From Tubulanus polymorphus (lineage: Eukaryota; Animalia; Nemertea), in contig NC_134028.1 of the NCBI RefSeq assembly GCF_964204645.1, positions 10,168,001 to 10,232,000 of the forward strand: a DNA stretch of 64,000 nucleotides. Direction: 5' to 3'. Both the position numbers and the translations under genes were made by a program. Positions 1-64,000 of this stretch are shown in pieces; within the stretch, counting starts at the first letter, position 1; each line of letters begins with the position of its first letter. The notes under the pieces are model-generated. The model had not been told where the DNA came from, made no database searches, and saw nothing but the letters and a program-made list of their open reading frames with translations.

Positions 1-7
1 TATGCAT

Positions 8-229
8 TTATATGGGAGGAATATATTTTTGTTTTTCCAAATAATCAATAGTTAAATTAGATAAAGTAACTGCTAACGTTAATTTTAAAATATCATTTAT
101 ATCAAATCTATCAACATTAACACTTCCCATTTTGAATACTTTTTTTAATACCATTGAATAACCAACAGTTCCAACTGATAGTAATGCTCCATTATATAAT
201 CCAGTTATTATCCACTTATTATCACTCAT
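8..229 (-). CDS. small hydrophobic Polinton protein (73 aa)
   Basis: Almost identical to 54837-55058; two hydrophobic segments; starts at TAAATG. Confidence 0.75.
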   Translation of the reverse strand: MSDNKWIITGLYNGALLSVGTVGYSMVLKKVFKMGSVNVDRFDINDILKLTLAVTLSNLTIDYLEKQKYIPPI

Positions 230-232
230 TTA

Positions 233-586
233 TTAATCAAAAAAATTACTATCTTCAAAATATTTAGTTATCTTAGTGATGATTAATTCAACAGTTATTT
301 TATTACTAGTTTCATTTGTATATATTTCAATTATTATTTTTCTAATATCATCAATGATAAAATCTTCATCTAATTCATAAAATCTTAAAGATTCTCTAAT
401 TAAATTAGTAATCTTTTCTACATTTAAAGTTTCTTTATCTATTGTTGTTTTATACTCAAATGTTGTTTCATTAGAAAATGCAATATTTTTAATATGTGTA
501 ATTACATCATTAATGTTAAATCTCATTTCTTTCTCACGTTTAACATCAAATCCAAAACATACACTCGGTCCAACAGTTATATTCAT
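233..586 (-). CDS. Polinton hypothetical protein (117 aa)
   Basis: Open and conserved in both copies (54480-54833); starts at TATAAATG. Confidence 0.75.
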   Translation of the reverse strand: MNITVGPSVCFGFDVKREKEMRFNINDVITHIKNIAFSNETTFEYKTTIDKETLNVEKITNLIRESLRFYELDEDFIIDDIRKIIIEIYTNETSNKITVELIITKITKYFEDSNFFD

Positions 587-602
587 TTATATAGTGAAAA
601 AA

Positions 603-1361
603 TTACTCTTTACATCTTATAACTAATTCATAAATTACAGGAAAGTTATTCAAATCAATTAAATAACCATTATGATTTCTTATTTCTAATTTAAAATTAT
701 TGAAATGTGGAATACAAGGTTTGAAATCACATTCAGTTAAATTATAATTTATTTGAGTTCCAAATTGTTTGACATTTTTTAATGGTAAAATATTTAATAA
801 ACCAGAATTACAAATTGTATCTTTAGTTGCTTCAAATGTTTTTGTTGGGTCAATCAAATTGCAATAAATATAAAAGTGTGTAAAAGGTATTAAGTTTGAT
901 CTACCTTCTGCGTGTGCTGTAACAATATTTGGGTTAATTCCTAACAGTTTAGCTAAAGGTTTTCTTACTGTAAATTTAAATTGTTCGTTATTATCTAACC
1001 TAATCTTTATTTTATTAGAACTATCACTTTTTAAAATTCTAATATTAAATTTAGAATCACTTCCTAATTTAGCTCGAGCTTTTCTATTAATTTCTTGTGC
1101 TAATGTATCTAAATTATATAATCCTGGTTTTAAATATATAAAATACCATTCATTCATTTTTTTGTAAAAGATTGAAAAAATTAAATTTTCTAGACTTTTA
1201 TCCGATATATTGTAAAATGAGTTACATAAACTTATATTTACTAATTTTAAATCAACACAATTCTTAAATTCTCTATCTAATTGTACTAGTAAATTATGTG
1301 ATTTATAATTTGTAAGTTTTCTAGAATCTACAAATATTCTGTATTCTTTTAATTCTACCAT
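603..1361 (-). CDS. minor capsid protein (penton, single jelly-roll), putative
   Basis: N-terminal IFVDSR and C-terminal FYIYCNLI..LLNILP..FKLEIRNHNGYLIDLNNFP pattern typical of Polinton pentons; intact 252-aa ORF. Confidence 0.72.
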   Translation of the reverse strand: MVELKEYRIFVDSRKLTNYKSHNLLVQLDREFKNCVDLKLVNISLCNSFYNISDKSLENLIFSIFYKKMNEWYFIYLKPGLYNLDTLAQEINRKARAKLGSDSKFNIRILKSDSSNKIKIRLDNNEQFKFTVRKPLAKLLGINPNIVTAHAEGRSNLIPFTHFYIYCNLIDPTKTFEATKDTICNSGLLNILPLKNVKQFGTQINYNLTECDFKPCIPHFNNFKLEIRNHNGYLIDLNNFPVIYELVIRCKE

Positions 1362-1429
1362 TATTTATAACATAAAAAAATTACCAATCATCACTAAAAA
1401 TTAATTTTAATAAAATTTTTCCTAAATCA

Positions 1430-2744
1430 ATGGATGAGAAGATAGCATGCGAAATTTGTGGTGAACTTCTAAGAAAAAGTAATATGGCTCGACATATGAA
1501 AAAACATGATTAAAATTATAAACCCCCCAAAAATAAACTGCCCAAAATGTAATAAATTATTCTAAAGAAATTATGTTAAAAAACATTCAGAGAAGTGTAG
1601 AATTAATGACGCAACGGCTAATGTTGATAGTAATGAAAGTAATAGTAATTCTGCCGAAGTTGAACCTGAAGTTATTTGGAAAAGACCTTTCTTATTCTAT
1701 GATAAGGATAATATAAAAGATCATTTCTGTGAGCCTTGTCGAATAAAATATAACGCTGAAAATATAGAAGATTGGGAGAATCATCAATTTCGTAAAGTAC
1801 ATATAGATGAAATTTCTAATAAATTTGAAACTGAATTTAATGAAAGAAAAAATAATTTATTAGAAAAAATAAAATATGAGAAAACGTTACCAGATCATAA
1901 AGAAACAGTTGAAAAGTTAGAAAAACAATAAAATGAATTAACAAGAAAAACATATTATTGTAAATATTGTAAATTGATTATTACAACAAGTAATTCAAAT
2001 CTACATAATAGAACAATAAAACATAAAGAAAACGTAAGAAAATACCAAGAGCTTAATGAAGATCTATTACCAATAAATTATAAACAAAAATGCCCACAAT
2101 GTATTTATGCGACCTTAAGGCAAGAAGGTACTGTGTTATTTTGTGTTGATTGTGGATGGCAAAAGAATTTATGGGGTGAAGAAAAAACTAGAAATTTTCT
2201 CATAGATCCAAAATTAAATTATCTAGATGAAATTTTTAAAATATTTTCTATAGAAGATCATACACCAGAATATATGCAATGGCTTGAAAAAATGAAAATA
2301 ATAGAAAATAAAAATGGTGAAATAACTAAAAAAGATATTATAAATACAATTATTCCGTCAACATTTAACACAAAACAAAAGAAAATGTATTTATATTTAT
2401 TATTTAACGATTATTATGAAAAACCTAAATTAACAGAAGAAGATATGGAAAATATAAAAAAAATATTCAAACAAATATTAATGTATCATTTGGAAAATAG
2501 AATAACAGATTCAATAAATTATGAATTCTTTTTAAATAAGATTGTAAATTATTTAAACCTAGATATTATAATTCCATTTGACGAATTAACAAACAAAAAG
2601 AAACAAAGAGAGCGAGATGAAATGTGGAACAAGATAGAACTTTATTTAAATGAAAAAAATGGAATGGAAGAAGAACCTAAACAATTAAATGAAAATGAAG
2701 AAGACAATAGTGATTTCGAGTTTGATGATATTGATCCATTTTAA
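1430..2744 (+). pseudogene. zinc-finger protein with C-terminal VLTF3 (poxvirus A2)-like late transcription factor domain, disrupted
   Basis: ATG at 1430 inferred from copy B. Stops and a frameshift in the 5' part; 1974-2744 is open. Contains a CPQC..CVDC Zn ribbon and C-terminal INYEFFLNKI...QRERDEMWNKI. Confidence 0.7.
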
Positions 2745-5700
2745 TAACCATAAGGTAATGTTTTTATACCATCATCTGAAATATGCCTTTTATCATCAAA
2801 TGGATTTAAACTAGTTTTTTCAACTTCATTAATGTACATCTCGTGATCTTCTGATCTTAAACAATTCATTTTATGTTTCATTACAATTGAGTTATATAAA
2901 CACTTTATATAATCTTGAAATTCTATATGTTTATCAACCACATGTTTTGTTATTCCTTTTAACTTTTTAGCTTCATGATCTTTTGTTCTGTAACTATACA
3001 TTTTACTTCTTATCCCAACAAATTCAATCATTTCATCGCCCCCTAAATCATCTTTAAACTTACCAGGAATCTTTTTATTATCATTGCTAAATAGTTCATG
3101 ATCTTTGGGATAATTGCTAAAATCAAAATGATGTTTTAATGTTTTTAAGTCTTTTGTTATATCATTTGTCTTGATTTTTAGTATGTAGGCGTCGGTATTT
3201 TTTTGGATTAATGGGAACCCAGAATTGAATGTTCCATCATCTGTTGATAAATCATAAACATAGTCAGTTGGGTTATATATTTCAAATAAATCTTTAACTT
3301 CTTCTGTTAACTCATTTTCTACATGTCTTAAATTAAAGCAATTTGGTTTAGATTTAATCAATCCAATATTCATATTAAATCCTAATGAACTGCATAATAT
3401 ATTCAATCCTGATATAGCAACTTTTCCTTTTTGAGCTAAAGATATTGTTTTGAAACTTTTTGAACCATCTGCTGCATAGAATCCAATGAAGAACCATTTT
3501 CTTAAATTATTTTTTGCATTTAATACATAATCTGGAACTATCTTTTCTTTAGTTGAAGTATTACTTTTCACTATTGCATGAATATAGAATTCATCATTAT
3601 ATTTTGTAGCAAAATCTTTAGGATTATTTACAAATATTCTATAAACCGCGGATGATTTCATATGATCCATGATTCTAAATGTTTTATGTGAATAAACTTC
3701 TTCGGAGAATTTCTTTATTCTTTCTAATAATTTCAAATCTTGATTGCATAAATACCAACGATAGTGCGTGCGATTAACATAATTATACACGCCTGCTAAA
3801 CCATCACCCATGAAAAATCCTTTGATAAAATATTCTTTTTCTTCTAATGTTTCGGGTTCTATATTATAAATATTATCAATTATTTCATCAAATGACATAT
3901 GATTCATTCTTTGGAAAAATCTTTTATGTAATAATTCATGTCCAATTTTTATATCAGTTGGTTTTATTTCATCACCATTTCGTTTAATTAAACTATGATC
4001 TTCTGTAACATCTACAAATCCTAATTTAGTTCTAACTCTATAGATTTTCTTATTTGTTTTATGCCTAATAATATTCTTTAATTTTTTCCATCCATTTCTT
4101 GTCCAAACATCCATTGAACCATTTATTTGTATTAATTCTTTTTCTCCATATGAAATATAACATTCATTTTGTTTTGGAATTATTTCTGAAATTCTTCCTA
4201 TCAATATTTTATTATTACATTTTAATAATATTGGGGTGTCAGCTGTTACAGAATCAAAATATAATATTTCAATATGCTTTTCCCCAAAAAGTGGTTGTAA
4301 AACATTATAATAAAAATCATACATTAATAATTTTGATACTTCTAAAACAGTTGAACCAATAAATATAGGTTTATTAAATTTCATTGATGTTCTTTTTAAT
4401 TTAACTGCTGTTAAATAATCTTCAAATCTTTTATTTCCTAAATGTCTAGGACTTGATTGTAGGTGTCTTAATCTTTCAGAATTATTTACTAATTCAATAT
4501 CATTTCTATTTCTAATATTTTCACATGTTTTACCATAAAAACTATTGTTCATTAATTTAAAAAAATCTTTTTCGAAATCTGTTTTTGATATGGTTCTCTG
4601 TTGAGTATTGAAATCTATATATTTTTCTAACCACTTCGATTGATTAAATTCAATATATCTATGTACTTTCTTTAATTTCATTCCTTGTTTTAGATAAAAT
4701 TTTAACATTCTATAATGAACAATATAATTGTATTTATTATTTTGAGTAAGTATTAATTTTTCTGTAAAAACATGATCTTTCGGTTTTATTTTCTTCTGGT
4801 ATTCACTTAAATAACTATCATCTACAGTTAAATGTTCTGGGCAATAAGGTAAGTTTCTTGTTTTAAACTTTATATTTTCAGGATATTCTAAATCAACTAC
4901 AAAGAAATAACCAATTGGTGCTTCATCTTCTAAACTCATAATTGCGCTTTCCCAATTAGTTTTATCATCACTTTCAACTTCTGTTAATATAAAATTTTCG
5001 TATGGTTGAGGTTGCATCATTGCCCAACCATATAAATTATTGGCGTCAATATATAATAATTTATATTCATCATTTGCTTTAAAATATCTATCTTCCATAA
5101 CACCACTAATTCCACCTCTAATTGATTTTTCAAATAATAAAACCATATCTGGTTCTTTTAATAAATCTAATTCTACATTTGTATATTTTAAACCACATTG
5201 CCAGGTTAAACCAGGACTAGAGTAGCAATAACAAGGATCAACATTAAAATGATTCAAATTAACTTCTCTAAATTTTTCAAATATGTCCGCCAATATCATA
5301 ACATCTGATTTTAAATATAAATCAACTAATTCACCACGATTTTTCATCTTAAAATGGTTCCAAATATTTAATCTTCTATTAAACACTTCGTATTTCACAT
5401 ACTCCTCTTTTAATTGATCATAAAATTGATCTTTTAATAATTCTGTTACATTAAAATCATTGTGTGTTTTATAAAATGAATAAGGAATTGCGCCTTTATA
5501 TCTCAATAATTTAAAATCTTGTTCATTTGGATAATAATATCGAGTTATACCAAAATCATTATCATCTAAACTTTTTGATAAATTATCTAATGAACTTGCT
5601 AGAAATCTATAAGAATCTAAAAATCTAATGCAACCAAATTGAAATGAAATATAATTTTCAGATGTTTTAGCTAATAGTTTAAAATCATATTTTCTTACAT

Positions 5701-7792
5701 TTACACCATTCATAGCATTATATTCTTCTATTTCTTAATTAATTGCACCCAATTTTCCCGATAATTGTTTTATAAATAGATGGGTATCATAGCCTGATAA
5801 ATTATGAAATAATATTGGTACGAAATTAACTGTCTTAGCTTGTAAATTAAAATCTTCATGAGCAGCTCCACGATATTTTGAATTTAAATGATCATGATCT
5901 CTAACTTTTTTATCAAATGGATAAAAACGTTTTTCACAATAACAACAATGAGTTGCATAATTAAAATCAATTTCATCTTCTTTTGTCATAACTATTCTTT
6001 TATTTTTGTTTAATAATTTTGCAAAATCACTTTTTAATTCAATAATTTTATCACAAAAATCATTAACTACATTTTCACCTCTAAAAAAATATATTGACTT
6101 TCATATAATTCAGGATAATTTGATTTTATATAAATTCCATAAGCAGCAGCTCTTTGATGAACTTTTTAAATTGTATTTATAATTGGTGGGTCTTTTGTTG
6201 TGTCTTCATTTAATTCATTTCCTTTATCCATTGATTTTAATAATTGCTTTTTGTTATATATTTCTTTTCTATCTTGATCAGTTAATTCTTTATTCAACGA
6301 TTCGAAATCCCCATAAATTACAAATGGAACAATATTCTTAAATTTATGATTAGTAAATTTCAATTTATAATCTTTTTCTGTTGGCATTATTAATTTACAA
6401 AAATCTTTATTATCACATAATTCTTTATGTTTTAATAATGTATTCTCAGTCATAAATTTAGATAAACATTTTCAACATAGATTAATTTTACGATGATGAT
6501 CACTTTCTGTTCTAAAGAATAAATCAATTTGTTTTAACCACATATAATGTTCATTTTCATCTTTTTTTATAATATAACAAATCTATAGCATTTTCATCAT
6601 CATAATATTCTGTTAAATATAAAGCTTCCAATGTATAATCTTTAATATTTTCACCTTTTGTCTTTGGTAATTGCATTAATTCAAATACATTTATTTTTAA
6701 ATTATTAACTTTTTCTATTTTAGGAATAATTTTTATAGTTACTGGATATTGATCAATTTTATATAATGTTTCATATTTCCGATAATCTGTTATTCTACAA
6801 ACATTTTCCTGTGTTGGATGTAAGCAACTAATAATTGACCATAGAAAACATTTATTATCTTCATTTTGAATATTTATTACTGCTTTTGTTGTAAATGGTA
6901 ATTTAATATAAGATGATGCTTTAATATCTTTTTCTGTTGTAAAGTTTGAATTATCTTTAAACATTTTATTGCTTTTTGATGTTTTATTCCTTTTTGTATT
7001 ATAAACATTTAAATCTAAATATATAATTTCGTTCAATGTTAAGTCAGAACCCTCAAAATACCTTTCTTCAATATGACGTTTAAATTCATTAAATATTTTT
7101 TCTAACTTCTCTTTTATTTGTGTTTTTGAAATTATTTCTTCAGAGTGTGTTTGGATATTATAATTCATTTTTTCTTCTGACTTTATAAAACTTACTTTCC
7201 CAGAGATACTAATTTTTGGATATTCAACATCTGTTATCAAATCTAATATTTTTTCTATTATTTCATTAAATGTACTATAATCTTCTATTGTTGTACCTTT
7301 AAAAAATCTAAATATAATAGCTGCAGGACCAATTTTACTATGTAATGTTTCTAAAATTTCAATTGTATCTTTTATTAGTGAATCAATATAATTTCTAACA
7401 TTTTCCATGTAAGATTTATTTGAAATGGATTTAGTTTTTGAAGTTGGTTTTTTTACTTTTTGAGGTTTATCGTCAAAATAATCTTTTCCTAAAACATTAT
7501 TACTCAAATTTTGATGGTGTTTTTGTGATTCGAGATGTCTATTATAATTCCTTTTTACTATAAATTCATTACAAACTTCACATTTTATTTCATCCACATT
7601 CATATTTTCTAATCTTTCTTTTCTTTCATTGGAATTTTCTGGAGTTTCAAAATCTATTACATTTTTTATATGATTTGCAGTTTTTTCGTGTCGTGTTTTA
7701 TGAGATGTATCGACGTATTTTTTACAATATTTGCAATAATATTGATTTTTATTAACATTATTATTTTCTGGCTGGTGTTCATTCTCCCCCAT
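2741..7792 (-). pseudogene. polB: protein-primed family B DNA polymerase (pPolB) with intein; 5' part broken by stops/frameshifts
   Basis: Fragments at 6557-7792, 6166-6453, 5735-5989 and 2741-5713. Exonuclease motifs FVIYGDFES, FHNLSGYD, YLKSDV; polymerase motifs YIDANNLYGWAM, KLMNNSFYGK, YFD/TD. Confidence 0.93.
3197..4252 (-). other. intein with LAGLIDADG homing endonuclease in pPolB motif C (352 aa), copy A
   Basis: YFD|SVTADTPILL (block A, Ser1); VTEDHSL (block B TxxH); FIKGFFMGDG and FFIGFYAADG (endonuclease blocks); YVYDLST (block F); LIQKN|T (terminal Asn, +1 Thr). 1056 bp, in frame. Confidence 0.93.
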
Positions 7793-8224
7793 TTATTAGG
7801 GGAAAAAATTAATTGTGGTGATGAGTGGTGTCTCGCCCTCTCGCCCTCTGATCTGAAACCCACATCTTCCAATTACTCACGAGGAAAAAGTTTTTCTGGT
7901 CATTCCACCTGATGATGGCTGTTAGTCAACTAACCTGGTTAGTCAACTAACCAGGAGACTTTTTCCCTGGCGCCAACCGTAGCATTTTCATTCCACGGGA
8001 CTACATATTGCAGTACGTCACAGTGAGCAACCGAAAATAGTACATAATTACCAATTATAATCTTCTTTAGTAAAAAAGTTAAATATATGACTTACTGAAA
8101 CCTACATATTTGGTGAATATCTCAAGCGTGGTATTACTATTACTCGATAGATGGCAGCACATGCAGAAAATTAGAGTAGGCCTAGTAAGAAACGGAAGTT
8201 GACTCGAGGTTCCTGGTGTAGAAA

Positions 8225-8981
8225 GCAAAAACCGTAAAGTTTCCCAAGTCTCCGTTTCTACCTAACGCATGCGCATTAGTCAGTGCTGGAATTGCTCTAA
8301 ATCGAGAAATCGGCACATTGCGCATGCGGCACTACATGTGAGCTACATGTAACCTTTAATGACTAATAGTCGCTGTAGTTTCCATTAGGTTCGAATCCCG
8401 TAAAAATATTGATCTTATTTACGCTGTTCATCTTATAAGCGGCGCTATCAGATTCGAAACCCGAAAATTACTGATCGTATTTCAAGCGCTACGACATGAA
8501 CTTTGATGATTAAAGTGTCACTGGGTTGCCGAGTAAAAAAGTGATAGCAACCCGAATATGAAATAATGAACTTTGATAGCCCAAGGATTTACTTTTAAGT
8601 GCTATTAGGTTCGAATCCCGAATGTGTAGCAGAAAAATACATTCATCCTTTTTAATATACTGATATATATCTTAGATTTTTAGCTTATGGCAAGACCACT
8701 TGAACACCTGTCATTCCCAAAAATACAAATGATCCTCTAAGAGGATCATGAAGAGTCTTAAGTGACCAAACAAACTGCGCCTTCCCGCTGCGCAAAAGTT
8801 CACGCAGGTTCATTCCGTTATAGTTCTATGTTTCAGCGTTCTGACATGACCCAGTTTAGGAAAAAATACACATGTAGCGACGCATGCGCCGCGACCAATT
8901 TCTGGACTTAGAGGATTTCCCCAACACTTCCTAATGCGCATGCGTTATAAACAGAGACTTGGGAGACTTTACGGTTTTTGC
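8225..8981. mobile_element. non-autonomous MULE/Mutator-like element
   Basis: Imperfect ~115-bp TIRs (GCAAAAACCGTAAAGT... / ...ACTTTACGGTTTTTGC); 9-bp TSD GTGTAGAAA at 8216-8224 and 8982-8990. Confidence 0.8.
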
Positions 8982-9304
8982 GTGTAGAAAAGCAGGAACT
9001 TTGATAGCAGGTATTTTAAAAGAAAGTAACGTCGCGGCGCGATATTTTAAAAGGCAGTAACTTTATAGGCTGGTGACTTACATAAAAGTATCTTTATTAT
9101 TGGTTATTATGAACAGCAGTTACTCGTTTACTACACCATGTTGATAGGCAGTATCTTTGAGTTACTGTTGTTTGTTCCGAGATTGATGTATACTTGTCCA
9201 GAGATGCTGCTTTTTATCTCGCTTTACAGGGTTTTTTTCAAATAGCGCCCTCTACCTCTCACGATCGGAACTATATATAAAAAACCGACTTGACCAGGTG
9301 ATTG

Positions 9305-9918
9305 TACGGAAGCCCCTAGGTGACATATGAGATAATTTTTTTCATAATTTCGACTTATTAAGTTGAATTTCGACATAATAAGTCGAATTTCGACTTAATA
9401 AGTCGAATTTCGACATAATAAGTCGAATTTCGACTTAATAAGTCGAAATTCGACATAACAAGTCGAATTTCGTGTTAATTAAGTCGAATTTCGAGTTAAT
9501 TAAGTCGAATTTCGAGTTTTATTTTCATGTCGAATTTCGACTTATTAAGTCGAAATTCGACTTGATTAACACGAAATTCGACTTATTAAGTCGAAATTCG
9601 ACTTACTATGTCGAAATTCGACTTATTATGTCGAAATTCGACTTATTAAGTCGAATTTCGTGTTAATTAAGTCGAATTTCGAGTTTTATTTTCATGTCGA
9701 ATTTCGACTTATTAAGTCGAAATTCGACTTAATTAACAAGATATTCGACTTATTAAGTCGAAATTCGACTTATTTAACACGAAATTCGACTTATTATGTC
9801 GAAATTCGACTTATTAAGTCGAAATTCGACTTATTATGTCGAAATTCGACTTAATAAGTCGAAATTATGAAAAACATTATCTCATAATGTCACCTAGGGG
9901 CTTCCGTAGGCTTCCGTA
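9305..9918. mobile_element. non-autonomous IS3EU-type foldback MITE
   Basis: TACGGAAGCCCCTAGGTGAC...GTCACCTAGGGGCTTCCGTA termini; 6-bp TSD TGATTG at 9299-9304 and 9919-9924; interior is a ~20-bp quasi-palindromic tandem array (TAAGTCGAATTTCGAC...). Confidence 0.8.
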
Positions 9919-11042
9919 TGATTGCGCACATTCTTTAAACTTCAGAAAAGTTGAAAAAATAAATTTCCCCAAAAATTGAGTTTGGCTGTTGAATAAAAGT
10001 GTTTAGTTCTCATCCATGCAAATCAACAGTGTTTGCTTGTTCGTTCGTCATCTCCCGATTGTGAGGACATCGTCAACAATACCGCCATGTGCTGCCACCT
10101 AACAGTGGTAAACTCCCAAAGGCACGAACCTTGACGTTCGTTCATCAGTTGATTCCGACCATATTATGGCGTTCGTTTTGGAGAAATCTTAATATCGGCC
10201 TATGATCTATCGCTTTGGGTAGCCGAATTCAAAGGTAGGATATTTATTGGAAGCAGTATAAAAACTAAACAAAATGCAAGCCTTGTTGATTTGACGGGAC
10301 AGGATACCGCGGTATGCACGTGTCGTGGATAGTCTGTGTGTGTAGGTTTGTACCTTCTTCTTCTTCTTTAGAGTAATGTGGAGGACCCGTAGTTGGGCAT
10401 TGTCCCACAGCGTCTTTTTTTTTATCGGTGAGTCGACGAACACTGATATGTGTCCTGCCTGAATGCATGGTTTCACTAGGATTCGAACCCTCAACCTCTT
10501 AGTGTATTGTTTGTAGCTTTTGTTTTAAGTTATATGAATTGAAGAAATGCATGTTATCAGCTACAAATATATTTCTGTACAGTTGAATTATCGGTGCGAT
10601 TTAAGAATAGGGGACAATAGCGGGTGGTAGCTCCCTATAGATGGTACCTGGTGATACTTCTAGCAATCTATCCAAAACTAAAAGGGACCGGTGGTTCTAA
10701 ACACCGACCAAAACCGTCCAATACCGCCTGAAACCGTCCAATACCGACCAAAAGCCGTCCAACACCGACCAAAAGTAAAATTAGTACCGACCAAAATTGT
10801 AACAACCACCAAAAGTAGAATATGATACCGACCAAAACTAAAACGAGTAAAATGATACCCGACATCGTCTGATACCGACCAAAAGAATTTTGAACTAATC
10901 GCACAGATAATTCTCAAAACAAAGCTACGCGTGTCACTTCGATCACTGAGCGACCACAGTTCAATTTTGAATAGGTACAACTTTGTTAACTTTGTTAAAT
11001 CTTTCACTACTTGAAAACTAATTCATGATCATTGGAAGGAAT

Positions 11043-11118
11043 CACTCACTCACTCACTCACTCACTCACTCACTCACTCACGCACGCACGCACTCACTCA
11101 CTCACTCACTCACTCACT
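11043..11118 (+). repeat. (CACT)n microsatellite
   Basis: Visible directly in the sequence. Confidence 0.9.
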
Positions 11119-11129
11119 CTTTCACTCCG

Positions 11130-11659
11130 AGTGAGAAGATCACGCGTGTAGTTCCAAATTTTCTATCTTATTTTGAGAAACTCGTTCCAAAACTTAAAAA
11201 GTATGTATTTGAACCAAAATTAAGAAACCATTGGATTCCTACGAATTGGACAAATAACAATTGCGAGTCAGTGAATCACGTTATTAAGATGGCGATAAAC
11301 TGGAAAATTCAGAAAGTGCCCGACTAATTACAAAGTTGCACGAGGTCGTACGACTTCAGTATATTGACATGAGGCGAGCTTTACACGGCCAAGGAAATTA
11401 CCAACTCGCCCCGAAATTGAGAAATTTTGCAGTCAGCCATGCAGTATGGGCAACAAAAACTAAAGATGAAAAAACAAAACATTTTGAAAAATTCGTGAAA
11501 TATAAAACACCACGCAAAGTTAACAACGTAATCACCTCACCAGATGGTACTCTATGCATCCCAAAAACGGCTACAACTGCGAAGAAGCCGGGGCAGAGAA
11601 AGCGAACCAAAAGTGAACAAACGACACCTGCTCGAAGAAAATTAGATAGGCCTATGTAA
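11130..11659 (+). pseudogene. MULE transposase C-terminal fragment
   Basis: WTNNNCESVNHVIK matches the Mutator catalytic-Glu motif (TNNxxESxN); stop at 11327; the N-terminal part is absent. Confidence 0.65.
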
Positions 11660-12656
11660 AGTTTGTTAATATAGATTGTAAATAAGATTTCTTAATCAAC
11701 ATTCATTTTGATTTGTTTTTCAGTTATTCGGAAAGGGTTTGTCACATTTGATAGTAAAATTCTAATCTTGGATTTGGCATTTGAAATGGGTTTATCCAAT
11801 TGCATTCTACTGATATGCTGTATCCTTACTCAAAATCAAAACTACTCTATTGTCCTAGCTCTTCTAGTCATATATTTCAACTTGTGTGCTGGTAAGTGGA
11901 CTCAATTATTCATTTCTCAGTTTGATATATACTTGATATATTACCATGTTTTTTCTTTGTTTTAGAGTTAATCCTAAAGAAGTACCATGAATTTCTTTCC
12001 TCAATTTCAGCGATGTTTCGGTGGTATGAAAATAAGTCAAACTTCGTAACTTTGCGCATCGGGCAGCATGGATGTTTTTTGGCGTCGAGTGTGGTAGGTG
12101 GACTCCGTTCAAGGTTTATTCAATGCTGTGTTTATTATTTGACAACCCTTAAATAACTCGGTTTCATTTTTATGTCATTTCAGCAGGTTGAGGTCCGTTT
12201 GAGAGCCGTCTAGGAACACCCATGCAGAACGATCGACTGACGCTAGAAGACTAAAATCAAATGTGCTTAATGTATGAAGTCTAAGTGTATTTTGTAGATT
12301 GTATTTTGATCGGCTCTCAATAAAAATTTCAAAATTCGATTCGAGTTTTAATTCTTAATATTTATTCGGCTTTGGGAATGAAAATCTTCGGTTGGGAGGA
12401 TTTTGGTCGGTGTTTGGCAGCTTTTGGTCGGTATTGGACGGCTTTTGGTCGGTATCAGGCGGTTTTGGTCGGTATTGGACGGTTTTAGGCGGTATTGGAC
12501 GGTTTTGGTCGGTGTTTAGGATTACCCAAAGGGACTGAGGCGTTTTTACGAGCAACCGATTTTTGCGATCGATTTCGTGAACGATTTGCGTCGATCGTGC
12601 GATCGAATCGAATGTTCGTAAATACGACGATTTTAGACTTATCACATGACACAAAT

Positions 12657-14064
12657 ATGGCGACGCGGAAGAGAAAGATTGCGGCCCTAATAACTTTACT
12701 TGAAGATGGATTCTCGTCGTCTTGCCTGATAACTCATTGCGTTAATGAGCTCCGGCAACAGTGTCTGATCGGAGCTGACCAATCTGAAGCAGGACTCCCT
12801 TTGACCTGTGCTGAACTGTTAAAATACATGAAATCGGATACAAAACCGCGCATCATGGACTACATGACTGTAACTGTTCCAAAATATGAGCCAGACAATT
12901 TCAGAGCGCACTTTCGGATAACAAGGGCAGCGTTTAGTATTCTTCTTGAACATATTACACCGTTTGTTATAATGCATAATGATCGGAACAGTAGAAAAAT
13001 ACGGATACCTATTGACAAACAGCTGTTGGTTTTTATATATTATGCTTCTTCAACTGAGCCACTTATGAGAATTGGTGATATCTTTGGCATTTGTGAAGCC
13101 TCTGTGTATAACATTGTTGGTAAGTCATGTAAGTCCAACATTTGTTCTCTTCTCTCATACATCATATTTATTCCAAACGAGATTAATCAATTTACTTTAA
13201 TGTAAATTGATTAAAGTAAATTGATTAATCTTGTTTGGAAGCCAAAAACTGGTTCAATTCCAATGCTAAAAACTAAATACACTAATATTATGCTTTCTTT
13301 TAGGATTTATTGCGAAGATTATCGATGAAGATATCAAAAAGAAGATTGTCAAATGGCCATCACATAACCGTGTCAATGAAGTTATCAGTGGTTATCAGAA
13401 AAGACAAGGCTTTCCACATGTTTTGGGCGCTGTAGATGGTACACACATTCCGATAAAAAGTCCTGTTGACAGTTCTGAAACGTACATAAATCGTAAAAAG
13501 TTTCATTCTATTAATGTGTGCGCAGTTTGTGACCACGAGTATAAGTTTACGCAGACATATGTTGGATGGCCGGGATCATCACACGACTCGCGTGTTTTCA
13601 AAAACTCTCCATTAGCTATCGCAGCGGAAGACTTGCAACAGAGATATAAATTATTTCCACAGAACTCACATATTTTAGGTGACTCTGCTTATGAGCTTAC
13701 CGAGTATTTGTTAGTACCATTTAAGGACTATGGAAATATGAATAACACTGAAGTTACCTACAATACCAAACATAGCCAAACTAGAGTATTTATCGAAAAT
13801 GCCTTCGGCATACTGAAGGGTCGTTTACGCCGTTTGAAATATGTTGACATGCATAGATTGGATCGACTCGTTTCTTTCATTAGCAGTTGTTTCGTAGTGC
13901 ATAATATTTGTTTGGAGGTTGAGGAGACACTAGACGATTTATTAAGTGAAGGCCAGGAACTAGTCATCAGGGATGACACTCATGATTTGGAATACTGTGC
14001 TGTAGGTGTTAGACCTACTGCCGTTGGTAAAAGAATGGCAATTGCTGTTTTGCTCAGTGACTAA
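12657..14064 (+). CDS. Harbinger (HARBI1-like) DDE transposase, 2 exons (12657-13119, 13304-14064), about 407 aa
   Basis: GAVDGTHIPI, WPGSSHDSRVF, LGDSAY, RVFIENAFGILK. The GT-AG intron 13120-13303 splices in frame. Confidence 0.9.
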
Positions 14065-15133
14065 AAAGTATGCACAAGTGAATTGACTCATCTGTTGGTC
14101 AACAAGAATTAATAAATAAGAAAAGTACCTTATCAATAAATTTCTATATTTTGTTATTTTTGTTGGCATATGTGCTTTGGTTCTCATGGTATTTCTCTCT
14201 TTCAAATAAGTGGTATGCATATCTTTTTGCACATACAAGCATGAACATGTATCAGTTGCAGTGGCAGATCCAGGGTTTGCCCGGACACTCCCATCCCCTT
14301 AAAGTACGAGGCCCCTTAGAAATTCCAGACAAAAATAAGCATGAAAAAATATAAAAATTAGGCTAAACAAAAATGATAACTTGTTTCTCCGCAGCTGCCG
14401 GGTCTGTTATGGTAACATCGATCACGATTTAAAAAAAAAGTAATGTACAGGGTAGATAGGCGGCCAGCTGGGTCAACTTTTAAGAAAGGTATCATTTTTT
14501 AGCCTTAGGCCCTCAATTTCTAGACAAATTTTTGATCCCTGATCTGCCTTAGAGTTGAATTAATCAGGTAGACTACAAATTGGCCCGATACTGGGTATCG
14601 AAAGGCTGAAAGGTAATCATTGCATCTCTCTAGCAACAAAATAGTCCCAATTTCATTCTTAAGAAAATACAACATCCTGAAGAGAACAAGGTCCATGCTT
14701 CATTGCTGCTTACCAATGTTGGTAAGTACTTCTATGATCTTAAGAACAATCCAGAACTCTCAATCACCATGAAACAGTGTTTAAAAAGCACAATTGCAAC
14801 TTTATTTCTTAGACTTTAAAAAAAAATTAATACACATTTCAACAAAAATATATATTAAGTCCTTTAACAATTGACTTAAAAGTCCCCACAGTAAATGCAT
14901 TTTATATCTGATGGGTTCAACTTATACTCACAAACGTGATATAAAGTATGGAAAATAAAACGTAACTCTAAATTACCAATTAGGGCTGTTTGATAATAAT
15001 AATAATAGATAATTCCGCAACTTGCCGATGAAAAAGTACTCCACCAAAGAGTGTCTTAAACAAAACTAAAACTTGTTCAGAAGTTGTTTCATAACATCAA
15101 TTTTTTCTTCTTCTATTTTCTTCAAAGATTCAT

Positions 15134-17497
15134 CGGTTCCTGAACTTCGCTGAAAAAGCTGAATCACTGAAACGCTGAAACGCTGAAATAAAAACGCTGA
15201 AATTTCAGGGAATTTCTGAAAAACGCCGAAATTTCAGGGAATTCCCGAAAAACGCTGAAATCGTGCTAGGTACCAACAATACACGTTTTGAAATATTTTC
15301 CGGGCCGGTGTCCGCTGCTGAGTCCTGAACCGTGTTTTAGGTCTACCTTCGGTTACAGAGACATGCATGGACAGTATGTGTGGAGTATACTTCTAGAGGG
15401 CCACTTGTTGGACAAATTAATTCGCTTGAAATCCGGATTTTTAATGCATACAGGCAGCATAATGAGGAAAACCCATTCACAAACCGTGCAAGCCAACTTA
15501 AACACTATGCTCAATATTGCCTGCAAGACGCAAAATATCTTATTTGAACGTTCATGTATAAAACATGGAGCAACTTTTCTTTTGTCAACACGTTGATGGG
15601 CGACGGACTATTATGGTATTCTCTGAAGGAGGTAAATTAAATTTGACAGCTAGTTATATAAGTGATGCAGCTTTTGGACAAAAGGGATCTAACTAAATTT
15701 CTTTTTAATTCACTGACACTGTGGAATGGAATGGATTGACGCCAATGGCATGCAGTAGGCCCCTACGTATGGGTCATACTGATTAGCGTCAACCAATTAA
15801 TCTAAATCGGGCGAACCATTCAACAACTGTGAATAATTTATTTGCTGTGGCGTGATAATAATAAGTTTTTTTTAAAGAAATGACATACCAACTGTTAGGA
15901 AAATGTACCGATTCTTATTTTTAGACTTCTACTGAATCTATAAAAGGAGGAGTCATAGACAAAGTTGATTTGCTTAGCTGGAGACACTTCTTGTCAAGTA
16001 CATCATCTCAAGTACTTGGTGTTTTGTAAGTTTAATTTCAGTATTTATTTATTAAGTGCTGTTCCCTCGGACCTGCTGTGCTTTCAAACTAGGCCCACCC
16101 CATAGGCTATATAGTCCAGGGTGTATTAGCCACTATTCTTTTATATCCTACTAAAATGCACCTTTTTCTATTTTTAGATTCAGGCTTAGAATGTGCAAAT
16201 TCTTTGAGATACTGAGAAATCAGATGGCACCAGTAAACTTCAACTGCGAAATTTGCAGCAGGATAGCTGAACGACACAATTTTAAAAAATAAAATGGCTA
16301 TTCGAATGCTATTTCAATAATAACTTGATTCAACCAGAGAGAAATAAGTCAATTGTGGATGTACAGTACTCGCACTTTTCTTCCCTGTTTCCTGGTACCT
16401 AATTTTTAGTCTTAAGCTAAGCGATATTCTAAGGTATACTAGTGGATTTCATTAGAATATGAAGCAATGGAACCAGAATTCTAGCCAGAGTTAAGCGAAC
16501 TATTGATTCTGATATAGCCTAATGTAAGAACTGATTTCCTTTGTGTACTCTTGCAGAATATGTATTATTTCAAGCTGTTAAATAATATAGTTAGACAAAC
16601 GTCCAATTATTGGATCTTTCTTGTTGACTCGTTTAATTTTGTGAGTTAAGAGTTCCAGTCAATCCACAATGTGCAGTGCCTAGCCTTCATCTACACTAAA
16701 GCCAAGCCTGTGTATGGGAAAATATCGTTCGACTCCTATAGGCCAGACAAATCAAAGCATGCAATACATTGCAGATAATAGTCTCCGGCAAGTCGAAAGA
16801 GAAAGTAAACCAGGTTTTACCCCATACCCTACCGGGGAACAAAGACACTTAAAGACTCCTTCCTCCTGGTAGAAATTGTTGAAATATGGCACCCAATCGT
16901 AGCTATGCTAAGTACAGTATACTATGACGGTTGAACCTTTATTAACGAATTTCAATGACACCGAAAATAGAATCAAAATAATCATTAGTTCCATGCTAGC
17001 ACTTAATTTGGGTTATCAGGTTCAGCCTAACTGTACTTTCATTCAGCTACTACTTGTATGAGACTTGGCAATGATAAGTTGCAAGAAATCACCAAACATA
17101 AGAAAAAATATTGTGAATTAATATTACTGTAATTAAGAATTTATTCAAATGAAGTGATAACTTCATTGTTAGATCGTACCGGTATATGCAAATAAAACTA
17201 TGGCAAAAAACACATCTAACAATCCACGCAATCGATCAAGTCAATCATGACGACGACCTTAAGGCATGTCTCTGTAACCGTAGGAAGAGCATAAAACACG
17301 GTTCAGGACTCGTCAGCAGACACCGGCCCAGAATGATTTTCAAAACGTGTATTGTCGGTACCTAGCACGATTTCAGCGTTTTTCGGGAATTCCCTGAAAT
17401 TTCGGCGTTTTTCGGAAATTCCCTGAAATTTCAGCGTTTTTATTTCAGCGTTTCAGCTTTTCAGTGTTTCAGCTTTTTCAGCGAAGTTCAGGAACCG
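15134..17497. mobile_element. non-autonomous MULE-like element
   Basis: ~230-bp TIRs starting CGGTTCCTGAACTTCGCTGAAA; 9-bp TSD AAGATTCAT at 15125-15133 and 17498-17506. Confidence 0.88.
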
Positions 17498-18278
17498 AAG
17501 ATTCATATTGTTTATTCATTTCAACAAGAAATCGTTCATTATAATCTCTTCTTGCTTCTTCACTTTCTCTTAACATTTTAAAAATCTTACTCTGACGATC
17601 TGTCATACGACATTCTTTTCTCTTCTTAGAAGGATTAGATGTAGCGGAGCCCCTCCCCTTACTCGAAGAAGTACCTTCCGACTCTGATGTTTCGAAATCT
17701 GTATCTTCATCACTTGTTGCATCAGTTGGTAAACTAGAAGCTGATAATACCACAGGTCGACTGTTCGGTTTATTGGCTAGGTACTCATTTAGTTCATCGA
17801 AATACGGACATGTTTTCGGATCATTACCCGTCTTATTATTGTGATCCCGTGTCTTTCTATAATTGTTTAACAAATTTCCCCATTTATTTTTGATTTGGTC
17901 CCAACTGAAATGAAACCCCTTTTCAGCTAACAACGACGATATTTTTTCCCATATGCGTTTTTTAACTGTTTTTTTGTCTTCAAATTTTCCACGATTCATC
18001 TGATGGAAGCTGATCAACCAAAGTACTGCAGCCCTTGGCCATTCCCTTGATTCTGAAAAAAAAATGCAGAAAATAAACACATAGCAAAATTTCTTTGAGG
18101 AATATACAGCCTATTTCGTAAGACGGATAACACATGAAGGCAAGCTAAACAAGAAAAACTACAATAGCTAAGAACGAATAATTGATATGTAAGACATACT
18201 TATCAATACTTGTGGAGGTACACTTACGAGAAGATTCTGCTGGTGTTTCATCAATCCGTGAAGATGCTGCGGGAGTAT

Positions 18279-18494
18279 GAGTATCACGAGGACGAATCAG
18301 AGAGGTAGATGCTGATGGTGTATGAGTATCACGAGGACAAATCAGAGAGGTAGATGCTGATGGTGTATGAGTATCACGAGGACGAATCAGAGAGGTAGAT
18401 GCTGATGGTGTATGAGTATCACGAGGACGAATCAGAGAGGTAGATGCTGATGGTGTATGAGTATCACGAGGACGAATCAGAGAGGTAGATGCTA
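18279..18494 (-). repeat. 45-bp coding tandem repeat (~5 copies, SASTSLIRPRDTHTP)
   Basis: Repeat unit GAGTATCACGAGGACGAATCAGAGAGGTAGATGCTGATGGTGTAT. Confidence 0.9.
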
Positions 18495-20113
18495 CTGATG
18501 TTTCATCAGTCTGAGGAGAGGTAGAAGTGGAAGCTAGAGAATCAGGATTATCTTGTAGACCAATATGTTTGTAACTCTCAACCAAAGAGCTGATAATCTC
18601 AGCATCTACAAAAGAACATAAATGATTAAAATGAACCAGCAAAGAATTGTTGAGCTTTCTCAACTGCGTACTATCCAAATTGATTTTTTGCCAAATACCA
18701 CAATAATTTTGAATGAAGGCGTACTTACCACCAGCTATTGCCTTTGAATAAGTTGGCAGATCTAGCGTAAACGATACCATCACGCCATCTATTTCGATTG
18801 AAAACTCTCTGTAATACGACCTACAAAAGGTGAATCAACAATATATTGCCTTATCTTCATCCTTTGAATATCATGTATATAAGTCAAGTGCCTGTACCGT
18901 TCTTAGTCTGACTTATCATGAATTGTAAAATGCCACAATTGATATAACGACTAACTAAAGTAAAAAGACTGGAGAATGCCGGAGAACGGGATAAATTGAA
19001 GTGACATTATTGAATGGACCCTACTACCATGTTATTCTTGCGTCTTGTCGATATAAAATGTATCATCTATGATATATAAATATATTAGGCCTAGCGCTGG
19101 TGCGGTTTGATGGGAAAATTATCAAAATATCGCCTCAATCCACTCACACTGTCTGCGTCGTGGGCGCCGCCATCTTGGAAATCAAATCGCCAAATCGCTC
19201 GCCGAGCGAGTTGGTCGATTTCAAAAATCGATCGGAAAATCGTGTTCGTAAAAACGCCGATTGTGAAATCGATCGCAAAAATCGGTGCTCGTAAATGCGT
19301 TCCTACGATCGATCGCAAAAATCGGATGCTCGTAAAAACGCCTCTGGTGTTAGGGATTTCAGGTCACGTGATCAAAATGTGTCATATTCGCGTTTTTCAT
19401 CGCTTCAAATTTTTATTCATTCATTGAAAGCTCGTTTTACACCCGATTGAAGCCAAACTTGCACAGTATTCTCAATTAATGAATAAATTGTTGTGGTAGA
19501 AATTTCATGAGTTTATCTTACGTATTTACGGAGAAATCGATCGTAGTTCGCGGCGAGTCGGCAAATTCTGAAATCCAAGGTGGCGCCAGTGTATGAACCA
19601 CTGATTTTGTATCACGCGCTAGACGCGTGTCATTTTCAGTGGCCAATCCATGAGCCCGGGTGCTCATTAGTTATGATTTCGACCTCAAATGTCCTCTAGG
19701 CAGATCTCGTTTACAAACTGGTTGTGCGTGCAAGTTTTACTAGGTCATAGTTCGATTTTTATAGCTCTGAGCGTATAAGGCAGACTTCGTTTAGCCTTAT
19801 TATAATATTTAACAACTTGCACTCTACTAGGTATTAAAATTGAATAGTTTATTTATTATTTTCGATTGGAATTTTAGAAATCGATTCAGCAGTCTTTCGC
19901 GGATTTTAGTTTGAATTTGGCTCGTCCGCTAAAATTGTTTACATCCGGGTACTTCCGGCTCCACACCGGCTACAGCTGATCGATCAAAACACTTCCGGGT
20001 TCGGTTTTTCCGAGTAATAGTAAATATTAGAGTACTTTTAGGCCTATATTGCCGACTTTAAACAGGTTTTCATAGATAAGGAGTAAAGTAGAGAGTGAAT
20101 CATGGTTACAAAC

Positions 20114-22099
20114 TATGGAAGACCTCAGACGACATACAAGATATGAGATATAACATACGAGATATGAGATGCAACATACGAGATACGACATATGACATAC
20201 GAGATACGACTTATTTACAGTACGGGTGTCCGTCCGCTGGCGCCACCGCAGTGTATGTTTTTTCAATATTTACTGCATATAAATCGTTTAACATGGTGAC
20301 GCGTACAGTCATCGTCAATTATATGAAAACCAACATAGTCAACATTTTATTCAAACCAGAAATAGATTTCTTTTGGATAATGGACACCTGGACCGGACAC
20401 AACGATATTAGGCCATACTGTGAACACCCTGGACTAGGCGCGCCGCCGGCCGTTCCTCTCCCGCGGGCGACGAAAAGTTTTTCAAATCACAAAACTAAAA
20501 AGATATCAAACTGTTCATGTTCATAATATTATGCTATTTCTTGTCTTTCTTTGGTCTTAAAACGGCCTGGTGTTCAGGAGCCGGGGTTCCGGTTACTCAA
20601 TGCCTGCAGAAAAAATAACTACTGTTCACCGCCCGCCGTAACCGCCTGCTTTTCTGCATCAGAAATCAAAATTCTAAAAAAAACTCCGCAGCCGGAAATC
20701 CCGGCCCCCTTGTACCCCTCCTCCGCTGTTTGACACCCCTGCCTGAGTTCTTGAATCCCAAACAACCTGGGAACCCGTACATCGCCCTGGTATCCAGATT
20801 AAGAACTCCCGTGCTCTCTCTCAAGGTTTGAAATCCCCAGCTAAATTCCATCCCTATCGAGCTACTGGGGCAGACTGGTGAGTCCACTAGACCAGCCATT
20901 GAGAGTCGAGACTGGCCAGTTTTCGCTAACCGCTTTCTGAAGCCATAGTCTGGGGTCCTCCCCTGAAAATTTGTTCAATTTAGGTACTTGTGTATTCTGA
21001 GTGCTTTTTGGCTATCTTTCTTTTCTGACATCTTTCATGAAAAGGGCCAATGGCTGAATCTGAATAACTTTCATAATCGGAGAATCCAATTTAAGATCAT
21101 TCTTATCAATTGTCATGGCCAGTTTTAAAACTGTTTATTGACAAAAGTACAGGAACCACATAAATAAGTCTTCAGCAAAACACAACAGCTCTTACATTTG
21201 TAAAGATAAGAGATCCATGGAAATATCAAGTAACATTTCTTTAGACCGGGGAATTAGCGGAACACCGGAACGTTGCTCGTATGGTGCGTTTGCACCCGTC
21301 GCAAAAAACGTCGTGATAAATGAAATCAGCTGGACTAGGGCCAGGAGCTGAGAGTGATACAATGGAACTCCATTCTGATATTTAATGAATAATTCATTCA
21401 ATAGATCTATGTTATCTTTAGTATTTTTAATTCATGTCCATGTTTCAATTCATTCGTTGAAATCATAGTACACTAAACACAGATTCCGCGTGTGTCGGAC
21501 TTTTTTTTTAACTCTTTGGTCATCGGCATTCGTAATATACATACATCTTTCATTCTTCATCGAAAACCCTCCATCGAACGCGAAGTTTAAACCCTTGACT
21601 AGGCGCAATTCTTACTGACCACCAATTTGAAGGGGCCATGGCTAACTCTTTTTGAGGGATTTTTGTACACTCAAAAATGGAATTTGAGGCGTTTTTGGTG
21701 GATTTAGGGGCTGTAGCCCTGTATTTGGAGCCAACTCGAATCACCGGACCATCGGTGTCTCACACTACTAAGAGTGGCCGCCCACTGATGTCACAGCGAG
21801 AAGCCGGTCCCCGGGAGTGGTTGATCGAATATTTTTAAATGTTTTTCGTTTCAAATGAAACGTTTTTCGCATATTGATATTCATAGTTAATGTATACGCC
21901 ACTGCCTGCGCACGTGTCGTAGTATACGCCACAACGCCGAGTAGATGTTGAAAAATATACACCGCGGTGGCGCTAGCGGACGGACACCCGTACTGTAAAT
22001 AAGTCGTATCTCGTATGTCATAAGTCGTATCTCGTATGTTGCATCTCATATCTCGTATGTTATATCTCATATCTCGTATGTCGTCTGAGGTCTTCCATA
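20114..22099. mobile_element. non-autonomous IS3EU element (element B)
   Basis: ~140-bp near-perfect TIRs TATGGAAGACCTCAGACGACATAC...; TAY..RTA termini; no convincing coding capacity. Confidence 0.8.
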
Positions 22100-22393
22100 C
22101 TTAACCTCCGAAATTCAGTTCTAGCAGGGAAGTGTGATGAGATGGAATACGGACGCTATTGTGCAGCTCTTGTCGAATGTGCGTTGTAATTGCCCTAAAG
22201 CCGATAACGGTTCGTCGGCGAGCGCTTTGTTACGTAACGCGCCGATAAGCGATAACCAGCGAGATCGGGAATCTCCGTAATAATTCAGTTGTTTCCGAAT
22301 ATCGGTTTTTCATCCCATAATAAACTTATATAAAAATTCCTCTGTAAACTGGTTAAACTCAACACCTGATTTCCCCTCATCAATTTTAGTCGA

Positions 22394-22677
22394 TCAACTT
22401 GTATTCACAATTGTCTTAAATTTAAGTGTCCCCTAGTTTGTCTCTTTAACTGCTTCTCTTTAATCTGTTTTAGCGTGTAACTGTTTCTACGTTAATTTTC
22501 CTTTAGTTTGTATCATCTCTGATTAACTTTGATTCGGTCAACTTGTATTCACAATTGTCTTAAATTTAAGTGCCCCCTAGTTTGTCTCTTAACTGCTTCT
22601 CTTTAATCTGTTTTAGCGTGTAACTGTTTCTACGTTAATTTTCCTTTAGTTTGTATCATCTCTGATTAACTTTGATT
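22394..22677 (+). repeat. ~144-bp tandem duplication inside the P element
   Basis: TCAACTTGTATTCACAATTGTC...GATTAACTTTGATT occurs twice in tandem. Confidence 0.85.
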
Positions 22678-22839
22678 AGTCTCTTTGTCTCTGGATTGTA
22701 TATATATCTCATAATTTCTGTAGTATTCATTATTTCATTTTTGGACTTTTTCGTTATCATTGTGGGATTCTCTCTACATCGCTTCAGACGGATATAGTGT
22801 TTTATCAATCGTGATATCGGTTCTTTACGCTGTATTAAA

Positions 22840-23819
22840 ATGGCAACGGTTGTCAACGAAATTATCAATGATGACGATTTTGACGATCTATTCTTTGATA
22901 GTGACGAATTGGTTCAGATCGATACGGAAATATTACGGGAATCCTCTGGATCAGGATCAACTAATTCGGCCGATTCTAGTGAGTGTTATTCCTTTTGAAT
23001 CAATGAAATATCGGAATAGTTTCCACCTAATTGCAGGCACTTTATTCTTTCCTTTTCTTTTTCATGTAGGTACTTCTCAGGCTCAGCTGACCAGAGACTG
23101 CGATCTGAACACGAGAAAACACACATACAGGTATTTTTTACATTTATTTTTATAATCAATACAATCCTTTTAGGTTATAAAATAATAAACGAATACAGAA
23201 AATAATATATAAACATAATATAAAAATCCAGATAAGTACATGTTAAAATAATAATCATTATTATTATTTTCGCAGGAACACTATATATTTGGAAAAGGCT
23301 ATGACTGAAGTGATTAACCATCGAGTATTTAAATTCAGTTCAAATGGAATGGCAGCAGTACATTATGGAAAATCGATCGATAAAATTTTGTTTTCAAATA
23401 CGTCGCCGTCCAGACTTGGAATTAATCAGTGGTTTACAAAAATTCAAGATACATTATGTTCCGCCATTCACTTAAGCACTGCGAAAGATTTGGATAAAAT
23501 GTGGGCAAAGTTTCATGTTGCGACAACTGAAATCGAACTATTATATTATACGATGGAGATATTCAGTAAATGTAAAATTGACAAAGTAAATGAAAGAGCC
23601 GTTAACATATTTTTGCAATTTACTATGAAGATCCTCTTTCAGTACATGATCGAGGACCAATTTCACCATGACCGAACAAATGGCCGAACAATCGCGAAAT
23701 TAACGATCGAGGAGGAGCAGGCGCTGCGATACACTGCAGGTTATATACCATATGCACTCGTAAAACATTATCAGAAATTCCCGAAGAATTTAACCGCCAA
23801 ATCAGGACAAATCCACTAA
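22840..23819 (+). CDS. P-element companion gene (spliced, possibly truncated)
   Basis: Acidic first exon from ATG 22840 to a GTGAGT donor (~22979); short exon ~23070-23130; exon 23276-23819 with EEEQALRYTAGYIP. Confidence 0.5.
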
Positions 23820-24021
23820 AGTGTCACGCAAAGGTGAAAAGGGACTTCGAAAGGCGCTAGCAACTCTGAATGAAAACACCAACAGTTAAAACATGGTGAC
23901 ACTACCAATTGTATATACAAAATTGTGTGCGATATATTACAATCATACTCATGAACATGTATGTCAGTGTATAATAAATAAAAATTTACGTCTTGCAATT
24001 AATCGTCTTTTCACTTATCAC

Positions 24022-26944
24022 TCAGAACTCCACCCGTTTTCTTTTTCGAGGAATTGGTGTGTCATCAACTGCATCTATCTGTTGGTGTTCCTGCCGTTTT
24101 CCTCTAAAATTTCCTGAAGGAGAGGCTTTAGCGCACTCGCTGGCGACAAACAAAGATATTTCATTGTGTCCATATGCATGCACAGTAGGATTGTCATGAG
24201 CACCTCCACATCCCCGCTGTTTTGAAAAATTTTCTTCCAAGGGATCCTGACAGAGTTTTTCACTGAGAAAGTATTTTACTCCTGGGATTCTAAACACAAC
24301 TTTCAGCAACTCGGCGAAAGAACAAACTGAAAAATTAAAAGCTCATGAGTCATGGTATATACTTTTCGTAGATGTACATACTTTATGCACGGCTACTTAA
24401 ATAATGCGCCTTTACCGGTAATTCTCAATCCTTCGAGGGTTTCCCAGCTCATGCATTTCTGCGATCTTTCCTTTTTGTTGAGATTTTCATAATGTGCAGA
24501 TTCGCCCTGCCAATCATCAAGAAAAGGAATAAATTCCTCAGTTAGCCACTGAAATGAAAAAAATGTCAATATTAATTAAGAATTTTTATTCTCAATCCAT
24601 TACCATTTATTCAATGGAATTAACAATTTCTTACCTCAACCCTTGTATCATATGCTGTATTTCTCTAAATTTCTGTTCTTTGTTCGAGCTGCATCATTAA
24701 TGGTGGTGATGTTCAAACAGTCAAAGAATTTATTCATATTTTTAATGAAGAGTACGAGTGATTCATTTTCAGGATTATTCTGCATTTCGAGAGCCACTGC
24801 AACAGAATTACTCAAGACCTAAAAGTCAGTAAAGAGAAGCCAATTTAAATAAAACAAAGATGTAAGGACAAAAAATGAAAAGTAAAAATTTGTTTTATAC
24901 CAACCTGTACAGCAAGATTTACTCGCATTCTAGTTGCTGGTGTTAAATGGACATGTTCATGTCTTAACTTATGCAGACGCCTTAAACCTGGTGCAGCCCG
25001 ATTTAAGCCATATTCGTTCTCTACTAGTGACATAACCTGCGTCCATTTCAGTGGTTTATGCTGGTACTGAAAAATATAAAGAAATATTGCATGATACTTA
25101 ATTTACATATTTAGTGTAGAATTACTATTCATATTCATTATGTTAGTACTTACCACAAAATTGCGAGTTTTCTTTCCATATCCAGAATTTTCCAAGTTGT
25201 TCCTAGTCGTTTTCAGCAGATGAGGCACGTCACACACAAAGAAAATTTTCCTCGAAAAGTCATATTTGTTAGTGGTAAAGTAGGTCAGCTCACCATTTTT
25301 ATTTTGCCCATGTATACGGTAAAATTTCCTGTTAGGTGTTGCCCCGTCACTCACAAATGCCCTTACGTAGAATCCAATGCATTCCAATGTTTCGACTGCT
25401 TCCCAAACGCAGGGGTATAAGTTGTGCGAATTGAATCCTTGACAAGGAAAATATGCAATGGGCATCTTCAAATTACTGAACAGGCCACGGATCATGAATA
25501 CACAAACATATGTAGCTAGTTCTGGTTCTTTCTTGTTGGAAAGTGATCTTTTATAGGTCTCCATAATGTTGTTGACGGGACCCATGTCACAAAATCCTAT
25601 AAGTTCACCACTGCTTTTCGAATACACAAGATCACTTTTAACTTTCATTTCATCGAACAATAGCGCAACGTTTTTCTGAAAATCTTCGAGTTTATCAAAT
25701 CCAATATTCTGTAGTCCACGTTCAATAAGGTCAAAATTGATGCCGGGATTCGGTTTTGTGAATTTTATGTAGTCTTCTAAAGTTGATGGATGAGGTAATT
25801 TGATGAAACCGGAATTTCTGATAAAATCATAAGTCCCACGACTTTTCTTTTGTAGGGCGATACACCACTTGATTATTAATGGGTGCCATCGCATTTGTGT
25901 TGTGGGTCCTTTACACTGTTGAACTTGCTGCTTCCAGAGTAATTCTTGAACTGAGCCCGTAGGAAAATCTGACTGGAATTTGTCCTGATTTTGCTGGATG
26001 ATGTTATGAAAAAGACTGGAATGTTTTTCAGTTAATAAGACTGATTCTCTTCTGTAAAGTTTCGATATTTTCTTTTCCAGAGCAGCATTTGTACGCAGAA
26101 CTTTTTGTCGATCACTCTGTGTATTTCGCAAACGTTTTATAGCTTCACTATGTGTCAAATAATCCAATCTAGTTGTACTTGACACATCAGTTCTTGAATT
26201 ATTGGTTACGTGACGTTTCCTCATCACGAGCAAAGATTTTCGGAAATCTTTACATGCTGCACACTGTTGATTAATTTCTAAATCTGATGAAGCAAGAATG
26301 CAATGCAAGTGACTAACAGTCCTATCATACATTTCACCACGCCACTGGACACATCTTGAAATATCTTGAGCAATAATTGCTCCGGCCTGATCATAAAACT
26401 GTGTTTTTCCATCCTTGCAGCGTTTTTCACAAACATCTTTAAAATCGGGATTACCGGGGCAGGTTCCTGCAGTGAGCAAAAACACAAACTTCTCATCCAC
26501 ACTACCATTAATGCATGATGTAACCTCAATATTTGAAATGAATAAACGCAACGTCTGATCAGCCTCTAAAATTGCTTGCCGCAGTATGCCTTTATCGGAA
26601 AAAGCGTACGTATTCACAGGGCTGTTCGGAGAGCTGATGTTCTTAAAATTTGTCTTCTGTGCTGCTGCATCACATAGTTTACGCAGGGGTGAGTCACAAC
26701 ATAAATCGAATGTCCATTGTTTTAATTTGATAGTCACAGGGACAGTTTTTTTAACGTTTTTGTTCTTACGCCATTTTTGTAATTTTACACGACACATATT
26801 GCAGATATATATCGGGTACTGTTCAGTATCATCATCAAAATCAATGTTGAACAACTCCTTCACATGGCTTTGGAAATTATTTTTATCGATAGGACGACGA
26901 TCCGGAGGTTTCGCATTTTTTCCACACAATCGACAAAGATCCAT
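24022..26944 (-). CDS. P-element/THAP9-family transposase, multi-exon
   Basis: MRWHPLIIKWC, LPHPSTL, LLFDEMKVK, VSDGATPNRK, CDVPHLLKTTRNN, RMRVNLAVQ, LCQDPLEENFSKQRGCGG..DNPT; GT-AG introns between the fragments. Confidence 0.9.
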
Positions 26945-28598
26945 GCCTAAAAACAAGAAAAGGTTAATTAAATGAGATTGCTGATGCTATTTAGGCAACT
27001 TGGTTTATATGGGGGACAATAATTTGTAGGCCTAATGTAAACGTTATTATGTAGTAAATACACATTTTAAAGATCATACTTCGTGTATATGTTTGTGTCG
27101 TAACATAGCAACATGACGTCAGAAACGAAAGCTGCGCGAGTCTGGGCCGAAATATTTGACATCTTCAAGGCCCAAATAACGCTAAACCCGGAATCGGAAC
27201 GAACTGGCAAAAACATATGTTTAACACATAAAAACAGACTTTAATCACAATATAAATACTTATTGTTCCGATACCGGGTTTCGGAGATATAGAAGAATAA
27301 AAATACATACCTTTTTGGACAAATTTTACGAGAAATTGGTGAATTTCAACCGATTTTCTAAAGAAAAATATGTGCATACACAGCCACTTCCACGTTGTTC
27401 AATGAACTGCAGTGCGCATGCGTAGTATCGATCGCAGAACATTTATCGGGCTAAAACTATTGCGGGTTGTTCTGCGACCGAATCAAAGTTGATGTTGACT
27501 GGTGTTCAGCTGGTAACACACACTCGATAAGCGTAGCTTACTGCTGTTGCGGTAACCTTTGATGTACGGGCTGAATTGAATAGCCTACATCCGGCAATTA
27601 AAAGCGTCCGTATTCCATCTCATCACACTTCCCTGGTTCTAGTAAGCTAATTTAGTAAGTTAGTGGACTTTACAGCCGAGGCTACGGCTCTCCGTCACCA
27701 CCACGTGGATGACCGGGTCCCTCGCTTGAAACACGGACGTGACAACGAGTAAATGCAAAATCATACAAAAGCCATTTATAAACACGATACGTTTTTTGTC
27801 AATATTTAATGTGTAAATTGGATATCGAAGTGACACGTTTTTTGTCAATATTTAATGTGTAAATTGGATATCGAAGTTCTGATGGCAATGTTGATATCTG
27901 TAAATTTAGGAAATGTGGAATGTGACTGCCTGTCAGCATATTTTGACAGTTGAGCGCCATCTATCGAACATAAATTGAAGCCAAATTTTACTGCCAATTT
28001 TGCCAATCATTGTATTGTTAGCATGTCTAATTAGTAGTCTGTTGAATTTTAATAATTTTTTATAATGTCTGAGTAGCAAGCCTGTGTCAAGCTCTTTTGA
28101 GGGGCAATTCTATTGCAAGAAAAAGGGCACTGTTTCACTGTAAAATGGGGCACTTTCTTGTTGAAAAAGCCTGGGCAGATCTTAAATAACAAGTGCCCGG
28201 GTACCTGAAAAATCATTTGAGAATGGATTACTTTTCATTTTCTAAAAAATGAAAATTTTTTCCAATTTTCGAAAAATCTTGACCCAAATCTTTAGGCACT
28301 GACTTTTTTGAAAGGGACTTTTCAGGGGGTTCGTTTGCTACCCCCGAACCCCTCTTCGGTATGGGCCGGAGTAGGCCAATCTGATTCCACAGGCATAAAA
28401 ATTGGCCTAAAGTGTTATTTCATTTCGTGTCACATCGATTTTTTGAAATATTTTGCATAAATCTTTTGAACAAATTGGTCTTAACAAATATCTCATGGGT
28501 GGATATAGCAACACTTTAAACCGCTGGCAGAGGATATGCGCATGTAGCCTCTTTACAAGTCGAGACCTCTGATCGCTCATTTTAACTTGTTTTTTAGA

Positions 28599-31140
28599 TA
28601 ATTCTATAGACCAGGAGGCATTTCTTCTGCTGGACGAAGAAGCACTTAAAGAATTGATACCCAAAATAGGCCTGCGCATTAAGATAAGGAAAAGGATGCA
28701 AGAATTGGAGGGACACATCCTCAATGCCTCCAGTGACAAGGTATGTGCTGTTTTCCAACACACTGCATGTACAGGGTGTCCTGTAAGTAACGCAACTTTT
28801 TACCCTACTTGGGACTTAAGTCCCAGTGGGCTATTGCGTTCACTTTTCGTCTGTCCGTCCGTCAATAATTTATATCCAGTTTCAGGGTTCAGTTCCACAA
28901 ATATATGTTTATATCACAGTCAAATTTTTGTTCTATTATCATTATGTAGGCCTCTTCAGACAATCCAATCAAAAGAGGCATCTTTACTTTACTTTACAGT
29001 ACCTTTACTTTGCATATTTACAGTGTACTAGACAGCCTCAAGCATCAACATCTGAGTGTACCAGACAGCCTCAAGCATCAACATCTCAGGGTTAGTTTTT
29101 GTAGTAAATCTGTACTAAAGATTCTGTAGTGACGCGCAAAAGTTGGTATGAACCTAGTGTAGCAGACTTTTAGCAAATTCAGTTTAAATTCAGAAAAAAA
29201 AAAACATGACTAATGTATCATCAGTTGAATAAGACAATAAGTTGTGTTGGGCTGTTATATTTCAGGTTTTAATCAACAGACATCTGTGGCAGAGGCACTT
29301 GCAGCCATAAGGACAAAACGGCTTGAAGTATGCGCACTACTGCTATACATATTCCTACAATCTCATTTTGTCCTAATTCAAAATTTTTCCATTTTTGCAG
29401 GGCAAGACAACAGAAAATATGCCATCCAAAAAAAAGATGAAAAAACCTGAATTGAAAATAACAGCTGGATGGTTAAGATGGAAAAATGATCGTTACGTCC
29501 AAGTTAGAAGTGCAAATGGTGGTGGAACGCGCAAGATAGATATGCCACGCAACAGCAATTACAATGATATCCTGAAGAAATTGCGAGAGATTTATGACAT
29601 AAAAACGTCGATTGAAAATTGTGTACTTCTAAGTTTTTGTGAGGAAGAAGTGGATGAAAGCATCACATTAGAAAGCTACAAAGACTCACTCAGTAAAATT
29701 GGGAAGCCTCTGTGCTCTCTCTATATAGGGAGGTAAGCAGTCAATGAGATACAATTGGAAATGTGAATACTTGTACAGATGTTATTGACTTCTTTAAATG
29801 TACACTGTACTTACTAAATGACACCAAAGTGATTAGCACCGATTTTACATTTGAAGACAGAAGTACTGTAGTTTCTTTCAACGTCTTTAAATTTGTCAAT
29901 TTATTTCAAATTTTCTGCAATATTACTGAAGTTTAAGATTGAAAAAGGTCAGCATCTATGGCGTGTGGAATTTCACGTTTCGTCTAACAAGATAAGTCTG
30001 TACACTTTACAATTTAAGTAATGATGAGGCAGGTGAAGATGAGACTGGTAATAAGGAGGCAGATGATGAAGATGTTGCTGGTTATAAAGAGGGAAGTGAA
30101 GATGAGGCTGTTAATGAGGAGGTGGGCAAAGAGAAAGATGTGAAAGTGGCTATTGAGAAAAAAACTGACAGGTAAGGCCACACAAAGAAATACCCTAGTT
30201 TCTCATCAGATTTTTTTCTGAAAAGTGACGAGGGCGGGCAAATTCTATTTTTATTGCTTCTTTCAATTAAAAAGCTCAACCTGAGTACTTAGGAACAGAC
30301 GCGGGAGGGAAGTTTTTTTTACTCATGCTAAACAAATACCAGTAATGCAAGTAAAACATATGCAAAAAACTTTATTTAGAATTAAGTAGCTCCTCAATAC
30401 CTACACAATCAAACTATATCGACTCATTTAATCGTTAAAAAAGGCGATTGATGCTTTGCCGATGCGGGCGAGCGCATTTAGGGACTTCATGACAGGGGCT
30501 TTATTTGACTTTCTTGAAAAACTAGGGTATTTCTTTGCCTAATATATTGACGCTAACACAGATGTAATTGTTTTCTATAGATTTGGAATAGAATCTTGAT
30601 AAACTTCTAAGCACTAGAAGCAACACTTCAGTTGTTCCTGGGATGTCGTTATGAACAATTTTACCCTTTTGCAATTTCAGTACTGTAGGTGTGCAAAATC
30701 AGTTCACTTATCAATTAGGAACCTTAGATGATGTTAAAGCATATCTGGCTGACAAGCTCGAAAAAGATAATGCGGATAAGTTTGATGAAGAAATGGGCTT
30801 CGAGTTACTCAACTACGACCGTGAACAATTTGTGCCTGTTTTCGTGGCTCCCCACGTCAAACTCTACATTGAACTGAACAACGTATCAGCCGAAATACGC
30901 GAGACGGGATGGGGAGATTTTGCACTGTTGACGCATCATCAAATGTCAGCCCTAAAAGCGATGAAGCCTGAATATAACTTGACGCATTTAGTGATCGTTT
31001 CACCACCACTTTTACACTATTTTGTCCACTTACGACATTTTTCTGAGGGTGGGGCAAAGATACTTACTCAAAATGTGTGGGAGCTATCACCCAAAACAAA
31101 AATTGAATATGAGGCATGGGTGAGAGATATGATGGAGTAA
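28599..31140 (+). CDS. IS3EU companion protein, multi-exon (SAM-like N-terminal exon); boundaries approximate
   Basis: IDQEAFLLLDEEALKELIPKIGLRIKI (SAM-like); exon 29401-29732 with GGGTRKIDM; acidic exon ~30020-30170; last exon 30681-31140; splice sites visible. Confidence 0.55.
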
Positions 31141-31343
31141 TTTGATACAGACAAGTGTTAATTTGATACATACAAGTGTTATGAGATATGATAGAATATT
31201 TTTTATTTTAAGAAGAGTATTATGAGATATGATAAGAGTAATTTGATACATACAAGTGTTATGATAGAATATTTTTTATATTAATAAGAGTATTATGAGG
31301 TTTTACAGATTTTATGCATTCATCCATTTTTTCATATTTAATA

Positions 31344-31557
31344 CAGTAGGCTCCTCTCAACTCAAATTCGATTAAGTCGAAAATCCGTTCAACTCAGCAC
31401 AATATGTAGAATTTGTTTTCCGCCTCTACCATACCGATACATTTAATTTCATACGTTATAACCATACAATTAATACATTGGTTTGGTTTATTGAGGTTTA
31501 ATTTCTTAATAATTTTGTCAATAACCCCAACGAATTTGAGTTGAGCATAGTCTACTG
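31344..31557. mobile_element. Tc1/mariner-type MITE
   Basis: TA|CAGTAGGCTCCTCTCAACTCAAATTCG ... CGAATTTGAGTTGAGCATAGTCTACTG|TA. Confidence 0.75.
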
Positions 31558-31981
31558 TACATGTTTACGTGAAAAGTTATTCACATTTGAGTGATTTTAT
31601 AGATTTATTTTCAATTATCAATACAGTACATTTTTTGCTGTGTACACATTTTATGCTTTTATCCATTTTATTAAGGAAGATTAAAGAAGTGTTAAATATG
31701 CTTCTGAAGGTAATTGGTAGCATACATGGAAAGAAATTTATATTTTATCATGTATTATGGAAGAGTTACTCACTCTCATTTTTAGATATAAAATAAATAT
31801 ACATGTACATGTTATTTTCTGAAGATTAAGTTAATATCTGAGGCATAAAGGTAGTTGCTGGCTTCATTCATCCTATTTCTGCAGTTGGAATTAAGAGAAA
31901 CAAGTAACCGTTTCAGTGTGACTGCATTCATGAGACTCTCCTCTCAAATACAATCTTCAGTTTTATTTTCATTGTCCAGTT

Positions 31982-33952
31982 TTACATTATTCGACGTATA
32001 TCACCATACAGATCCAATGCTTCCATAAAGGTTTGTGGCATGTCCCATCCATTTTGAAGCATGCAAGTCAAAAATACTTCAGCCGTATCATCACTGCACC
32101 CAAATTCATTGAGTTCATTGTGAGAGAACATATCTTGCAATTGGTTTAAAATTGGTCTATTAAGTGCGCACTTCTTCTCCTGTCCTCCATACACTTGAGG
32201 AGCACTATATAGAATTTCTGGTATTCCTCGTTCACAATTAATATCCTTCATTTTTCGAACACGATGAGAGTTCCATCGGAGTAGTACATTTTCAAGTTCG
32301 CGCCGGATAATTTTAGTGAAACATAACTGGAGCAAATCGTACTCATTTAAATTGTTGGGGTCATACACTTGAGCCATAATCATGTCCTTAAACAGATTCA
32401 TCCAGAACTGAGTGAAATTCTGGCGCAAAAATCCCCACCATCTCTCTATTCGCTGGTTGTGGACAGATTTACAGATCAGATATGGATGATCTGCATGTTC
32501 ATCATTGTGAAGTGATCGCAGTAATGTGCGAGTGTCAAGTATTGTCAAATTTTCACAACCTGGGTCAACTCGTACAAAAGCAGGCACACCATCCAATTGA
32601 TCCACATAATTCAGATATGAGTTAACAATTGTATCACCATGTCGATTGGTATTTCCGACTGTTAGCCATAGCATTTTCCTACTGAAACCATCAATAGCCC
32701 CATGGATAAAAAATCCATATGGTGCCAATTTGTCGTTTTGGTCAATATGCACCAAGTAGTTAGGACCAGGAGTTCGGTATGTCCTCCGCCGTAATCTATT
32801 CTTTATTCTAGACTCCATGACTTCTCTTTGTATGATGTTCAATATATCGAGCACAGTTAGCCTGAAAGATAGTAAAAAACATGATTACATTACATTCATT
32901 ATACATGTAGCTATATCGCTTGGAAGTTGCACTAATTTGAGATTTATCATAGAGCCGTTGAGTGATCATGAAAGGAGCACTTTGCACACCAACCTTTTGA
33001 CAAGCAAATGGTGTTCATTTCTAAGTGCATTCCAAATGAAACGATAACCCATTCTTCTTCCAGCATGTAAAAGTTCATGTCTAATGGCATTTTCGATATC
33101 TATGATAGAGCTTTCATGGCACTTCCTTTTCAAACCTAGTTCTTTCATGCGGCGCTGGATCTGCCTTGTTCTGAAAAGAGAAAATAAAATTATTCAAATT
33201 ATTCTTAAAGAGATTAAAGGATGCAACATACGTAGGCCTATGTGACATAGGCGGGGACGAGTGTGGGGTCCAAAATCGCCCATTCGTCCAAACATCAAAG
33301 CCTCTCTTTTGGGTGGGTGTGAAATCAGAGAGGGTGGAACTCGTCGGTGGCAAATGCGCGTGCCATAGGTGCGAAGCCCCTTCAGTGGGGTTTGGGGGCC
33401 TCCCCCAAGAGAACTTTGAAAATAGAAACGTTCTAGATGCATTTTCGGTCAAATTCTAGTGAATATTTCATATAAAAATGTCACTGAAAAGGTATTTAAT
33501 CCTCAAAACGTTCAGAATAAGTTTTTATTGGGTCTATTAATCCAACAATATATACTGGTCTTACCCTTCGTTTATGGAGACTGGCAAATTGATATCAATC
33601 TAGGCCTATATCTATATAATAGTTTTATGAATGTGAGCAAGTGCGAAAGGAGAGTGACGTGAAATCGAGCCAAAAAAATTTTCTTTAACAATAATGGAAC
33701 TTGTCTTGAGATCTTTTTTTTTGGGGGGGGGGGCGTATGGGCCTCTGGATCAAGGGTAAGGAAGGAAAGGATCAAACTTCAAAGAAAGGCCTTCATCAAC
33801 TGAGTGCAGTTATTATTAGTAATACACGGTTTTTCAATTGTAAAAACTACTAACGATCGAATAATATTGTGTTTAGCCATCATCATTATCTTGATTTCCA
33901 ATATTTGATAACCTTGGTGGAAGTATATTTCTATAAGATAGTCGTAATACAT
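31982..33952 (-). CDS. IS3EU DDE transposase (integrase-core), 3 exons: ~33952-33855, 33170-32994, 32861-31982
   Basis: PGPNYLVHIDQNDKL, IHGAIDGFSR, RVDPGCEN, SVHNQRIERWW. The exons join in frame (IIRS-TRQIQRR; LVKR-LTVLD). Confidence 0.85.
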
Positions 33953-34717
33953 GGTTTCGCCGTTTGCTCGCGGCTGACAGTACAGAGGTCACTAGCGGAC
34001 GGACACGCGTATTGAAAATAAATCGTATCTCTTATGTTACTATGTTGTATCTCGTATGTTGTATCTCGTATGTTGTATCTCGTATCTTATATCTCGTATG
34101 TCGTCTGAGGTCTTCCATAGTTAAGTGTCTCACACTAACCTTCGAAGACTCCGACGAGTTGCCCCATCCCCCATTCCTGTAACTTCTCCACGACAAATGA
34201 CATCTTGTGACCAAAAATGGCGCCCTACTAATATTCGTATGTCGCATATCATATGTTGTATCTCGTATGTTGTATCTCGTATCTTATATCTCGTATGTCG
34301 TCTGAGGTCTTCCATAATTCCAGCCTTTCTGTATAGTATAGCTAAATGACCGGCGCGCGTTGCATCATGGGTAAATTTATTATAAAACATGGCGGATCTA
34401 TTAAAGTTGGATTAACGTATCGCTGGTAAATTATCAAATATTTATCCATTATCAAAGCCCATATTCAAGTGCCTGTGCTTTACCTCCGCTTAAGGAGGGT
34501 TCACAGGTCTTAAGCAAATCTACGCAAACAGAAAGCCTCTCAAGCAACCCTGCAAGAATTAATCAACAGTGAGTTTCCAGTTGAAGTCACAACACCAATC
34601 GCTGCTGCCGCAACAACTCCTCGAGAAGTGGTGTTGACTGAATGAGTTCTCAACCAGCAAGCTGAAAAAAGTCAACTCAAGCGTAAATGTGACCAACTCA
34701 CCACAGAAAATGAGTCA

Positions 34718-37710
34718 ATGTCAGCTCGTTTGTCACTTTACGAAGCTAAGGTGAAGTCAGCTGAAACCAAAATGCGAGAAACAACTGCGGACATCATCAA
34801 ACTAACCAGTGAGCTAAAGAATGGTTCAGCATCAAAGAATCGACTGGAATTAGAGCTACAGGGTTTGAAAGACAGATATAGTAAAGAGACAGACAAGGTA
34901 TGTAAATATATGAGTCAATTTCAGACTGCCAAGAAAGAAAATTTATGTCTCCGCAAGAAAGTCCAGCGTCGAAATGAGAAGATTGCTGATGTACAAGAGC
35001 GTCTAAATGAAGAGGCCTGTCAAAGACAGAAAACAGAGTCGCAGCTCCAAGATACTGAGGGTAAGCTAGCTGATTGTTTCAATTCTCTGAGTCTTTCAGA
35101 TGAACGTGCACATGCAATGGAAATTGAATGTCGTATGCTGCGGAACAGTTTAAGTCAACTACGCTTGCGAAAATCCAAAAGTGCTATCAACTTGCGCGAC
35201 ACAATTGACCAAAACGCTATTCACATCACCGAACTCGAGAAGACACTGTTAGACATAAAACGAGAGAATGAACATTTGAAAGTTCTGATAGCAGTCGAGA
35301 ATGACCCGGAAATTACAACCATGTGTAAGGGTAGGTTTACCGATGAGAATCGACACGCTGTAATGGAGCTGCTTACAACTCACCATGTAAGTATGAATAA
35401 TATCCCTGGCGTAATAAAAACTGTTTTACGTTGTTTTCTCTCTGTTGAATGCGAAGACCTCCGATTACCATCAAATGCTCTGATGAGCCAATTGTTAATT
35501 GAAGCCAACTTTCTGGCTAAATCACATATAGCTGAGGAAATGCTCTCAAACATGCCTCAAGATTCCACCTCTGGTCACTGCCTCCATGGAGATGGCACCA
35601 GTAAATTTCACAATAAGTACCAGAATTTTCAGGTCACTCTCAACTCGGGTGAGTCCCTGTCGATGGCCATGTCTGAAGTCGGCAGCGGTGATACTGAAAC
35701 CCTCATGAAAAACTTTTTAGATTCTATTTCAGACTTGGCGTCATGTGTCGTTTCAGGTTCTGACCAAAATAAAGAAGAAATAGTTGACAAATTGGTTGGG
35801 TCTATCAAAAATACTATGTCTGATCAAGGTGCAACCAATCCCTGTTTTAATAAACAATTGCAAGCTTTGCGTCAGCAAGTACTTGTAAAAGCAGTTGAGA
35901 ATTGGGACCAATTATCTCAGCCTAACAAGGCAAGCCTTGCATCTATGGGCCATTATTTTTGTAAGATGCACCTTTAAATCAATTTTGCAACGGAGTGTGA
36001 CAAAACCCTCTCTTCCTTCGAGAAACTAGCATTAGAAGTGGAACCTACACCAGGAACAGAGTCAGGCGTTGGAAGATTGATTCGCACTGCTGTCAAGGCT
36101 TTCCATCCAAGAGGTTCTGAAAAGGCCGGAGTTGCATCTCATTTTAATTCTTATCTTACAGGGGTTCCATCAAAACTGTGGTTGAAAACTTACAAAGGTA
36201 ATAGGTTCAATATCCTATTCTATGATGGTGCTGCATTATATTACCATCGTAAACATATCACAGATTTTCTTCTACAATGGCCGAGTCCAAATCTCTTACT
36301 CCAGGCAGTTGATAATGATATTAATAATAAAGTCTTTCTAGCCGGCGCCCGTGCGCTGGGGATTATTGACAAGATCATTACAGGGCCTTTTTGGAGAATA
36401 ATCAACAAATGTCAAGCCATATTGGACACGAACCCCTATCTACTACAGATGAAAGTGAAATGTGATGAATGGTCAAAAGATTCTAGTCAGCTCATGCAGG
36501 GGAGGTAATGTTTCATTTCGAAGGTGAGGATTTGATACATAAAGATGTTCTCTTTGAAGCTTTATTTGCAGATTCTGGAGATAAAGAACTTGATATTCTC
36601 ACTCAACAGGCTCTTGAATTGTGTATGCATGCATTACTCTTAATTCTTGAGCGTCAAGCCCATGATCAACTTCCAGGCGGCAAATACGAACATCCGGACG
36701 CATCTCTGGTCACCAACAGTTCAAATGTGCCCACTACTAATGTGATATCTGAGCGTGATTTTGCAATTCTAGATCTTCTGATTCGAATAAAACCTGCGAG
36801 TAAAACCGAAACTCTTGAGACTTTAACTTAGTGGATGAACAGCAAAACTGCTTCCTGGCTGTCAAACAAGTCGGCAGATGAGCGTACTCAACTGTTTGAC
36901 AAAGCAAGACAAAATTATCCTTCCATCAAATTAAAGTTTAAAGAACGTAGGTTATCTATTCAAAGGCAAAAGTCTGCTCAGTTACTTGCATAACAAAGAG
37001 CCAAGACAGATGCAGAGGAACGTTTGTACACAAAAAAGGTCAGTGCTACCACCAATATGTCCACGAATTGTGGCACAATCTGGGTAAGTCAATCTGTGGT
37101 TGATGATGAACTTGATAAATTAGCCCAACATAAGGTAAAGGATGCAGTTTTAAGTCAGATCAATTTTCATAAACATGTACTTAAGTCAAAAGGTCCAAAA
37201 GAGTTGTTTTACCAGTCACAGACTGTTAATGGTCAACGCGTTGTTTTTGACGTTGACACTCTGGTAAGCAATTTAAAACAAATCATTGCACTCAATCCTA
37301 TTCATGTCAACTCCGATGGGGATGTCACAATTCCTTCAACTTCAGCACCAACTCACACAGTCAACATTACATCAGCAGACAACCGTCATCAAGCAATGGC
37401 TGAACAGAAGAGATTAATATCTGCCAAATTGAGGGATACAAGAATGAAGCGTATTGTAGCCAACCAAAAACTAAAGCTACCCAAGTATCTCCTAGATCCA
37501 GCAAGCCTAGTTGGCAAACAAGTAGAGCATCGCTTCTCTGATGATGGTGAGATGGTGTGGTTTAACGGTGAGGTAGTCGACATAAACAGCCTTCGAGATG
37601 ATAACCCCATCAAATCTCTCTTTGACATCGTGTATGAAGGTGAGGATGATCGGTACACTTTCGATCTCTTAGGTGACCTTAAAAAAGGTGACCTAATCAT
37701 TAAGGATTGA
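34718..37710 (+). pseudogene. hAT(w)-like DDE transposase, disrupted, with N-terminal coiled coil and C-terminal Spindlin/Tudor-like domain
   Basis: HGDGTSK (D1), MSDQGATN (D2), FCKMH (CxxH), TNVISERDF (E). Stops at 35975, 36829 and 36991; frameshift near 36505. Confidence 0.75.
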
Positions 37711-38106
37711 GTGCCTGCAATGAGACTTAAGAAAATCTGATTCTGCAAGGGTTATTATCATATCATCATTCAAGTTGGACCTTCTATTATCATTCTGTTT
37801 AAGAGGGTAATTGCAGGTATGGAATTAACCATTTCAGATCCCGGATGTCGTACCGGTACCGTACACCGGTTGTCCTGGACGCCTGTCTTTAACCCCCTGT
37901 AAAGTGTATAATCATTAACTCCTTGTACATCTATAACCTGTATGATAATGAATGAATTTATGAATTTATTCCTCACATCCTATTGTCATATATATAACAC
38001 CGAACTGGCCATTTTTGTAGAAACTCAAAATGTATCTAAGGTGAGTAGATACATACTCAGAGTTTCTCAATTCACATGTACCATTAGCAATTATATGTGG
38101 TTGTTT

Positions 38107-38380
38107 GGGTGTGGAGTGTATAAACTACCTGGAGTATGGTGGGCTCCCACCGTACTGCTCGGGCAGATTTGAAAAAAATATTCTCTCTTTTTAATTCTAG
38201 GTTCAACTGTAGTGGCCCGGGTGTGGAGTATAAACTACCTAGAGTATGGTGGGCTCTCACCGTACTGCTCGGGCAGATTTTAAAAAAAAATTCTCTCTTT
38301 TAATTCTAGGTTCAACTGTAGTGGCCCGGGTGTGGAGTATAAACTACCTGGAGTATGGTGGGCTCCCACCGTGCTGCTCA
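38107..38380 (+). repeat. ~110-bp tandem repeat (about 2.5 copies)
   Basis: GGGTGTGGAGTATAAACTACCTGGAGTATGGTGGGCTCCCACCG occurs three times with minor variants. Confidence 0.85.
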
Positions 38381-40272
38381 GCAACCACAATATATATATA
38401 TATATATATATAATTAGCTTTTTTAACATCCTGAGTTCTGTGATAAAGTGTAAGGTGCTTGTTTTCTAGTCAAAGTAACCATGATCTAGTCAAATTAATT
38501 TTAAATGATGGTAATTTATGAGGTAGAAATTATATTTAATGTAAATAAGATATCAGTTATTTATAGTTGTTACTGCTGTTGTTTAGATTTGTTAACATTT
38601 TATTATTGCTCAATCTTAATCACTCTTCACTTAGAATTGATCTCAATTGATAAGTGTTATGTTTAATTACTTAGCTAGATTTTAACCACAGGTTGTTCGA
38701 AATGGACGAAACCTGGCATGTCGTAAACATAACACATTTATGGAGGGCCTAACCTCTTCCTGCACCACCAGAAACGACATGTTTATGGATGACTGTGAGG
38801 CAATCAATCAATCAATCTTTATTCAGCATAAACATTAATAAAACATTGTTTGCAACTGATACAAATTCGGAAAATCAAGTATATACATAATAGGAGATAA
38901 ACAAATAATAAAATGAAGCATAATTTACACTGAGGCACGATGTTTCATAGGTAGCCATACTGATGATTCTTGATAAGATGAAACATGTCTTCAATTTTAA
39001 ATGGAAAAAACTCATTTATCAAATGGTGAATTTTACAAAAAATAGTCTTAAAAATGTTTTGATTCTTTCTTTAGGAGTAGGATCTAGTAAAAAGATGTTC
39101 TGAGATCTGAGTTGACAAGGAAAATACCTTTAATTTGATACCTCACATGGCATATTTCCTCGAAAGAGACCTTTTTCCGAAAAAAGCGTAAAACAAGATG
39201 GCCACCGATACGTGAGCCTCATTCTGAAAATATGTTTCGGGTCGATATTCATAATAGATTGTAACATGTATAGATGAATCTAGCTCTTCAATATCTTGAG
39301 TTTTACTGCTATTTGATTAAACATTTCGGGTCTCATATCGATGAAAGTTTCAACAACTTCATTGATACCAACTATGGCAAGTGAGGCTCCTGAAAGTATA
39401 TCAAATCATTATTAAGAAAACAATATGTATTAGAAGGCTAGGAATAACTTTCAACAACCCTTAAAATGTCTCATGTTGGTAACAACCAAATTCGCAAGGT
39501 ATTTTTGGCATTTTATTCCATGCAAATATGTTAATTAGCCTAAAATAGCTGTTTTCTACTTACCATATGGTTACCATGGCAACCAACAATCAATTGAAAT
39601 GATGGTTATCCTTGGTATTACATTTTAAGATCAAATGGTTGGACATTCTGCTCTCATATTTCATTAGGCACTGTGATATCTGTGATTTACAGATTTCTAG
39701 GAATAAGTTAATTAGATTATCAATATGCAAATTAGCTTCATTTGCATAATTAAGCAAAAAAAATTTAGCACATCAATAAGTTGCATATCAGTATCGTACT
39801 GACCAAGTTTGGCTTCAATCGGATGAAAACTGTGAAAGATATAGGGGTTTCAATATTATATTCAGTCCCTTTTCTAGGCTAAAAAGCAGCAAAACCTAGA
39901 CACTTCCTGTCTGACTATTTAATTGAAAATGAATTAGAGTGTGTTGCGCAATCGCTTGACAAAAACACCCCAAATTTCCGCCCTTCAATTGTTTATAACT
40001 TTTGAACCGCTTGACCGATTTTGATTCTGTAAATTGCTGTATGCTTATATTACCCCCTTCTTTGTTTTAAGCTATTAAAAAGGCACAACAGACACATTTA
40101 AATTTTCAACCTGAAATCCCTACTGGTGTAGTCTGAATACCAGTCGTTGTTACGGTTCCCTACATCTGACGCTAAAGTATCACATAGAGGTTAACTCCTG
40201 TTAATACGGGATATCGACAAATTCAAGTTCTGGAATTACTCGTTTGATGGCGCTAGTCAGAACGGGAAATTG

Positions 40273-40951
40273 GAACCTAAATCCGCCATGTTCATTTGCA
40301 ATAAACATCTCTCGCTTCAAGTTTTCAATCAGCGATATTCTACTTACTATACATAGGCACGCATAATCCTTTTAGTATGATATCCTGACAATGTGTTGAA
40401 TTAGATAAAACCTCACTTTGAACGCTAAAGATCACTAGAAATGTAAAAAAACTACCAAAAATCACAAATTTAGCGATGACACTCGAAGCAGCTTACGACG
40501 GAAGTAATGACTGGTGCCGGATGTCATCACTTTGTTGTTGAGTTCAAGTCTCTAAGGTGAATTTATTGCAGGCTACACTGATAAATATGAAATGACATTA
40601 TGAAATGAAATTGATTTTTGAAGGACTACACTCGTAGATTCATAATAAAAATATGAAAAGTACCAGGACTCGAACCAACAATCAAAATTGGGCCGTCAAG
40701 TGCTGCCACCATGTGATACCTGGCAACCAGTCTTCACATCTTCAGCCGTTGCAAAATGTTTTTTGATAATTTTAGGACACTTATAGTGGTTTCTAGCCTT
40801 TGCAGTGAGGTTTTATATCCAACGTAACGGTAGGTTATCATATTTAAAGGATTACGCATGACGATTTATAGTAAGTAGAATATCGCTGATTGAAAATTTG
40901 AAGCGAGAGATTTTCATTGCAAATGAACTTGAGCATTGGGGATTTAGGTTC
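40273..40951. mobile_element. degenerate MITE with ~170-bp imperfect TIRs
   Basis: GAACCTAAATCC...TTTTCAATCAGCGATATTCTACTTACTATA is mirrored at 40780-40951; no clear TSD. Confidence 0.6.
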
Positions 40952-41693
40952 ATTTGTAAGTGATTAATTCATATTTAGAAAGAATTGGCAAACACTGTTC
41001 AATACCGGCTGATCATTTAGTTCAATGTTAAGGAATCATTATAGTATCAAGTATAGTATGCAAACGAGCGTCTTCTTCATGACTTGACGGATTGTGATTT
41101 AAAAAGAGTTCATGTAATCTAGGCCTACTTAAAATAGCTAGGCATGGACATGTCCTTTGCCATGCATCAAATAAAGTTTCGATGAATTTGATTTAATTGA
41201 TTCAGCACACGCTACAGATTTTACCGATTACAGTAAATTCAATCATCATCGTCGACTATAAATATTTGATGAAACACAATAATACTTGCCTTGGAGCTTG
41301 AATTCAAACACCGGACTGTTCGAACTAAGAAATTAACCATGAAAATTGACTAAAGCAGCAAAAACATCCCAGAAATAATTGCAAATGGCGCTGTGCATGC
41401 CTGATAATTTTTCGAAGTCTAATTTGAATGAAAATATTTTTTTAAAACTCAACAGCAAATGCAAAAATATGCAGTAAACTCATTTTATTAATTTAGCCAA
41501 TGAAAATACAAACTAGGAATGAACATACTAGGTTTTTGCACAGTAGACGCTGCATAAAATCTAACCATGCACGTGTTGAAAATGTTGAAATAATGAGTAC
41601 AGTTATGGAAATATTTTTATTCCAAAATGGACTCATGACAAAAAGGCAGATGTTCAGAATTTGGAACCAACATTGGAATGGTTCATATCCGAA

Positions 41694-41995
41694 GTGATCA
41701 CATGTACAATCACACGTGTTGCAGATTGGAATAACTGATGTTAAACATGTGTTATTCTATGACATGTGTGATCCCAGCGGTTACACATGTTGTTGAGCCA
41801 ATCACATGTGTGAATCACACATGTTTTCTCAATCACACATGTATTTCACAATCACACGTGTGATCATGTGTTATTCACACATGTCATAGGCTCCACAACA
41901 CAGATCACACGTGTGATTGCAGGAATCACATGTTTTTGTGTCTTTCACACCTTTCACACATGTAATGTGTGTTATTCACACACATAACATATGTG
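41694..41995. repeat. cluster of CACATG/CACGTG-containing short repeats
   Basis: Dense ATCACATGT/ATCACACGTGTGAT motifs; probably a subterminal region of a degraded transposon. Confidence 0.55.
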
Positions 41996-43973
41996 AATTT
42001 TTTATGAGGGAATTTGTCTTTCTTTTTTTTGGCTTTTCGATAATACTCTCTCTTTTGCTCTGGTGATAAGGTAGGTGATAATTCTCTCTATTTTTCCTCA
42101 TCATGTTTCTTCTCAGGATTTCTGGCGGCTGTCTTTTTCTGCTTCTTAAATTCCTATACCATTCTACGGAACCCCCAACAAGCAACTTATCCATGCTTGT
42201 TTAGGGATTGAAAAGAAACAAACCTGACAAAACTCTAAATACTAAGTTTTTAGGACTTATTTTTAAAATCAATCAAATATGATTCCAGACACTATATTTC
42301 AATAGTAGGTCAATTGTCATTCTGGACAGTCAGGGTTGATATCATATATGATGGGGGCAGTTGCATTTCATAAAAAAGGGATGTCAAAATATTTTGTCCA
42401 CTATGAAACTAAGGGAATCATACAAATAATGATTAATAGAATATCTCCATGATTAAATATCACTGAGATGTAGATTTAGATAATAAGTAGACACTTCAAA
42501 ATGCATAAAGATATATTTCATTCATGTTTTCACTCAAATGCTATAGCTGTAAATGCTTCAGTGTTAACTGCCACCATTAGTTTCGTGCTCATTTCATGCC
42601 CTGTATCAGCAATATCTTAACCAGATTATATTTTCTATGATAAAATCTATGCATTCACTTCACACTATTGTTTGAAGTAACTTGGAAGCATATAACCCTT
42701 TAGTTAAAAATCATTTTGGGTATATCCATAGTTTGTGTCATAGTGGACATTTCCTAATGACAACATTTTGACATAGGTTTCCATTATTAAATCAAATACA
42801 TGGAATATCTGACATCAAATGAAAAGTACTCAAGAGCTTGGGGAGTCGATAACTTTCGTTAGAAACTTTCTCGGGCTCTGATATTTACACACATTTAATG
42901 CAGTAATAAAATCTAGGTTCCTCTCGTATATTGGCTATATCGGTTGTCGTTTTCATTGTTCTATGATTATGTTTAATCGTTTTTGTTATTTCAGCAGCGC
43001 ATACCAACCTTGGTTGAGCATGCGTGATCAGTCTTGAAATTGGTATTCATGCGCGGCATAGTGCTGCCGACAATTCAATTCATTGTTTATTGACACAATA
43101 AAACATTTACTTTCACGTTTTAAAAAAATTCTTTTTATTTTCTTTTATTTTCATTGGGGGCTTACGTTAGCGGCCATTTGAAAAATCTCTGTATGAACAT
43201 TTATATTTTTCAGTTTAAAATATCTAAAACTTAAAACCTGCTTTTCTGTGAAATAAATTCTGAATTAAATTGAAGACTGGTGCCCTGTCTCTTCAAAGAG
43301 CCAGGTGGCGGTAGTCTATGGTGGCAATAAACTTTAGGAGTAAACTTTATCGGATGATCGTAGTGGATTGTCATTTGAAGGAGATGCAACTTATACTTGC
43401 TTAATGTCTTTATTATTTTAAAAAGAAGAATCGTGGCTCCTATCTATTTTCATGTGCGACTTCTCTTCACTTGAAGTAACTCGAGTTAGTCGCATTTTTT
43501 CTTTCAGCTGTAAATTTTTCTATGCAAAATCATTTCAACACAATCCGATACGTAATCTAGCAATTATCAACATGATGATAGATTCCTTTAAGACACTACA
43601 ATATTCAAATAACAACTATCCAAAAGCTTGCACTAACTTGGTCCATGTCTACAATAAAACCATTCCGATATTCCCAGTCCCCGTGTGTAACATTTCATGA
43701 ACGATGTACGACAACACCGATCTCTTAGCTCTTAAAGTAATCAGTTCAAAGTTCAATTAATTCTACTACAGAACTACAAAACCACCAAGCAAGCTTTCAG
43801 TACAACCATGTCAGCAAGCCCATTTTTAGAATTTCTTTCTTGTTCTAGCATGATGTTGCAGCACAAATTGCGCACAGCAAGACGAGTACGTGCTCCCAAA
43901 CACCAGCCTCGTGAACTAATATTTTTCCATCTATCCAAAGAAATCTGTGGTATTGGCGGTCTTCTGGTTTCAG

Positions 43974-46316
43974 TTAGATATGTAGATATATTTGCGTCAA
44001 ATCGGCTGCTATTGCTACTGTCCCTTGTGTAAACATGATCAGAATGTCGAAAAGTTCATTTAGCAGTTTTGGTCCAGCATGGGCTTCATCATTCAAGGAT
44101 CTATTGTGGTTCTTTGCAGATGCATCGAAGACTATTCTTACTTTGGTTGTTTGACGCTGCATTCGGACCACAGGAAAGTGGGGTAGACACAACTGAGGTT
44201 TGATTTGTTGTTCAGTTGGTACCTCCCGCACATATCCCTTTTCTTTGTACTCTTCGTTAGTGGCTGTATTCAATTGTTTTAAATCTGGGTAACTGTCTAT
44301 TTTTTTCTTCAAAATGTTGCTAATTGTCTCAAATTCGGGGTTTCTTACCATGGAACACCTATTTCGTTTCTTTCGCCATCATATTTTATTGACTTATCAA
44401 GTTGACTAAGGACTTTCCTGTTCCCTGTAGCACTGCTGTTACAGATCTTCTCTATCTCCCAGAACCGCTTCAACGCGCCATCTAGCTCGGTTATTCCTGC
44501 ATAGCTGTGTGAATACATAGTATTTACTGCAGTTGATTTCATTCCTGTTTTGATTGCCGACTCAGTGTAGTTATCTGATAGACACGTCCAACCACATGGG
44601 TACAATCGTGTAACAGGTTCTCGTGGCTTTTGTCCTGTTAGATCTTCTATACAGGTCATCGGTTCCATAAGATTTTTTCCTAGTACAGGTCATCGGTTCC
44701 ATAAGATTTTTTCCTAGCAGACCTTCGATGGTTGGGTTACTGCCAAGATCCGGAAACGGGATATCTCTCAAATGAGGCCAATTTTTTGCAAACTTTTTCC
44801 AGTTAATTACTGAAATCTTACCGCAAACTTGATCTATCACGAAGTAAGTGCCTGCGGTTAGTTGGTTTCCATTGACGTGGACTATTTCGGTATTTGTTTT
44901 CGTCACTGTAGAGCTGATTTCGGTTCCGTCCATTACTTATACATTTATTTTCTCATATTTTCCCTTGAGTCTCAATTCCTGTGCGACCGTTCTGTTTATG
45001 TTTGCTAACATCACTACATTCATCGATTAACGTGATGACTTTTCTCGAATTTCCGTCATTCTTTATGAGTACTAGCACGGCCCTCATACCTATCAGTACT
45101 GTGTCCTTGTTTCTGACAGAGCAGTAAGAATTCGGTGAATTTTGAAACGTTTCTGTCGGTAAGTTGGGTTCTGACTTCTGAATGATATCCTTGTGCAACG
45201 ATTTATGGTGGTTTCTTGGACAGTCATTAGTACCACACAATTGTTTTACAGTCTATACCTCTATGATGTGATTTCAGGCCTCGAAAACATAGTCTATTTC
45301 GCTTAGCGGCAGTCCACCTATCGTCAACATTCATTTTTTTCCAATCTCGACAATTCTCTATGTCATGCTTGTTTGTGGATTTACAAATTCTACATGTCTG
45401 GATCGCGATGTGTGACAAATGTCCTTCGTCCACCTCCTGTGGTCGCAGTGTGTCCGTCGTAATAGTTTTCCATGAGTCCTCTAACTGTCTCTCTGGCTCT
45501 AGCCTGTCGTTTAACTACATGGGTAAGCCATATAGATAGTCCCTCAAGGCCCTCTGTTTCTAGTTCATTCTCTAAATGTTCGTAGTATTTTATGAGATAG
45601 CTTTCTGGAACTATCTTCCATACAAGACGGTACCACGCCCCGTTCTATAAATCTTTGATCCTGTTGCTGGCGCATAATTCTGCCGCCACTATATTCAAGG
45701 CAATCGGACAATTTTGAGTCTGTCGATATTTCCTCCCTTAACTGGTTCTAATCTTTCAACTTCATCGAAATAATTTTGTAATTGGCGACGTTTTCAGCCG
45801 TATTTGTTGCTCAAAATGTTTTTGGCCGCTTGGTATTCTGTTTCAGTATAGCCTAGGCCCTCAGTGGCATCTTTTGCTTTACCTAGGAGACTGTTTGTTT
45901 TTCATTTTTCCCTCCGGACTTATGTCACTCTTATAAGCGACCTCTATAAACGCCATCCAGTAAGTATCGAATTCCATCTTATCCCCACTAAATTCAGGGA
46001 CTCTAATGCTTTCAAGTCATCCAGTGGTGACCTCTCGTGTACCTCTGGCAGTCGAATCTTGTGGCGGTCTGGTCGGTCTATTAGCTTCTCCATTATGTCC
46101 TCTTGTACTCAGTCTTCCCCGAATTGTGACCATTTCGGTCTCCATCCCCTCGGTCATTGTCTTTCCTTCTAGGAGTGTTTTGTCGGCCTCTTTCTGTCGA
46201 TTATTTTCTAAATACAAATTTTCTAAGGAATCTATTATACTAGAGACATTCATGTGTGATGGGTCAACCAAGGCGATATATTGAAGTATTTCGTCGGTTC
46301 TGATGTGTTTCATCAT
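43974..46316 (-). pseudogene. BEL/Pao LTR retrotransposon remnant (gag, protease, start of RT)
   Basis: Pao-type triple Zn knuckle (CRIC..HDIENC..RLCFR..CGTNDC..HHKSLH); protease LIDECSD; LPHFPVVR..TTKVRIVFDASAK..SLND..AGPKLL. Many stops and frameshifts; no LTRs recognised. Confidence 0.85.
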
Positions 46317-47241
46317 TTATCAATACAAACAGCGCATTGTGCTGCATTGATAATTTACATTTTTCCGTCTTTTTTAATCTCCGTAACACCTTTTCACGGT
46401 CAACATAGTCTGCTCTATATCGTTGTTTTCCACGTTTGGAGTCGATATCTTTTCTTTTTGATCTATGTATTCGATTTTCTATATTTCTATATCAATCATT
46501 CAGACATTCGAATATTTTAATGACTGACCTGTTGTTGCGGAATACATGTATATCCATTTCCCAGTAAGCATTTTGCGTCGGGCCTACGTTGGCATTTAGT
46601 CGGTCAGTGAGTCGGCCCTAAGTCGTACTTGGCGCAGGGCGACGGACCTTTTGCTCATCCGAATATTGGCGGACCGATGTCATCTGCTGAACTTCAGCCG
46701 TCAGTTATCCGACTAAAACCTTACCTTCATTAATATTGTGCCTACTTCCCGCTGACTATTATCCAACTATGGTCCGACTGTAATCCGACTTCATTTCGAC
46801 CTGAATCCAAATTACTCACTCAGCAAGAACGTGTCAAGTATTGCAAATGTCAAATTTATTTTACACAACAAAGTGAATGAAAATCATATAAAAATATACA
46901 ATATTGTGAAAAAATATTCTATGTTGAGAAAAAAATAAACAATGTCGTGAAAAAAATATACAATATGTCGTGAAAAAAATGTACAAAAGTTTAATAGCCG
47001 GTAAAAATCTTTTGAAAAAAGGAATCATCGCTTGATCCACAGAGAAAAAATCGATTGTACACATCCTAATTTCTGTACAACGACAGACTTCTAGTCCTAT
47101 AAATCTGCAGCAGAATTGGTTTATACCTGAGTAAAAAAAACTTAAGCTATTAAAATTGCATTCAACTTTGACACCAGTAATTGTAAAAGTGGGGTTTCAG
47201 ATCAGAGGTCGAGAGGTCGAGACACCACTCATCACCACAAG

Positions 47242-47263
47242 TAATTTTTTTTCCTTATAAATG
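47242..47263 (+). promoter_or_regulatory. recurrent intergenic motif TAATTTTTT-Nx-TAAATG (example instance), poxvirus-late-promoter-like
   Basis: TAAATG overlaps the ATG at 47261, 54480, 54837, 55083, 55525, 55976, 57382, 58862, 60139, 61268, 62161, 62699 and 53607 (minus strand). Most are preceded by AATTTTTT. Confidence 0.7.
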
Positions 47264-50200
47264 GGGGAGAATGAACACCAACCAGAAAATAATAATGTTA
47301 ATAAAAATCAATATTATTGTCAATATTGTAAAAAATACATCGATAAATCCCAAAAATCACGGCATGAAAAATCTGCAAATCATATAAAAAATGTAATAGA
47401 TTTTGAAACTCCAGAAAATTCCAATGAAAGAAAAGAACGATTAGAAAATATGAATGTGGATGAAATAAAATGTGAAGTTTGTAATGAATTTATAATAAAA
47501 AGGAATTATAATAGACATCTCGAATCACAAAAACATTATAAAAATTTAAATAAAAATGTTTTAGGATCAGAATATTTTGATAATAAACCTCAACAAGTAA
47601 AAAAATCACCTTCAAAAACTAAATCCATTTCAAATAAACCTTACATGGAAAATGTTAGAAATTATATTGATTCACTAGAAATAAAAGATACAATTGAAAT
47701 TTTAGAAACATTACATAGTAAAATTGGTCCTGCAGCTATTATATTTAGATTTTTTAAAGGTACAACAATAGAAGATTATAGTAAATTTAATGAAATAATA
47801 GAAAAAATACTAGATTTGATAACAGATGTTGAATATCTAAAAATTAGTATCTCTGGGAAAGTAAGTTTTATAAAGTCAGAAGAAAAGATGAATTATAATA
47901 TTCAAACACTCTCTGAAGAAATAATTTCAAAAACACAAATAAAAGAGAAGTTAGAAAAAAAATTAAATGAATTTAAACGTCATATTGAAGAAAGATATTT
48001 TGAGGGTTCTGGCTTAACATTGAATGAAATAATATATCTAGATTTAAATGTTTATAATACAAAAAGAAATAAAACATCAAAAAGTAATAAAATGTTTAAA
48101 AATGATTCAAACTTTACAACAGAAAAGGATATTAAAGCATCATCTTATATTAAATTACCATTTATTACAAAAGCAGTAATAAATATTCAAAATGAAGATA
48201 ATAAATGTTTTCTATGGTCAATTATGAGTTGCTTACATCCATCACAGGAAAATGTTTGTAGAATAACAGATTATCGGAAATATGAAACATTATATAAAAT
48301 TGATCAATATCCAGTAACTATAAAAATGATTCCTAAAATAGAAAAAGTTAATAATTTAAAAATAAATGTATTCGAATTAATGCAATTACCACAGACAAAA
48401 GGTGAAAATATTAAAGATTATACATTGGAAGCTTTATATTTTACAGAATATTATGATGATGCAAATGTTATAGATTTGTTATATTACAAAAAAGATGAAA
48501 ATGAACATTATATGTGGTTAAAACAAATTGATTTATTCTTTAGAACAACAGAAAGTGATCATCATCGTAAAATTTATCTATGTAGAAAATGTTTATCTAA
48601 ATTTATGACTGAGAATGCGTTACTAAAACATAAAGAATTATGTGATAATAAAGATTTTTGTAAATTAATAATGCCAACAGAAAAAGATTATAAATTGAAA
48701 TTTACTAATCATAAATTTAAGAATATTGTTCCATTTGTAATTTATGGGGATTTTGAATCATTGAATAAAGAATTAACTAATCAAGATAGAAAAGAAATAT
48801 ATAACAAAAAACAATTATTAAAATCAATGGATAAAGGAAATGAATTAAATGAAGACACAATACAAGACCATTATGCATACAATTAAAAAAGTTCATCAAA
48901 GAGCTGCTGCTTACGGAATTTATATAAAATCAAATTATCCTGAATTATATGAAAGTCAATATATTTCTTTTAGAGGTGAAAATGTAGTTAATGATTTTTG
49001 TGATAAAATGATTGAATTAGAAAGTGATTTTGCAAAATTATTAAACAATAATAAAAGAATAGTTATGACAAAAGTAGATGAAATTGATTTTAATTATGCA
49101 ACTCATTGTTGTTATTGTGAAAAAAATTTTTATTCATTTGATAAAAGAGTTAGAGATCATGATCATTTGAATTCAAAATATCGTGGAGCTGCTCATGAAG
49201 ATTGCAATTTACAAGCTAAAAAAGTAAATTTCGTGCCAATATTATTTCATAATTTATCAGGATATGATACCCATCTATTTATAAAACAATTATCGGGAAA
49301 ATTGGGCGCAATTAATCAAGAAATAGAAGAATATAATGCTATGAATGAAGCAAATGTAAGAAAATATGATTTTAAACTATTAGCTAAAACATCTGAAAAT
49401 CATATTTCATTTCAATTTGGTTGCATTAGATTTTTAGATTCTTATAGATTTCTAGCAAGTTCATTAGATAATTTATCAAAAAGTTTAGTTGATAATGATT
49501 TTGTTATAACTCGATATTATTATCCAAATGAACAAGATTTTAAATTATTGAGATATAAAGGCGCAATTCCTTATTCATTTTATAAAACACACAATGATTT
49601 TAATGTAACAGAATTATTAAAAGATCAATTTTATGATCAATTAAAAGAGGAGTATGTGAAAGACGAAGTTTTTAATAGAACATTAAATATTTGGAACCAT
49701 TTTAAGATGAAAAATCATGGCGAACTAGTTGATTTATATTTAAAATCAGATGTTATGATATTGGCTGACATATTTGAAAAATTTAGAGAAGTTAATTTGA
49801 ATCATTTTAATGTTGATCCTTGTTATTGCTACTCTAGTCCTGGTTTAACCTGGCAATGTGGTTTAAAATATACAAATGTAGAATTAGATTTATTAAAAGA
49901 ACCAGATATGGTTTTATTATTTGAAAAATCAATTAGAGGTGGAATTAGTGGTGTTATGGGAGATAGATATTTTAAAGCAAATGATGAATATAAATTATTA
50001 TATATTGACGCCAATAATTTATATGGTTGGGCAATGATGCAACCTCAACCATATAAAAATTTTATATTAACAGAAGTTGAAAATGGTGATAAAACTGATT
50101 GGGAAAGCGCAATTACGAGTTTAAAAGATGAAGCACCAATTGGTTATTTCTTTGTAGTTGATTTAGAATATCCTGAAAATATAAAGTTTAAAACAAGAAA

Positions 50201-52314
50201 CTTACCTTATTGCCCAGAACATTTAACTGTAGATGATAGTTATTTAACTGAATACCAGAAGAAAATAAAACCGAAAGATCATGTTTTTACAGAAAAATTA
50301 ATACTTACTCAAAATAATAAATACAATTATATTGTTCATTATAGAATGTTAAAATTTTATCTAAAACAAGGAATGAAATTAAAGAAAGTAAATAGATATA
50401 TTGAATTTAATCAATCGAAGTGGTTAGAAAAATATATAGATTTCAATACTCAACAGAGAACCATATCAAAAACAGATTTTGAAAAAGATTTCTTCAAATT
50501 AATGAATAATAGTTTTTATGGTAAAACATGCGAAAATATTAGAAATAGAAATGATATTGAATTAGTAAATAATTCTGAAAGATTAAGACACCTACAATCA
50601 AGTCCTAGACATTTAGGAAATAAAAGATTTGAAGATTATTTAACAGCAGTTAAATTAAAAAGAACATCAATGAAATTTAATAAACCTATATTTATTGGTT
50701 CGACTGTTTTAGAAGTATCAAAATTATTAATGTATGATTTTTATTATAATGTTTTACAACCACTTTTTGGGGAAAAGCATATTGAAATATTATATTTTGA
50801 TATTGTAACAGCTGACACCCCAATATTATTAAAATGTAATGATAAAATATTGATAAGAAGAATTTCAGAAATAATTCTAAAACAAAATGAATATTATATT
50901 TCATATGGAGAAAAAGAATTAATACAAATAAATGGTTTAATGGATGTTTGGACAAGAAATGGATGGAAAAAATTAAAGAATATTATTAGGCATAAAACAA
51001 ATAAGAAAATCTATAGAGTTAGAACTAGATTAGGATTTGTAGATGTTACAGAAGATCATAGTTTAATTAAACGAAATGGTGATGAAATAAAACCGACTGA
51101 TATAAAAATTGGAGATGAATTATTACCTAAAAGATTTTTCCAAAGAATGAATCATATGTCATTTGATGAAATTATTGATAATATTTATGATATAGAACCC
51201 GAAACATTAGAAGAAAAAGAATATTTTATCAAAGGATTTTTCATGGGTGATGGTTCAGCAGGTGTGTATAATTATGTTAATCGCACTCAATATCGTTGGT
51301 ATTTATGCAATCAAGATTTGAAATTATTAGAAAGAATAAAGAAATTCTGCGAAGAAGTTTATTCATATAAAACATTTAGAATCATGGATCATATGAAATC
51401 ATCGGCGGTTTATAGAATACTTGTAAATAATCCTAAAGATTTTGCTACAAAATATAATGATGAATTCTATATTCATGCAATAGTGAAAAGTAATACTTCA
51501 ACAAAAGAAAAGATAGTTCCAGATTATGTATTGAATGCAAAAAATAATTTAAGAAAGTGGTTCTTCATTGGATTCTATGCCGCAGATGGTTCAAAAAGTT
51601 TCAAAACAATATCTTTAGCTAAAAAAGGAAAAGTTGCTATATCAGGATTGAATATATTATGCAGTTCATTAGGATTTAATATGAATATAGAATTAATTAA
51701 ATCTAAACCAAATTGTTTTAATTTAAGGCATGTAGAAAAAGAATTTACAGAAGAAGTTAAAGATTTATTTGAAATATATAACCCAACTGACTATGTTTAT
51801 GATTTATCAACAGATGATGGAACATTCAATTCTGGGTTCCCATTAATCCAAAAAAATACCGACAGTTACATACTAAAAATCAAGACAAATGACATAACAA
51901 AAGACTTAAAAACATTAAAACATTATTTTGATTTTAGCAATTATCCCAAAGATCATGAACTATTTAGTAATGATGATAAAAAGATTCCTGGTAAATTTAA
52001 AGATGAATTAGGGGATGATGAAATGATTGAATTTGTTGGGATAAGAAGTAAAATGTATAGTTACAGAACAAAAGATCATGAAGCTAAAAAGTTAAAAGGA
52101 ATAACAAAACATGTGGTTGATAAACATATAGAATTTCAAGATTATATAAAGTGTTTATATAAATCAATTGTAATGAAACACAAAATGAATTGTTTTAAGA
52201 TCAGAAGATCATGAGATGTACATTAATGAAGTTGAAAAAACTAGTTTAAATCCATTTGATGATAAAAGGCATATTTTAGATGATGGTATAAAAACATTAC
52301 CTTATGGTTATTAA
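47261..52314 (+). pseudogene. polB: pPolB with N-terminal Zn fingers, OTU-like protease, HNH/EndoVII insertion and intein; frameshifts near 48860 and 52195
   Basis: ORFs 47261-48886 and 48849-52214 plus a tail to TAA at 52312-52314; all exonuclease and polymerase motifs present; DNKCFLW..EHY; CCYC..RDHDHL..YRGAAHEDCN. Confidence 0.93.
50802..51857 (+). other. intein with LAGLIDADG endonuclease in pPolB motif C, copy B (residue 1 is Ile, not Ser)
   Basis: YFD|IVTADTP ... LIQKN|TDSY; 1056 bp, in frame; same blocks as copy A. Confidence 0.92.
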
Positions 52315-53607
52315 AATGGATCTATATCATCAAACTCGAAATCACTATTGGCTTCTTCATTTTCATTTAATTGTTCAGGTTCTTCTTCCATTCCATTTTT
52401 TCCATCTTGTTCCACATTTCATCTCGCTCTCTTTGTTTCTTTTTGTTTGTTAATTCATCAAATGGAATAATAATATCTATGTTTAAATAATTTACAATCT
52501 TATTTAAAAAGAATTCATAATTTATTGAATCTGTTATTCTATTTTCCAAATGATATATTAATATTTGTTTAAATATTTTTTTTATATTTTCCATATCTTC
52601 TTCTGTTAATTTAGGTTTTTCATAATAATCGTTAAATAATAAATATAAATACATTTTCTTTTGTTTTGTGTTAAATGTTGATGGAATAATTGTTTTTATA
52701 ATATCTTTTTTAATTATTTCACCATTTTCATTTTCTATTATTTTCATTTTTTAAGCCATTGCATATATTCTGGTGTATGATCTTCTATAGAAAATATTTT
52801 AAAAATTTCATCAAGATAATTTAATTTTGGATCTATGAGAAAATTTTTAGTTTTTTCTTCACCCCATAAATTCTTTTGCCATCCACGATCAACACAAGAT
52901 AACACAGTACCTTCTTGCCTTAAGGTCGCATAAATACATTGTGGGCATTTTTGTTTATAATTTATTGGTAATAGATCTTCATTAAGCTCTTGGTATTTTC
53001 TTACGTTTTCTTTATGTTTTATTGTTCTATTATGTAGATTTGAATTACTTGCTGTAATAATCAATTTACAATATTTACAATAATATGTTTTTCTTGTTAA
53101 ATCATTATATTGTTTTTCTAACTTTTCAACTGTTTCTTCATTATCTGGTAACGTTTTCTCATATTTTATTTTTTCTAATAAATTATTTTTTCTTTCATTA
53201 AATTCAGTTTCAAATTTATTATAAATTTCATCTATATGTACTTTACGAAATTGATGATTCTCCCAATCTTCTATATTTTCAGGGCTATATTTTATTCGAC
53301 AAGGCTCGCAGGAATGATCTTTTATATTATCCTTATCATAGAATAAGAAAGGTCTTTTCCAAATAACTTCAGGTTCAACTTCAGCAGAATTACTATTACT
53401 TTCATTACTATCAACATTAGCCGTTGCACCATTAATTCTACACTTCTCTGAATGTTTTTTAACATAATTTCTTGAGAATAATTTATTACATTTTGGACAG
53501 TTTATTTTAGGGGGTTTATAATTTTCATCATGTTTTTTCATATGTCGAGCCATATTACTTTTTCTTAGAAGTTCACCACAAATTTCGCATGCTATCTTCT
53601 CGTCCAT
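52311..53607 (-). pseudogene. C2H2 zinc-finger plus VLTF3-like protein, frameshifted
   Basis: CEIC..HMKKH, CPKC..H, YCKYCK..H fingers; ORFs 52744-53607 and 52367-52747; C-terminal INYEFFLNKI..DEMWNK. Confidence 0.7.
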
Positions 53608-53674
53608 TTATTTAGGAAAATTTTATTAAAATTAATTTTTAGTGATGAGCGGTAATTTTTTTATGTTATAAATA

Positions 53675-54463
53675 ATGGTATAATTAAAAGAACACAGAAT
53701 ATTTGTTGATTCTAGAAAACTTACAAATTATAAATCACATAATTTACTAGTACAATTAGATAGAGAATTTAAGAATTGTGTTGATTTAAAATTAGTTAAT
53801 ATAAGTTTATGTAACTCATTTTACAATATACCAGATAAAACTTATGAACATAGAAGTTTTTTTATTCTTGATAAACGTAGTAATAATAATTTTCAACTTA
53901 TGATTACACCAGGATTATATAATTTAGAAACATTAGCGCAAGAAATTAATAGAAAAGCTCGGATTATGTTAGGTAGTGATTCTAAATCTAATATTAAATT
54001 CATAAAAAGTGAGAGCTCTAATAAAATTAAAGTAAAGTTTGATGATGAAAATATTAGTCCTGATTCATTTATGTTAAGAAGACATGCTTACGCGGTAAAA
54101 AAACCTTTTGCTAAACTGTTAGGAATTCCTCCAGATAAACTTATTGTTGGAAACATATACGGTATATCAAACTTAATACCTTTTACACATTTTTATATTT
54201 ATTGCAATTTAATTAACCCAACAAAAACATTTGAAGCAACTAAAGATACAATTTGTAATTCTAGTATATTAAATATTTTACCATTAAAAAATGTCAAACA
54301 ATTTGGAACTCAAATAAATTATAATTTAACTGAATGTGATTTCAAACCTTGTATTCCACATTTCAATAATTTTAAATTAGAAATAAGAAATCATAATGGT
54401 TATTTAATTGATTTGAATAACTTTCCTGTAATTTATGAATTAGTTATAAGATGTAAAGAGTAA
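53675..54463 (+). pseudogene. penton/minor capsid protein; nonsense codon at codon 3
   Basis: ATG GTA TAA here versus ATG GTA GAA in copy A; the rest is open and homologous to 603-1361. Confidence 0.72.
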
Positions 54464-54479
54464 TTTTTTCACTATATAA

Positions 54480-54833
54480 ATGAATATAACTGTTGGACCG
54501 AGTATATGTTTTGGGTTTGATTTTAAACGTGAGAAAGAAATGAAATTTAACATTAATGATGTAATTACACAAATCAAAAATATTGCATTTTCTAATGAAA
54601 CAACATTTAAGTATGAAAAAACAATAGATAAAGAAACTTTAAATGTAGAAAAGATTACTAATTTAATTAGAGAATCTTTAAGATTTTATGAATTAGATGA
54701 AGATTTTATCATAGATGATATCAAAAAAATAATAATTGAAATATATACAAATGAAACTAGTAATAAAATAAATGTTGAATTAATCATCACTAAGATAACT
54801 AAATATTTTGAAGATAGTAATTTTTTTGATTAA
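54480..54833 (+). CDS. Polinton hypothetical protein (117 aa)
   Basis: Conserved with 233-586. Confidence 0.75.
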   Translation: MNITVGPSICFGFDFKREKEMKFNINDVITQIKNIAFSNETTFKYEKTIDKETLNVEKITNLIRESLRFYELDEDFIIDDIKKIIIEIYTNETSNKINVELIITKITKYFEDSNFFD

Positions 54834-54836
54834 TAA

Positions 54837-55058
54837 ATGAGTGATAATAAGTGGATAATAACTGGATTATATAATGGCGCCCTACTATCAGTTGGAATTG
54901 TTGGTTATTCAATGGTATTAAAAAAAGTATTCAAAATGGGAAGTGTTAATGTTGATAGATTTGATATAAATGATATCTTAAAATTAACATTAGCAGTTAC
55001 TTTATCTAATCTAACAATTGATTATTTAGAAAAACAAAAATATATTCCTCCCATATAA
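54837..55058 (+). CDS. small hydrophobic Polinton protein (73 aa)
   Basis: Conserved with 8-229. Confidence 0.75.
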   Translation: MSDNKWIITGLYNGALLSVGIVGYSMVLKKVFKMGSVNVDRFDINDILKLTLAVTLSNLTIDYLEKQKYIPPI

Positions 55059-55082
55059 TTACATAATTTTTTTACTAAATAA

Positions 55083-55505
55083 ATGGCTTCTGCAATTATA
55101 ACTATTATAGGATCGGCAATTGTTAACGCTTTGGCATTTACTGGTGGTGGATATTTATTTAAACATATTGATAAAAATAGTTCATTAGGAGAACAAAGAA
55201 GACATAACTTAGCATTAGAGAAATACAATAAAGCAGCAGAAGAATATAGAGAAAAGAGGCAAAACTATATGGATTATATTAACAAGGAATTATATGATCA
55301 GAAGATTTCACATAGAGATTTTCAATCAGTTGATGATGCAATGAGTTTATATAACGCAGTAACAAATAAAGAAAAATTACATCTATACAAACCTAAATTA
55401 TCAGATTATTATACCCCAAGTAAAGAACAACAGAAATATGAAATAATATGGATTTTAGGTGGAACTGTTATTGTTATATTTGTAGCATATAAATTTACTA
55501 ATTAG
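55083..55505 (+). CDS. Polinton membrane protein (140 aa)
   Basis: Gly/Ala-rich hydrophobic N-terminus, central coiled coil, C-terminal TM segment; TAAATG start. Confidence 0.7.
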   Translation: MASAIITIIGSAIVNALAFTGGGYLFKHIDKNSSLGEQRRHNLALEKYNKAAEEYREKRQNYMDYINKELYDQKISHRDFQSVDDAMSLYNAVTNKEKLHLYKPKLSDYYTPSKEQQKYEIIWILGGTVIVIFVAYKFTN

Positions 55506-55524
55506 TAATTTTTTTTCTAAATAA

Positions 55525-55959
55525 ATGGAAAATAAAGTTGATAGTATTGATATCATTCCTCATGATATAAATAAAACTAAATTAAAAATATATTTAGAAA
55601 AACAAATATTAGAATTTGAAAGTGACTTAAAGATAAAAAAGAAAAAATATTTAAAATGTAAAATTATATATTATTTGATTATTAGTGGTTCGGTTACAAT
55701 TAGTTCTGTAATAACATTTCTAGCAATATTCAGTCCATTAACACCTTTAGCTATATCAATTGGTGTATTAGGATTAAGTTCAAGTGTATTAACCGGCATA
55801 AGTTCAAAATTAAATATAAAAAGTAATAAAGAAAAAATGAAAACTAATATAAAAGAAATTAATAAATTAAAGAACACACTAGATTATATCATGAGTTTAA
55901 ATGGTCATATAACAGTTGAAGAACAAGATAAATTATTAAAAGAATTAATAAATTATTAA
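55525..55959 (+). CDS. Polinton two-TM coiled-coil protein (144 aa)
   Basis: Hydrophobic hairpin flanked by Lys-rich helices; TAAATG start. Confidence 0.7.
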   Translation: MENKVDSIDIIPHDINKTKLKIYLEKQILEFESDLKIKKKKYLKCKIIYYLIISGSVTISSVITFLAIFSPLTPLAISIGVLGLSSSVLTGISSKLNIKSNKEKMKTNIKEINKLKNTLDYIMSLNGHITVEEQDKLLKELINY

Positions 55960-55975
55960 TTTTTTAATTATATAA

Positions 55976-57365
55976 ATGGTAGATAGTTTTCCAAAAGCCT
56001 TCCAATATAATAAATCAATTAAATATAATATTCCAGCAATAGATTTTAATAAAGATATTACATATAGAAATGAAATTTTAGATTCATTAACTAATTTAGA
56101 AATTTATGTTACTGAAACTAATAATTTTAATGCAAAGATGGAAAATATATTTCATGTATATTTAATTGATTTTAAAAAATTGAAAGATGAAAAACAATGG
56201 TTATTAAAATCTAATATGAAGTATTGGCAGAACCAATTAAATTTTGCTGTTTATTGTGCAACAACAGGATGTGGAATTAGTTGGAATGATCATTTGAATA
56301 ATTCTAAATATAAATTAATTCAAAGTTTATTTAGATTTCATACATACTTTCAAATCAGAATAATATTTAATGAATTAGAGTGCGCTTTACCAGGATCAAG
56401 ATATTTTTAAAGAATTAGATAATAATACTAATTTATCAAAGTTTTATAAAATTTGTAATGAATTTAATATAGATATAAATAATTCTGATTTTAGAACAAA
56501 AAATGGAACAATAAGATCCCTTCCTTGCCCTAAAAAGATTGCAGAATATTGTGCACTTCCCATACCATCTAATAGCTTTTATAATATCTATAATAATAAA
56601 TTAGGTTATGGTAAAATAGAAACTAAGGATTTAGAAACATTAAATTTCAATAAATTACCGAAATTTTATGATAATTTAAAACAAGAAAACAATAATGGTT
56701 GGGTTTATTTCATTTTAGAAAACAGTGAAGGTTTTACAAAATCAGGTATACAAAGAATAAATCAATCTATTAGAACTTATTTGATATGTATTCTAGGTGC
56801 ACAAGTTGAAACAAGATCCCCAATAATTGGAAATTTAAATACATCATTTGATACACAGAAACAATTTAAAGTTTTATTTGACGATTCAATTCATAATGAT
56901 AAAAATAGATCGATTCCAGAAAACATTATAAGATATCAAAATTATTTAGATAAATCTCATGTAAGGCTTAATTATTGTATAGGCCCTAATCTATTTATTA
57001 TTTCTAATGATTTAGTATTAAAGATGGGAAACATAATTGGTTATAATAATCTAATTAAAACTGCAACAATAAATAATTCATTTGGATTGAATGATATAAA
57101 TAAAAAGATTATTACTGCTCCAAAATTAATGGAAGGTGAAAAAAATAAAAAACACATTCAATCAACAGAAACTAAAACTAAGAATATTAAATTAAATAAT
57201 GATTCTAAAATAAAAGATTATAATACATCAGAAAATAATAGAACTGATATTATTCAACATGATATAATTAAAACTGATAATGATAATAAATCCCATGAAA
57301 ATACTAAATTAGCTATAACTTGTATAGGAATTGTAATCGGAGGAATATTATATTTTAAATTTTAA
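55976..57365 (+). pseudogene. Polinton protein of unknown function with C-terminal TM, frameshifted near 56405
   Basis: ORFs 55976-56410 (WQNQLNFAVYCATTGCG) and 56781-57365 appear to be one gene; intergenic motifs bound both ends. Confidence 0.6.
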
Positions 57366-57381
57366 TTTTTTTATTATATAA

Positions 57382-58811
57382 ATGGATGTAGAAGGTGGAG
57401 AAGATATTGGAATGGATCCTTTTGATGAACCTGGTATAACTGATGAACAACTACTGATTTTGATGAAACAAGTTTAAATGATGGTAATGAGCCAGAATAT
57501 AATAATAATTTGAATATGCCTGATTATATTAAAAATGCAGAATCACAATTAAATCCTGAAAATTTAGACCCAGATTTAGTAAAACAAGATTTCGATAATT
57601 TAAACAAAATACCTAAATTAGAAGATTTAATTGAAAAATCTAAACTTAACATAAATGATGAAGACGTTGGACTTTTAGCAGATCAATTAAAATTTTTAGA
57701 TAATGGTAAATGTTATTATCGTTTGAAAGGTGATTATTATATTGATATCACTTATAAAAATAATAAAAACAAAATATTATCAGAATCAACTTTAGAAAAA
57801 TTAAAACCAGATAGAATTAAAATAATAAGTAATAGTAATGAAATAACTGATGTTACACAAAAAGAAATAGATGATAATATAGACGTATTTAAACAAAGAA
57901 TTAATGAATTATTTGAAATAATCAAAAAGAAATCAGAAACAGAAACAACATCTGAACAGAATATAACTTCCAAAACTAGTAAACTTAAATCAAATAAAGT
58001 TTCAATTGAAAAACTTTTACCGAATGGATTAATTGATGCAACAGATCAACAATTAGAAGATTTAAATATATTTTCTGATGAAGCAATTAGAGAAATTATT
58101 AGTATAAGAAATGAAGCTGATAAAATTGCACATAATAAAAGTATAAGAGATCAAAAATTATGTATTTGGAAAAAGAATTAACTAATGCAAATAAAGAAAT
58201 AGAACAAATAAAGTCTGATTTAGATCATCAAGTAATTGATGAAATAGAATATAGGCAAAAAGAATTACGTTTAGAAAAAGAAATTAATAATTTAAAAGAT
58301 AATTTAGAAGTACAAAAAGAAGAAATTAAATTATTATCAAAATCATATGATTATAATATAAATAGATTAAAAGTTATTTTTAAAGATTTATTCTGAAATA
58401 TCACTGAAAGATAGAATAAAGTTATTATTCAAATTAGAAGGAATAACAATTCTTTCAATTCTAACAGCTGTAACTATGTTATGTACAACAATTGGTTTAG
58501 CAATATCAAATGCTTTGAAATCTACTCCTACTCCCAATAAACCGGATAAACCCCCGAATGATAATAATTCTATACAAGATAAAGTTAAAGATGGTTTAAA
58601 GAAATTAGCAAAATATTTATGGGAACTATCTAAAAAATCTGCTGCAGCTTTACCAGGAATTATTGCATCAATTGTTGGTTTTATATTGAAATCTGCTGGG
58701 AATATTCTTAACTTTGCTGCTGAACATATTATTTTATTTTTAATTACAGTTGTAAGTGCTATTATCTTTGGGTTAGTAAATATGATATCAAAAAATATCA
58801 AGAAAAAATAA
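57382..58811 (+). pseudogene. acidic/coiled-coil protein with C-terminal hydrophobic segments, frameshifted
   Basis: TAAATG at 57382; fragments 57510-58181, 58160-58396 and 58476-58811. Confidence 0.6.
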
Positions 58812-58861
58812 TAAAAAATAAACATGATAAAAAATAAATAATTAATTTTTTTGTTAAATAA

Positions 58862-60108
58862 ATGAGTGGGAGTTATATAAGTCCTTCTAAGATTTCTAGA
58901 ATACTAATGCTATTAAAGCAGAAAGATCACATCATATAATTACTCATAATCCTTCAAATATTAATCCTGATGAAACTTTATATGTTAGAATTCCTAGATT
59001 AACACAAAATACTTTTTATGTTCCAAATAGTATTTATTTATCAGCCGATATAAAAGTAAATGGTCATGATAACAATTATGTTGTTGATAATGTTGGAAGA
59101 TATTTGATTAAAAAATTAACTATAAAGATTGGTCCAGAAACAGTTTTCTCATTAGATGATTATAATTTATTTATGCATTATAAAGATTTATGGTTAACTA
59201 AAGAAAATAGAAATAATATGATATTTCAGGGTATTCAATCGAAAAACCATAATAAATTAAGATCAGGAGCTTATGACGCAATAGTAACTCGTGCCACAGA
59301 TAATTTGATTAAAAAGATTTATGGAAGCAAATATAAAATTCCATTAGACTATGAATTGATAAATAATAATGCACCTTTATATAAATACGCAATTCAAGAA
59401 GATATTATATTTGAGATAACATTTGCTCCTGTAAATGAAATTGTATTATCTAGCGTTGTTAAAGATATGGGTTATAAATTATCGAATATATGTTTAGAAT
59501 ATAACACAGTAACTAATGAAAATATTGCTAGCACAATTCAAACTCAATACAATCAAGGATTTTCATTATTATATGATTATATTGATAAATTTAAAACCGT
59601 AACTATTAATGCAAATGATGAAATAATTAATGAGAATATTAACTTCCCAAGAAGATCTATTAAAGGTATATTAATATTTTTTACCATTGCAACATATTCT
59701 AATGGTGCAATAAAGGTAGATAATTATTATAATCCTGAAATAACAAAAGTTGAAATAACTATCGAAGGAATAGCAAATAAAATATTTTGTCAAGGAATGA
59801 GAATGATTGATCAATGGCCAGAAATTAGAAAACATTTTATGAATGAAAAAGTAAAATCATTTGAAAATTGTAATATTAATCAAATTGATTATTATACCGC
59901 TAATAAATATGCATTATGGTTAGATTTTAGAACAACAGAGGATAATTCATTACATGGTTCTGGGAAGAAATTACAGAACACTAAAGATGGAATACAATTA
60001 TTCATGAAAAAGAAAAAAGGAGACAAAAATTTCAAAATGCACATTTATATTATATCTGACGCGCAATTAAATATTGTAAATTCACAATTAGATAGTATTC
60101 AATATTAG
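58862..60108 (+). pseudogene. major capsid protein (double jelly-roll, hexon-like); frameshift near the 5' end
   Basis: HNPSNINPDETLYVRIP..VDNVGRYLIKKL; NENINFPRRSIKGIL; YALWLDFRT..DNSLHGSG; position next to integrase and ATPase. Confidence 0.75.
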
Positions 60109-60138
60109 AAATATAAAGTTAAAATTAAGGATATATAA

Positions 60139-61267
60139 ATGGGTGGTAAAAAAACTCCTAATACTAAAGAACAATATTTAAGAAATTTATATTACAACCC
60201 TGAGAGTTCAGTTGCTTATTCTTCTACTAAAAATATATGGCGTCAAGTAAAACAAGATAAATTAGATAAGATAATCCCACAAAATTTAGTTAAATATAAA
60301 GATATAAATGAATTTATGTTAGAACAACCAACATATACAACACATAAAAAATTGTTAGAAAATATAAAACTCGTAAAACTATGATAAGTTATGTAAATCA
60401 ACAGTGGCAAGGAGATTTAATTGATATGAAAAATGTTAAGAAAGATAATGATGATTATTGGTGGTTATTGAATATAATTGATATTTTTAGTCGTTATGTA
60501 TGGAGCTTCCCACTTTATAGAAAAGATGCTGTACAAACATCAAATGTTTTAAGAAAATTTCTTTCGGATGATAAACTAAAACCAGAAAAAAAAACAATTT
60601 GATGATGGAAAAGAGTTTGATAATTCACTTGTTCATGAACTCTCAGATAATCATAATATTAATTATTTTTCAACAAAATCGGATAAAAAAGCAGCAGTTG
60701 TTGAACGATTTAATAGAACATTAAGAACAAGAATGTGGAAATATTTTACAGCAAATAATACTTTTAAATGGATTGATGTTTTGCCAAAATTGATAGAAGG
60801 ATATAATAATTCTTATAATTCTTCTATTGGAATGAAACCTATTGATGCTAGAAAACCTGAAAATGCTGAAATTGTTTGGAATAATTTATATGGAGCATTT
60901 CTTGTAGATGATTTTGGTGAACCTAAATTTAAAAGTTGGTCAAAATGATAGAATTTCTAAGTATAAAAAGATATTTGATAAAGGATACGATCGAAATTTT
61001 ACTAGAGAAATATATAAAATAAAAAAGGTAATAACAACAAAACCATATGTCTATAAATTAGAAGATTTAGATGGTGAAGAAGTTGATGGCTACTTTTACG
61101 AAGAAGAATTAAGTTTAACTACTGAAAATCTAGAACAAGAATATAAAATTGAAAAAGTATTAAAAACAAAAACTATTAAAAGAAATAAATATTCTTTAGT
61201 AAAATGGGTTGGATGGCCAGATAAATTCAATGAATGGATATTATCAAGTAAAATTAAAAATATATAA
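60139..61267 (+). pseudogene. retroviral-like (rve) integrase with C-terminal chromodomain, frameshifted
   Basis: QWQGDLIDM, IIDIFSRY, DDGKEF, KAAVVERFNRTL, YNNSYNSSIGMKP; YKIEKVL..LVKWVGWPDKFNEWI. Confidence 0.9.
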
Positions 61268-61876
61268 ATGAATAAGGAATTATTCATATTTGAGCCTCAT
61301 AATATGTTAATTTCTGGTGTAACAAATTGTGGAAAAACTTATTTTATATTAAATTTATTAGAAACTGTTTATGAAAACTATTTTGATAATATAGTATTAT
61401 TTTGTCCAACATATGAATTTAATCAAACTTATGATAGAAATATTACTAGAAATAATAAATTTATTATATTAGATCCTAAAACAGTAAAAGAAAATTTAGA
61501 TAATTGTATAAAAAGAGCAATTGATATTTATAAAGGATCAAATACATTATTCATTGTAGATGATTGCGCTAATTTACATGATTCCAAAGTTAGAGAAAGT
61601 GAGTTATGCTATTTAGCTTTCTCTGGGAGACATTTTGGGATAACAACTTGGGTTTTAAATCAAAAATATAATTCAATTGTTAAAGACTTTAGAGAAAACA
61701 TTAGATTTCTAGTTTTATTCTACAATAAAGATAGAAAATCGATGAAAAATGCACTTGAGGAAAATGATATTATTCCACATGATTTACATAATGAATATAT
61801 GGATAATTTGAAAAATATTAAAAGATCAAAATTACTATTTAGATTACAACACCCATTTAAATATGAATTTATATAA
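61268..61876 (+). CDS. A32/FtsK-like DNA packaging ATPase
   Basis: Walker A GVTNCGKT, Walker B LFIVDD, GRHFGI..LNQ; intact 202-aa ORF. Confidence 0.9.
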   Translation: MNKELFIFEPHNMLISGVTNCGKTYFILNLLETVYENYFDNIVLFCPTYEFNQTYDRNITRNNKFIILDPKTVKENLDNCIKRAIDIYKGSNTLFIVDDCANLHDSKVRESELCYLAFSGRHFGITTWVLNQKYNSIVKDFRENIRFLVLFYNKDRKSMKNALEENDIIPHDLHNEYMDNLKNIKRSKLLFRLQHPFKYEFI

Positions 61877-61884
61877 ATTCAATT

Positions 61885-62130
61885 AGTTTGTTAATCTAGT
61901 TGAATTCTAGTTATTGGTATTTGTAACAAAAATCAAATAGATTTAACAATATTTTAACTAGCTTGTTAATCTAGTTTAATTCTAGTTACATTCTAGTTGA
62001 ATTCTAGTTGTTAGTAGTTGAAACAAAAATCAACTAGATTTAACTAGAAATAAACAAAAACAACAATATTTCAACTAGCTTGTTAATCTAGTTGAATTCT
62101 AGTTACATTCTAGTTAAATTCTAGTTGCAA
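61885..62130. repeat. CTAG-rich direct/inverted repeat array in a viral intergenic region
   Basis: Repeated TTAATCTAGTTGAATTCTAGTT and complementary AACTAG units. Confidence 0.75.
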
Positions 62131-62160
62131 CATCACACAATTAATTTTTTTGTTATATAA

Positions 62161-62766
62161 ATGGGAGGTGAAAAGAAAATAAAATCTAAAAATGGTGATG
62201 TTCCAATTGAAAAAACTTTAGATGATTTAGGAATAACTGAAACAAAATTAACTCCAGATGATGGTGCTTTAAATAATGTTACAACAAATAATAATTATGA
62301 ATATTATCTTTATTGTAAACATCAATTAGAAATATTAATAGCATCTGGAAAATGTAAAAATTTTGTCGGTAAAAATTAAACTTATAATGAATTAGATACA
62401 ATGAAATCAGATGAAATTATTAGATTATTTAAGATTTATGAAGCCGCGAGAACAGCTAGAGTTAATGACGCGATATCAGAAAATGTAGTAAAAGGTTATA
62501 GTAAATTATGTAATTATATACTACCAATTGAAGATGAAAATAGATTATATTCCGATTTAAAAAATGATTATTTAGTTATGACTGAATTAAATAAATGGAT
62601 TGGATATTTATCATTTCAATTAGGTGGATTTATGACATTATTATCAACTGGAGTTATAACATTTTCAAATATTGAAAGTAAAAAGATTTCTATAATAAAT
62701 GAGCGAGGTGGAAGAAGTGAAGGAATTAACTGTGAAGAAAAAACCGAGATCACAGAAACAAATTGA
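62161..62766 (+). pseudogene. Polinton hypothetical protein with in-frame stop at 62377
   Basis: 62161-62379 and 62401-62766 are in the same frame; TAAATG start. Confidence 0.6.
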
Positions 62767-63055
62767 ATGGTCTCGGCAATTAGGAATTAAATCACAAGAA
62801 TATAAAAAAGCTGTAAAAGAAAAAATAAGTAATAAAAATGGTGAAAATATTGTTATTTCTACTCCTTCTAATAATAGAATATTTGATAAATGTCTATATT
62901 TTACAGTTGGAGTTGTAATTGTATTCATTTTGATTGGGTGTAATTGGTATAAGAAATCAAATAAAATTCATGATATTAATAATTCTGAAACAACTGCTAT
63001 CAAAAATGAAAATACTTCTGAAATTCCAAAATTTATAATAAAAAAAATGGATTAA
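62699..63055 (+). CDS. Polinton basic protein with TM segment (118 aa)
   Basis: TAAATG start; KKKPRSQKQ basic patch; hydrophobic stretch. Confidence 0.65.
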   Translation: MSEVEEVKELTVKKKPRSQKQIEWSRQLGIKSQEYKKAVKEKISNKNGENIVISTPSNNRIFDKCLYFTVGVVIVFILIGCNWYKKSNKIHDINNSETTAIKNENTSEIPKFIIKKMD

Positions 63056-64000
63056 TATTTTAGAAAAAAAGCAAAAAAAAATAATTTTTTTTAATTAATT
63101 GAATATTAATTGAATATCTCACTACTTTTGTCTATCTATGCGGAGCAATTAAATTGTCCAGATAAGTCATTTCGGATTCTAGATATTCATTATTTTTATT
63201 AATTTATTTTGTTTTTACTTGAATATTGTATTACAGTCGTTTCTTATTATTAGTTTTTTCTTAAATTGAAAGATGGCAGCACTGGGTGTGATGCTAAAAT
63301 GAATATTTGAATTTGAATTTGTTTATCAATTAACATAGTAATTGATTACTAATTTGATTAAAGATTATATCATAATTAAGTTAAAAATCCATAATTCATT
63401 TATCAGTTTTCATTCTTACATTCTTTTCATTCGGAATAATTTATAATTTCAAATTTCACATATTTTTTTAGCACCAACAACACTTTACTTAGGTGTTTTA
63501 GCTAAGTATATAAGGCAATTCATTCGACCACTGGAGTGCCGCCGGGCTTGGTTTGCAGGGGCATTTCGAAAATGCACCTTTGTCCACCCTTCGTGGTTCT
63601 CCTTCAGTTTCGACGTTTCCTGTCAACCATTGAAGGAGAATTGGTGAGGTGTGGGTCACAGGGGTGTAAGTAGAAATGCTTGGGGATAGGTATCTCGATG
63701 CTCCTCTCAATAACGGGATGCTTATCCCCTAAAAACTCTGCGAGTCAAGTCGGGTGGTTTTGCTAAAACTTACCGTAAAAACATTGAAATATTCCTTTTA
63801 ATCACGACAGAATGATGACTATCCTCCTGTCGTCACGGCCGAGCTAATTTAAATAAACCCCGCTTTCAGCAACCAATGAAAACGTGGTGGTTCAATGCCG
63901 GCTAACTGGCTTGTGTGTGTTGTATGTACTGCGTGCTTAATATATAACTGCTAGCTATCCAATATAACAACAACGTTGTGCAACACCTGTTTGATTGATC

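Follow-up and report, generated by a model that had tools for sequence, protein, structure and literature searches.

The catalytic motif C of a Polinton DNA polymerase gene, in the 64,000-nucleotide stretch of DNA analysed here (the window), is interrupted between its two aspartates by an insert that proves to be an intein, belonging to the pol-c family and carrying a two-motif LAGLIDADG domain. Together with its relatives, it shows a known family of inteins in a host protein and an element of new classes, apparently undescribed so far; several Polinton families are polymorphic for it, and it is probably present in animals.

In copy A, the intein (3197..4252, minus strand) runs from Ser to Asn, in frame and without a stop, inside the open reading frame 2741-5713(-), with YFD before it and TDA after it. 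A reading made earlier from the letters alone (the sequence-only reading) had claimed a 352-aa in-frame insertion splitting motif C and carrying Ser1, TEDH, two LAGLIDADG motifs, VYDL, a terminal Asn and a +1 Thr, and all of these were located in copy A. Block B reads T83-E-D-H86, GFFMGDG at 145 and GFYAADG at 257 form the LAGLIDADG pair with a catalytic acidic residue in each motif (Asp150 and Asp262), and block F (VYDLST at 332, with Asp334) is followed by Lys351-Asn352 and the +1 Thr, so that the class 1 intein set of Ser/Cys1, block B Thr and His, terminal Asn and +1 Ser/Thr/Cys is complete. The penultimate residue is Lys351, as in the mimivirus intein, and not the usual His, which is found at this position in several Polinton-borne relatives. 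A penultimate His is common in class 1 inteins but not universal. The site itself is the classic pol-c site, as had been proposed, being the same as in giant-virus (YGD/TDS) and archaeal (YAD/TDG) PolB inteins; the downstream flank had been given as TDS, which is true of copy B but not of copy A, where it is TDA.

Profile searches, suggested earlier as a check, recognised both parts of the insert. The intein N-terminal region profile TIGR01445 matched residues 2-88 with 29.3 bits (cut-off 24.5), Pfam LAGLIDADG_3 (PF14528) scored 23.8 (cut-off 22.5), and Pfam Intein_splicing gave an E of 2e-6, yet stayed below its cut-off (28 versus 35.8). PI-PkoII aligned colinearly with the insert (E 1.4e-5). 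An AlphaFold model (pLDDT 85.4, pTM 0.88) had endonuclease-bearing inteins as its best Foldseek matches (TliVMA, PhoVMA, PI-PkoII and PI-PfuI; E 1e-14). With approximate boundaries, the N-terminal Hint (splicing) half, all-beta in the model, covers residues ~1-115 (3908..4252, minus strand), and the endonuclease domain, matching I-DmoI and intein endonucleases in Foldseek, covers residues ~136-310 (3323..3847, minus strand); the C-terminal Hint half with blocks F and G (3197..3310, minus strand) was aligned to the C terminus of PI-PkoII. A Hedgehog-type or bacterial intein-like Hint domain was considered and rejected, because the insert carries an endonuclease and aligns colinearly with the pol-c inteins.

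The host gene lies in a Polinton present twice in the window, as two AT-rich blocks (22-25% GC in 34-43% GC surroundings) that are ~97% inverted copies of each other. Copy A (1..7877, minus strand) ends at 7877 and has its other end outside the window; copy B (47176..63127, plus strand) is ~16 kb long, its right end being tentative. The tentative ends of copy B are short and AGT-type, and no long inverted repeat or target duplication was found at them. The Polinton setting claimed earlier was borne out by a PF03175 polymerase, pieces of an integrase and an A32 ATPase in the element. The protein-primed polymerase gene occupies 2741..7792 (minus strand; PF03175, E 1.7e-18) in copy A, with breaks near 6560 and 6090 and a stop near 5735, and 47261..52311 (plus strand; PF03175, E 2.7e-20) in copy B, with frameshifts near 48860 and 52195. 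Comparison with full-length relatives by tblastn placed these breaks outside the intein. The polymerase identity claimed for both hosts stood, but neither gene is intact. The window polymerase also shows an HNH-type motif, and its relatives match Endonuclease_7.

Downstream in copy B, on the plus strand, an A32-like packaging ATPase gene (61268..61876; Pox_A32, E 1.2e-13) follows a retroviral-like integrase with chromodomain that is in pieces (60381..61267; rve E 1e-6 and Chromo E 7e-5, both below cut-off). A probable major capsid protein gene (59104..60108) is a lead only: its Atlas match was 0.97 to Preplasmiviricota and NCLDV capsid clusters with recognition below threshold, its predicted model had a pLDDT of 31, and it had no PDB sequence match. 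No protease was matched among the copy B element ORFs scanned with Pfam, some small ORFs lying outside that scan. A maturation protease is absent from some Polinton groups. Short direct repeats at 61865-62127 occupy the non-coding gap after the ATPase gene. In raw genomic reads of the same species label (X5), 494 reads crossed the element boundary at 7877 into dissimilar flanks (agreement 0.37), the pattern that many insertion sites would produce.

The same insertion had been claimed in copy B, and an insert of the same length (1056 nt) is indeed present there (50802..51857, plus strand), with intact endonuclease motifs and 34 positions differing from copy A, but it begins with Ile instead of Ser. 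Since Ile1 replaces the first nucleophile, splicing of copy B is not expected. Comparison of A with B gave 12 silent and 8 replacement changes for the endonuclease part and 1 silent and 10 replacement changes for the N-terminal Hint half; these are small numbers, and the excess of replacements in the Hint half fits decay after insertion. Judged from their sequences, both window copies are decayed integrants.

Intein-minus alleles, for which a search had been proposed, were present in the X5 reads, whose sample and study differ from those of the four runs containing the stretch. Exactly empty alleles were detected in this DNA as 22 reads joining 3196 to 4253, a skip of 1056 nt. Because the skip is seen in DNA and is not GT-AG bounded, it indicates an empty allele and not RNA splicing. 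Two further X5 joints of the same net length were covered by 32 and 20 reads, and a fourth joint occurred on one X3 contig; these distinct empty-site joints represent several subfamilies. The X5 mean depth was 215 over the intein and 611 beside it, a ratio of ~0.35 that gives only a rough share among related copies, because the exteins may attract reads of distant subfamilies. The flank 8101-9000 was also covered by X5 reads.

Protein searches then placed the intein among relatives in other Polintons. The top 5 among 120 long homologues listed were inteins in Polinton-type polymerases, 45-62% identical and at the same site, and P0057 is likewise a Polinton-type polymerase with an intein there. 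Most of the other long homologues listed sit in PF00136 RNA-primed PolB, including that of mimivirus (37%), and from mimivirus and the anchors L001 and L002 we infer that most of these PF00136 hosts are giant viruses. A search with the polymerase added three partial intein carriers among 118 additional proteins, and in a short-length search 32 of the 120 proteins listed matched a Polinton-borne intein best. Empty relatives read YFDTDS at motif C. Both alleles coexist within clusters: the P0006 cluster (136 members) has 7 filled, 6 empty and 2 fragmentary members among 15 listed, and with those of P0009 and P0057 three 90% clusters in all were mixed. Among 18 full-length Polinton-borne inteins, which include near-copies and correspond to ~9 lineages, both catalytic Asp were kept in all 18 and Ser1 in 17. 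The closest polymerase relatives (P0157-P0170) are 52-83% identical and lie mostly on 4-17 kb contigs; P0166, a 57% relative of the window polymerase, is labelled Sulfurimonas sp. in UniRef and is probably a mis-binned eukaryotic element.

Other searches returned no Polinton-borne intein. Among the best 150 hits of a 50%-representative search (4433 proteins) there was no Polinton-type extein, probably reflecting clusters represented by empty alleles. A scan of DNA with the intein likewise found none, its best matches being 42% identical on viral or metagenome contigs and 35% in prokaryote genomes, with ORFs examined at 2 of 197 loci; scans of viral contigs with P0160, P0057 and the capsid candidate gave no matches. 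Separately, several short, nearly intein-only ORFs were observed on long contigs (P0408 from a 55-member cluster, P0413, P0430 with 14 members, and P0526-P0536), having Met and ~10 residues before the intein and 4-7 residues and a stop after it. In these, the intein may be stranded in a non-autonomous element or at an ectopic site. Inteins of the same family were also seen in a PF03747 protein (P0039, GGD/TD site) and in topoisomerase II (P0010), which shows jumps to non-allelic sites.

Protein sequences of filled and empty alleles were further compared for signs of homing. Of the six empties in the P0006 cluster, five differ from filled members at only 1-10 of 745-1031 upstream residues (the sixth at ~45 of 961), and 12-19 differences are found in the 55 residues around the site. 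One pair had 12 differences in these 55 residues and 5 in 1136 elsewhere (Fisher test, p 1e-13, with the window of comparison set after the data were seen). Such a pile-up may reflect short-tract recombination at a cut site, from filled or resistant empty templates. Empty sites of the cluster are of three types, YTDCDS, YFDTDA and YGDTDA, and many more types occur among 118 relatives. The P0145/P0142 pair, identical around the site, reads as a clean gain or loss. In P0174-P0274, motif C was observed to be unusually variable, with YMDCDS in 35, YMDTDS in 24, YIDTDA in 10 and YIDTDG in 7 of 118 and Cys in place of the conserved Thr; this is possibly escape from the endonuclease.

An intein tree was rooted on 8 archaeal pol-c inteins, of which the outgroup row L146 is possibly incomplete, after 15 rows (duplicates, partial and other-site inteins) had been dropped and the 97 others thinned to 49 at 62% identity. 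Sixteen Polinton-borne rows formed one clade (100/100) within a starred group of 47 rows, mostly RNA-primed PolB inteins. The sister group of this clade, unstarred at 83/93, contains the type ending in FN(T)GFPL, which is also found on the giant-virus MAG contigs L001 and L002. The 16-row clade is nested among giant-virus-type PolB inteins. Four rows around P0057 fell outside it, and a single origin of both groups was not rejected (p-AU 0.354); the tree suggests that the P0057 group is possibly a second independent acquisition. This second group (P0057, P0410, P0414, P0423 and P0544) was observed to branch with different giant-virus-type inteins and has an empty allele.

The distribution of the intein over the polymerases is patchy. 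On a tree of N-exteins from 15 filled and 46 empty polymerases, with rows picked after the data were seen, no site found in P0171 and P0008 left out, 14 changes were counted against 13.6 for shuffled labels, and at least 10 changes were forced by starred branches. The P0008 extein has no BLAST match to the window extein over 280 residues, and its intein is 46% identical and nested in the clade; an unlike extein joined to a similar intein points to transfer between distant Polinton polymerase classes. For P0001-like polymerases, the intein/extein identities were 62/57, 49/46, 45/44 and 46/41%, a parallel that would fit inheritance with repeated loss as well as homing.

We consider it likely that the intein splices itself out of the polymerase and spreads by cutting empty Polinton polymerase genes and then being copied in. 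Class 1 splicing consists of attack by Ser1, transfer to the +1 residue and cyclisation of Asn. After translation of a filled polymerase, Ser1 would attack the upstream peptide bond with assistance from Thr83/His86, the +1 Thr would take over the N-extein, and Asn352 would cyclise, restoring the YFD-TD motif. The released endonuclease would cleave motif C of another Polinton where that site is empty. The cut element would be converted when a filled copy serves as template for its repair, sometimes together with flanking sequence, and an empty template whose site sequence differs would leave an escape allele. As for its origin, the intein would have moved at least once from the RNA-primed PolB of a giant virus to a Polinton polymerase, at a short stretch shared by the two, which would require their DNAs to be present in the same cell; long residence and transfer between distant Polinton classes would have come afterwards. 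Such entry is plausible because a short DNA core at the site is common to both genes. At a site between catalytic aspartates, imprecise loss would kill the polymerase, and inteins therefore persist there.

A broader proposal is that giant-virus-derived inteins colonised Polinton polymerases and home between copies inside animal genomes, countered by target-site swapping, and that they record the sharing of cells by Polintons and giant viruses; we judge this as probable as its negation. Homing could instead be confined, now or in the past, to free virus replicating outside the germline, perhaps in non-animal hosts that giant viruses also use, with the animal genome merely storing both forms after separate integrations. 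This is rather unlikely in our estimation, although the short contigs of P0157-P0170, the decay of both window copies and the several subfamilies seen as empty-site joints would all suit it. Against it, filled and empty alleles with ~99% identical backbones and mosaic flanks were found in one cluster on contigs of 50 kb to 1 Mb, which indicates exchange within one population of elements, whichever the compartment. A single ancient insertion, inherited vertically in Polinton polymerases with many precise losses and little homing now, appears improbable. It would explain why, within the main polymerase class, intein and extein identities run parallel in 4 of 4 comparisons and why P0145 and P0142 are identical around the site, and it accords with the p-AU of the single-origin test; however, it has to absorb the changes forced by starred branches, it leaves P0008 unexplained, and none of the 18 full-length inteins has lost a catalytic residue of its endonuclease. 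Unused homing endonucleases decay.

To read the insert as an intron, as an artefact of assembly or as contamination from a prokaryote is almost certainly wrong: it is in frame and stop-free, carries protein-splicing motifs, has ends that are not GT-AG on either strand (for which a spliceosomal intron was rejected), matches the exteins in GC and GC3, and occurs in two copies and in four sequencing runs, and the best prokaryote-genome and phage matches reach only 35% and 27%. As for the host, the recognised flank genes are transposons only, and 13 of 14 flank ORFs had no Pfam match. A P-element-like transposase with zf-AD instead of THAP was observed at 25103-26956, and an rva_4 integrase ORF at 31982-32854. 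The transposase had 10 Atlas rows that were 99-100% eukaryotic; its best cluster (0.92) is commonest in Echinodermata, and further rows are commonest in Arthropoda (7/10) and Basidiomycota (2/10). A Harbinger-type transposase, split, possibly by an intron, lies with an opposite-strand Myb/SANT gene at 12495-18783. A relic at 43.8-46.4 kb had a DUF1759 match below cut-off (E 2e-4), and we take its other motifs to be BEL/Pao-like. BEL/Pao is called a metazoan subclass in the available text of a survey that covered metazoans only (PMC3118150). These flanking transposons fit an invertebrate animal host, which we regard as highly probable on the letters of the flanks. A non-animal eukaryote would make this another intein in a viral-like polymerase of a protist or algal nucleus, and we hold it to be very improbable: the Basidiomycota rows, the sub-threshold BEL/Pao-like match and the oomycete Polintons with a similar polymerase architecture (HNH insert), described in the part of PMC10748475 at hand, would allow it, whereas the Echinodermata and Arthropoda rows, the zf-AD match, the BEL/Pao-like relic, the Harbinger-type transposase and the Myb/SANT gene argue against it.

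Several repeats of the intervening DNA were also observed. A 213-nt inverted-repeat element lies at 15127-17504, between the Harbinger-type transposase and the Myb/SANT gene, and an array of 20-nt units in both orientations at 9319-9913 forms several long inverted repeats. Positions 20111-22102 and 33992-34319 hold an element whose inverted ends are 152 nt long and which contains short tandem units; ends related to these reappear at a distance of 12 kb, upstream of a set of broken ORFs (34718-37710) that has a weak Pfam match only.

The copy A intein resembles those of giant viruses. The mimivirus PolB intein (R322, residues 1053-1403, according to the part of PMC549080 available) is 37% identical, ~350 aa long and at the same motif C site, and those of the giant-virus MAG contigs L001 and L002 are 41-42% identical. 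Mimivirus and other Nucleocytoviricota pol-c inteins share Ser1, TxxH, two LAGLIDADG motifs, a Lys-Asn end and a +1 Thr; the mimivirus intein is only predicted to be active (PMC549080, same portion). Unlike giant-virus PolBs, the extein here is protein-primed (PF03175) and has no BLAST similarity to them over 280 residues upstream, and unlike giant-virus pol-c inteins, those of copies A and B sit in a multi-copy integrated element. Archaeal pol-c inteins, which form the outgroup, and the solved inteins (TliVMA, PhoVMA, PI-PkoII and PI-PfuI) have the common Hint and two-motif LAGLIDADG fold, but are only 22-29% identical over long matches. With Polintons/Mavericks (adintoviruses), as described in the accessible portions of PMC8502044 and PMC5718144, the element shares a size of ~16 kb, pPolB, RVE integrase, A32 ATPase, a probable capsid gene and many insertion sites; copy B differs in carrying the intein and in that long inverted repeats, a target duplication and a protease gene were not found.

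Nuclease domains within Polinton polymerases have been reported as HNH/VSR inserts (PMC10748475, in the text available), but these have no reported Hint domain, sit elsewhere in the protein and mark whole lineages, unlike the intein here, which is complete, interrupts the active site and has both filled and empty alleles; the word 'intein' is absent from the main text of that paper. One sentence in the accessible text of PMC11071308 suggests that Polinton pPolB nuclease inserts came from inteins. Virus-derived inteins in viral polymerases, as here, were described on nuclear scaffolds of Klebsormidium, Tetrabaena and a labyrinthulomycete (PMC10710043, section 8); those hosts are non-animal, Polintons are unmentioned in the main text, and section 8 describes no multi-copy filled and empty population. 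According to section 5 of a 2018 census, eukaryotic nuclear inteins occur in fungi and protists, and the viral inteins in the portion of that census available belong to four giant-virus families and unclassified viruses, with no animal and no Polinton named (PMC5784728). The absence of an earlier description, claimed by the sequence-only reading, is upheld by the literature searched, as far as its texts were available: no intein was reported in a Polinton or other protein-primed polymerase, including in PMC12220804, PMC3671162 and PMC13768754, and 'intein' occurs 0 times in the available text of coral, vertebrate Maverick, protist and 2026 PLV surveys. An earlier mention could stand in InBase, in Repbase, in subscription journals or in the intein tables of PMC5784728 and PMC10710043.

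These data widen the range of inteins to host proteins and elements of a new class each, and probably to another kingdom, and supply firm evidence where PMC11071308, in its accessible part, only speculated. They also add a compact intein and endonuclease of a eukaryote-associated element to the known set. Since donor and target must be in one cell for homing, the position of these inteins among those of giant viruses has a bearing on the question of whether Polintons encounter giant viruses or depend on them. With both allele types present in one species, and with natural variants of the site, homing and resistance can be tested directly in a multi-copy family. If homing inside animal genomes is true, this would be a homing drive that operates naturally on a family of endogenous viruses, and the first endonuclease-bearing intein resident in animal nuclear DNA.

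Follow-up and report, generated by a model that had tools for sequence, protein, structure and literature searches.

Promoter mimicry is how protist virophages were tied to their helper viruses. In mavirus and the EMALE provirophages of Cafeteria (PMC8547959) and in the Gezel-14T PLV (10.1101/2022.07.28.501842), which are small, capsid-coding, equipped with a pPolB or an integrase and present as integrated copies, the genes share one upstream motif resembling a large virus's promoter, and all of this also describes the element studied here, found in a 64,000-nucleotide window of the Tubulanus polymorphus genome. In contrast to those systems, the element has an animal host and its own VLTF3 gene, its motif is of the TAAAT type rather than TCTA or AAAATTGA, and helper dependence is something that we infer. 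The entomopoxvirus-associated PLVs AHEV_PLV1/2, CBEV_PLV1 and Ca_PLV1 (Barth et al. 2024, PMC11296320) are likewise polinton-like, tied to poxviruses, found in animals and marked by gene exchange with large insect viruses. These are ~12 kb long and all carry an adenovirus-type protease without an rve integrase, whereas the element, going by descriptions and not by sequence comparison, has an rve integrase, a VLTF3 and an intein, with no adenovirus-type cysteine protease found by Pfam in 23 frames (several genes are without assignment and the copy may be truncated). A term search of Barth et al. turned up neither a promoter nor a VLTF3 analysis. Like the element, the stony-coral polintoviruses (Stephens et al. 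2024, PMC11131425) and further Maverick-Polintons/adintoviruses of animals are endogenous and multi-copy with pPolB, rve, A32 and capsid genes, and VLTF3 is encoded by some of those from corals.

The element belongs with the polinton-like viruses; it is broken and multi-copy, and has a pPolB containing a mimivirus-like intein, a double-jelly-roll capsid, an rve integrase and an A32 ATPase (Table 1). Protein-primed PolB together with rve integrase, and double-jelly-roll capsid together with A32-like ATPase, are features it shares with the Maverick-Polintons (Polintoviricetes). Both polymerase frames of copy B match a single 1693-aa relative, P0172, and positions 1932-2741 of copy A hold the zinc ribbon and VLTF3 domain in one frame. 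The capsid model (pLDDT 88.9) aligned with a PBCV-1 capsid chain over 343 residues (Z 27.4, rmsd 3.1), and NCLDV capsids ranked above adintovirus entries in the fold search. Copy B shares its left edge with copy A; comparison of both ends of copy B, whose right end may be missing, revealed no terminal inverted repeats or target-site duplication, and its right edge is therefore approximate. No RNA polymerase gene was found in the 23 copy B frames (Pfam) or in the further genes scanned in close relatives, with the caveat that the element may be incomplete. Since both copies are broken, they cannot themselves be called active, and they are likely relics of a helper-dependent lifestyle.

Table 1. 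Features of the two element copies, in window coordinates (L001 is a relative)
Feature	Position	Strand	Details
Copy A, partial, runs off window	1..7877	-	95% identity to 47176-55065
Copy B, degraded polinton-like endogenous virus	47177..63126	.	GC ~23% vs ~37% in flanks
ATAAATG starts	47261, 53607 (minus), 54480, 54837, 55083, 55525, 55976, 57382, 58862, 60139, 61268, 62161, 62699		
AATTTTTT-N7-TAAATG ahead of polymerase gene	47243..47263	+	Element's first gene, nothing upstream to terminate
Protein-primed family B DNA polymerase, N-terminal zinc fingers	47261..52313	+	Pfam DNA_pol_B_2 E 2.7e-20; broken by frameshifts here
Intein, 352 aa, LAGLIDADG-like domain	50802..51857	+	Within polymerase motif C (Y.D / TD)
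Zinc-finger, zinc-ribbon and VLTF3 gene, pox-like	52367..53607	-	Split in copy B; start ATAAATG with short T4 run
AATTTTTT-N7-TAAAT-AATG variant before penton candidate	53654..53677	+	Inside 67-nt gap separating divergent genes
Penton (minor capsid) candidate	53675..54463	+	Interrupted near start; DUF5901 weak, E 0.003
Block of five closely spaced genes, starts 54480, 54837, 55083, 55525, 55976	54462..57365	+	AATTTTTT-N7-TAAATG ahead of each; small membrane-type proteins, weak SLATT-like match, split gene (442 aa in L001)
Full signal and split gene (485 aa in L001)	57364..58811	+	Start 57382
Full signal and double-jelly-roll major capsid protein	58844..60108	+	Start 58862; frame broken near start
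rve integrase, C-terminal chromodomain, split	60139..61267	+	Start ATAAATG; A-rich stretch upstream, no T-run
A32-like packaging ATPase, open frame	61268..61876	+	Pfam Pox_A32 E 1.2e-13; start ATAAATG overlaps integrase stop, no T-run
Full signal and split gene starting at 62161 (206 aa in L001), followed by 118-aa gene, start 62699	62143..63055	+	Start 62699 reads ATAAATG, full T-run lacking

Gene starts were fixed by ORF boundaries and by homology to an intact relative, independently of the motif, and a TAAATG at 48849 was left out because it is internal to the polymerase gene. Thirteen of the 14 copy B starts read TAAATG, which bears out the number given in the initial annotation, and every one of them does so as ATAAATG, with a spacing tighter than claimed there. 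The fourteenth, at the penton candidate (53675), is the variant TAAATAATG, also as first reported. TAAATG occurs at 30 of 629 non-start ATGs of the element (Fisher p 1e-15 against the starts), and at 16 of 278 short frames that are spurious and begin at the first ATG following a stop, so the signal is not created by the way ORFs were defined. We observed AATTTTTT exactly 7 nt before TAAAT ten times, each time at a gene start, compared with 0.17 +/- 0.42 expected (maximum 2 in 200 dinucleotide shuffles) and no occurrence across 39 kb of host sequence (7901-47000). Enrichment holds for the spaced motif but is not clear for TAAATG in bulk (43 vs 35 +/- 5.6). Four starts (53607, 60139, 61268 and 62699) lack the full T-run. 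A T occupies the tenth base upstream of TAAAT at 12/13 starts as opposed to 9/30 non-start TAAATG. Among comparable starts, copy A retains the signal at four of five.

The T-run had been read as the poxviral early terminator TTTTTNT, an identity that we rejected because TTTTTNT is neither confined to gene ends nor absent from gene sense strands. It is not enriched in the element (122 vs 146 +/- 15 in shuffles) and follows 5/14 stops; nine copies lie within gene bodies, five of these in the polymerase sense strand, and the T-run also precedes genes without a co-oriented upstream gene, such as the first gene.

These counts bear directly on the possibility that the signal has no promoter role and reflects translation-start context, or else arises as a by-product of high AT content and close gene packing, which sets stops beside starts and leaves terminator T-runs. 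The element is indeed 77% AT, with TAAATG common in bulk, and upstream stop codons provide the TAA ahead of the T-run at three junctions and the TAA of TAAATG at one; however, the latter is only 1/13 starts, the 7-nt spacer is fixed in all ten cases, the signal precedes the first gene and sits between divergent genes, relatives keep it at 40-44% GC, and none of 23 long ORFs in the host region starts with TAAATG. The lack of TTTTTNT enrichment argues the same way. Kozak bias would favor a purine at -3, and the T found there in 13/14 starts goes against a Kozak-type context. We consider this explanation very improbable.

Conservation in relatives goes beyond AT content. Where capsid identity is at least 50%, the signal is present at 30/35 homologous starts (16/17 at >=70% and 14/18 at 50-69%), including in loci of 36-44% GC. 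More distant clades have lost it; the distant clade has TAAATG at 2/88 homologous starts and uses a different start signal ending in TATA-like text. Distant capsid relatives were found at 31-39% identity, one of them named from a bivalve. The absence of TAAATG from the distant clade and a capsid fold ranking nearer to NCLDV capsids set the element apart from coral polintoviruses and adintoviruses.

Genes in copy B are separated by 0-50 nt at 9/11 junctions, and in three relatives (L007, L008 and L009) head-to-head ATGs stand 28-30 nt apart, which we infer would hardly accommodate Pol II promoters of the ordinary kind. We searched for a TATA box at a common upstream distance and found none; at 4/14 starts a TATA box does occur within 150 nt, with no consistent position. 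Even so, a compact promoter could be read by host Pol II in the nucleus, redirected by the element's TFIIB-like VLTF3, in which case we would be looking at an autonomous virus that once acquired poxviral factor and promoter grammar together. Its rve integrase inserts it into nuclear DNA, TATAWAW-like text lies at -7 or -8 in seven starts, and an own late factor would explain the uniformity of the signal. The VLTF3 is predicted to combine a zinc ribbon with a cyclin-like fold, as in TFIIB, the TFIIB-like fold match being weak (Z 4.8, rmsd 4.7, 93 aligned). Mriyaviruses are not known to have an RNA polymerase. They are small viruses of 35-45 kb that carry VLTF3 (10.64898/2026.06.19.733378), and coral polintoviruses are expressed in control and heat-stressed colonies alike, with no helper mentioned in the accessible part of that paper (PMC11131425). 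Against host Pol II stand the scattered TATA boxes, the very short gaps between head-to-head genes and the finding, made on intermediate promoters, that direct reading of the TAAA initiator is a property of the poxviral core polymerase (PMC12917281), and we regard this explanation as unlikely.

The VLTF3-like gene noted in the initial annotation is real, with a Pfam PF04947 score of 26.7 bits (cut-off 25) and the zinc ribbon followed by a Pox_VLTF3 domain that is typical of VLTF3/poxvirus A2L architecture. Searching 1.84 billion representatives returned only four matches at E <=0.001, one of which is a pox-type A2L protein with 63% identity to a gene of an entomopoxvirus-like record, and the top three fold matches were cowpox and two entomopoxvirus VLTF3. 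Two pox sequences (39.9 and 51.7 bits) outscored all six giant-virus VLTF3 controls, of which one also scored well (29.5 bits), and grouped with the element at SH-aLRT 99 in an unrooted, long-branched tree of 12 rows that lacks asfarvirus, iridovirus, egovirus and mriyavirus VLTF3. Poxvirus VLTF3 is thus favored as the closest by sequence, fold and this small tree, although it is not favored by the Atlas ranking, in which the A2L-type cluster comes at rank 25, behind generic VLTF3 clusters.

The intein points in another direction, toward mimivirus-like rather than poxviral polymerases. Inserted between Y.D and TD with a LAGLIDADG-like domain, it has 37% identity to the PolB intein of mimivirus over 366 columns and occupies the same site, which upholds its initial description as giant-virus-type without directing it to poxviruses. 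Because it shares this site and 116 of the 120 matches listed lie in RNA-primed family B polymerases, it suggests exchange with large DNA viruses.

Nor is TAAATG by itself specific to poxviruses. Nine loci of invertebrate iridoviruses, a group represented by Wiseana iridescent virus, IIV-3 and Anopheles minimus iridovirus, carry it at 68/149 starts, 66 of them as ATAAATG, close to half of starts. The helper could accordingly be an invertebrate iridovirus or other non-pox large DNA virus, with the ATAAATG late-start signal common to several Nucleocytoviricota. The mimivirus-type intein, a deoxynucleoside kinase encoded by one relative, and the two of 77 exact full-motif matches in viral contigs that fall at gene starts of large iridovirus records fit such a helper. 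Yet iridovirus genes are more widely spaced and lack the T peak at -12/-13 (T at -12 in 35/68 starts vs 49/54 in the polinton clade, counts that include non-independent orthologues), their starts nearly always take the form AATAAATG (66/68 vs 25/54, non-independent orthologues again included), and the affinities of the VLTF3 are poxviral, making a non-pox helper quite doubtful. In the one entomopoxvirus-like stretch (20.7 kb), TAAATG stands at 9/20 starts, with a T-rich box in only 2/9. The iridovirus ATAAATG starts, the mimivirus-type intein and the few T-rich boxes in this stretch are points against a pox helper.

What does recall poxviruses is the two-part geometry. In the vaccinia/mpox late promoter, TAAATG overlaps the start codon and a T lies at the tenth base upstream of TAAAT (PMC11980589), with T residues 5-7 nt from TAAAT in a second account (PMC5294985); the element shares the initiator and its start-codon overlap at 13/14 starts, and the T position at 12/13, the spacing being matched to the vaccinia literature consensus and not by direct sequence comparison. 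It differs in a longer, stricter upstream box (TAATTTTTT) and in that the signal, a predicted promoter, belongs to a 16-kb integrated element for which scans found no RNA polymerase gene. We lean, at slightly better than even confidence, toward a late promoter function for the fixed-spacing signal, with the polymerase supplied by a co-infecting large DNA virus, probably a pox-like one. The initial proposal of a pox-like/NCLDV polymerase therefore keeps its footing in vaccinia geometry, conservation and the pox-like VLTF3, and loses TTTTTNT, the specificity of TAAATG and a pox-directed intein. Since the poxviral polymerase itself reads the TAAA initiator, exact retention of TAAAT is easier to explain with that enzyme. 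Under the helper-polymerase reading, transcripts would begin within the AAA of TAAAT and so have next to no 5' untranslated region, and a poxviral polymerase would add a slippage-made poly(A) leader to the mRNAs. The element's VLTF3 would help to load the helper polymerase on TAAAT promoters, and, as in mavirus, integrated copies would not be expressed in the absence of a helper. A cytoplasmic polymerase system would, on the other hand, have to switch on a nuclear provirus, a point against the helper reading.

In the literature searched, promoter mimicry is unreported for an animal-genome element or for poxviruses. What we describe here is likely a virus-parasitising lifestyle, of a kind that has yet to be demonstrated for any integrated element of an animal genome. 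More tentatively, with the balance leaning against it, the clade may consist of integrating poxvirus virophages, kept in many germ-line copies in an animal, with the whole gene set on the poxviral late program and a captured pox-type late factor. The wider question is how animal Polintons live, as autonomous viruses, as transposons or as parasites of larger viruses, and with a signal of 21 bases and a defined consensus the helper question becomes testable at once. If the proposal is true, the promoter would predict that a pox-like virus, so far undescribed, exists in the host lineage; a switch of helper, possibly to an asfarvirus-like one, would then have taken place in sister clades where a TATA-type initiator replaced TAAAT. 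Animals would gain a possible heritable anti-poxvirus defense, like mavirus in Cafeteria, and polinton promoters would be a record of the large viruses that infected a lineage.

The window holds two AT-rich islands (~23% GC, in host DNA of ~37% GC), copies A and B of a polinton-like endogenous virus, which are 95% identical across 7.9 kb. Among the products of copy B genes are a protein-primed family B polymerase, an rve integrase bearing a chromodomain, a VLTF3-like protein, an A32-like ATPase and a double-jelly-roll capsid protein whose predicted model (pLDDT 88.9) is closest, among solved structures, to a capsid chain of PBCV-1 (Z 27.4, rmsd 3.1, 343 aligned). Frameshifts split many copy B genes, as seen against L001, the closest relative locus, collinear over ~9.5 kb; neither a protease nor an RNA polymerase was found among 23 scanned frames of copy B, and a search for terminal repeats found none. 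A 442-aa gene (55976-57365 in copy B; L001:2996-4321), conserved lineage-wide in 18-23 loci and without a match in Pfam, NCBIfam or the protein-cluster database Atlas, could conceal the protease that is otherwise lacking, or else encode a structural component. NCBIfam returned nothing relevant, PDB sequence searches with pox-type VLTF3 and a capsid profile gave no significant match, and no capsid relatives were found in viral contigs. In the best DNA sequencing run, 14,533 contigs fell on the region, most 90-99% identical or better, which indicates a multi-copy family, contig depth being no measure of copy number. A further run, presumably RNA, gave almost no coverage, which does not bear on expression.

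Both viral copies are depleted in CpG (observed/expected 0.52 for 47176-63126 and 0.59 for 1-7877), whereas the intervening host DNA, a transposon cluster, is not (0.91). Imperfect direct repeats of TTCTAGTT units in 49-87 nt blocks occupy the sole long gap of copy B, which separates the ATPase from the gene that follows it. Its transposons mark the host as an animal; they do not establish it as an insect, since a zf-AD match in the window scores below its cut-off and the remaining host transposons are not diagnostic.

Features of the window; transposon family names within 7878-47175 are what we take them to be, apart from those with a Pfam match
Feature	Position	Strand	Remark
Copy A, partial	1-7877	minus	extends past window edge
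Transposon cluster	7878-47175		between copies A and B
20-bp tandem array	9319-9913		with inversions
Harbinger-like pieces	12489-14064
Myb/SANT gene	17478-18110		in Harbinger-like set
P-element-like transposase	25103-26986
rva_4 integrase	31982-32884
Large unassigned gene, transposase-like	34646-37710
Bel/Pao-like remnants	about 43974-46316
Copy B	about 47,177-63,126
Intein, 352 aa	50802-51857		in polymerase motif C; site of mimivirus PolB intein
Imperfect direct repeats	61865-62127		in copy B

With gene starts set from ORF boundaries and homology, and the TAAATG at 48849 excluded as internal to the polymerase, ATAAATG opens 13 of the 14 copy B genes, while TAA precedes 30 of 629 other ATGs. 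This bears out the initial annotation, which had read TAAATG at nearly every viral gene start and, correctly, the variant TAAATAATG at the penton candidate. The T-run that it placed at an unspecified distance upstream proves to lie at a constant one: all 10 instances of AATTTTTT-N7-TAAAT lie at gene starts, whereas 200 shuffles yield 0.17 on average and 39 kb of host DNA have none. By bulk count, TAAATG shows no clear excess over shuffles (43 versus 35 +/- 5.6). A T stands 10 bases upstream of TAAAT at 12/13 starts versus 9/30 non-start TAAATG sites, and the box holds at least six T at 9/13 versus 2/30.

Several mundane sources of the signal were rejected. Stop-start coupling accounts for little, as the TAA doubles as the upstream stop codon in one of the 13 starts; an artefact of ORF definition is countered by spurious first-ATG frames, which carry TAA in 16/278; Kozak bias was likewise dismissed. 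The suggestion that the T-run is the poxviral early terminator TTTTTNT also fell: that word occurs at 122 sites versus 146 +/- 15, five of them on the sense strand within the polymerase gene, and the T-run also precedes the first gene and sits between divergent genes. The start signal is a real feature, and we consider it very improbable that it plays no promoter role at all.

A capsid alignment served as query and brought in three genome loci together with metagenome loci, the best 80 among 289 that were confirmed. At homologous starts, TAAATG was present in 16/17 cases where capsid identity was at least 70% and in 14/18 at 50-69%, versus 0/17 at 40-49% and 2/88 below 40%. Mechanical ORF calling gave 28/31, 26/35, 0/37 and 6/382 for the same groups, the last two of which contain many spurious frames. 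The TAAATG-bearing relatives group together in a quick capsid tree built without named references, which we use for this point only. In the polinton clade, T peaks at -12/-13 (49 and 42 of 54 starts), and TAAATAAATG is retained at the capsid start in loci of 36-44% GC, so AT content does not explain the signal. In three relatives (L007, L008, L009), 28-30 nt separate the genes of head-to-head pairs. L001 carries on its minus strand (10343-10981) a deoxynucleoside kinase (Pfam dNK, E 1.7e-31) that is absent from copy B and stands behind the same T-run/TAAATG signal; its one distant viral relative (37%) does not indicate a donor.

Sister clades (L014, L017, L019-L021, L058, L023-L081) bear a TATA-type word in place of TAAAT, many of their starts having TTTT-AAATTAGAAAA farther upstream; in these more distant clades, TATA lies within 12 nt of the ATG at 13/17 and 32/88 homologous starts. 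The helper virus may possibly have changed between clades. Nine Bartonella isolates are the listed source of a 56% identical capsid (P0044 and its cluster), probably through contamination of those assemblies with host or vector DNA, hinting that the clade lives in terrestrial animals too. L081, a distant member with a tandemly repeated block, comes from a genome contig assigned to the bin of an Anaerolineae bacterium, which probably contains eukaryotic contamination.

The signal agrees with the published description of the vaccinia late promoter, in which TAAAT, mostly followed by G, overlaps the start codon and a conserved T stands at the 10th base upstream among further T residues; the intermediate promoter combines TAAA with an A-rich upstream part (PMC11980589, PMC5294985). 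The integrase and ATPase starts lack the T-run and might resemble the intermediate rather than the late type, these being two cases, one under coding constraint. TAAA is read directly by the poxviral core polymerase (PMC12917281), and TAAATG is annotated at many genes of salmon gill poxvirus (PMC4542343). Scanning viral contigs with the full motif returned 77 single matches, mostly chance, of which 26 precede an open frame, and no contig record held two in one locus. The scan pointed to invertebrate iridoviruses, where TAAATG opens 68/149 starts in nine loci; unlike the element, these show no T peak (T at -12 in 35/68) and nearly all read AATAAATG (66/68), a comparison in which the start counts on both sides contain orthologues and are not independent. 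That an iridovirus or some other non-pox virus serves as helper seems to us unlikely. AATAAATG stands at 66/149 iridovirus starts (L163, L164, L173, L174, L184, L195), even in IIV-3 at 46% GC, and may be an under-described late initiator; the reviews consulted describe an AAAAT motif alone. L196, a 20.7-kb entomopoxvirus-like stretch with an A2L ribbon, MSV199 and an NAD-dependent ligase, has TAAATG at 9/20 starts and a T-rich box in 2/9 of those, which does not support a spacing match with poxviruses; these counts, like those for iridoviruses, come from stretches of 16-21 kb.

The VLTF3-like gene proposed initially was confirmed, a zinc ribbon and VLTF3 domain sharing one frame in copy A and Atlas recognizing VLTF3. 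Against 1.84 billion representatives the domain matched four proteins (P0140, P0141, P0142, P0143), and a 5.8-billion protein set gave no match at E up to 0.001; P0140 resembles a gene of L001 at its N-terminus, and P0143, with A2L ribbon and VLTF3, is 63% identical to an L196 gene. The predicted fold (pLDDT 80.8, from an input alignment containing P0143) ranked cowpox, Diachasmimorpha and Melanoplus entomopoxvirus VLTF3 on top and giant-virus VLTF3 next. A profile built without pox sequence scored two pox proteins at 51.7 and 39.9 bits, versus 29.5 for one giant-virus VLTF3 and about 1 or less for five others, and a quick 12-row tree, unrooted and with long branches, set element and pox apart from six giant-virus rows (SH-aLRT 99); in the Atlas ranking, the A2L-type cluster came 25th. 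Coral polintoviruses are already known to carry VLTF3, with no mention of pox affinity in the part of that paper seen (PMC11131425). Among solved structures, the fold matches cyclins and TFIIB, weakly, with Z reaching 4.8. Transcription by host Pol II, directed by the element's own factor, is a rather doubtful alternative, if the foremost one. The intein is of giant-virus type, as first annotated, being 37% identical to that of mimivirus PolB at the same insertion site; among the best 120 of 451 matches, 116 accompany an RNA-primed family B domain and two a protein-primed one, and mimivirus is the only virus named. This pattern suggests that DNA was exchanged with large viruses, though not with poxviruses specifically.

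On balance, we lean towards the signal being read by a helper virus polymerase, the helper most likely being pox-like. Beyond the observed signal, its spacing, its conservation and the gene content, we infer that a free virus would enter together with, or later than, a large DNA virus, whose polymerase, helped by the element's own VLTF3, would initiate within the AAA of every TAAAT, each short intergenic gap thereby acting as the promoter of one gene; integrated copies would stay silent until the helper comes back. Such a lifestyle would resemble that of mavirus and the EMALEs, which have a promoter motif corresponding to the late promoter of CroV (PMC8547959), and that of Gezel-14T, which has an early motif (10.1101/2022.07.28.501842). 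Polinton-like viruses are known from entomopoxvirus occlusion bodies (PMC11296320), and a term search of that paper found no mention of VLTF, intein, TAAAT, a motif, transcription or upstream sequence; the literature searched, largely listings of openly available papers, describes no animal polinton with a pox-type late promoter. If the function holds, the element would represent virophage-type promoter mimicry in a new variant form.

Follow-up and report, generated by a model that had tools for sequence, protein, structure and literature searches.

A homing-endonuclease intein in the protein-primed DNA polymerase of a Polinton, with a likely origin among giant-virus polymerase inteins

In this study, we describe a homing-endonuclease intein in motif C of the protein-primed DNA polymerase of family B (pPolB) of a Polinton, located in a stretch of DNA of 64,000 nucleotides (the window). 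With good confidence, we read it as a member of a Polinton-borne clade that likely derives from an Imitervirales-type PolB intein and likely homes between Polinton copies. We demonstrate its position, its fold, the clade to which it belongs, the coexistence of filled and empty alleles, and a patchy occupancy on the polymerase tree. Judged from sequence comparison, the founding jump likely took place long ago, with a Polinton lineage as its recipient, and did not lead from Mimivirus to the present element.

The intein and its host element

The features concerned, with coordinates in the window, are as follows.

47176..63100, plus strand: Polinton copy A (left end near 47176, right end approximate)
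47261..48886, plus strand: N-terminal piece of the polymerase with zinc fingers (same gene, other frame)
48849..52214, plus strand: main piece of the protein-primed family B polymerase (PF03175, E 2.7e-20), containing the intein
50802..51857, plus strand: intein copy A (352 aa, stop-free translation between YFD and TDS)
58900..60108, plus strand: likely major capsid protein, a piece (weak Capsid_N match, E 0.006, below cut-off)
60139..61267, plus strand: retroviral-type integrase with chromodomain, in four pieces (rve E 1.5e-6, Chromo E 6.8e-5, both below cut-off)
61268..61876, plus strand: A32-like packaging ATPase (Pox_A32, PF04665, E 1.2e-13, above cut-off)
1..7877, minus strand: Polinton copy B, cut by the window start, its polymerase gene also fragmented
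3197..4252, minus strand: intein copy B (352 aa, Ser1, YFD/S...KN/TDA, slashes marking the junctions)

The boundaries of copy A are exactly those originally predicted, with no stop in 352 residues and the whole insert lying within the open reading frame 48849-52214; all motifs listed in that prediction are found in it. A HINT splicing domain (approximately residues 1-112 and 311-352) flanks a two-motif LAGLIDADG endonuclease, the motifs GFFMGDG and GFYAADG forming two helices with acidic residues. The splicing blocks read VTEDH (block B) and VYDL (block F), with a C-terminal KN followed by Thr. Profile matches lie above cut-off for TIGR01445 intein_Nterm (29.4 vs 24.5 bits) and LAGLIDADG_3 (PF14528; 27.7 vs 22.5), and under it for Intein_splicing (PF14890; 29.9 vs 35.8). 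An AlphaFold2 model from a 65-row alignment reached a pLDDT of 93.6, and its top Foldseek matches were the TliVMA intein (E 1.4e-16), PI-PkoII (E 5.3e-16) and PhoVMA, the I-DmoI fold also being matched; folding of the single sequence was uninformative (pLDDT 32.8). Both window copies hold the block B Thr and His, the block F Asp, the terminal Asn and the +1 Thr (VTEDH, VYDL, N/T), and H86, D334 and N352 are invariant across 100 aligned rows. The insertion point, YFD/TDS, is motif C, the equivalent of pol-c site III (YGD/TDS). Taken together, motifs, profiles and modelled fold confirm 50802-51857 as a LAGLIDADG intein at the YxD/TD (pol-c) site of a Polinton protein-primed PolB.

In standard class 1 chemistry, Ser1, the block-B His and the Asn-Thr residues carry out excision. 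Residue 1 of copy A is Ile, which is not a nucleophile and leaves the class 1 intein without its required Ser or Cys, so that copy A, having no block-F Cys either, would likely be unable to splice and is likely a decaying copy. Reading the Ile start as that of a class 2 or class 3 intein was ruled out, given the Ser of copy B and the absence of Cys from block F. Where Ser1 is present, the class 1 residues are predicted to remove the intein and restore the catalytic DTD motif, splicing being needed because the insert splits that motif. The inteins of copies A and B differ at 19 residues.

The Polinton/Maverick gene set is represented by the protein-primed PolB, the RVE integrase (in pieces) and the A32-like ATPase. 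No protease gene was matched among the open reading frames scanned in the window; the gene content of group 2 elements has been described as variable. A PDB sequence search with the capsid candidate (58900..60108) gave no match. Copy B is 95% identical to copy A over 7.9 kb, and comparison of the two indicates that the polymerase frame at 48849-52214 is disrupted at its start and close to its end. Their similarity begins at 47176, the position at which 495 reads continue into unrelated flanks (agreement 0.36) and at which depth in same-species whole-genome reads rises from approximately 13-28 in the left flank to several hundred inside the element. With this depth and so many unrelated left flanks, the element is a high-copy integrated family. 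A search for a terminal inverted repeat within the window found no matching right repeat. The element is AT-rich (22-26% GC).

Some further features of the window are recorded here. One gene (53617-54463 vs 603-1419) differs in its middle part between copies that are otherwise 95-97% identical, which suggests a swapped segment. Many genes of the element are preceded, between 47240 and 62168, by a conserved motif (TAATTTTTTT...TAAATG; repeat families D8, D13 and D19) resembling a shared promoter/terminator signal, and short tandem repeats of a CTAGTT unit lie at 61865-62127, between the ATPase and the last genes. The host flank (12489-18110, 25106-26986, 31985-32884 and 43974-46316) is dense in other elements, including a Harbinger-type DDE_Tnp_4 with a Myb/SANT gene, a P-element-like transposase and a PF24764 integrase-like gene; some fragments without a Pfam match we take to be BEL/Pao-like. 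This dense transposon content, together with the type of the element, points to an animal as the likely host.

Filled and empty alleles are both present in raw DNA reads of the same species (run X5). Here, precisely 1056 nt are missing at the intein site from 56 reads (35 starts), the exact empty joint being found in 14 reads at stricter likeness; a further 22 reads skip 1063 nt with 7 other letters in between, and 103 continue beyond the N-junction as non-intein sequence. Depth falls from approximately 500 just upstream of the site to 234 at intein base 1. The intein occupies about half of the copies of this Polinton family. Codon 1 of nearly all filled reads differs from copy A, and the Ile start is therefore private to that copy.

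Relatives of the intein and the origin of its clade

The best matches of the window intein are inteins of other pPolBs (P0058 at 61%, P0059 at 48%, P0060-P0062 at 45-46%), followed by those of RNA-primed-type PolBs at 33-41% identity; in all, 2090 cluster representatives match at E<=0.001. Phage relatives (2 records, 27% identity) and archaeal ones (11 loci) are both distant, with a mean identity of 26-28% for prokaryote and phage inteins vs 37-44% for viral ones. The likeness to the Mimivirus PolB intein, put forward in the original prediction, is borne out by computation: 137 of 366 positions are identical to P0132 (Acanthamoeba castellanii mimivirus PolB), whose intein sits at the equivalent site, YGD/TDS, and likewise ends KN/T. 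The KN end, taken there as a mark of the Mimivirus type, is not one, since it closes 108 of the 287 family inteins (HN closes 142).

From 329 extracted inteins, the 287 of 300-520 aa were treed and the 42 outside that length left out. IQ-TREE was applied to 67 and then 66 of the 287 rows, the second set being made up without L032, L015 and P0248, which have long branches, and without four near-duplicate rows. The archaeal-type outgroup consisted of GTDB loci and L033 only, a BLAST-based 'archPolB' label having proved unreliable and been merged into the RNA-primed-type class, and 80 metagenome loci (<=41% identity over full length) lay outside the trees. Among viral-type exteins, a named family applies to Mimivirus and four GVMAGs only, most others being metagenomic proteins.

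Eight Polinton inteins form one clade, with support of 100 (FastTree, 287 rows), 99 (PMSF quick tree) and 100/99 (IQ-TREE, 67 rows); the seven members kept in the 66-row tree are also monophyletic (100/99). Ser1 is found in seven of the eight rows, and both LAGLIDADG motifs are retained in all eight, at approximately 45-67% identity between lineages. With 12 pol-b paralogues as outgroup (66 rows), the clade falls within three viral-type nodes (95/85, 100/97 and 99/97), the Mimivirus intein lying outside the innermost (99/97). The original prediction had counted branching with other Polinton inteins against a jump from a giant virus. The nearest relatives are indeed Polinton inteins (46-63% identity), yet their clade nests among giant-virus-type inteins, so the jump is moved back to the ancestor of the clade and not overturned.

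A single indel points in the same direction. The spacing from block F to the end is 19 in all eight Polinton inteins and in 17 of 18 members of a viral clade, GFPL, as against 20 in 242 of 250 other viral-type inteins and 21 in 10 of 10 archaeal-type ones; a one-residue shortening occurs in 2 of those 250 rows (with the deletion elsewhere) and in none of the 10. The GFPL group, named from its motif ahead of treeing, came out as a clade in the tree (98/98). Its member L011 corresponds to GVMAG-M-3300020169-51, placed in Imitervirales IM_01, Mesomimiviridae, in the available text of Aylward 2021; of six names sought there, two were absent from the table. Through the deletion, the Polinton clade would be tied to viruses among which is a Mesomimiviridae genome. 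The union of the two is recovered by FastTree (96), whereas IQ-TREE does not recover it and its AU test does not reject it (p=0.43).

Two other accounts of the origin have to be weighed against this. In one, the inteins of Polintons form an ancient lineage sister to those of giant viruses, or served as their donor. With archaeal outgroups a basal placement would be tolerated (p=0.43); there the Polinton clade is nested in the best trees over a poorly resolved backbone, and we would tentatively attribute the value to the long outgroup branch. With pol-b paralogues, by contrast, basal placement is rejected (AU p=0.002, under LG+G4, which rejects true clades more often than a mixture model). Further, set against 242 viral and 10 archaeal-type inteins, the short block F-G spacing is a derived state, and viral PolBs of the RNA-primed type harbour a far greater diversity of the family, at several sites and in several genes, than pPolBs do (9 of 287 rows), which makes a sister or donor role decidedly unlikely. 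The direction from giant virus to Polinton is likely and rests on the paralogue rooting and the one indel, archaeal rooting being undecided. In the other account, this element received the intein recently and directly, with Mimivirus or one of its close relatives as the donor. That would agree with the 37% identity, the same site and the same KN/T end, but it is very improbable: other Polinton inteins are closer (46-63%), the Mimivirus intein ranks 35th of 278 non-Polinton inteins by identity, its sisterhood to the Polinton clade is rejected (AU p=0.007, also under LG+G4), and the GC of the intein (25%) equals that of the extein (24-25%). Of the jump originally proposed, the origin in the giant-virus pol-c family is thus retained, and Mimivirus as the donor into this element is given up.

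Other members of the family occupy diverse hosts and sites. P0093 (a cluster of 10, with the empty relative P0458) is a Polinton pPolB with a pol-c intein of another type, which ends GIGEIIVHN, has the long spacing and is 52% identical to viral P0101 vs 35-42% to the Polinton clade. Its identity and indel suggest, rather than prove, a second, independent invasion; the AU test does not reject monophyly of all nine pPolB inteins (p=0.24). GFPL-group inteins are carried by the RNA-primed-type PolBs P0072, P0073, P0080 and P0192, with short exteins (~850 aa) very distant from Imitervirales references (~60-125 bits). Inteins of the same family also occur in an ADP-ribosylglycohydrolase (P0082; GGD/S...N/TDT) and in type II topoisomerases (P0063, P0176, P0194, P0250, P0276, P0308 and P0310; 8 inteins, one clade), at sites where TD or S mostly comes next, and the family therefore appears to tolerate or reach new sites. 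In P0066-P0068, P0181, P0223 and P0307, a viral-type PolB intein sits 3 residues downstream of pol-c (after TD, before SN/SC), and P0066-P0068 have both sites filled, in tandem.

Likely homing among Polinton copies

As originally predicted, the extein is a protein-primed Polinton PolB of a lineage other than that of the giant viruses. It matches other pPolBs at 41-58%, and BLAST against Imitervirales and Mimivirus exteins gave no significant match (best E 0.11; Mimivirus E 8). The original prediction had also proposed separate intein and extein trees, expecting incongruence. At the scale of giant viruses the two histories do disagree; within the window's polymerase class they broadly agree, the window with P0058 and P0059 with P0060 forming pairs in both trees at divergences of 62% vs 58% and 49% vs 46%. 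Long co-descent with losses would give the same.

Occupancy of the site is patchy. On a 43-row pPolB tree in which 35 exteins are empty, the 8 that are filled require 7 changes, a clustering no greater than that of shuffled labels. Among 120 listed close pPolBs, 6 were filled, 103 empty and 11 not reached, as scored by a crude classifier with a few mis-calls, and three 90% clusters (P0059, P0061 and P0093) mix filled and empty members. The flank of P0059 has its own pattern: compared with the empty relative P0439, 388 of 390 upstream residues are identical, falling to 6/10 and 6/10 around the site, and the downstream 10 residues match another Polinton clade at 9/10, which suggests co-conversion or target escape. 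Between copies A and B, dN/dS is 0.14 for linker and endonuclease (12 synonymous, 8 non-synonymous), 0.26 for the extein and, taken over the entire intein, 0.32 (neutrality rejected at p=0.002); it is 1.47 for the two halves of the splicing domain (2 synonymous, 12 non-synonymous), and decay is accordingly present. The patchy occupancy, the selection on the endonuclease and the flank of P0059 suggest homing among Polintons.

Mechanistically, the LAGLIDADG domain is predicted to cleave the vacant site in Polintons of the same nucleus that lack the intein; repair templated on a filled copy would then transfer the intein together with a few flanking codons. Of the steps proposed, the founding jump is held with the least certainty. 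Compared over 30 nt, the homing sites of viral loci agree with that of the Polinton at only 13-20 positions, and this, with an intein GC equal to that of the extein, argues for a founding jump that was old and probably stepwise or ectopic. It may have gone via a protist element. For the link between archaeal and viral inteins, the available text of Ogata 2005 (PMC549080) argued likewise.

Several observations concern the sequence at the site itself. Empty motif-C sites read DCD and not DTD in 45 of 104 related pPolBs (P0312-P0429), and near-identical relatives of P0059 differ strongly at the very intein site; both may be cases of endonuclease escape. In filled P0058, the flank (residues 1177-1184) reads IIYGD, as in viral PolBs, vs LLYMD or LLYQD in empty relatives, and may be a relic of the donor flank or chance.

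The main competitor to continuing homing is a single ancient acquisition from a giant virus, after which the intein would have been inherited vertically along with the polymerase and lost precisely on repeated occasions. The broad congruence of intein and extein trees within the window's polymerase class, with divergences alike, would fit such a history, as would the roughly 100 of 120 listed close pPolBs that are empty. It is nonetheless unlikely. The intein of P0062 belongs to the clade and sits inside a pPolB without significant BLAST match to that of the window (E>=3), a separation that likely corresponds to the Alpha versus Beta divide of Polintons, as given in the available text of Starrett 2021. 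The identity dip in P0059 is sharp and confined to approximately 20 residues at the site, the endonuclease is under purifying selection with both motifs kept, and filled and empty alleles coexist in one species as well as in the three mixed 90% clusters. That the insert is an assembly chimera or contaminating viral DNA is hardly credible; exact copy A is absent from two raw-read runs (best share of words 0.49), but the window itself holds two independent copies, raw reads from another study span both junctions, filled and empty, and filled pPolBs are found in unrelated assemblies too.

Relation to known inteins and significance

The closest described counterpart is the PolB intein of APMV R322, whose site is defined as pol-c in the available text of Ogata 2005 (PMC549080). 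The two have in common the YxD/TD site, their length (351 vs 352 aa), HINT and LAGLIDADG domains, VTEDH, GFFMGDG and KN/T, at 37% identity. In contrast to the APMV intein, that of the window is hosted by a protein-primed Polinton polymerase, with an extein that has no significant similarity to that of APMV, is one residue shorter in block F-G, is not its sister group, and resides in an integrated multicopy element. The GFPL PolB inteins of Imitervirales share the one-residue deletion and the F-N-x-G-x-P-L end with the Polinton clade, and of the 10 inteins outside Polintons that match copy B best, 8 are theirs; they differ in their RNA-primed PF00136 exteins and in an identity of only ~42%, and IQ-TREE neither recovers nor rejects them as the sister group.

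Nuclease domains inside Polinton polymerases have precedent. The available texts of Jeong 2023 and Krupovic 2024 describe Polinton/Maverick pPolBs with HNH or VSR nuclease inserts, which the latter suggests stem from intein invasions. No splicing domain is named for these inserts in those texts, and the word 'intein' does not occur in that of Jeong 2023. Unlike them, the window insert is a complete HINT-LAGLIDADG intein in a catalytic motif and must be excised. Virus-linked inteins have also been described from Anaeramoeba and from the polymerases of giant viruses endogenised in algae (Gallot-Lavallee 2023; PMC10710043). There too, inteins of Nucleocytoviricota type lie in eukaryotic nuclear DNA, with allelic and non-allelic homing proposed, but the hosts are protists and algae and the sites are host genes or giant-virus inserts; the main text mentions none of Polinton, Maverick, metazoa or animal. 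Eukaryotic-virus inteins have been catalogued in NCLDV families and unclassified viruses, and metazoan genomes have been described as being without inteins (Green 2018). None of the full texts searched describes a Polinton polymerase that carries an intein; supplements, Repbase and subscription journals could list some. What we report is a known intein family in a new class of host.

A likely animal genome thus carries a full intein, with a conserved endonuclease, in about half of a high-copy Polinton family, and related inteins sit in several other Polinton lineages. Homing can take place only where a cell contains both donor and target DNA, which makes the intein a marker of contact between giant viruses and Polinton-class viruses, as well as between Polinton lineages. 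This bears on whether Polintons spread in viral form and encounter giant viruses in the way that virophages do. With filled and empty alleles in a single genome, the homing cycle can be tested from existing long reads. Naive annotation would also miss polymerases that carry such an insert.

A wider reading is put forward tentatively, and taken as a whole we rate it at somewhat under an even chance: that this is an active homing intein lineage in animal germ lines, given to Polintons by giant viruses at least twice, with P0093 as the second case, which moves between polymerases of unrelated classes and fuels an arms race at the active site, with empty copies diversifying their homing site. If true, the intein would record at the molecular level that Polintoviricetes and Imitervirales shared cells in which both replicated, and it would act as a natural gene drive whose targets are the transposon copies of an animal.
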